Assembly: GCA_008636045.1 (NCBI GenBank)
Contig: SNRW01000051.1
Coordinates: 1 to 34,580 of the forward strand
Direction: 5' to 3'
DNA length: 34,580 nt
Origin: Streblomastix strix
Taxonomy: Eukaryota
Shown here: one piece after another, positions 1 to 34,580 of the stretch
Layout: each line of letters begins with the position of its first letter
Position numbering within the stretch: position 1 is the first letter of the stretch
The notes under the pieces: generated by a model
What the model was told of the DNA's origin: nothing
Databases searched by the model: none
What the model saw: only the letters and a program-made list of their open reading frames with translations
Translations under genes and position numbers: made by a program

Positions 1-27
1 TCAAACAGCAGCAATATTACATATGTA

Positions 28-1089
28 AGCAGTATAGAATGAAGAAGTTTGGCGTAACTTCAAAATCTTATTCATTATAATCAATTTTTCCACGATTTTA
101 GTACATACCCCGTCAATTTGCTATTTTCCTTAGAGCGGAAGCACATACATTAGTATGATTCCATTAATCGTAGGAAAATGCACAAATTGATGAAATAGAC
201 AAAGCGTGGATAAATTGATTATAATAAATATTAATTTGAACTTAGATGGATCCGCTCAGGAGCGACATCCATAATTTTATTTAATAAAAAATATTGTATA
301 AATTTTATGAACAATTTTCATAAGTGCAAAAATCTTAATTTTGCATGAATGTGAAAAACAGAAAAAAATATAATTTTTTCTCTACGCTTTGAGTTGAGTG
401 TATTATATCTTGAATTTTTAAAATTTATATTTTTATAAAGATTTAAATTTATTTTATATCATAATATTTCAGAAGCATCCATACGTGCCGATAAAAATTA
501 AAAAAATTAGAAATTCTCAATTTTAGCGAGTAATTTTATTTTATTATGTCATTTTCCAATAAAATTGAATAATAAATTTTATTTAATAAATAAATTGAAT
601 GGTAACTTTTTATTTTAGTTGAGATACGCGTGTATAATATGAAAAAAAAAATTAAAAAAAGATTTTCTTAGAAATATAGATTAAAAATATATATTTTTAT
701 TAGTGATTTACATTCAAATATTTAAAATTAAACAAAATAAATTAAATTAATAATAGTATTAAATGTATATCTTGCAAAAATCAAGAATTTCTTTTTTTGT
801 CAATTTTCATCGGCGCGAACGGCTGTTTAAGAAATATTATGATATAAAATAAATTTAAATATTTTAAAAAATATAAATTTTAAAAATTCAAGACATAATG
901 CACTCAATTCATAGCGTATAGAAAAAATTACATTTTTTTCTGTTTTTCACATACGTGCAAAATTAATATTTTTGCACTTATGAAAATTGTTCATAAAATT
1001 CTTACAATATGTTTTATTAAATAAAATTATGGATGTCGCTCCTGGGCGGAACCATCCACTTACGGCAAACATTCTTCTTCTGAGCAATG
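28..1089 (+). repeat. Left TIR of the Polinton (28-244 plus 1063-1089), interrupted by a foldback MITE
   Basis: 28-244 matches the reverse complement of the right end with ~11 mismatches in 217 nt by manual count. Similarity resumes after the insert (CGGCAAACATTCTTC...GAGCAATG). Confidence 0.93.
245..1057. mobile_element. Non-autonomous foldback/MITE-like DNA transposon with ~285-bp imperfect TIRs
   Basis: GATGGATCCGCTCAGGAGCGACATCCATAATTTT (245) pairs with AAAATTATGGATGTCGCTCCTGGGCGGAACCATC (1056), and the inverted match extends ~245-530 vs ~771-1056. ACTTA is duplicated at 240-244 and 1058-1062. The other two TIR copies show the empty site GAACTTAC. Confidence 0.9.
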
Positions 1090-1378
1090 ATAAAACCTTC
1101 GCAGCATCAATGATGCTAATTAATTAATAAAAATAAATTAATAGGGGTTTCACTTATTGACATTTAAATAATTTTTATGATATGTTTCCTATATGCGTAT
1201 TATATCACGTATATGATTTAACATAAAATATAGATTTGATGCTTATTTTTTCTTTGTTTCATTATTTTTAATTTCATTATTAAGTCATTAGTATTTTTAT
1301 TGTAATTTTTGTTCAAGATCTTTATTATATTCATTCATTTTTTTGTCCATTTTGAATAGATAACAAAAAATAAATGTA

Positions 1379-1996
1379 TCAATATAAATCAAAATCATTG
1401 CATTCCTATTACTCTTATTCTAATGGTTGTTCTTAAATGATTTATTATGGCTCCTATTAAATTTATTACGGCTCTTCCTTTTCAACTATCTATTTTGACT
1501 ATTTGTTTCGTTTTGCTTTTAATTTATATTTCTCTATTTGTTTGATAGCATCTAAATGCTATTGATTAATAAATGAATTTTTATTTCTTAATTTGACTAA
1601 TTCTTCTAAATCAAGTTGTGGATTAGTATAATTAATTTATGGAGTTTTTGATATTTTTACAACCCTTTTTCTAATTTATTTCTTTAATGGTTTTTCTCTA
1701 ACTTTGCTTATGGAATCGTCACTTTCAACTTAATCTTCGTTCTGTTCATAAGATATAAAATCTTCATCTTCTATTTATTTTTAAGATGCTTTTTAAACGT
1801 TTTTCTTTGGAGCAACCCCTCCTCTAGCTTATAACACTAATTTATTCTACTCTGTTTAAGTTAAATTTTTAAGTGTCTTTTTTCCTTCTTCGAACACTTT
1901 AATATCTTTATTAATTTGTATGACATATCCGTTGTCAAAGTATACAATATGTGTTCCATTCTCTATTAAATTCTTCAATACGTGTCGTAAGTCCAT
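1379..1996 (-). CDS. Polinton hypothetical protein, 205 aa, Lys/Gln/Glu-rich
   Basis: Open ATG-to-TGA frame in table 6: MDLRHVLKNLIENGTHIVYFDNGYVIQINKDIKVF...EEPQQIQQEPQQ...FDLY*. Confidence 0.75.
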
Positions 1997-2073
1997 TGGA
2001 ATAATTTTAAATTAAGAAAATGATAAAGGGCATAGAAAGTAATTAAATTCGCAAGTCAAAATCTAAAAAATAA

Positions 2074-2742
2074 ATGTCTGAGATTAAACGTAAAGAACTA
2101 ACTTATGAAGATAAAATTGGATTGCAACTGATCGATAAGGCTATCAGTAGGATTAAATCAATGCCAGCGGTTGATGAATCCATCAAGCCTAAAGAAAATG
2201 TAACATAAACTGATAATGAAATTATTACATCAACGCTTGAATAATTAATCCTAACAGAATAAAAAATTACTAAATATGAGTGTAAATATAATAAAGATAA
2301 ATATAAACAAATTGATAGAACAACAGCATAGGGTGAACCTGATGAAGTAGTTAAAAATACTTATCTTTCTCATCCAAATCTCGCTGTAATGAAATTCATT
2401 ATTAACTGTTTATGGAAATCGGTAACAACAAGGAAAAGAGGAGATGATTTCATATTCTCATCAGATATTTTTATTAAACTTTGTTCATTATTTACTTAAG
2501 AAAATGAAGATGACATTGAAATAATATTAGAAGAACAATTGATTTAGTCACATTCATGCATAGGAAAATCATATGAATAGAAAGTTTTGATTCGCGTGAT
2601 CTATGTATTAATTAAAAACGTTAGAATATCAGTTATTGATAATGTATTATTCAATTCTATTGAGAAACTGTATCGTGTGAACAAAGACTCTGTTCGTTCA
2701 TCTGATGCTCCTACATCAGAGATTACCAAAGATGATTTTTGA
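2074..2742 (+). CDS. Polinton hypothetical protein, 222 aa
   Basis: Open table-6 frame MSEIKRKELTYEDKIGLQLIDKAISR...YLSHPNLAVMKFIINCLWKSV...EITKDDF*, divergent from the previous ORF. Confidence 0.75.
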
Positions 2743-2791
2743 AATAATTATTTTAGATGTCTAATTTTTTACTATTTATTTATTTTTACCT

Positions 2792-4056
2792 ATAACCAAA
2801 ATTCTTTCACAATCCGAAATACTTAGAGGAAAATTGCTCTTGAAACCTTAAATTATCGCAAAGGAAATATGCGTTGAACCAATATATTAATGTAACGATG
2901 ATTTCTATTAACGAACAGTAAATTAATATGGTAAACCATACGATAAGCTATTAAAGCGTTATGGAAATAATCTATGGAATCCATAATTAATTTATATAAT
3001 GATCGAAAAAAGAAATAATGAACATATTGATGATACAATCAAATAGTATAACTAACAAATGAAGGAACTTAGTGATAGAACTAATCAGCTTCCAATATGT
3101 AACTTTACTGATGCTGAAGCAATTAAATTATATGAAATGAAACATGCAATTAACTATATGTAAGAACAAACAAAATATAATTAATACGGATAATGTGGAG
3201 TTAAAAATGAAGTTAATTGTATATAAACTACGTTTGATGATCGATTATTTTTTGCAATAAAAAGGATCAAAACTTAAGTGATTTAGATATATTTGATGAA
3301 GAAGAATAATCTATGTAATAAAAACAGGCAATTAAATTAATATAATTGTAGAAATAGTAATAAAAATAGATAAATGATAGGAATAATTTATTTTAAATCA
3401 TTGATTCAGAAATAATAATATACTTTAATTATTTGAGTTAATTCTTTAGAAATTCATTCGATTTTGTTAATTTGCATTCTGATTAAATTATAGGTGGAGT
3501 AAAGATATTTTTATAACCTATCATAGTTGGTAAAATTATTAAATAAGGTGAAACAAGTAATTAAATACTATTAGCTAATTGAGATATTACAGATAAGGAT
3601 TAATTAGATTAAGAATTTATTGAAAATGCACGTTATTCATCAATTGCTTATGGAATATATGAATCACGATCATGGAGCATATTAACAACATAAAATAGTA
3701 GAGTATATATTTCACTATAAATAACTCATTTTAATCCAGATACATTATGGTAATCAGGATATACTTTATTCCCAATCGTTGATAATGCTATAAAACCAAA
3801 ATTCAGTGGAACACCAACTAACATACCATTAAATGCAATAATATATGTGACTAAATAATCTAATAATCCAGTAGCATTGACTAATGTAGTTGCTATTGAT
3901 TATTACATTAATACTAATGGTAATGTTATAATTAATACATATTGTTCGTTTTGGCTACCTGATGGTTTTGCTATTTAAGAATGTGATTCATATGCTATTC
4001 ATAATTAGTCGGCTAGTCGACAAATTTAAAAATATACAAATGAATCCGATTAATGA
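2792..4056 (+). pseudogene. Decayed second fibre-like protein (coiled-coil N-part, fibre shaft motif, beta-rich C-domain)
   Basis: Frameshift near 3250 and in-frame TGA at 3580-3582 (LLAN*D, probably from GGA). The motif DQIIGGVKIF...KIIKQGETSNQILLAN(G)D resembles NQTITGVKTF...NEILLADG in the 6426-8438 protein. The start is uncertain (ATA at 2792 follows the TTATTTTT motif). Confidence 0.55.
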
Positions 4057-4184
4057 AACAATCATCTATTCTATAGAATAATTGAACTTTAATTGGTATG
4101 CTATCTTTAAACAATTTGGAAAGTAGCGATTAAATAAGGGTGCGAATCAAAGATATGCAAATGAAAAATAATTATTTTTGCTTT

Positions 4185-6129
4185 TCAACCAGCATTAAAC
4201 GTACTTCCTCCAATCTCACCAATACCGTCAATATTTAACACTTACTGATCAGGATTATTATCAAATGTAATTCGCATAAATGCATCACAAAAATAATGTA
4301 GCATTGGAGTAATAGATGCTTTAGTTGGATCAGGATAACTTCCCATAGCAATAAATTCTTTAAAGTCATTTCAGTTATATTTTTATTTATCTTTGTACTA
4401 TCTAATACTCATTTAGTCAAATTATCATGTAAAATAACTTATGTATTTGTTCTTACACCTAGTTTTGAAGAGTTATATCCTCGCACAAATGAATCATTAG
4501 TTGCCAATTTTTATACAAGCATATATTTGTTACGATATAGTGTTTTAGTAACTTTTGTCCCATCAAATAATATAGATATAGCAAATACATTTACATCTCC
4601 ACTTCCATAAAAACCATCTTTATCAGTGCAGTTTAAATTTTTAAATGTAAGTGAATGATACAAATCTGATGGGGCACTAACATCATTTTAATCAACGAAA
4701 CAATCAAACATTAATCCATTAACGGTATGTGTTAATGCTTCAAATGGTTAAGTAACTACATGTCTTTAATCAATAATTAAATCAAAATCATAAAAATAGT
4801 ATAGGATAAAACCAAATTGGATACTATGGCATGATAAATGTCATGAATAGTGATTTTATATTAGAGAATGACGTAATACTTTACATAGCACAACTTGTTT
4901 CAGTAAAACCACTAAATGGGAAATTTGATGATTAAGATCTGAATACTTAGGTAGGGAAATTTACTATTTTTTACTTTTTAATCATGTTAACTATTGCTTC
5001 ATCATTTTCAACATTAAAACATATGTTCTATATCTCCAATTTTTCAAATTTTGCATTGTTAATTTAACTGATACTATTCTATGGTCCTCTCTAATCATTA
5101 CCAGCATTTTACATATTAACTATTCGTAAATTAAATTTCTAATAAGAAAATACCCCATCAGCTGTAGGTTCTTTTAATAGATATACTATGTCGGGTTTCT
5201 CAGGTAGAATCATGTGATAAGCCAAGTGTTTGTTTTATATTGCATCTTATTTGTTAAGCCAAACTACCTTCAAATCCTATAGATAATCTTATATCCAAAG
5301 TTATAGAAATAGTGAAGCATAATTCCTAGTAATAACAGGAAATGAATTAAAGATTGAATTTAATTAGTTAAGATCAAGATCACCACTAAATGTAGTATCG
5401 AAGTGAATTTTAAAATGCCATGGAGTTGTATCACATTTTGCATCAATATCAAATAGAGGCATATCAATAAATATTCCACAATGATGTTTACCACTAATTA
5501 TGCTTTCTAGTGGAGAAACACTAACGCTATTGCTTGAATATAAATCACTCAAAGAATTAGAACTAATAGCAGCATTTTCTCTAGCATATATTGAAGTTCC
5601 CCATAATGCAGTGGCATCACGAATCAATTGAAATTGGCGAAATGGTCCACACGCAGTGGAGAATCTAAGCCAAAAACGTAATCGATCAGAATTATCAAAT
5701 CCATCAGCTTATTTTCCATAATACTTTTATGCGCTTTATTTCAAATTTTTTATAACAGGAGCTTATGAATCTACTTTACCATTGAAGTTAATTCTCTTAT
5801 TTGAATCATCATCTTCAATATTGGTTTCATTTAATTATATCGCGAAAGTATTTGCAGGAATGGTAATTGTCCAATTCACTTAGCATGTTTATACCATTGA
5901 ACACGTAGCAATTCCCCTTGCTCATAGAGGTGCTCTAGTATATTTTACTCCACTAGATGTTTGTTCATTTACTGGTTAATCGGAGAATTATTGCTTGGAA
6001 ATTGAAAATTATCCAGCATGAATAGTTAATGTTTTTAATACTTCACCTAATTATATATAGCCAGCAACGTAATCAGAGTGTTACATTTTTTTGCAAACGG
6101 GCTATATAATCACTAGATTTGAATGTCAT
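4185..6129 (-). pseudogene. Putative major capsid protein (divergent double jelly-roll), ~645 codons, disrupted
   Basis: Long beta-rich reading MTFKSSDYIARLQK...FWLRFSTACGPFRQFQLIRDATALWGTSIYAREN...MLHYFCDAFMRITFDNNPDQQVLNIDGIGEIGG, with several frameshifts and TGAs. The MCP call is inferred from size, composition and context, not from a search. Confidence 0.6.
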
Positions 6130-6195
6130 TTCATTAAAACAAAAATAACTGTACTTTGATGACGATAATGATAATAAATTTTATATTAAATCAAA

Positions 6196-6405
6196 ATGGG
6201 ATTCTTCTCTGGAATAACGAATTTTGGATCGAAAATTTTAGGCGGTGTTAAGATAGCGGCGTAATGGGTAGCATCAGTATTATAAAAAGTTTTATCAACA
6301 ATATCTGGTCCTGTTGGAATGATTCATCCAGCTATTGGTGGCGCATTAGGTGATGGAGCTAATTTAGCAGGTGTTGTTGATCGATTGGTAAATAAACGTA
6401 ACTGA
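6196..6405 (+). CDS. 69-aa amphipathic Gly-rich peptide, candidate membrane-penetration protein (adenovirus pVI-like)
   Basis: Intact ORF MGFFSGITNFGSKILGGVKIAAQWVASVLQKVLSTISGPVGMIHPAIGGALGDGANLAGVVDRLVNKRN*. It has an N-terminal Met-Gly and lies between the MCP and fibre genes. Confidence 0.8.
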
Positions 6406-6425
6406 TGCAATTTATTTTTGAAGAA

Positions 6426-8438
6426 ATGAATAACACATTATCGTAACAATAAATCCGAACAGTTAGATAGTTAATCACTAACGATATTGCTTACTTTATT
6501 CAATATTAGAATTTAGGAAATTCTAGTGGTGGAACGATGTCAAACGATGAATATCAATTATTCATAGATAATAACAATGCATTAGTATACACCGCTAACA
6601 ACTAAATCGTCGATGGAATAACATCAGATTACGCTTTAAAAATAAAATCAAATGGGCTATTAACGATAAATAATTTGAAAGTGATTAATTTTGATTTTGT
6701 TGCTTAGATTAATTAGTTGATTAATTAAGTGAATTTATTATAACAATCAATTGGAACAACTGAATAGGATATCACTGATATAAAAAATGATATTGATACC
6801 ATTAATTATGAATTATCAAAATAAACACATTTCAGAGGATATTATTTATTGAATGCAGATATATAAAATTTGCCTAATTTCGCTAATGGTGATTTTGCTT
6901 TTAGTGCTGAAAGTGGAACAGTTTGGATGTTTGATGCAGCTTGATATAATGGTGGAGATATTGTGCCTGATCAAGTTACACCAACTAATGATGCAACACC
7001 ATTATCTGATGGTACAGCAACTGCTGGAATTAGTACAGATTATTAACGTGGAGATCATGTTCATACATTAAATATAACATCTACTATTCCATCTAGTGAT
7101 TCTGCTAGTGGATCATTTGATACAATTAATTAATATGAAAGAAACGATCATTCTAATCCTCTTAATATAACAACTTCATTACCTCCACAAGATAGTACAA
7201 GTGAATCAGTTGGCACAACTAATTATTACGCTAGAAACGATCATTCACTTCCAATTAATATAGAAACTAATGCTTCAAATATTCCAATAGTTAATGGTGT
7301 TGGTGTTAATGGAACATCAGACGTTTACTCTAGACATGATCACGTTAATCCATAGAAATTGACATATGACGGAAATGTTACAGCAACTAAGTTCATTAAA
7401 ACTGGAAGATTAACTTCAGATGCATTATGTGTTAATGGTGATATAAAAGCAATATCAGATATTGTTAGTAATTATGTTTACTTAATAACTAACTAAACTA
7501 TTACTGGAGTAAAAACATTTGATTCATTTAAGAAGACTAATCATACAAATAATGAAATATTATTAGCTGATGGGACTACTAAAAATGCAGTTTTAGCTAA
7601 AATTAATTATTATATAACAACTACAGAAAAATATATCAAATTGAGTTAATTTATTCCTTATATTAATATAAATAATGTTTCGGTTGAATTTTACATTAAT
7701 TGTAGGTATGCTTTTGGATTATTGCAATTCAGTTAAAATTATACCACCGAAGGAATTAGCCAATACTCTTATCATTTAGATTCTAATACATTTTTTAAAA
7801 GGGCTTATATTTTATTTTAAAGGACAGGAACTACAGATTATGGTGAATTATGGTGTAATAAGAATGCATGGAATAATAGTGTTTAAATACAATTAACAAG
7901 ATAAAATACATTTCCAGATTTGATATCAAATGTATTAGATAGTGAAATGGTTGATGCTTTACCTACGGATTATTCAAATAAGTTTTCTTTATTCTCGAAC
8001 ATGTACTAATCACCATTTTAAATTAATCCAATAGCTGGAAATTTTAATGAAGGACTACATATTGCTAATACTTCAAGTAATATATGTTTATTTTCAATAG
8101 GTTGCGATCCCAATTCAAACACTGGTGCAATAGCTAATTAATGGTCATTAATTAGAAGATCTGATGGTGCATAAGTTATTACACTAACCGCAAATTAAAA
8201 TATTTGGAGTAAAAGATTACTAATGAGTGCTGATGGAAATACATTAACTTTCAATGGATCAGTTATTGCAGGAACTGGAGTAACAAATGGTGCAACTAAT
8301 GGCACGGTTAATTATTCTGCTGGTAATCCAATCTTATGAGGTTTAAATAGTGTTGGAACAGAAGGTGGATTCTATAGTGATGGAGCTAAAATATATTGGA
8401 GAGCACATCCATTAACATTAGGATTAGTTCCTCCATGA
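6426..8438 (+). pseudogene. Fibre/spike-like protein (670 codons) with phage tail-fibre-type repeats and two in-frame TGAs
   Basis: A single frame with a coiled coil, four YxRxDHxxP-type repeats (~7040-7355), a QTITGVKTF motif and a G/S/T/N-rich C-terminus. TGAs fall at 6942 (DAA*YN) and 8337 (PIL*GL), both plausible Trp sites. Confidence 0.75.
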
Positions 8439-8468
8439 ACACTTTGACTGATGTTTATTTTTACAAAA

Positions 8469-8927
8469 ATGGATAAACAATAAACCTAACCGATCAAACA
8501 ATTATTTAATGAATTAGATAAATATCACTTTAATGATATCGATACGAATAAAGTTACAATTGAAGCATTATAAAATTTGTAAAAGAATGATGTAAAAGAA
8601 AATATCCATTCATAACTCTAAGAATTAATGAGAATCAATAAAATGTTCACTAATCAATAGCAATAAATATAAAATATAAAGAAAATGGTAAATGAAGAAG
8701 ACTATAAAAATAAGTTATTTAATGAATAGGATAAATATATCAAAAATAAATATCTACTAATTAAAAAGTCATTAGATCTAAACAATTAACCATAAAAGAT
8801 AAAGAAATACATTATCTCTGAAGCTAGTGAAAAAGAAAAATAGATTTATAATTAATTTGTGAATGATGAATAATACAGTAACTTTGTCAATTATTATCAG
8901 CTTAATTTAAAATAATAAGATTGTTGA
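8469..8927 (+). CDS. Polinton hypothetical protein, 152 aa, helical and charged
   Basis: Open table-6 frame MDKQQTQPIKQLFNELDKYHF...NLKQQDC*, preceded by TTATTTTT. Confidence 0.65.
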
Positions 8928-9514
8928 TATATTAAATATATTTGATTATCTCTTCAATTTTATCTTACATTGGTTCTAACAAACAAAAACGTTATTTTAA
9001 TTGATCATACAATTATTTTTCTTTAATTTATAGATTATTTATCTCAATTAATGCTTCAAATATTTTGAATATTTCATACTCAGATGCATTATATTATAAG
9101 TCAATACTTCTTGATAAACTATATAATTGTTCCATTCCATTTAACTCAAAAAATTTATTTAGTGGGATTATTTAACATTTTAAGATAAAGGATATATCTC
9201 CAATTAGTTGCTAATTCTAAATCTTTATTGGCTATAGCTTCGTTCAAAAATGTTTAGATTTATTCTTCTTACAGCTATGACCAATGAATACGTGGTTAAT
9301 TCTTGTCCATTTTTCTTTTGTAAAAGAATTGTATGATGCAAATCGTTATATTTAATGGGACCAATGCCATATCAAAATAACTCCATAATGTTTTTACTAC
9401 ATTAGCGGTGTCTCAGAATTTCTCCGGTATGGATGCTGATATGATTGATGTTATAAAATTAACGCCATAGAACATGTAATTCATTATTCCCATGATCAGA
9501 GATAGTATATTCAT
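8887..9514 (-). pseudogene. Putative membrane protein with two N-terminal hydrophobic segments, disrupted
   Basis: MNILSLIMGIMNYMFYGVNFITSIISASIPEKF*DTANVVKTLWSYFDMALVPLNITICIIQFFYKRKMDKNQPRIHW..., with a TGA at 9413-9415 and a frameshift in the A-run near 9150. Confidence 0.55.
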
Positions 9515-9530
9515 TTCATTATTTTTGAAA

Positions 9531-10523
9531 ATGACATTATAAGAATTATATGAAATAACATTTACTAATCAAGATCTATTGAACGAATATAAAACTGCAC
9601 CATTAACGATGAATTCATTGTTCATTATTAATGGTAATCATTATATTGTTGAAGCTGTTGGAAGTGGTAAAACAATGTTACTGTGTAAGCTAATTGTGAT
9701 TTCTAAGAAAATCATTAATCCCTTCATATTAAACTTCTCGAATTACTGTGCAGATGAAACTATGGCATTAAACCTTAATAGTAAGAACATTTAATAAACG
9801 AATGTGACTTATGGAGAAGTAATGATATTTCTACCAGAATTTGATGAGATTAAATACTCAACTAAAGAGATGTATACGTGGTACAAGATGAATGAGTAAA
9901 AATTATCATACACTAGTGATTTCATTAAGCGAATGGAAGAGTAAATCTTATAAAATAATGAGATAAAAAAGAATGAAAAACCTAATGATTATCTTAATAA
10001 AATTGCTGAACTATTCAAAGAAAAAGTAATCAAAACCATTAACACATATAATTAACCAACCAAAATATTGAGATTCAATATTCCTGCACTAATTCAAAAC
10101 GTTAGTTACCAAAAGAAATTCAAAATTACCGAAGATGAATCTAATGCTGACATAAAAATAAAAAAAATACCTATATTAGAAAAAGCTTAATTACTCCATA
10201 CGTTAATGCTCTTCGATGATATTGGTTCTAATGCAGATATACAACGATTCAGTTCATAATTATCTAAAACAATAATGCATTTGGTTAGTGATTCAAATCA
10301 TAGTAAAAATACTATTTTCTTTATCGCTTAACGTCCAACTTATTTGTTCAAGACAGCGAGGATATTAACCCATGTAATTTGCTTAGGCGTTAATCTTGGA
10401 GAAAGTGATCTAAGATAAGTGTACGATGAAAATACTATATAAAATTTAGATTTTGATGAATTCCAATAATTGTATAATACATTAAAGAAATATGAGTTTA
10501 TCATATTGAATAAGTGGATTTGA
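9531..10523 (+). CDS. A32-like (FtsK/HerA family) DNA packaging ATPase, 330 aa
   Basis: Walker A YIVEAVGSGKT (9651-9674, first Gly replaced by Glu), Walker B LMLFDD (~10203-10220) and the SNH...TIFFIAQ motif. The frame is open to TGA 10521, and the original stop may be 10548-10550. Confidence 0.88.
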
Positions 10524-10554
10524 AAATTTGAGATTCTCAAAAATAAATGAAAGA

Positions 10555-13500
10555 TCAATTATCTTAAAATGAGTAATCCTTAGATTAAAGACCGAAAATA
10601 AACGGGCAACAACTCTAGTTCTCTAGTACGATGGCTTTTGTATGAATTCCGGTAATTCCGTTCTTTTCTATAGATAACTAGCTCATCTAATGATTCTTCT
10701 ATCCCAATCTCATATTAGTGCATTTTGTTATTTTTCCTTCATTAATGCAATCGACTATCTATGCTTTAGTGATTTTGTTAGTTTTCTAATTAACTCCTTT
10801 TAATTTTATTTTTGAATTGCCATTATAATTAGTTTCAATCATGTAATTTTTAGGAGCTAATGCAATCATTGATATTCCTTATCTTTCGATCGCTAATCCC
10901 AATATCTTCTTCTCATCATATACGTCACCTCTAATCGTGGGAAAGTAATATTTAGCATTATCATTATAAAATTCTCGATCATTAATTACAGCATTAAATT
11001 ACTAAGTAAAATCTTCATTTGGATTACCACTAATTGCCCAATAAGCTGAATCAGTATCTCCTTCAATAAAATGTATGCGATTCATATCTAAGCATTTATA
11101 CATGAAATTATATATGAAATTTAGATACCAATATTTAGCGTTATCCAATACAAAGAAAGCTACTTATAATGGTGTTTTACAGCTACAGTTTTCTGGATTC
11201 ATTTGTACAAGATAACTGTCTTCTGATATCTTTTGCTCATCCATGAACGCATTAGATCTAATTGCTCTTTCTGTCTACTTCTTATTCATTATTTTTACTT
11301 TATGATATTTCTCAGTGTTCATACCATCGCTGCCATATGAACTATTCATAACTATCTTAAAGAATTATTCTTATCCTTTATTTTCATCTAATTTTGCTTC
11401 AATCCTGTTTTTTGTAAATTCCTTAATAAATGAATTGAATTAATCATGTTTATTGAACAACACTATCTATTTCACATCATCTATAATAAAATGGCAATCA
11501 TCAATTAAGAACCATAGATAATATGAGCTAAATGCCATATATTCTCCCATCGTTGATGTAAGATTAGTTAGTTTCCTTTATTTTTGATCTGTCTTAACAT
11601 TATTGTTTTTCATATGATTAAACATATAACTACCGATAGTTCTTTCATCTGTTGTGAATTCATAATTCCTTAGAATTGGTGGGAAATTAATGTAATCGTT
11701 AATATAATTCTAATCAATGTGGCCTTTAACTTCTGCTATGAATAATTAGCCATTTTCTGTAAATCTCTTTTTGCTATTAATTATTCGCTATATTGTTTAT
11801 TTTGAATGGTCATCATTTCCCATAATCTTACCTGTCTATGATCCACACATATACATCTTATCATTAGTATACTTAATAAATTTATGTTGCTCTGATGACA
11901 TAACACTAGGATATAATGAATTGAAATCAACACCAACTACATGTGTTATTCGATGATCAGTTGTTAAAACTGTTACCTTCTTATTATCTTTATCATATTA
12001 GATACGTTTTATGAAATCAATTCCTGATCTATTAACTCGATGCATTACATTCGATAATCCACCTGTTATCCACTTTCTGACTAAATGATATACATCAATA
12101 TCTGTTAAGTTAGTTGGTAAACATCTTATCATACAATATTTACGTAATTATATGAACAATTTACCTATATTTTTATCTTTATCACTGCAGAAGCAATTAC
12201 AGTATAAACAACAGGGCTAAACATTATCTATTGAATGGCACTTTGAATTATCGATTCTATCTAATGTTGGCTTATTATTACATGTAAATTTACATCCACA
12301 AATGATGCAATTAGATTCATTGAATAATCGTTTGAAATATTCATAATCACTGTCTTTTACATTATTTTTTACATCTCTCTTTTTATGTTTATCTTGCTAT
12401 AGATATCCTTTCACTTTGCTCTACCAATATTGCTCAGTTAAATGAAATTTTTATGATTAATCTTCAAAATTAGGATATACTCCATTAATGTCAAAATCTT
12501 CATACGCTTTGGCATATTTGATAGCATTAGAGCATGCCGCCATACTCATAAAACTAAACATATCAATCTTATATTTAAATTGTAAGCTAATTAGAGTCAT
12601 TAATGGTTTGATCATTATATATGTATCTTACTCATTATAGAATTGTAGGTAATCCCATCTATTTTTAAATCGTTTTGCATCATCTAGATAAATCTAATAA
12701 TCCTTCTAACTAATCTTGGTTTTCTTTAATGATGAATTGAAATCTTCCATTGAAAATGGCTCTGATTTACTAAGTATTTCATTAACGTTATCAGTGTTGA
12801 AACATTCATCGGGAAATAATCCTTTTTTATCATCATATCCGTCACCAAAATCTTTAGCTGCCTATCTTAATTCCATTGGTTATAGATACGTTAACATATC
12901 AACAAATTTCACTTTCAAATTCAATTTTTTATGATTTACAATTATTAACTTTGCTGTTGATGAGCTACCAGTATAATTAATGATTGTCCAATCTTTACAT
13001 TACATTAATGATATAATTAATGATATATCAAATCTTGAGCTATTGAATCCAACTATTGGCACTTCAACTGAATTTGGAATTGTTATATCTATTGTCCAAG
13101 CCGCCGCTATTAGATATTAATTATCAGCATTAACTTATTCTGCTTCTTTAAATAATTAATTTAACCATTAAACTATGAAATTTGATCCATCCTATTAACT
13201 AAAGAAGATTTTCTTAATCCCTTATTTGTTTCGAATAGTTGATGCAACTGATAAAGGAAATAGTTCATACATTTAATAACTTGATTTACCAAACTTTTTA
13301 TTAACGATTTTAGGTACTGTTTCAAGATCATATGTGATGAAATATTGTGTAGGTTTATATTCATTTTCTCTACCATTTGCTAATAGATACTGAAAAGTCT
13401 TATTGTGCATGATATGTGGACAATAAGGTTTTTAGATATAATCCAGTTTAACTTTCTTAATAATTTTTCCACCATTATTCTCACATTTAATAGTGTGTTT

Positions 13501-15144
13501 CTCATAGTCTCTTGAATAATTTTTATCTTTAGGATCGAATGCTTTTAAGTTACAATGTGGGCAAAATTTAAATCCAGTTAATGCTTATTTATTAGCTATA
13601 GCAAATGCATGAGAAATCTTATTTTCCTCCCATTCTGATTCAACAACTAATATATCAATTGTCTTAATTACTTCATTTTAATCTTCCTATTAATACATTA
13701 TTTACATTTCTCTATAATAATTCTTATGTTCATTATCGTAATAGTAAATGTCTTAGTTAATTTTTAACTTTTGCGATACTATATTAGCGTATTTAGTTAT
13801 ATCTAATCAATCAAATACCTACAATAAATCAGTCATTTTTCAACTCTTAGAATCGAATGGTATTACTAATACTTAAACTAAATAATCTCTAATAATGCTT
13901 ATAATTGATTCATTTCTATAACTTTTCTCCTATGTATCAGGATGTAATGCTTTTGTTACTGCTGCTATATAGCAATTGTTATTATTTCCAGTATTTTTAT
14001 ATATCACATTTTTGTGATCATTATAGTGAAAATCGATTAATTCTTTCATTCTAGCTCAAACAATTTACGGTTAAAGATTAAATGTCTTGATTAACATTGA
14101 ATAGATAGCTATGAATCTTTACTTTGTACTATCTATTATATAACTTTACATATTAATTATCTCAGCTTTAATATATTGTTAAAACTCTTCAATAACATCT
14201 TAATTTTATATAACTTTAGGAGAATGTTCTTATATACGCGTATCTCCAGGTAAAATATATATATTCAACTTAAATTTAATCATTCTAATCATGCCTAAAT
14301 TCTTCATAAATGACTCCAAAATTGAATTGTTTCTTGAACGCTTAATGGTGTTATGCTTCATAAACTTCATCTACAAACATCTCAATAATTGATAATGATT
14401 AGATAACATTGTTATAATGTAATTGATTTAATTGGCCCCGCTATTCATCAATTTAATTTATTGTTCGTTCACGATTGAAACCTGTTCTTGCACTATCAAC
14501 TTTATCAATGAATTATTCCATATTCTCAGGTTGAAAATACAATATAAAACCTGCATCATTTTCTATTTAATTAACGTCTTTTCCATTATCCTGATTAATT
14601 TTATCTTTAATCTCTTTATTTTATTGTGCAATTATTTGGTATTGAATATTCGCTTCTTATTCTTCTTCCATTATTCTTCTAGCTTATTCCTATTCTTCTA
14701 TGATATAATTAGTCCAGAAATCATTAGCTTATTGTTACTCTTATTATTAACGATATTCCAATAAATCCTATTTATATTGGTTCTAATGATAATGAGTTAA
14801 ATCTTAATATAATTATTGGTTCTATTCTTATATCTCATCATAGTAGTTATCAGCTTATTGTTGCTATTATTCTCTACGATATTCCTATAAATCTTAATCG
14901 TATTGATTCTATTTGAAATGATTAATCATATCTCTTGCTTATACGACTTACATATTGTATTAATGTACTTATTTTAGATGTGCTTTCAATTCATAATAGT
15001 TACTTCTTCCTTATTTATTACAATCAATCTTGTTTAAATATTCATTGAGTTATTCTTTATGTTAATCTATTTTAATGATTCATTGACGTTTTTGTTGTTG
15101 ATCTTGATCAGCTTAACAATCTCCGCTTTCTTCAGGTAAACCAT
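10555..15144 (-). pseudogene. Protein-primed family B DNA polymerase: decayed N-terminal terminal-protein/vOTU-like region plus intact exonuclease-HNH-polymerase core (10555-13806 open)
   Basis: Motifs ExoI YDLET, ExoII GFNSSRFD, ExoIII FYNEQD, motif A DFNSLYPS, motif B KIVMNSSYG, motif C EGDTDS, PKNY and KLKGV. There is no TGA in 10555-13806, but stops occur at 13807, 13840 and 14056 and frameshifts occur further upstream. Confidence 0.95.
14726..14935. repeat. Two-copy 126-bp-period tandem duplication in the pPolB N-terminal region
   Basis: AGCTTATTGTT...CGATATTCC.ATAAATC occurs at 14726 and 14852, encoding QDLLEYRQQQEQQQANDF and DLQEYRREQQQQQADNY. Confidence 0.7.
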
Positions 15145-15191
15145 TTGTTAAAAATAATAACCAAATATAGAACAATAATAATTTAGACGCC

Positions 15192-16662
15192 TCATTAAAA
15201 TTATACCTCTAACAATAAATTATTATACATATCTATATATTACATAGGTATTTTTCTTCCAAACTTATCATATAATGTAAACACTAACGTTTTGTTCTAT
15301 CCTATTAAGCATTATTGACTCATCATATTCTATCCCCATAGTACTGGTGCATCAATCAAATTTTGTTTAAAGCATACATTAAAGAACCCATTACCACCAA
15401 CTGATTACATAGTTATTCCTTATAATTGATTTGATTCACAAATTATTAACATTTATGGATACTCTAGAAAATTCCCTATATATTGACAGAATATTGGTAA
15501 ATCAACTTTTAAGCTTTCACTATTATGTTTCATTTAATGGAACCATACTTCTAGATCAATTTACTTAATTGCTGATGCTAAATTAACAAATTAATTAGCG
15601 CTATTTTCATTCAATCCTTTATATAGATCTTATCCACCAACTAATTGAACATACAGATTTGGTGAAACTATTATACGATTTGCCAACCAATAAATGTTAT
15701 TTTATTAACAATAATCAGTCACAACTTATGGTATAAATTATCCATAATAATTAGTTCTTCCATCAGCTGTATAAACATCTTACCATTCGCCTATAGATTA
15801 TGCAGGTAATGGACTGATAATTCTAACTGGAAATGTGTTAATATTATTAATGATTTATTACATTGTTTATTGTTATACATTAATCGGTTAAGTATCAGAT
15901 GTAGTAAATATTCCATTAGTATTTATAACAACTTACTTACAAAATAGATATCTAATTGATGGACCATTCCCTTTTGTAAAATGTTTTGGCTAAATAGATG
16001 TAATATAATTATTTGATGTAGGGCAATATAATGGTATTAATCTAATCATTCGATATAACTCATTAACTGTGGAATCTAAGATCCAATAATGATAAAGAAT
16101 TGCATCGATTCTAAGATTAATGCAATTGATCGCTGAATTCACTAAATCTTATCCATAATTCTAGTTTAATGGGAATAGATTATTCTAAAGTTTTTATACA
16201 TGTTCATTCATTGAATTATTGAAGCAAATTGCGCCGCTATTCAAAGTTGATTATGCTCTAAAATATTTCTCTGTTGTATCTGTAAAATTATCATATTAAG
16301 TTAGTGTTATGTATAGCAATTATGAAGTATATTTATAGCCCAGAATTGTTTGATCACTAATATATGCATTATTTAGAGCTGTATTCAAATTAATACGAAT
16401 TGGTTGTAGTCTATCTAGTAATTAGCAATGAAACAGATCTTCTCCTATCAATTGTTTGAAATAGGTTTTCCTTGAATAAGTTGATACTATATTATGCTAT
16501 ATTTCTATATATAGTCGTTATTCAAGTAATATGTTAAATTAATTGTTATGTTATTTATACTATTAACTTAAAACTTTATCAACCGCTAGGGATAGTTGCC
16601 TATCATTTTATATAATCCTTATCTGAATCTTAATTGATAATTTGTAAGCCAATATTAGTCAT
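15192..16662 (-). pseudogene. Putative minor capsid (penton, single jelly-roll) protein, ~490 codons, N-terminus disrupted
   Basis: The C-terminus TLVFTLYDKFGRKIPMQYIDMYNNLLLEVQFQ* fits the hxhxLxDxxGRx...hxLxhxF pattern of Polinton/PLV pentons. TGAs and frameshifts occur in the first ~55 codons. Confidence 0.65.
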
Positions 16663-16692
16663 TTTATTAAAAATAAATTAGATCAACATCTT

Positions 16693-17061
16693 TCATTTAA
16701 ATACTATATCAATTTCATTGTTGCTGATTAGCTATTTTCTGAAGAAATTTCAATAATTTCTTTTAATTAATCCATCTTGAGGTGTTTGTTATATTAATTT
16801 AGTATAAATCTCATTTCTATCTCAGGATCATTCTTTGTAGCTACTGATACCAGCTAATTCAGAAACATTGAATAGACCATGAATTCTTCTCCTCTTATCC
16901 GTTAGGCTAGCCGCTTCGCAGTTATTTTTGCTATTATTTTTATTTCGAATAATATTATCAATTCATTAAGGCAATTATCAATAAAATACTTGAAGCGATT
17001 ATCAGTACATCTAAGATTGCATTGTATGTCATTTGCTAATAACTAAAATTATTATTAACAT
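16693..17061 (-). pseudogene. Small hypothetical protein (~120 aa), frameshift at the start
   Basis: Open stretch LANDIQCNLRCTDNRFKYFIDNCLNEL...KNDPEIEMRFILNQYNKHLKMDQLKEII...LIVFK*. The ATG at 17061 is out of frame with it. Confidence 0.5.
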
Positions 17062-17068
17062 TAATAAA

Positions 17069-18224
17069 ATGTCTAAAAAAGAGGAATAGTAAGAATAAGA
17101 ATAAAGGATTATAAAGTATCGTAAAAAGGCTGGTAAAAAGGCATAAAATGTAGAAAAATACATTACCTTAAGTTGAGAATATAAATTATTTCATGACATT
17201 AAGATAGCCATTTTAATTTAGAGGTAGTGTAGTCAGACAATAATAAATATAAAAAGTACCGATATTTTATCATAATTAGGCAAATATTAATTTGTTTAAA
17301 GTAGACTTGGAAAAATATAAAAATAATAATTAATTGAGTAAATTTAATAAAGAGATTAAGAAATTACAAAAGCTGAAGCAAATGCTGCAATTTTTGGACA
17401 TAAGTCTACAACAGCATAGTAACGAATATATGGCTCATATAACGGATATGATTTGATAAATGATGCAAATTAAACAAATGATATTATTTTTATATGGCCT
17501 AGATCTATAAGCTGGAATCGATAATAGATTAGCTAATTAAAATTATTTAATAAATATTAGTGCACGAATAAGTGTAGTAAACTAAGATATAGGATCTAGA
17601 TAACTTCCAACTGCTCCAAATCATAGTATTGATGATAGTTAAGAATAAATCAGGCGGTAGTTTGCTGGAGAACCATCTGTAGCATATAGTGATATTAAAT
17701 CAGATGGTGAACTTAGGGAAAAAGATTATCCTGATAATTAATCAACAAACTCAGTGCCTAATTATTATAGCTATTAATATAATGATAATCAGCCGTTTAA
17801 TTATCCTTTAATTTAATAAACTGATTTTGCTCCACCACTTACAATTGCAGAAGTGGAATCAGAAAATAATCATAATAGATGCATAAAAGGATAATATTTA
17901 CTTCTTAGTGGCTAAGAAATGAATAAAAACATGTAATATTTAGGAGGATTAGATTGATTATTAAATCCAGTAAATAAATACTATGGAAAAACACCATATA
18001 TACCAAAACCAATTGACTATTATCTATAAGATCGCACATTAACTGTAAGATAAAGAAAACGATACTTAGACAAAGAAGAACAATTAAATAAACCCAAGCC
18101 AAAAATAAACTACATTAGAGCAGGTGAAATGACTAAATAAGTTGAAGCATAAGGAAAATTGAAAAAATAAACAAGAAGAAGGAAATCAAAGTCTCCTATT
18201 AAAAAAAAGTCAAAGAAACATTGA
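17069..18224 (+). pseudogene. Decayed hypothetical protein with basic N- and C-termini (possible DNA-binding core protein)
   Basis: Reads MSKKEEQQEQEQRIIKYRKKAGKK...KKQTRRRKSKSPIKKKSKKH*, with internal TGAs and frameshifts. The function is inferred only from charge. Confidence 0.5.
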
Positions 18225-18229
18225 AAGTA

Positions 18230-18469
18230 TCATTAAAGTTTCAATAAATCAAGTATCTAAATTAAAATATCATCTGATATAATGTTTTTACTTAATATAT
18301 CGATTATCGTTGATTAATCATTTGAAATTTATTGCTTAAATTATTTTTACTTAAAACATTATCTTTTCTTAGCTTCTCCACGTTATTTCTTAGCCATTTC
18401 ATATGCTTCTTATTCAGTAAAATATTTCTTAGGTCAACCAACTTTTTAAGTTACTTATTTTATTTGCAT
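18230..18469 (-). pseudogene. Small AT-hook-like DNA-binding protein
   Basis: MQIKQVTQKVG*PKKYFTEQEAYEMAKKQRGEAKKRQ...LLKLQ*. The TGA at 18434-18436 sits where Arg would complete GRPKK. Confidence 0.55.
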
Positions 18470-18508
18470 ACTTTGTTCACTTTCTATTTATTTACCAAGA
18501 AAAAATAA

Positions 18509-19669
18509 TCATTAGAGTTTAAATGTTCTCTTATATTTTTCTTTTAATGTTTCAATACTATTTGCAACGATATTTGTGTAATATATTGGAACTTCTACAA
18601 TTTTAATATCCTAATACGGTTTCTATAGTTCACATACAGCATTTGCATGCTCATATCGAATAAAAGTAGCTATTTCATTAAATTATATACGATATTTTTT
18701 TAATCCATGAGCTGTCTTTTTCAAATCAAGATGTATAGTTATTATATTACCTTTCTTTAGATCTAATAGATTATCTTTATTTTATAATTCTTTAACATCA
18801 GCTAATTCCTTCATTTTTTATCTAATATATATTCCTTCAAAATCTTCATTCTAATTTACTACATTAGGAGAGAATTTTTATTTAAAAGCATTATGTTTTG
18901 CGTTATTGTAATCATCAACTACCTATTATAATTACTTTTTAATAGCCAATAATTAAGGATCATTTTCAAACGCATCCCTAATCGTTCTAACTACTGAATC
19001 AACTACTCTATTTTTATTAATGAAAGGAGATGAATTATAGAAGTATTTTATACCAGTTTCGTGAAGATATTACTTAATCTTTTGACTTCCCACCGTTGAT
19101 TCGCCATCTGATCTAATGTTACTAACAATCTGATTTGACTTAAGTAATCTTAAACATCTAAATAGTTCATTTGCTGATTTATCTTTGATTGGAAATACTA
19201 CTAAATATTTAGTGCTAATATTAATACAAAATAGATAATGCTAAATTATTTTATTAATTGTTGGATGCATTATAAATATTACATCAATTTCCCAGCTCCA
19301 TAATTCTGTTGAGATGTATGGACGTTTATACTTCTTTAATGGTTTCAATTTAATATCTTACACTATATCGGTTTTATTCTTAACTTTACTGCTAAATGGG
19401 TTCTTAATTTTAGTTGGTTCCTATTAACTTTTTGATTTTTTTAAGGATTAACGTTTGATTTTATTCGTTCAGCATGATATTTTTAGAAATTATCAAGATA
19501 AAACTTATATTATTAAGAAATAGTTTTATCTTCGAATTATTCCTCTAAATTATTGATAGTGAATTACTTTTTAAAATACAAAATTCAAATTCTTAATGAA
19601 ATCCACTAAATTAATTTTATCAACTTTGAACGCTTTGCCATCTAAAAATTATATAATTTATTTTTACAT
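18509..19669 (-). pseudogene. Retroviral-like (rve / c-integrase) integrase, frameshifted
   Basis: Motifs WEIDVIF (D 19283-19285), YLFCINISTKYLVVFPI, IRSDGES (D 19106-19108), NRVVDSVVRTIRD (D 18998-19000) and YNNAKH. Frameshifts occur in the N-terminal part. This agrees with the 6-bp TSD. Confidence 0.88.
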
Positions 19670-19810
19670 TTATTTTATGTAATTATTATTGAAAATAATC
19701 CTTTCAAAAAATTTTAAAAATAATTGTTTGGAATTTCAAAACATTAAATAAGACATTATAATTAATTTAATATAATTTATTTAAATTGGATTATTTTTAT
19801 TATTGCTTTT

Positions 19811-20000
19811 GTCGCTGGGGTCGTAGCATAGGTGCTGAGACACCGAAACTACGGCTTAGGTGGATACGTTCGAATCCCGCTATAACCAATGTTGGATGAC
19901 ATTGAGGAGCATCCGAACACATCAAAAGTACGGATTCCTAACATCACAGCTGTGCCTGAGTTGAGGGTTGTGGCTGCAGCCTCCAACAATCATGGTTTTT
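19811..20000 (+). ncRNA. Putative RNA polymerase III-transcribed structured RNA (~190 nt) with a tRNA-like 5' domain
   Basis: A 51% GC island (91/180 nt) in very AT-rich DNA. It has an A-box-like TAGCATAGGTG (19824-19834), a B box GTTCGAATCC (19868-19877), several stems and TTTTT at 19996-20000. Confidence 0.65.
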
Positions 20001-20030
20001 ATTAAATTTTTTCATTAAATATTTTTAATA

Positions 20031-20988
20031 CAGTCAGGCGATGTTTTTCGTTATTCGTTAGCATTTTGGTTAAATTCAAATGTTTAATTTTGCGAAGACA
20101 TTACAATACTCATCGAATTTCTGTTTTACTTCATAATATAAACCCTTATTACAATAACTTTTGACACAAAACTAAGATAATTCGCTGATACGAGCGGAAT
20201 TTCGCAGATCTACAATTTGCTCAGTAACTTCCCAGATACTTCGTTTTTTTACATTTAACAATCAATAATTTTATTATTTGCATAATTACATAATATACAT
20301 ATTAAAATTATAACAATTTTACAACCAATACACTTGAACAAACAATCAAGAATTTTGGATAATTTGACTTGCAAATTTTGATAGTGCCAAAGCACAATTG
20401 CAGTTCAAACTATGAATGAATGCGAATTGTATAAGTTGACATTATTATATATTAATACTTATCAGAATTATTACTTTTTTATCTTTCAGAATCCAAAATG
20501 ATGGTTGTTTTTGCCGTCAATGCAACCTTTTAGCTTTGCAAGGTTTGTTGCCATCCACTTTTAAAAGATTATATTCATATAAAACACTTTTTATCTACAG
20601 ACATGTTCAAAATTGGAACGATACGAATTGGAGTTGGATGAAATTTTAATAAATTATACTATTCTAGCGATCTACCCAACCAATTTCACCCAAAATCATA
20701 ATTTATGTAGTTTTAATTTTTTATTTTTGTATTTATATTTTTATTTTGTGTTTAAGTACCGTTTTTTATATAAACTTTTTTTTAAATTTATTTTCGTTTA
20801 AAATCGTCGCTTATGGCAGATTCAATAATACAATTTAAGTTTAAATACATTTTTCAGCAAATTTGTTCAATTTATCGTTTCAATTTTTCATTGGTATTAA
20901 AATATTTTCTGAAATTAGCACGTATTTGGTTTTTTTGGAGTGGACTAGTAAAAAAAGCTAAAGAATAACGAAAAACGTCGCCTGACTG
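20031..20988. mobile_element. Tc1/mariner-type non-autonomous element (958 bp) with TA TSD
   Basis: TA|CAGTCAGGCGATGTTTTTCGTTATTCGTTAGC ... GCTAAAGAATAACGAAAAACGTCGCCTGACTG|TA. The TIRs are ~32 bp with 2 mismatches, and no transposase motif was recognised inside. Confidence 0.9.
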
Positions 20989-21402
20989 TATTTTTAACTA
21001 GAAAATCGTTAACTATTGTATTTCTAATTACAAATCAAATTTTATTTAATATTTCTATGTAATTAATTATTTCATATAATTTAACCATAAAATCAAAACA
21101 ATTGAACTATCATGCATGCTACAAAACAAAGTTTAATAAAAACATTAACTTTTTTCGCCAACTCCTCTTATATTTATTTTACTAATTAAATAGTAACACA
21201 GAAAAATCATAAGGATTAACGGTATAATTACTATACACCATTTACTATAACGGTTTGCTGTAATCATAAACGCATTTGAATATTTCTCTGTAGTCGCACA
21301 CTTAGATTAATTAAATACATTGGCGCTATGGATTAGCGTTTATTTATTCATGATTCACATCAGTGTTGTGGATTAATGAATATATGAACGCTTATTCACT
21401 AG

Positions 21403-21643
21403 CACTGCTCTGAAGAATGTTCGTCGTAAGTTCAAATCAATATTTATTATAATCAATTTATCCACGCTTTGTCTATTTCATCAATTTGTGCATTTTCCTA
21501 TGATTTGTGGTATCATACTAATGTATGTGCTTCCGCTCTAGGGAAAATCGCAAATTGACGGGGTATGTGCTGAAATCGTGGAAAAATTGATTATAATAAA
21601 TAAGATTTTGAAGTTACGCCAAACTTCTTCATTCTATACTACT
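21403..21643 (-). repeat. Right TIR of the Polinton (~240 bp)
   Basis: Reverse complement of the left TIR, ending ...CTATACTACT and followed by the TSD TATGTA. Confidence 0.95.
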
Positions 21644-22482
21644 TATGTAAGATTAGATAAATATTAAGATTTGATGTCAAATAAACGCCTAAATCTGACT
21701 CTCATCAATGGTATTTGTTATATCAATGGATTTGAAAATATATCGAGTGACCATTTGTTTTGCATACCAAGACCTAAATGGTTTAATGTACATAAGCTTT
21801 TTGCTGGTTCAGGTTAAATTTCTTTAATTATTGGTTTTGTTATATTTTTTTAAATTTGAGTTAATTTGGTTTTAAACAGAGACTAGTTTTCATTTCTTTT
21901 CTTAAAATTATTTTGCTTTTCAATTGTTTTAATTCATTGCATTAAGTATGTATTGAATAAATTAAACACTTCTTTTAGATCATAAGTTTTTTTTATTCTA
22001 TATGAATGTATAAAATATAATAGTTTTACAAAAAATTTATTATTGATTTTGATTAGTTTATTGTTGATTATGAACATATAGTTAAAATGATAATTAATTA
22101 TTATTAAATATTTATAAACATTAAAAAAAATCATAGATTTAAACTTATTAAAAAAGACTTTGAAAAAAATTATGATTTGTTTATATATTCTCAGATATTG
22201 AAATTATAAAAAATGACATAAAAGAAATATGCAAGTGTTTGAGATATAGAATAAAATATTAGAAATAAAGTAAGAGTGATATTGAAATATATCTGAAGAA
22301 TATGAAATTTGCAATATTAATAAAGACAATTAGAAAATATAATTAATACAAAAAAAACTTCAGATATAAATTAATTAAAATAAATATATTTTAAATAAGT
22401 TTTATTTCATATTTGTATATTTTTAACAATATAATAATGATTTTATTAAATAAAAAAATTATTAATAAAATAGAAACAATAA

Positions 22483-25400
22483 TCAATTCTATTAATTTGA
22501 AGTAGTATAATTTTCGTTATCTGATTCATCTTTCACTTCTTAATGAACATCTGTTATGTCTTTTCCATCATCTTACTTCTTAACTGCAACTATTGGAATC
22601 TCATCATGTTTATTCTAGCTTTATTTAATGGATGAACCAGAGGGAAGAATTAATATTGGAATAGTTTCTGGCATTGGTGGATTATTATCAGCAATAATCA
22701 TAGGAGAATTGGAAAGATCAAAAATACTTTCAAATGAAAGAAATTGATGGGAATGAGTTTATTGATGTGATTAAAATGTCTGAGTTTTTGAAATATTAGA
22801 AGTTCTTGAAGAAAGTTGCAGATATGATGGTTAATTTTCATTTGAAAGGCTTTCTAAATTAGATAAATTCAAATTAAAAGAATTAATTGGAAATTATGAA
22901 TCAATATCTATTTATTCAGATTTCATCCTAGAATCATTGTTTGGAATTGTTTCAATATTTTCGCTCCAATCTAAGTCTTATTGTGTTTTATTAAAATGAG
23001 GGAAATGAACATTGAATTAAATACGCTGTAATTAAGATTTTTATATATTAACAATATTTTAATCTAAAATATCAAATTCTTATTCAACTTCTTTGCTTTC
23101 ATATTATTAATCTTAATTTGTTTATTTATCTTTGCTTAATTATTGGAAAGAAAGTTTTTCTTCTGTTTTTTAATTAAAATTAACTGTTTATTATTTTTCA
23201 CTTTTTGTTAGTGGGTGTTGAATGTTTTATATTTATCCTTCATTAATTTGTTGACTTATGATTCTTCCTGATATTCGGTTGTTTTGATCTTTATTAGTTC
23301 TGACATCTTTACTTTTCTCATACATTGAGTCTTTTTCATTCTTTTTATCAGATTTTTTATCGCACATCTTTTTTATATCTTTATATTTTTCCTAATATAA
23401 TTTCTTTTCAATTTTTGGTTTTGTATCGTTTTCAACATCTATTTTATATATTATTTCTTTGTCAATATTTTAAATTTTCTCTTTAATTTACTTTAATGAG
23501 AGTTTTACTTCTTTTAAATTAATTTATGTTTATTATTAATTTAATTTCTTTGGGTTAAACGATGGAATTTTTTATAACTTAAGAGGTTATTTAATAAGTT
23601 AATCTTTCTTTTTAGGTTACAATTCTTTATCTGGAATATTTTGTTTCGTTTGTTATTGTTGTGGACGAGAAATTTATTTTGGTTTATCAATTTATTATTT
23701 AGAAACAGTTTTCAATGGTGTAATCATATATACAGGAAATTGATCCTATTGGAATTTAGACATGAAATTTGATTCTTCTTCAGATGATGAAATTTCTTCA
23801 ATTGAATTAAGATGAATTTTAATATATAATTCTTTAGTTCTACTGGCCATTTGTACAATTTTGCTTTCTTTCACTAATGATTTGAATAATCTATTAAAAT
23901 TAAGATTCAAACCAGAATTTTCCAATAAATATTTATTATAACTCAGTTTCTCAGATATATGAGTAATATCAAAAGAATATTCAGATAAATTCATGCCAGA
24001 TTTCTTTGATATTTTAATTAAATTTGATCCAATATCTTCAGGAACGTTTCCATCTAATGAAGGATCATCATTAAATCTAAAATTTTTATTAGAATAAATT
24101 CCAATCTGCTAATCAAGAATTTCATTTCGATATTTATACCATAATTGATAATCCATTTTTCTTTCTCGATTAAGTGAATGTTGAAATTCAGTTTTCAATT
24201 TTTATATGAAATTGCCTTTAGGATATTTCATTGAAAGAAATAGTTACTTTATTCCTATTCGAGATTATTTTGTGAGAAATTGCATATATTTAGCTATATC
24301 ACTAGGAATATCTTCATGCAGCATATCTAATGGTTTTGAAATTGAACAATATAATGCATATGTAACATTTTAAAGCAAAGTTTCTAGGTTGGAAAATTAT
24401 AAGTTATCTTAAGTTCCTTCTGGATATTTTGAGCTTTCATAACTCTTGATTATTCGTCGAATAACTTCTCGGATAATAAATCGATGCTAACTCATATTTT
24501 TCATATATAATATAAATTATTAAAATGCATTCGTAATTTTTCGATAAGTTAAATTTTTCCAAGTTGTAAATTCTGAGTTAATTGGGAGTGGTGATAAACC
24601 AAACACAACTTATGATGTAGTGAATCTACCATTTCTAAGTCCATAAATATTTGGAATGTAGTCGTATAATGGTACTGGAGGTTAACGTGCAATACGGCCT
24701 GTTGAAATGAATTCGCGTAACGCTTGTTCAACTATTGATAATCGGAATGTTTTAGTTTCTATATTATGATAGTCTTAAATAGCTTTTTATTAACCATGAC
24801 TCCAAATGTCCCCAAAGTTCATATCATTCATAGCCAACACATGAATTATTAGGAATAAATCCATGATTGGTATATTATCATATGTAACAAGTGCAGATCT
24901 CATTATTTCTCCAGAACGAGAGAAGATTGCAAAAGACGGAATTGATGGCAAATTTTGCAAGGCTCCTTTAGGAGAAACTGTAATTTAAGATTGAATAATC
25001 CTACTTTGTTATTCAACTGATAATTATTATTCATCATCCAAGTCTTCAGCATAAAGTTCATTTTCTTCTTCACCTTCAACTTTCTCAATAATAGCATAAT
25101 TAGAATCATTATTATTAACTTCTAATTGATTAGATTATTCATTTGTAATGTTTTGATCTTTACTAGATTTAACTTATATTTATTCCTATTGTTCTTAAAA
25201 TTGTTATTTTAATAATTCAATGTTATTAAACATTTTTTTAAATAAATTATTTCTTATTCCTCCAAAAATTGCACTTGATCCTGAATTACACCTTTGAATA
25301 AATGAAAAATGCTGATAATTAGGAATTCTAACATTCAATACCAAGCACATTGGAAGATATTCATATCCTTCATATTAAACTGTTCTAATGATTTTAGAAC

Positions 25401-28400
25401 TAATTTTTTACTTCATTTTCTTGTAAAGTGGATTTGGTAGCATAGTATAGATAAGAATTTCTAAATCTCCAACAATTCCAAATTGATTGATTCCAAGTTG
25501 TGCTGAATCAATAATTAGTGTTGGTGAATATGCTTGTGCAATAAGTCTCGATCTATGGCAAAATAAAGATGCAGTTCGAACAAGATCCTGAGGTCTATGT
25601 TTCAACTATATTCCAGCAACAGAAGCTAAATCAGATGCAGATATTTATGGAAGTTTAATTTATGATAAAGTTTTATTTACATCTATAGATTTAGCGATAA
25701 TTGATTATTTATCAATTATTTATTGTTTATTATCTTATTAATCTTCTTTGGTAATATTATCGGGTTTGTTTGATAAGTTTCTATTTTATTGTATATGCAA
25801 TTAGTTTATTGGATTATTATGATAAGTTCCAAAGTCTTTATTACAATGACGACATCTTGGTTGTGCAAATCCTAATGGCATTATTGATGCTTTTGGCAAT
25901 TAAATCTTTTCTTAATCACTCTTCTTGTGAAAAACTTACAATGATGGAGGAATATATTAAAAATTTTGAATTAAATTTGAAGTATTTGTCAATTGTTTTG
26001 ATTTTCTTTTATTTTTTAATTTAACATTCATATTTTAATTTTTATTCGTATTTTTCTTAGCATTAATAATTTATTTCGATTTAGCAATCATTTATTCAAC
26101 AAGTTCACCATCTTTTGGATTAAAAGCACATAATCTACGCCTTTAAAAGAATGTAGAGTGGTTCAGATGTACCGGTTAGTTAATCTATATATCAACAAAA
26201 GCAAATCCTGTTGGTGCAAATATTAGAGCTGCACGAAGATGTTAAGGTACCATCATATATGAAGGAATAATGTTTGATTTCTTATGATTAATTGTAAGTC
26301 CTCTGAAAGAACTTAAATTATCATACTAACTAAAAGATAAAACAGAATTTGGAAGTTGAGAAATAGTCGGATGATAAAACGCTTATTATAAAGTAAAGTT
26401 AGTAATTGGTGATGGAGCTATGATGAGTGAAATATTTCGAATATTAAATGTAAAATGACTTGGAATCAGATATGATTCGATAGATCGTGTTGGAACTGCT
26501 GATATTTCATTGTTATATGTATAGTATTATTTCATCTTTGAAAGATTTAATCGATGCTAAGTTAATAATTATCCTTTGCTGTCATTCAAATTACGCACAT
26601 TGGCAACAGATGCATGAAATGGTGTTGATGAAAAAGGATTTTAGTTTTCTGAGAAAAGTGGATTTGTACATGAGCAATATTCAGAACAGATATATTCATT
26701 ATTATTTTCTTAAAGAGGATTCTTCAATTATTCATTAATGTTTTTCAGATTATTTTTAATTACCTCTTATTTTTTTGACTAATTTGCATTATGAAGATCA
26801 GCTTTCATAGAATCTAACTTATAAATCTTATTTAAAGTTGTTACTTCATTATCATCCAATCGAGATCCAACAATAAAAACGAATGCAGCTTTTCCATTCA
26901 AAACAACAAGTGTCGATGGAAATCCATAGATTCCTTGAACTCCTCCAATAACTCGAATCCTTTTTTGAAGTGTCAATGAAATATTTAGTATTTTCATTCT
27001 ATTGTAAATAGCTGTCATCGGACTAGTTGATAGATCAGCATATGTGTGAAGAATTTTGTCAGATTCGTCAATTGCATTCTGAATCTAATTATCACCGAAA
27101 TGAATTAAATTATTATTATTAGATTAAGATTTATTTTAGCTAAATTCATTTTCATTGAGTTGTTCTTCAAGAATTTGTCGAGTGATGTTTCTTGAATTTT
27201 CAAGAATATGATGACGAACAACTTCAAAAATGAAAATGTCGGTTATCATGCTTTCATTGAATGTTTCATTTTCTATATCAGGAACTTATTATTTTGATTA
27301 AGAATCTTCTTTATTGGAAGAATTTTCTTGTTCTGATGAACCAACTGAACTTTCTCTTCCAAGAACGCATAAAAGCGAACGAGCAAATCTTTCATTGAAC
27401 TCATCTGTGTTCATAACACTTAAAAGATCGGTTTTAATTTATGTTTATTTGTTTTTTTACTTTTATTCTTCTATTATTTTCTTTCTTTAATTCAAATATT
27501 CATTTTTATCAAACTTCAAATGTAAATTTTCAAATATTTCAATTTATTTATTTAAATAAACATTTCCATCACATTAATTAGATTATTATGTTTCATTATT
27601 TTTAATATTTGTTAATTATTATTAAAAATTTATTATTTTCTACATATCACTAATATATGATTCAGTTTCTATATTTTCTATATCTTCAATCGTTTAATTA
27701 ATATTATCTAATTTATTTGTATCATATTATAATTCTTTTGATGCTTATTTAAGTTCATTAATTGTGCTTCGTTAGACTTTTATTTATTCATTAAGTCCTT
27801 GTCAAGTTGGAATTGTTACACAAACCATACTGAAATAATTATATAATTGCGTTGTTGTTTCTTCAGTATTGAGATTGTAATAATTATCAACTGTTTAAGG
27901 TTCAATTGGTTATAATTGTTACTACGAAGAAGATTATTACTGTTTATTATTTTTCTTTTTTCCGAAATCTAAATTCATATTTGATAAATTAATCTATCCA
28001 ATTCGAAGATGCATTTCTGCTTCATCATATAAGATTATCATAAATGAATTTGATACCGTGCGAACATATTCATCATATGACTGATTTTATTAATTAACAG
28101 TATTTTAAAACGAATTTGATCTTTTGATGATATTTTATTCAGAAGATGTTTATTATTGTGAATAATGATCAGTTTTTATAATTGAATGTTATTTCTGGTT
28201 ATCTTTTGGTAATGGAAGATTTTCATTAATTTATATATCATTCTATCCATTAAATTTCGATTCAACATTTTCATCTTTAACCATCAACAATTCTTTGTCT
28301 CCAACAAATATTGATTGTTTTTTCATTCTATTCAATCTCAAACTTCGATTCTTTAAAGCCATTTTTACATTTGCAGGTGACAACCAACTTGGATATCCAA

Positions 28401-31400
28401 AGGAGAAATTTGTCTTTTATGATGAATAACACAAATTGACTTTTGGAACATTGAATTTGTAAGGTGGAAATCTTTTAGGTCGAAAATCTTTGAAATGCTT
28501 CGTGTGTGATTCAATGAACCAATCAGCTGCAATGTCAATAAATGGATCTCCTTTAAAATCTTTTTCTGGAATTGATTCGTGGAAGAATTGTCCTTATAAT
28601 TATAATTTGCCATTATTATTATCAGAAGAATTAATTTCTGTTTTTTTAGTTTCATTATTTGAAGATGGAGTATCTTAATAAAGCTAATTATTTTATCTTA
28701 TTTTCCATTTCGATTCAAGATAATTAATGAAGATGTTGTGAAATGGTTTAAACATTTATTATTCTAGATTGAATATTCCAGAAACATCCAATCCTAATCC
28801 AATAAGTGAAATTGATTTCGTGTTATTTACATATTGAGTGATTTGAGATTATTATTATTATTATTACTACTACTACTATTTTCTACTATCTTATTTACCC
28901 AAAATTGTTTAAGTTGATTCAATTTTATCAAAACTCTCATTATCTTCTTATTTTGGCTAATAATATGGATATTGAGAATATTCTCTGCAAAGAACAGCAA
29001 TAGCATGCATAGTTGGAATATGAGCAATTGAAAGTGGAAGAGACGAAAGATCTTTGATTTATCTGGTTATTATTCTTCTCTTATCAATTGTTCCAAAAGT
29101 CAGTCTTTATTCAACATAATCAATCCAGGCGATGGTCGGATGAGGAATCTGTGTTAATTATGTGTCATCGCCTTTTGAACTGACTTATGATCCTTTCTAA
29201 CTTTGTTTATCACTTCCATCTATTGATTCTTGATCTTATTTAAATGACAGAGTTGGTTATTCATCTACAACACGCATTGGTGCAAGTGAATGAATAATTC
29301 CTGTGCATTCTAAATCAGACCACATAATCTAACATGATATGTAGTTCCATGTCAGAGCAAATGCACGATCTCCATATAAGTATACAATTTATCCATCTTC
29401 CGCAATCTTGACTATTTGCGGGAATAATCGCATAGTTGTTACAACTGATGGAAAGAAGAATTTGGTTTTTCCTCCATTTTTATCTTTTTTCTGCAATTCT
29501 GGAGGAAAATCAAGTATTGCAGACAAAGGAATAAGAGCAGTTGCCAATTAGCCATTATGACCTGCAATCATCAGAGCAGCTCCATCATTCTATAAGTAAC
29601 TTCTCTATGAATCTTAATTGATCATTTCAGATGATTATGCAACTTATGATTATTAAGTTAGATTTGAAGGAGAAATAGTTATGGCAGAATTTATGGTATT
29701 ATTTTTAGTTTCATCTGTTGTGTATATGCAGATTTGATTACCGAAAGTGGTTAATAAGATTTGATCCGGTCGGTCATATGGAAATAAATCAAGTATTCTT
29801 GTCATTGTAATATTAGCTGAATAAAATACTTCAACATATTAGTGTGAACCACTGAGTACTTCAATAAATCTAATTTATTTAGTTTATCTTTCTTTGTCAA
29901 ACTATTTTATTGGACTCAATAAAGATTCACTCTACAAAATTGAACATTAATTTCCATCTCCAATTCGAATTGAATGTTTGTTTTCTAATTAATTAAATTC
30001 ATAACTATTCCTCACTCCATTTTAGATCACAAGTTCTGGATCTGGTCTTTGAACAGTTGGATAAGCCAATTTGTATTTCATCTGATCCAATAATTACTCA
30101 CCATCATCCCAAATCTTGTTTCTAATACTAATTTACTGCTGTGAAATTTGAAGAGTATCCAATCTAAATAAGAAAACAGCTGGTGGTGTTTCACATCCAA
30201 CAACAAGAAACGGTCGAGTGCAGATTGTTGATGCAGATAATGACTTCACTGGTGATGAGAAACATAATGTTGATATTGGATGTAAGATTGCAGTTGAATA
30301 TTTGATGGATGAAGATTGTATTTCTGATTATGATTATTTTTGATTGGAGGAATTTGATTAGATTTTCGGTTTTGATGGATTCCAGATAAGGACGTAAACT
30401 ATGCATTTGTAAGATACAGCTATTAAATTGTCTGTAATGCATGCATATTCAAATGTTATGCTTTATAATTTTTCTAATGGAATTAATTAAGAAGAAGAAG
30501 ATGGTTTATTTTATTTCTTATTTTTATAAAAATTTAATTGATTTTGTTGATATTCTTATATTCGTTATTAACATTATTCTTCTGTGAATAAATAAGGAGT
30601 TGGAAATGAAATAATGTTATTCACATCATATCCAATGAATTCGGATACAATTTCCATTTATTTTTAAATATTTTGATTTTGATCTTATTAATCTATTTAT
30701 TTATTCAATTCTTCTTCATCTTCTTATTATTATTATTATTATTTCTTTTGATGTATAAAGAATCGAAGTGTTGGAATTACTCTAATTTCCGATGATGAGA
30801 TTTGAACAATTGCTCCTTAAACACTTCCAAACGAAATAGTTTTCTCTTAATTATCGATTCCGACTTCAACGGGTTCAATTGGTTCAACTGTATCTTCACG
30901 AAGTTAGAAAATTTATGATATATATGTATTACGTAAATTATTATTACCATTATTCAATAGCACTGAATACTTAGTTGGATATAATTTCTGTTTTGATTAT
31001 ATTTAAGTTTTGCTTCCATCTTTATTTTATACAAATATTCCTTCATTTTTAAATTCAACTAATTTCTCCTCTTCGACTAATAATAATGAATGAAGTCTTG
31101 CTCCTGAATAAGCACGACTTGTGAATATAGTTGGAAGTTTCTCATACCATTTCCCTTGCATAATTGACTGCAACTTATGTCCAATACCGATGCTATGAAT
31201 AGCTCCCGATCTTCCATTCCCAACTCCAAGTACAAATCGATCATCAATTGAATGATGCGGACTATAAGAGTAATATGGAAGTGGAACTATCGAATTTATG
31301 CACATCGGATTATATTGGAAATCTTCAGGTCCACCTTCTCCTAATTCTTTTATATCAGTTTCTCTTCCTGGGAATTCAAAGAATGATCCATTATACAAAT

Positions 31401-34188
31401 CAACAATCATTGATGAATTAGATGCAGATACTATGAAGAGCATTGATGTTCCAAGCTTTAATTGGATGTTATCAATGTTGCTTTGGAAACTGGATTTAAC
31501 TGATGATAATTATTATTAATTAGATGAATGAGTTGTTTAATCAGAAGAAGATGATTAATAACTTAATACAGGTGATAGAACCTTATCAATTGATGTTTAT
31601 GTTGATGATTATTATTAGTTAATTTATGCAGGTAAATACCAATTAGCTCCATTTGTCATTGCAAGTTCATTAAACCATTTATATGGATACGTGTGTCTTT
31701 GCACTTATCCGTTAGTAATGATAATAAGCGTGTTTCCAGATGCTATGAATAGTTTATCCAATGAATTTACATCTTTTTGTTAATTATGTCTTCTAATCCT
31801 CTTTGAATTTAATTCATTCTTAGAACTGATTTTAGTTATTTGTTGAGAACGAGTTTTATTTGAATTATATTCATTTTCTTTCTCTTTCTCTTAACCCCCA
31901 ATATATAAGATGCTTAATGGAGGTTATGGAAAAGGAATTGGATATATGAAGTTGTATTAAGTGAGATGCGAAGTGAAAAGTCCAATTCCAACTGATGTGA
32001 ATATTAAGAATGGATGATAATTCAGGATTGGTAATTATTCTGATAATGAATTGTTGAACATATTGGAGTTTTTGGTGAAGATAAGTGAATCGTTTTAATT
32101 GGAATCATCAATCATTTCTTGTTAATTAAGAGTTAGAAGTAAATTATCTGAACTATCTGAATAAATATTGGATAAAGGACTTTCATCTGAAGTTGAATAT
32201 TCTTCTTAATCTTCAATATTATTATTATTATTTCTATTTGGTTTTAATTTATATTTATGATATTTCTTATTTGGGAATGTTATAAGGAATGTATTGACTT
32301 TGGCTTGTTATCTCTGAATATGAGTATGAAGTCTGTTGATCGCATCAATAAATGAATTCGGTTTTGATTTATTAATGTTCAGATTTAAATCTTCATTGTT
32401 TTCTTATATTTTATCTTTGTTCGAATAATAATCAATCAAGAATTCATTCGTTATTGCAAATGCTCCTTTCACAATATTCACATTTCCTGCATGAACGCGA
32501 TTCAGTGATTTAATTTCTTCTCCTTTTAAAGTCTTCATAACTCGTGTTTCATCAAGAACTGGCATCAGACGACATGATGTAAGTGGAAGTGCAGTTATTA
32601 TGAACGAGTGAAGTGAAATTCGATGATGTTCAAAGTCAAATAAAACTGAGATTACTGAAATATCAACTGGTTGATCAAGAAGTGCAATTGCTGTCACACA
32701 CGATTAGTTGCTTTCATCATTTTCTGATTTGGAATCAATAGATTATTATTATTGTTATTATTATTCATCTTATAAATCTCTTTATTCTAAATTCTTCATT
32801 TAATGATTCATATTTTTATATGATGAGACAAATTCAGGAAGTTAAATTCTTCCTTGTTTGCTATTTTCATTCAACCCACAACAAACAACTTCTCCATCTT
32901 TTTCTCTGTTTAGTGGTTCAGCGAAAGGAAATGAAGGCATAAAATAAGGTTTCTTCTTTATTGGAAATGGTTCTAATCTCATCGCTGTTGTGAAAGTTAA
33001 ATGACGAAGTTCAACTATTGATTGGAATAATGAGATTTTGTTCTTCTTTTGTTGTGTTGATGGATTAATTTCTTTTTCTTTTTCTTATTCTTATTTATTT
33101 GATTGATAATTCGGCTAATCTTCATCATCTTCAAAGAAAATGAATGTTTCTGCATTTGCAATACACAAGTTCTTCTTGTTTTCTTCAATCGTCTACAAAA
33201 CCTTCCATTCGTTCTCAAGACCATTTCTAATCGTTGTATTTATATTCTCTTCTTTATATCCATGTTTGTTATCTGAATCAAAGAATCCAAATTTCTTTGG
33301 GAATTGTTTCAAAGCAGATAACCAGTTGTCTTTGATAGCAGAAAGGAATATCGAATCGGGTCCATCATATTTCACTCCTACAAACACAGTTTCATCAACT
33401 GCAATAACTGCTCTGAAAGATATGCGAATTATCGGTTTGAATAATCCATTGTCTTGTTATTCATTATTTTATGGGGAAGGTCGTGTGAAGAAACGAGGTT
33501 AGTTGTCTGTGATTGGAACTACAGACACGGCCCATTAGAATGTCTATGTGAATAAATATAAATAAATAAAATATAAACAGAATTGAATTAAATATAAAAA
33601 TAATTCATTTGAATCAATAATTAAATTAAATTAATTATCAAACAGGATCAAGTCTAAATCTGTGTTATTCTGGTGTTTTCATTAATGGTTGAATTGACTT
33701 TAGAATTGATCCAGTAGCAAGTGGGAAGAATCGAGCTTTGTTCCATTATAATAAAAGCCATTCTCCACCAATTGATAAAACAAATAGACAATCAAGACTA
33801 TTTATTTATAATAAATATAAAAAATTATATTAGTTAGTGATTAATATATTATTTATATATAATATAAACCTGTGAGGTTATACAGATGTGCAAAGACTAT
33901 AAACTTCTTTATAGACGCAGATGTGGTCAACAAAATCAAAACTGTCTTCTTCATCGCTGTTGTGGAAGATGCTCAGAAATGTTGACTGAATGATTGAATA
34001 ATTGAATAAAGATTAATTGATATATATAATATAATCAAATAATAATAAACCTTAGCAAGAATAAGCGTTTCAATGTTCCTGTTGAAGAAACGACCTACAA
34101 CAATTGAGTTAATCTCTCCTGGGAGTGCTAAAGTTTCAAGATAGAAGCTATCTTTCTTTTCTTCCACATTTTCAGTATAAGATGCCAT
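22483..34188 (-). CDS. Host DDB1/SF3B3/CPSF1-family (MMS1_N/CPSF_A) beta-propeller protein, ~3,820 aa; exons 34188-34051, 33985-33870, 33797-33644, 33543-22483
   Basis: The N-terminus FYLETLALPGEINSIVVGRFFNRNIETLILAKSTFLSIF resembles the DDB1 start. Later family-like motifs include FVLGVGNGRSGAIHSIGIG and TISFGSVQGAIVQISSSEIRVI. Three GT-AG introns (65, 72, 100 nt) restore the frame. Six supplied ORF fragments between 23746 and 33387 share one frame. Exon 4 was only partly scanned for TGA. Confidence 0.85.
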
Positions 34189-34303
34189 TCTGAATATAAG
34201 AATAATAAATAAAAATATTAATAATTTTTCATTGAGCAAAGGAAATGAAAAATAAATAAAATTAAAATGAATTAAGAAATAATGAATATATTCCAAATAT
34301 AAG

Positions 34304-34580
34304 AGTAGTATAGAATGAAGAAGTTTGTGGTAAGTTCAAAATCGTATTTATTATAATCAATTTACCCGCGATTTTGAACTTTTTTCGTCAATTTGCAAAA
34401 ATCCCTAGAGCGGAAGCACATACATGTGTATGGTTCCATTAATCATAGGAAATTGTACAAATTGATGAAATAGAACAAATGTGAATAAATTGATTATAAT
34501 AAATATGGATTTCGAACTTACCGCAAACATTCTTCAGAGCAATGTTATTAATTAATAAAAAATAAATTATTGAGGGTTAG
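34304..34580 (+). mobile_element. Left terminus (TIR) of a second, related Polinton running off the window
   Basis: Starts AGTAGTATAGAATGAAGAAGTTTG and is colinear with the TIR but more diverged. Beyond the TIR it resembles the left subterminal sequence at ~1118-1150 (ATTAATTAATAAAA..ATAAATTA..GGGTT). Confidence 0.88.

Follow-up and report, generated by a model that had tools for sequence, protein, structure and literature searches.

The window analysed here is a stretch of 34,580 nucleotides from Streblomastix strix, an oxymonad protist of the termite gut. Positions 28-21643 of the window are occupied by a 21.6-kb Polinton-type element, with terminal inverted repeats (TIRs), a target-site duplication (TSD) and genes including a candidate major capsid protein (MCP):

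22..27, left TSD, TATGTA
28..244, plus strand, left TIR, which begins AGCAGT and is an imperfect palindrome in itself
245..1056, foldback (MITE-like) insert of 812 nt, splitting the left TIR, whose sequence picks up again at 1058
1379..1996, minus strand, charged 205-aa ORF, no family in Pfam or PHROG
2020..2742, plus strand, 240-aa ORF, no family in Pfam or PHROG
3583..4056, plus strand, beta-rich segment, possible fibre-tip piece
4185..6129, minus strand, MCP gene, double jelly-roll predicted via a homologue; three frameshifts (near 6088, 4800 and 4360) and in-frame TGA at 5924 and 4411
6196..6405, plus strand, intact 69-aa ORF starting Met-Gly, with an amphipathic helix; candidate membrane-active virion peptide
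6405..8418, plus strand, candidate fibre gene for a long, repetitive beta-rich protein, interrupted by in-frame TGA at 6942 and 8337
8451..8927, plus strand, 158-aa ORF, no family in Pfam or PHROG
9609..10523, plus strand, packaging-ATPase-like gene; Walker A EAVGSGKT (in this copy), Walker B LMLFDD
10555..14953, minus strand, pPolB gene (exonuclease, endonuclease VII insert, polymerase); frameshift near 14230, TGA at 14058, 13842 and 13809; start approximate
15192..16662, minus strand, penton (minor capsid) candidate, broken close to its start by two frameshifts and a TGA (16605)
16683..16901, minus strand, short helical ORF piece, common to other S. strix copies (P0121, 80% identical)
17100..18160, plus strand, broken basic and low-complexity ORF(s), bounds approximate; P0128 is a relative
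18509..19468, minus strand, rve-type integrase; no in-frame ATG ahead of the core in this copy
19819..20000, plus strand, GC-rich island, candidate Pol III RNA or inserted SINE; A box at 19824, B box at 19868, tRNA-like 3' end to 19888, T run near 19996
20027..20992, pair of internal 41-bp inverted repeats (93%), perhaps a second nested insert
21392..21643, minus strand, right TIR, which ends ACTACT; its length of about 250 bp was judged against a second element
21644..21649, right TSD, TATGTA

Ends, nested inserts and genetic code

A preliminary description of this DNA had reported two TIRs and a perfect 6-bp TSD, and both were confirmed. The TIR pair (28-244 versus 21427-21643) spans 217 bp with 11 mismatches (95% identity), and the TSD is perfect on both flanks; given the flank composition, a chance match of 6 bp has a probability of about 0.002. 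The AGT repeat is perfect at the right end only (AGTAGT on the minus strand), whereas the left end, AGCAGT, carries one mismatch; the related second element, at 34304, opens with AGTAGT. An end motif of (AGT)2 or (AG)3 is described for Mavericks/Polintons (PMC8097293). The 812-nt foldback insert is flanked on both sides by ACTTA (240-244 and 1058-1062), and two contigs of the run X1 skip the region 232-1112 that contains it. The GC content is 0.262 inside the element and 0.265 outside, so that composition does not mark the element.

The reading of TAA and TAG as glutamine was borne out by the codon counts: these two codons account for 248 of the 314 Gln codons in 11 element segments, and under the standard code the longest open stretch per segment is just 19-114 codons. 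The GenBank entries for the element genes are already translated in the right code, labelled as hypothetical proteins, and code-6 endogenous viruses of S. strix have been published (PMC10120064), which makes the observation less surprising.

Replication genes and predicted packaging and capsid genes

The pPolB part at 10555-13806 matched two PHROG profiles, DNA polymerase with E 5e-11 and endonuclease VII with E 9e-13, and had no match in Pfam. Its context suggests the protein-primed subtype, and its N-terminal part may comprise a terminal-protein and vOTU-like region, where Cys and His residues in a vOTU-like pattern were seen by eye. The integrase identification holds weakly, with a Pfam rve match (E 1.8e-4, 22 bits) that lies under the gathering cut-off of 32.6 and is consistent with the TSD; PDB sequences gave no match. 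For the ATPase, proposed earlier as A32-like, the assignment as a P-loop NTPase stands through its homologue in the environmental contig L002 (27% identity, E 7e-25), which carries a GNIGSGKT motif and weak P-loop Pfam matches (best E 0.018), while the profile libraries, A32-family models included, gave no match to the ATPase of the element. The FtsK/A32-family name, given for its motifs, is presumptive. No Ulp1-family cysteine protease was detected by Pfam among 31 segments, nor by motif in the six frames, several ORFs being broken or without an assignment.

The MCP candidate had no sequence match in Pfam, PHROG or PDB, and tblastn against phages returned nothing. It has 294 homologues (all from S. 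strix among the 120 matches listed), and the intact members of its family are 633-658 aa long. The fold was modelled on one unbroken S. strix homologue, P0001, rather than on the copy in the window. With this model, the first 10 rows of the Foldseek search against PDB were iridovirus and mavirus MCPs (best E 1.5e-4), and the top rows against BFVD were cedratvirus, adomavirus, adintovirus and pithovirus capsids (E 3e-4 to 8e-4). In the VIA search, 9 of 50 rows aligned at least 190 residues, and all nine were double jelly-roll capsid or scaffold proteins. The model is of poor quality (pLDDT 49.7, TM-scores of about 0.2, best Z 5.5 where the usual noise level of the tool is 7-8). The family of the MCP candidate is therefore predicted, from a low-confidence model, to fold like double jelly-roll capsids, in line with the capsid role first proposed for 4185-6129.

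For the penton candidate, the language-model Atlas search with residues 185-285 of an 81%-identical homologue scored 0.97 against viral clusters and 0.96 against a cluster in which 12% of the members carry PF21507 V18-19; the whole protein P0123 scored 0.76, which is noise. Since none of the 19 homologues is a whole S. strix copy, the whole L002 protein was modelled, and this model failed (pLDDT 39.2); structure searches with it returned no capsid-specific match. The penton proposal thus keeps moderate support from the language model and none from the fold, and we consider 15192-16662 a candidate single jelly-roll penton.

The lack of a sequence-level match for the capsid, the low confidence of the fold models and the failure to detect a protease could also be read as signs of a self-synthesising transposon without a capsid, in which the two large beta-rich genes would encode something other than virion proteins. 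We regard this as very improbable, as three structure searches place double jelly-roll capsids first among the full-length matches, the ATPase and the penton candidate accompany the MCP in L002, and the penton candidate has the Atlas language-model features given above.

Condition of the copy and accessory candidates

The element had been described as complete, which is correct for its ends but not for its reading frames. The MCP, penton, pPolB and fibre candidates all carry stops or frameshifts, with breaks in at least five genes, and both host flank ORFs (1720 and 1726 aa) are unbroken. This copy is full-length but decayed, and its own genes can no longer yield a capsid, penton or polymerase.

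In elements of this kind, stop codons frequently turn out to be assembly errors (PMC10120064, section 7), and the locus could accordingly be an intact, potentially active virus, the breaks being artefacts of the short-read assembly of a high-copy repeat. A total of 15,387 run X1 contigs map to the first 20 kb, making repeat collapse possible. However, one 358-nt run X1 contig at flank-like depth is identical to 4315-4672 and spans one stop and one frameshift of the MCP; this exact contig checks two of the listed breaks, and the run possibly stems from the source sample itself. Furthermore, the two TIRs have diverged at 11 of 217 sites, the left one holds the 812-nt insert, and the breaks are spread over several genes. 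We therefore judge an intact virus at this locus unlikely, and decay the better reading.

Among the accessory candidates, the 69-aa peptide has a homologue adjoining the MCP in L001 and L002 (E 2e-4). The lytic peptide proposed previously is amphipathic and conserved in these contigs, but neither the window peptide nor that of L002, both short queries, matched adenovirus protein VI in Pfam or PDB. The proposal of two fibres was not upheld: sequence searches, Pfam and PHROG included, gave no significant match for either candidate, and tblastn against phages gave nothing for the long one, while for the short one the matches had no better than E 6-7. The fibre-tip reading of 3583-4056, based on a pattern that no tool matched, is tentative. 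As no significant fibre match, protein VI homology or Ulp1 protease was found, an adenovirus-like inventory is not established. Literature searches joining Polinton with membrane-lytic peptide or VA RNA found nothing.

The GC-rich island has a GC content of 0.48 against 0.26 for the element. It could be a host tRNA-derived SINE or a tRNA relic that jumped in, rather than a viral gene, and we give this reading slightly less than even odds. SINEs combine a tRNA-like head with an unrelated tail, and the island has this anatomy; it shares 21 nt with the 3' end of a tRNA-Leu in L004, L001-L003 have no Pol III box pair, and the element has already taken up other inserts. Conversely, no target duplication was seen by eye around the island, and 8-9 related run X1 contigs cover its 3' part, which is thus common to several copies of something. 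Rfam returned no family, and folding was no better than in shuffled sequences on the plus strand (z -1.2), with z -2.3 on the minus strand. At the default score ARAGORN found no tRNA; a relaxed-score call at 19804-19889 was set aside as no evidence, as 6 other places, mostly inside ORFs, were called too.

Relatives and proposed biology

The nearest relatives outside the host are the unclassified environmental contigs L001-L003, which have in common with the element the MCP (25% identity, E 1e-33), the adjacent 69-aa peptide, the ATPase (27%) and the penton candidate (E 1.75e-6), all four being carried together by L002. They differ in gene order and in using the standard code, with TAA and TAG as stops, and no pPolB or integrase match was found in them within 13.4 kb. 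Viral contigs were also scanned with the MCP alignment, with pPolB, with the end motif and with two environmental MCPs, and yielded no relative.

Within the host, 820 MCP hits forming one cluster, the 'Metamonada' MCP group, are reported for S. strix endogenous viral elements (PMC10120064). These have the same code-6 reading, a double jelly-roll MCP and high copy number. Table S3 of that work prints a single S. strix MCP, of the T. vaginalis DUF4106 type and 562 aa long, and the window family, compared by eye with this sequence, looks unlike it. DUF4106 was found in none of 45 members of the window family, in a search run without a positive control, nor in 17 more. Three short motifs of the printed MCP occur in 0 of the 269 proteins of the MCP search, and six locus tags of the window family are absent from the part of the supplement covered. 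The capsid family of the window is thus likely to be distinct from the published one, although it could lie inside the 820 hits.

Animal Mavericks/Polintons (PMC8097293; 10.1101/2024.03.18.585575) are alike in their AGT-repeat ends, TIRs, 6-bp TSD, rve integrase, ATPase, pPolB with a homing-endonuclease insert, MCP and minor capsid candidate, as well as in their size (15-30 kb) and in the degraded state of most copies. Compared with them, the window has no identified Ulp1/adenain protease or PZ/PW genes, sequence searches link its MCP to no known family, and its genetic code is an alternative one. Adintoviruses and MELD viruses have membrane-active accessory peptides (cupiennin-like), phage-like fibre genes, protein VI-like genes and tRNA genes (PMC8502044), and such an inventory is thus not unprecedented among Polinton relatives; the likeness to the peptide and fibre candidates is one of gene type.

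Taken as a whole, the locus most probably (at roughly 0.8) holds a full-length, mutationally broken integrated Polinton-type element of S. strix that reads TAA/TAG as Gln, encodes a capsid predicted to be of the double jelly-roll type and is likely an endogenous virus. The TIRs, the TSD, pPolB, the capsid-family model and the codon use all support the capsid-encoding endogenous virus of the preliminary description, and the element belongs to a large family of related copies; in run X1 the summed contig depth is 2,620-17,675 in the 5 bins inside it, compared with 38-477 in the 24 flank bins. From what is known of Polinton biology, the integrase would insert the linear genome and generate the 6-bp duplication. 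In an active copy, pPolB would replicate the genome from its ends by protein priming, the ATPase would fill a capsid built from MCP and penton, and the fibre-like protein and the amphipathic peptide may serve attachment and membrane entry. About four in five of the Gln codons are stops in the standard code, which would restrict the family to hosts with the TAA/TAG=Gln code.

A bolder reading would make this a second, unreported S. strix Polinton-type lineage, derived from standard-code relatives, recoded and host-locked, whose intact members would still form virions equipped with fibres and a myristoylated membrane-lytic peptide, and would express a VA-RNA-like Pol III gene of tRNA origin; we hold it to be rather doubtful. 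In general, S. strix was already known to harbour Polinton-type viruses that use TAA/TAG=Gln. What is likely new is a capsid family distinct from the published one, with standard-code environmental contigs as its nearest relatives. The prior literature found on the viruses of this host gives capsid counts and one sentence on the code only; the present locus maps a code-6 endogenous virus of an oxymonad over its full length, including both ends and the scar left by its insertion. Since the same capsid lineage has relatives with the standard code, one can study how reassigned stop codons of a host are adopted by a DNA virus and whether this restricts the hosts open to it. For an assay of entry proteins, the conserved 69-aa peptide encoded next to the capsid gene would be a simple candidate.

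Boundaries, host and genetic code of the element

We consider it very probable (roughly four chances in five) that the element at 28-21643 (21,616 bp) is a full-length, decayed Polinton-type endogenous virus of Streblomastix strix. The self-comparison of the window revealed terminal inverted repeats (TIRs) of 217 bp, with 11 mismatches between the two ends, and TATGTA flanks the element on both sides as a target-site duplication (by-chance probability about 0.002), both in agreement with the preliminary description. The AGT-repeat termini, named there as a known Polinton mark, are present at the right end (AGTAGT), while the left end reads AGCAGT. End motifs, target-site duplication and core genes are as described for Polintons in PMC8097293.

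The left TIR is interrupted by an 812-nt foldback insert (245-1056), self-complementary along its full length (78%) with ACTTA on either side; it may represent a MITE family in S. strix. A pair of 41-bp inverted repeats spaced by 884 nt (20027-20992) is a possible second nested insert. Both TIRs are also internally imperfect palindromes (arms of 44-52 nt, 102 nt apart), a structure that might let the genome end fold into a hairpin.

A second, related element begins with AGTAGT at 34304 and is truncated by the window edge (34304-34580; 83% to the TIRs); compared with this end, the right TIR reaches back to about 21392 (253 nt, 83%). A contig of the public sequencing run X2 has this end too, but next to another flanking sequence. 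Mapped contigs of public runs show an abrupt change in depth at the element boundary. In run X1, possibly the source sample, summed contig depth was 2,620-17,675 in the five bins inside the element and 38-477 in the 24 bins of the flanks, and it reached 13,410 where the final bin covers the second element. This measure differs from copy number and shows only the existence of many related sequences.

The major capsid protein (MCP) candidate has 294 homologues, of which at least 120, all those listed, come from S. strix; one shares its first 248 residues with the window. The attribution to a protist reading TAA and TAG as Gln (code 6) was confirmed: these codons make up 248/314 Gln codons (79%) in 11 element segments and 245/341 (72%) in two flanking host ORFs, and standard-code frames in the element segments end after 19-114 codons. 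Among nine environmental homologues, Gln is the most frequent residue opposite the MCP TAA/TAG codons, yet at 24 of 160 aligned positions only. Neither host ORF has a Pfam family:

22483-27645, host ORF, 1720 aa, code 6, unbroken
27802-32982, host ORF, 1726 aa, code 6, unbroken

Capsid candidates and probable decay of the reading frames

The candidate MCP gene (4185-6129, reverse strand) carries three frameshifts and two stops. Because it is broken, folding used P0001 instead, a homologue with 82% identity across the main piece, together with 45 aligned S. strix sequences picked out of the 120 homologues listed; the resulting model is poor (pLDDT 49.7). The first ten rows of the PDB Foldseek search were iridovirus and mavirus MCPs (best E 1.5e-4, TM about 0.2), the top BFVD rows were cedratvirus, adomavirus, adintovirus and pithovirus capsids, and 9 of 50 VIA rows aligned at least 190 residues, all nine being double jelly-roll proteins (best row: Z 5.5, rmsd 6.6, 253 aligned). 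These searches, individually weak and derived from one model, yet concordant, suggest a double jelly-roll capsid, as had been proposed; at sequence level, Pfam, PHROG and PDB gave no match. The GenBank model of this gene, P0003 (EZS28_000596), spans the breaks with apparently false introns, and three S. strix "hypothetical proteins" (P0121, P0127, P0128) merge pieces of adjacent viral genes.

The likely penton candidate (15192-16662, reverse strand) has two frameshifts and one stop near its start, and both its ends align with a 701-aa protein of the metagenome locus L002. The claim drew support from Atlas, where the last 101 residues of the homologue P0122 reached 0.97 to unnamed viral clusters (29/30 matches viral) and 0.96 to a cluster with PF21507 (V18-19, the Sputnik minor capsid protein) in 12% of its members; no fold match was obtained, the searches with the L002 protein model (pLDDT 39.2) being uninformative.

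Besides the MCP and penton candidates, pPolB and the long fibre candidate carry breaks; in addition, the ATPase Walker A departs from consensus and the integrase frame has no ATG ahead of its core. The element described as complete is full-length with both ends, but several of its reading frames are broken. Such stops can be assembly errors, as PMC10120064 warns. However, a 358-nt contig is identical to 4315-4672, spanning one stop and one frameshift (the two breaks covered by this check), at a depth of 22.5, on par with the flank contigs (19-23). Furthermore, the extra base near 6086 is absent from most related contigs, the TIRs diverge by 5%, and no break interrupts the long host ORFs, all of which argues for genuine decay.

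Replication and accessory genes

As claimed, pPolB matches a PHROG DNA polymerase (E 5e-11). It contains an endonuclease VII insert (PHROG, E 9e-13), a kind of insertion already known in Polinton polymerases (10.1101/2024.03.18.585575). Other S. strix proteins join the upstream region 14515-13819 to pPolB across one frameshift and three stops, and one Cys and one His in this region form, by eye, a candidate vOTU-like pattern. For the integrase, the rve match (Pfam) lies below threshold. The proposed A32 ATPase itself had no match in profile libraries, but it shares 27% identity with an L002 P-loop protein. Ulp1 protease was not found by Pfam on 31 segments or by a six-frame motif search.

The 69-aa ORF at 6196-6405 is intact and begins with Met-Gly; its helical hydrophobic moment comes to about 0.4, against 0.5-0.7 in L002, and its homologue adjoins the MCP in the metagenome loci L001 and L002 (E 2e-4). 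Of the lytic peptide claimed, a conserved amphipathic candidate stands; it possibly resembles adenovirus protein VI, but no tool matched the window or L002 copy to that protein (Pfam, PDB). The two claimed fibres (6405-8418 and 3583-4056) were not substantiated, profile, phage and structure-database sequence searches giving nothing significant. For adintoviruses and MELD viruses, PMC8502044 already describes peptides active on membranes as well as fibres, VI-like genes and tRNAs.

The island 19801-20000, a putative Pol III-like unit, is the sole 200-nt stretch in the window with GC of at least 0.42 (0.48) and holds its only A-box and B-box pair, which arises in 47/20,000 island shuffles. The 21 nt around the B box are identical to the 3' end of a tRNA-Leu of another locus (L004), a pattern picked after the box was seen. 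ARAGORN at default score gave no tRNA, and the island could also be a SINE.

Relatives and novelty

The Polinton-type kind and its code use in S. strix are already published: PMC10120064 reports 820 MCP hits, in the same cluster as T. vaginalis, and use of the host code. Judged by eye, the MCP printed there for S. strix looks unlike the window's MCP family, although overlap with the published hits is possible. DUF4106 had no match among the family members examined (45 + 17), and S. strix is absent from the passage of 10.64898/2026.10.13.758929. Possibly new are the capsid lineage together with its relatives in the standard code, the conserved candidate peptide and the putative Pol III-like unit.

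The profile search collected 211 proteins, including distant MCPs of full length (sources Logan, ENA, JGI and NCBI). The standard code is used by L001-L003, three metagenome loci (3 of 275 pattern matches); L002 has the MCP, peptide, ATPase and penton candidate in common with the element. In a quick unrooted MCP tree of 26 rows, a branch of length 2.14 (support 100) parts 17 S. strix MCPs from nine environmental ones, which would fit a code change after entry into the oxymonad line, if this direction is correct.

L002 (1-13454) also contains three paralogous genes of 200-220 aa and a protein in which the motif xTIxGxKTF recurs. Between its genes TTTTTCxxxAAGACGATTAC is repeated in either orientation, a possible promoter.

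Follow-up and report, generated by a model that had tools for sequence, protein, structure and literature searches.

A stand-alone gene for an amphipathic peptide beside the capsid gene of a Polinton-like element in the oxymonad Streblomastix strix, with a possible counterpart in virophage capsid tails

What is encoded by a 69-codon reading frame lying between a capsid gene and a fibre-like gene in the genome of the oxymonad Streblomastix strix, a protist of the termite gut, and to which viral proteins might its product be related? The frame occupies positions 6196..6405 (+) of the window, by which we mean the whole 34,580-nucleotide stretch analyzed here (contig SNRW01000051.1 of assembly GCA_008636045.1). 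A sequence-only reading had taken it for a stand-alone membrane-lytic peptide resembling that of adenovirus protein VI (pVI), starting directly at Met-Gly, possibly myristoylated and in no need of maturation cleavage, while allowing that the match was short and might be convergent. The follow-up upholds a gene that is real, selected and stand-alone, lies in a structural module without a detected protease and specifies an amphipathic peptide of helix-hinge-helix layout, but the C-terminal tail of virophage capsid proteins is a better match than pVI.

The window carries a 21.6-kb Polinton-like element. Its terminal inverted repeats of 217 bp (28..244 on the + strand and 21427..21643 on the − strand) are identical at 206 of 217 positions, and the same 6 bp stand before the left repeat (22-27) and after the right one (21644-21649). 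Because of this matching target duplication the repeats can be taken as the element ends, and the alternative that they belong to a small non-autonomous element is ruled out. Terminal repeats, 6-bp duplication, integrase, pPolB, ATPase and capsid, which are the criteria for a Polinton/Maverick, are all present, the polymerase and ATPase being recognized by motifs only (polymerase B and Walker motifs, in reading frames without a Pfam match whose labels are presumptive). The retroviral-type integrase (18509..19468, −) matches Pfam rve with E=1.8e-4, which is under the curated cut-off; a likely packaging ATPase (9333..10523, +) is so labeled from Walker A and B-like motifs in its translation, with no significant Pfam match; and a reading frame at 10555..13806 (−), again without a Pfam match, has a tentative label. 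A 488-codon open frame at 15192-16658 (−) has a C-terminal motif that we take to be penton-like, but its candidacy as the penton gene was given up, as a virophage penton profile gave no support. The sequence contains several other repeats: within the terminal repeat itself there is an inverted repeat of 44 bp, another of 286 bp (88%; 245-530 and 771-1056) adjoins the left terminal repeat on its inner side, and a 41-bp inverted repeat (93%), possibly a small insertion, is found near the right end with its arms 884 bp apart (20027-20067 and 20952-20992). Outside the element there are two host reading frames of about 1,720 aa (22483-27645 and 27802-32982, −) without a Pfam match, and a further element begins at the contig end, as seen from a third copy of the terminal repeat (34303-34580, 86% identical).

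A maturation protease was not found in this decayed copy by Pfam (34 window segments) or by a motif scan (285 segments), and the best match to an HMM of 19 virophage proteases, with an E-value of 0.049, lies outside the element, these searches covering one decayed copy. In the available part of one account, Gosseviruses are called the only major group of Polinton-like viruses (PLVs) with a core protease, and a Metamonada group of endogenous Polinton-like viruses is left unplaced (10.64898/2026.06.19.733378); elsewhere S. strix elements are reported to group with Trichomonas capsids (PMC10120064). No peptide gene is mentioned for Metamonada elements in the accessible portions of these two sources, and further background can be found in what is available of PMC4405056.

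Whether the reading frame exists at all depends on the genetic code. Codons 23 and 30 of 6196-6405 (+) are in-frame TAA, and the frame gives 69 aa only under table 6, in which TAA and TAG specify Gln, the code of both S. strix and its endogenous viruses according to the accessible text of Bellas et al. (PMC10120064). The 69-aa frame described earlier as intact is thus real under table 6 and backed by a family, but closed in the standard code; the N-terminus and the ISGPVG hinge quoted for it are both found in its translation. A sequence search returned 60 other matching proteins, 59 from S. strix and one a JGI record, and a wider profile matched 189 clusters at E<=0.1, 120 of which were listed. 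From these, 89 intact members of 68-70 aa starting with Met were used as the profile set, covering subfamilies that are about 50% identical to each other, so the conservation among copies on which the earlier proposal depended is clearly present. Since 60 proteins and 189 clusters match, and since the variants shared among copies are mostly synonymous, the frame must be more than a chance opening. Pfam and PDB sequence searches with the peptide gave no significant match (in Pfam also for 43 members and 25 more distant relatives), three profile scans of viral contigs with peptide-family or capsid alignments gave no relative, and the pattern for a stand-alone start found 10 matches, none belonging to the family. 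Outside S. strix, four proteins on short metagenome contigs are distant relatives scoring 39-46 bits (P0133, P0140, P0141 and P0129), and in P0141 a Gly-Gly pair immediately precedes the helix, possibly representing a cleaved form. No description of the S. strix family was met with in the literature searched, which comprised few subscription papers, nor anything relevant in the available parts of 10.1101/2025.10.09.676808, PMC4964394 and PMC5769502.

The family is under purifying selection, whereas the copy in the window is a decaying relic. Variants were taken from contigs of four runs (two samples) aligned to the reading frame, and each variant base was classed singly against the window codon, by which a few double-hit codons will be misclassed. 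Among the other copies, shared variants comprise 27 synonymous and 6 non-synonymous changes (pN/pS about 0.08; 40 of 46 variant rows listed), while changes private to the window copy comprise 2 synonymous and 5 non-synonymous ones (Fisher P=0.011 against the shared variants). It is this contrast that identifies a selected gene with a decaying local copy, and the test of the dN/dS type suggested beforehand has therefore come out in favor of the gene. The survival of an open frame within a decayed module, which had been counted as evidence, tells us nothing: the capsid gene has two frameshifts and two to four stops and the fibre-like gene two stops, and from these lesions the chance that 69 codons stay open is 0.52-0.85.

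The capsid gene lies upstream in the opposite orientation (4185..6086, −). Its product, the major capsid protein, is probably of the double jelly-roll type, though the fold matches are weak: with an AlphaFold2 model that is itself poor (mean pLDDT 49), the top rows of two fold searches were mixed double jelly-roll capsids, with Foldseek E-values of 0.005 and weaker and a VIA match of Z 5.3 (rmsd 4.3 over 144 aligned residues); the Sputnik MCP family of Pfam was not matched by the window protein. The divergent start codons of the capsid and peptide genes are separated by a 109-bp spacer (6087..6195), which may serve as a shared promoter region. This head-to-head layout is general, because in at least 14 cases a peptide and a capsid with neighboring locus tags come from contigs of equal length (counted by eye, 120 of 282 capsid matches being listed) and antisense capsid sequence is joined to the peptide in 11 of 80 further gene models. 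Among the 120 capsids listed, all 49 showing the C-terminal motif end at most 10 residues past it without an amphipathic tail, as does the window protein. With respect to the last residue, 36 of the 49 end in Gly, one more is partial and 12 end otherwise (window 4185-4230, −, included), the Gly ends being like that of the Sputnik capsid chain after processing. As the two genes are divergent rather than tandem, a simple splitting of one gene does not account for the arrangement.

On its other side the peptide gene is followed by a gene with two internal stops and repeated R-x-D-H-x-H motifs (6426..8438, +; no Pfam match), which on account of that repeat we take to encode a fibre. An ATG at 6405, in frame with and upstream of the fibre gene start, overlaps the peptide stop; the idea that this overlap of stop and start (6403-6407) couples the translation of the two genes was considered and rejected, as other copies have indels there. 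A more substantial alternative is that the frame is exon 1 of a peptide-fibre fusion formed by splicing, the helix being an N-terminal anchor of the fibre instead of a free peptide. In 23 of 80 representative matches the gene model is indeed joined to the fibre, one junction type recurs in 7 of the 24 junctions inspected, and a GT that could act as a donor is present at the Leu64/Val65 boundary. The other 17 junctions differ, however, and there are models in which the peptide is fused to antisense capsid sequence or to other genes, a pattern to be expected when genes are predicted in decayed DNA. Asn66 (86/89) and Arg68 (69/89) are kept even in subfamilies that have Leu or Ile at position 65 and hence lack the donor, several models show conservation of the fibre's own N-terminal stretch, which the supposed intron would contain, and 89 peptide models stand alone. 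We therefore consider the exon interpretation improbable, and a stand-alone gene the better reading of these sequences.

Residues 2-37 of the peptide (6199..6306, +) form a predicted cationic amphipathic helix that would be its membrane-active part, as judged from moment, AlphaFold2 and column conservation, and are followed by a Gly-Pro/His-Pro hinge and a second, Gly/Ala-rich helix; the AlphaFold2 model is all-helical, with two helices broken at 44-45 and a mean pLDDT of 68. The amphipathic moment that the first description called for was borne out: muH is 0.54 for residues 2-19 (P=0.003 against shuffles) and 0.43 for residues 2-37 (P=0.0002), and the family medians are the same as the values of the window copy, residues 20-37 and 51-68 taken alone having no significant moment against shuffles. 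The net charge is +6 in the family median and +4 in the window copy. All 89 members have Met right before the helix, in agreement with a start at Met-Gly without a propeptide; Gly2 is found in 83 of 89 members and Phe3 in 85. The suggested myristoylation is in turn unlikely, because of the Phe after Gly2, because the PROSITE pattern (as printed in the accessible part of PMC5848158, and only a rough guide that may not hold for the oxymonad enzyme) fits 3 of 89 members, and because phage proteins share the MGFFSG start with the peptide.

A peptide of this type might also act outside the virion, as a cecropin-like antibacterial agent directed at the bacterial symbionts of the host or as a host-lysis peptide used for exit. 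The nearest named cluster in the Atlas is in fact cecropin (0.77, below the lead threshold), and 2 of 43 members have weak Pfam matches to frog antimicrobial families (E 0.17-0.34), but all these matches are far below thresholds, neither a signal peptide nor a propeptide is apparent in the sequence, and the gene is in fixed linkage with that of the capsid. Such a role must be regarded as most improbable.

The likeness to pVI that was first noticed is confined to a short stretch. After Met-Gly-Phe, some divergent paralogues read WSGLKNFGS, nine residues identical in mastadenovirus pVI; some paralogues have the motif W-S-G-[IL]-K-N-F-G unchanged and the window copy has a variant of it, and the motif is present also in the phage proteins used as decoys. 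The hydrophobic moments of pVI and the peptide are similar as well. HHalign gave 34-37 bits against pVI over 14-16 columns (35.7 bits with the 89-member profile), above 60 of 60 shuffles, and with a pVI HMM the peptide frame ranked first of 846 window segments (E=0.047), although the pVI set had been fetched by the shared motif in the first place. In the Atlas, MCPVI is among the two nearest named clusters (0.75, below the lead threshold). Outside the motif the pVI match amounts to 8.8 bits, no better than that of decoys: phage proteins reached 33.3 bits (podovirus protein), 30.6 bits (jumbo-phage) and 27.5 bits (tape measure) overall, and 8.8-15.8 bits outside the motif. Pfam PF02993 (MCPVI) was not matched by the peptide, by 43 members or by 25 more distant relatives, against 1e-40 for a pVI control. 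There are also structural differences, since the helix of pVI follows a diglycine site from which adenain removes an N-terminal propeptide, and pVI has about 250 aa with a C-terminal protease cofactor and import signals, whereas the peptide, of 68-70 aa, has neither propeptide nor C-terminal domain. That the peptide is a true orthologue of the pVI lytic domain is thus very unlikely. The caution voiced at the outset, that the match was short and might be convergent, has proved apt (about 15 columns and 36 bits, against 28-33 for phage decoys), and pVI as the specific relative is not sustained.

A stronger resemblance is found in virophages. The WSGLKNFGS-type motif matches 44 viral stretches, of which 36 resemble adenovirus pVI (Pfam confirmed one of them), five belong to tape-measure-like proteins of phages or to jumbo-phage proteins and have Thr in place of Ser, and three are C-terminal tails of Sputnik-type capsid proteins, where the motif comes just after a Gly-rich site. 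Virophages were then fetched by capsid homology, yielding 29 loci, five of which were dropped since the match fell short of the capsid end; all 24 complete capsids carry such a tail, and all represent one Sputnik-like clade. The 89-member profile aligned with the tails at 59.7 bits over 41 columns, or at 57.7 bits when the three rows picked by motif were left out. With the motif removed, 23.6 bits remained, a score that none of 300 shuffles preserving the hydrophobic, small and polar pattern could reach (mean 10.7, maximum 22.9). An HMM built from the tails alone placed the peptide frame first of 846 window segments with E=5.5e-7, the next having 0.13. The MCP-C1 region of virophages and the peptide have in common a start of the form aromatic-Ser-Gly-Leu-Lys-x-Phe-Gly, a basic amphipathic helix and a His-Pro hinge, and the N-terminus of the peptide lines up with what follows the diglycine site in the tails. 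In the available text of Born et al. (PMC6048507), the mavirus protease cleaves the tail of the capsid protein at diglycines, and the amphipathic helix predicted in MCP-C1, the first fragment, is proposed to rupture endosomes, tail fragments not having been detected in virions. The layouts differ. The virophage tail is fused to the capsid protein behind GG or GxG and is freed by the viral cysteine protease, whereas the S. strix peptide is encoded by a separate, divergent gene next to that of a tail-less capsid protein, no protease having been detected, and it lacks the arginine-rich distal tail of virophages.

These scores must be read against what convergence alone can produce. When virophage tails were scored singly with the family HMM, the median was 9 and the maximum 20.5 bits, against 16-19 for phage decoys, and a blind search of 1.84 billion proteins returned neither a virophage tail nor pVI at E<=0.001. 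From the same number of proteins, an unnamed and apparently unrelated pair of 261-266 aa picked by score (P0138/P0145) reached 51.9 bits overall and 34.1 bits outside the motif, more than the tails do there, which shows that convergence can attain about 52 bits. Given the decoy scores and the blind-search negatives, the link with pVI is indistinguishable from convergence and that with virophages is better but not proven. The peptide is probably a counterpart of the virophage MCP-C1 fragment rather than a pVI orthologue, and it is plausibly homologous to that fragment. As a separate observation, Sputnik-type tails (L057-L083) and mastadenovirus pVI (L013-L056) have almost the same motif, placed in both a few residues past the diglycine site; HHalign aligned the two at 34 bits, with nothing outside the motif. 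A motif common to the two was not described in the literature searched, in which subscription papers were few.

Similar N-termini also occur in viruses of bacteria, among podovirus ejection-cluster and tape-measure virion proteins whose amphipathic helices are N-terminal or repeated, some with an MGFFSG start and others with a near-identical motif. Twelve metagenome loci (L001-L012) encode a protein of 122-129 aa with the MGFFSG start; in the one inspected (L001:6616-6984) the 122-aa protein, which has no significant Pfam match, is encoded among large virion-type genes on a contig that seems podovirus-like, and the phage protein is a candidate membrane-active ejection protein. Other entry peptides of eukaryotic viruses were considered as well. 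Cupiennin and PLA2X of adintoviruses are predicted membrane-active virion proteins encoded by separate genes in Polinton-like viruses (PMC8502044, accessible part), and LO6 of adomaviruses has moderate HHpred matches to pVI and clusters with cupiennin (10.1101/341131, accessible part). These come from animal viruses that encode adenain (10.1101/2025.02.07.637071, accessible part), the comparison with our peptide being by description only, and none appears by name among the family matches listed. The nodavirus gamma peptide, to which the sequence-only reading had also likened the layout, is absent from the matches of a PDB search with the family profile; it is released autocatalytically from the capsid of an RNA virus, whereas the S. 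strix peptide belongs to a dsDNA element.

A protein with such an N-terminus need not be lytic. It could be a virion or assembly protein, such as a scaffold, an inner cement or a membrane anchor for assembly or exit, with a merely convergent likeness to lytic peptides. Cationic amphipathic helices commonly converge and decoys score 28-52 bits, the MGFFSG start is shared by the 122-aa podovirus protein beside ejection-type genes, and Born et al., in the text available, name scaffolding and DNA tethering among the functions of the virophage tail (PMC6048507). Against this interpretation, the virophage-tail match extends past the motif and scores above shuffles that preserve the pattern, pVI and virophage tails equal the peptide in aromatic N-terminus, net charge (+6) and moment (0.54), and Pfam revealed neither a lipase nor any other entry gene in the element. 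A non-lytic role deserves to be kept in mind, but we regard it as rather unlikely.

From these comparisons, we lean, if not strongly, towards a virion-borne membrane-lytic peptide that is made ready-cut from its own gene beside the capsid gene of an oxymonad Polinton-like virus. The peptide would be co-expressed with the capsid protein from the 109-bp spacer and packaged inside the virion. Loss of Met1 would expose Gly-Phe-Phe/Trp, which lines up with the residues just past the diglycine cleavage site of virophage tails, so that no viral protease would be needed. The peptide may then be held inactive against the inner capsid surface; that of pVI, the lytic peptide, shows no activity as long as it is hexon-bound (10.1101/857581, accessible part). 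After partial uncoating, residues 2-37 could insert into the bilayer and rupture the membrane of the vacuole or endosome.

Entry factors proposed for Polintons, PLVs and virophages include lipases, SLATT pores and venom-like peptides (PMC8502044 and PMC12220804, available parts), the SLATT pores being suggested for cryptophyte PLVs (PMC12220804), and that the virophage capsid tail is lytic is itself a prediction (PMC6048507, available part). It is tempting to speculate that one ancestral lytic helix has served entry throughout the Preplasmiviricota in three layouts, as the front of pVI, as the virophage capsid tail and as the stand-alone gene of metamonad Polintons, although we think this doubtful. 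If it were true, the helices of pVI and virophages would be those freed at a diglycine by a viral protease, the metamonad Polintons would be protease-less, and the oxymonad peptide would be the link showing the common helix. Selection on a peptide gene beside a capsid gene argues that the S. strix elements spread as particles. The peptide would make it understandable that an element lacking a maturation protease might nevertheless have a lytic helix, and its family provides the unplaced Metamonada group with a short, synthesizable entry candidate through which the idea of a lytic virophage tail may be tested directly on liposomes.

Follow-up and report, generated by a model that had tools for sequence, protein, structure and literature searches.

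Adenoviruses belong to the same broad virus lineage as Polintons. Their VA RNA is described, in the available part of one account, as having an internal box A and box B, a U4 end, a length of about 160 nt and a proposed tRNA ancestry (PMC7589676). The available text of a second account describes RNA polymerase III (Pol III) RNAs other than tRNAs from a few vertebrate viruses; among these viral Pol III RNAs are the EBERs, of which EBER1 binds L22 via three stem-loops, and the MHV68 TMERs, which are tRNA-pre-miRNA chimeras (PMC4378190). PLVs and virophages carry genes for tRNAs, including tRNA-Arg, and for other Rfam RNAs, and for the 8,300 Polinton-like genomes scanned in that study, the sections available to us list Rfam and ARAGORN classes only (PMC12220804). 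Our own literature search, conducted mostly without subscription papers, returned no description of a Polinton carrying a Pol III RNA from outside Rfam. The locus described here is like VA RNA, the EBERs and the TMERs in its promoter, in its size and in how it ends, yet it belongs to none of these groups.

The window analyzed is a stretch of 34,580 nt from Streblomastix strix (contig SNRW01000051.1), which contains a GC-rich island within a Polinton/Maverick element (Table 1). The best explanation of this island, to which we assign a rough probability of 0.55, is that it is a conserved part of a Polinton family and likely encodes a hairpin-chain RNA of about 185 nt, made by host Pol III and acting as a protein decoy or scaffold. 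We regard the island as the gene of a structured RNA, conserved within a family of protist Polintons and probably transcribed.

Table 1. Positions of the predicted RNA gene, its parts and the surrounding element in the window.
Feature	Position	Strand	Remarks
Polinton/Maverick, Streblomastix-type oxymonad (code 6), decayed copy	28..21643		TIRs, TSD, PolB, integrase
Protein-primed family B DNA polymerase (PolB) with endonuclease VII-like insert	10555..13806	-	PF03175; 82-89% to S. strix proteins
rve integrase gene, divergent from island	18509..19669	-	Likely ATG at 19669; in-frame stops; profile and protein matches
AT-rich spacer (11% GC) common to integrase and island	19670..19810		Also in sister contigs
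Predicted Pol III RNA gene, about 185-190 nt	19811..20000	+	5' end placed from GC edge and A-box position
Predicted 5' helix H1, 15 bp	19812..19863	+	19812-26/19849-63; 5 G-U pairs, 4x4 internal loop, apical H1b
A box TAGCATAGGTG	19824..19834	+	
Predicted apical hairpin H1b	19831..19844	+	Sister loop CUGCCA
B box GTTCGAATCC	19868..19877	+	44 nt after A-box T
Predicted hairpin H3	19887..19904	+	P about 0.98; sister loop U-GGCA-G (GNRA)
Predicted hairpin H4	19906..19938	+	
Predicted hairpin H5, 5' half	19942..19951	+	7 extra letters after 19951 in some sisters finish short hairpin; X3 and X1 loose ends
Predicted 3' hairpin H6	19960..19987	+	Sister loop U-GGCA-G
T5 terminator	19996..20000	+	T6 run next at 20007-12
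MITE-like insertion, 41-nt TIRs, TA flanks	20031..20988		Just 3' of terminator, outside RNA unit

The sequence-only reading from which this work started had placed the island inside a Polinton, and the structure of the surrounding element bore this out. Several features by which a Polinton/Maverick is recognized were present, namely, long TIRs (219 nt, 26-244/21427-21645, 95% alike), AG...CT termini, a 6-bp TSD (TATGTA at 22-27 and 21644-49), a protein-primed PolB and an rve integrase, with which the island is arranged head to head. The AG...CT consensus ends are what we take to be a Polinton/Maverick trait. Residues 458 to 538 of the PolB correspond to an endonuclease VII-like domain (PHROG 1035, E 9e-13), and the best matches of the integrase were to S. 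strix proteins (50% and 66%). Walker A/B-like motifs were seen by eye at 9288-10523; the ATPase and capsid candidates had no Pfam or PHROG support. Almost none of the ORFs in the window are long in the standard code, and they are long in NCBI table 6. S. strix carries endogenous viruses of this kind that use the same code, according to the part of the report available (PMC10120064). Part of the window DNA was contained in four of the seven termite-gut runs listed, with a best share of 0.26. The copy in the window is decayed, as judged from the in-frame stops in its integrase and from two foldback insertions (245-1056 and 20031-20988).

The island, which had been picked out for its GC content of 51%, proved to be the GC maximum of the window (51% against 26%). 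It is the most GC-rich 180-mer (0.511; runner-up, 0.40; mean, 0.264; sd, 0.049) and lies between flanks of 11% and 3% GC. The A-box-like motif, B box and T5 run that had been read from the letters were all found where they had been placed. The standard tRNA A-to-B spacing is 45; an A and B box pair at a tRNA-like spacing occurs once in the window, and when the island was shuffled 20,000 times with dinucleotides preserved, 0.07% of the shuffles contained such a pair (chance 7e-4). Before the terminator, there is no T4 on the + strand and one on the - strand, a weak indication given that 65% of the shuffles also were without T4. The island therefore has the sequence features of a type 2 Pol III gene, that is, internal A and B boxes and no T4 ahead of a terminator of at least four T's. 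The AT-rich spacer is likely to comprise the integrase promoter together with the landing region of TFIIIB. A sigma-70 promoter scan of the DNA gave chance-level results, which are irrelevant to a eukaryote.

Sister copies of the locus were obtained as contigs, all of them short, from termite-gut runs (X1 to X6), X1 and X2 belonging to separate studies. The region 19400-20100 was matched by 528 contigs from X1, 81 from X2, 8 from X4 and 9 from X6, and the region 19775-20030 was matched by 60 from X1, 8 from X3, 7 from X2 and 0 from X5. The X4 contigs span the integrase start and none lies on the island, and X6 supplied just AT-rich scraps, from which absence of the island does not follow. No X1 contig, of the 60, reached 99% identity with the window, indicating that they represent other copies; the sisters are only about 10% diverged. 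Sister cover extended from the integrase through the spacer and the island and ended about 25 nt beyond the T-run, and 8% (X1), 2% (X2) and 24% (the 8 X3 contigs) of the aligned sister sequence ran on unlike the window. Among the loose ends listed (11 of 20), none with a foreign flank was found at the 5' edge of the island or at the T-run. Since the sister contigs share the integrase side and both flanks, the island moves as part of the element and is unlikely to be a recently dispersed SINE. The synteny with the integrase by which the sequence-only reading had proposed to tell the two apart was thus present in the sister copies, and there was no sign of dispersed copies among the sister contigs.

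Some low-depth, more diverged contigs match at the 5' end of the integrase and then again in the island, while the intervening sequence fails to align. In one of these, a skip of 209 bases is bridged by 207 letters of the record; in one diverged contig, H1 failed to align. A contig of depth 1815 retains the spacer and the island, matching 19660-19827 (16 differences and 2 gaps), and departs from the window slightly within the integrase coding region at its start. Its 30 loose letters, inspected by eye, keep the reading frame and look like the N-terminal part of a divergent integrase (P0010). This suggests, as a hint only, that linkage of the island spans integrase subtypes. Summed contig depth, which is not a measure of copy number, was several- to tenfold higher at the 5' end of the integrase than on the island, so that many integrase-bearing copies may lack the island or carry a version less than 80% alike. 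The island may be confined to some Polinton subfamilies.

Variants among the sisters were compared with the window letters using 40 of the 130 variants for 19400-20100 and the 28 for 19775-20030. At 13 positions, the window letter differs from nearly all of the sister depth, and X1 and X2 agree in this; 12 of these near-fixed differences came from the 19775-20030 comparison, and one (19828) came from the 19400-20100 comparison only. The B box is constant in the sisters save for an A/T difference at its degenerate position, 19874 (N59). The sole substitution in the A box among the variants listed is at 19828, likewise a degenerate position, and the loose end of one contig has an extra T in this box. 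The T5 run has another letter at 19996 in a single X3 contig, of depth 2. At 19471, within the integrase stop codon 19469-71, most of the sister depth has a different letter. We also noted six double substitutions of adjacent bases between window and sisters (19510-11, 19558-59, 19637-38, 19838-39, 19858-59 and 19896-97), which suggest error-prone copying or assembly error.

The predicted fold of the whole 190 nt was modestly more stable than that of shuffled sequences (z of -1.4 to -1.7), and the 5' 55 nt, a region picked post hoc, gave a z of -3.6. In the model, the RNA is a chain of hairpins (Table 1). Of the 15 pairs of H1, 14 form in the window copy and all 15 form with the sister letters; 5 of the 15 are G-U and can pair on the + strand alone, which favors an RNA over a DNA cruciform. 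Five stems had been proposed from the letters. Their inverted repeats are present, but most of that fold was unsupported: an acceptor-like stem (19819-27/19879-87) had a pair probability of about 0 in the window and lost pairs in the sisters, a stem at 19890-98/19910-19 had a pair probability of about 0 even in the window copy and also lost pairs in the sisters, and the GGAT/ATCC stem was broken in 468/703 of the sister depth.

Introduction of the 13 near-fixed sister letters added three pairs to the hairpin-chain model and removed none; for the stems proposed earlier, four pairs were lost, one was kept and one was gained. No two-sided compensatory changes within stems were found among the sister variants, and the pair gains, being one-sided, are a sign that the window copy has decayed. 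The 18 bases of three loops contain five of the 13 window-only changes (P 0.006, post hoc). Sister polymorphisms lie on paired positions in 4 of 13 cases, compared with 94 of 184 positions that are paired, a deficit that is not significant; two of the four break a pair (19888-19903 and 19906-19938), each at the depth of one contig. One sister variant has a shortened H6 in which the inner stem and loop are kept.

In the sisters, the CUGCCA loop of H1b is the exact complement of the two UGGCAG loops of H3 and H6, and this suggests a predicted kissing-loop contact. With sister letters, the pairing 19833-42/19969-78 (H1b-H6) rises from 7 to 10 of 10, and the pairing 19835-40/19893-98 (H1b-H3) rises from 2 to 6 of 6. 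The complementarity was spotted post hoc and could be the product of an internal duplication. Two further details of the sister sequences were observed. The sister G at 19828 makes the internal loop of H1 (19827-30/19845-48) read GUA/GAA, which we take to be the core of a loop E/sarcin-ricin motif. The 7 extra X3 letters in the 19945-19960 region are GTGATGA, with CTGA 4 nt on (GTGACGA in the X1 variant); GTGATGA...CTGA is presumably a box C/box D-like pair, which could form a kink-loop.

The likeness to VA RNA asserted in the sequence-only reading holds for the internal A and B boxes, the U-run end and the similar size. It does not extend to the fold, since the terminal stem of VA RNA is absent (maximum pair probability between the first and last 25 nt, 3e-4 in the window copy), as is its central GGGU-ACCC stem (the island has GGGT at 19818 and 19965 and no ACCC). 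VA RNA is one long rod, whereas the island would give a chain of short hairpins with no Rfam match, and the VA RNA target PKR has no known counterpart in the host of the island. EBV EBER1 and EBER2 are similar in size and have several stem-loops, and EBER1 provides a model for decoys with repeated loops. They have no sequence match to the island and, unlike EBER2, the island has no above-chance complementarity to the TIRs or genes of its own element (the longest antisense match is 12 nt, and matches of at least 12 occurred in 29/100 shuffles). With the MHV68 TMERs, as they appear in the available text of PMC4378190, the island shares a tRNA-type head, a hairpin region of about 110 nt and a U-run. 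In contrast to a TMER, its head is not a cloverleaf, so that release by RNase Z is unlikely, and its 3' hairpins of 7 to 11 bp are too short for a pre-miRNA. The RNA genes of PLVs and virophages were found by Rfam and ARAGORN, whereas the island is remodelled and invisible to both.

Searches for the identity of the RNA gave no known family, as had been anticipated. There were 0 Rfam matches on the island at E<=10, and another Rfam scan gave four weak matches, all far below the gathering score. The earlier view that this is not a canonical tRNA was upheld, with no ARAGORN call, the acceptor-like stem at a P of about 0, a broken T-like stem and no anticodon stem by eye. Rejected in the same way were tRNA-Sec (the 9/4 fold has no anticodon arm), SRP RNA, RNase P/MRP RNA and snRNA (no Rfam match), and ribozymes (no Rfam match; hammerhead-like words are in the wrong order by eye). 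Queries with the integrase and PolB found 0 loci in the metagenome_contigs and viral_contigs collections, and island patterns, one of them with window-only letters, found 0 in viral_contigs and 0 in genome_contigs. The 61 metagenome matches to a relaxed island pattern were set aside as chance (best blastn E of 2.7, 0 tRNAs, none in AT-rich DNA), and a phage blastn search with the island yielded just 6 records at E 2-8.

Under the preferred reading, that of a conserved Pol III RNA gene, TFIIIC would bind the internal boxes and put TFIIIB on the AT-rich spacer, and Pol III would initiate near 19811 and terminate in the T5 run. The transcript would escape tRNA processing, because the B box lies outside any conserved T arm and an acceptor stem is lacking. 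It would then fold into H1, a single-stranded linker containing the B box, and H3 to H6, with the CUGCCA loop pairing with one UGGCAG loop within or between molecules. Taken jointly, transcription by TFIIIC and Pol III, avoidance of tRNA processing and the hairpin-chain fold are moderately probable, somewhat better than an even chance. An abundant, compact RNA might titrate a host RNA-binding factor of defense or translation, as VA RNAs and EBERs do; this function as a protein decoy or scaffold is proposed tentatively, by analogy with those RNAs and from the repeated loops. A captured tRNA gene is the probable ancestor of the unit, and the CT-ACG-G at 19849-54, at the would-be anticodon loop, leads us to guess at a tRNA-Arg(ACG) ancestor. 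The fullest form of the proposal is possible but doubtful. It holds that the island encodes a purpose-built Polinton Pol III RNA, remodelled from a tRNA gene, whose complementary loops dock to give a decoy or oligomeric scaffold, and which is an independent counterpart of VA RNA, of a class overlooked when thousands of Polinton-like genomes were scanned with Rfam and tRNA tools. If true, Polinton-type elements use RNA tools too, and the route from a captured tRNA gene to a VA-like RNA becomes testable in adenovirus relatives. The combination of a GC island, A and B boxes and a T-run provides a search image for other elements.

A tRNA-spaced A/B head joined to an unrelated body is also the anatomy of a tRNA-derived SINE. 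An old SINE of this type, or a tRNA-like host gene, could have been inserted once in an ancestral Polinton and carried as a passenger, its transcription being incidental; a single ancestral insertion likewise predicts common flanks, and the divergence of the sisters is low enough (about 10%) to accommodate it. The sequence-only reading had noted neither an A-tail nor a TSD. The island indeed has no A-rich or simple-repeat tail, but it is bracketed by a 9-nt direct repeat (19794 and 19996), as a SINE would be; that repeat is at chance level (12-18%) and makes no convincing TSD. The constant flanks, the fixed place in the element and the lack of foreign flanks among the listed loose ends at the island edges also differ from what a SINE would show. 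Moreover, the 51% GC has been maintained between AT-rich flanks, the island still aligns where the spacer has ceased to, and the B box is kept. We consider a passenger origin unlikely.

Conservation of the island might instead reflect a role mainly in cis. TFIIIC and TFIIIB would sit some 140 nt away from the start of the integrase and modulate the shared promoter or insulate the integrated element, with the RNA produced incidentally. Chromatin boundaries can be formed by tRNA genes and B boxes, the B box shows the strongest conservation of all the motifs, and the head-to-head arrangement of island and integrase, close to the right TIR, is constant. The 110 extra GC-rich bases, the strand-specific G-U helices and the twin GNRA loops with their complement are left unexplained, and this makes a role in cis quite improbable. 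The same loops raise another reading, that of DNA signals acting on the displaced single strand while the element is excised, packaged or replicated by protein priming. Replication of Polintons proceeds by strand displacement, and three hairpins have the same six-base spacer (two on the + strand and one on the - strand), in that the sister H1b read on the - strand has a loop identical to those of H3 and H6 on the + strand. Such a role is very unlikely, as the G-U pairs are strand specific, the A and B boxes and the terminator would be superfluous, and the opposite end of the element has no second copy.

Several features of the neighboring DNA were recorded along with the island. The TIRs of the MITE-like element begin CAGTCAGG, and its TA flanks are presumably Tc1/mariner-like; an X4 contig matches the end of this element, which is therefore probably dispersed. 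The foldback element at 245-1056 has arms of 286 nt (88%) and sits in the left TIR, which is shorter than the right TIR owing to this insertion; the right TIR matches another TIR over 21392-21643. A low-complexity repeat protein with recurring DHxH motifs, fiber-like by eye and with no family match, is encoded at 6381-8339 (+). Outside the element, 22483-33678 (-) contains two very long host ORFs of 1772 and 1958 codons (code 6) in the same frame, with no Pfam match; they are split by one TGA at 27802-04 and represent an adjacent gene pair or a read-through. Finally, a related Polinton starts at the right end of the window; its TIR, at 34304-34555, is 83% alike to the right TIR of the first element.
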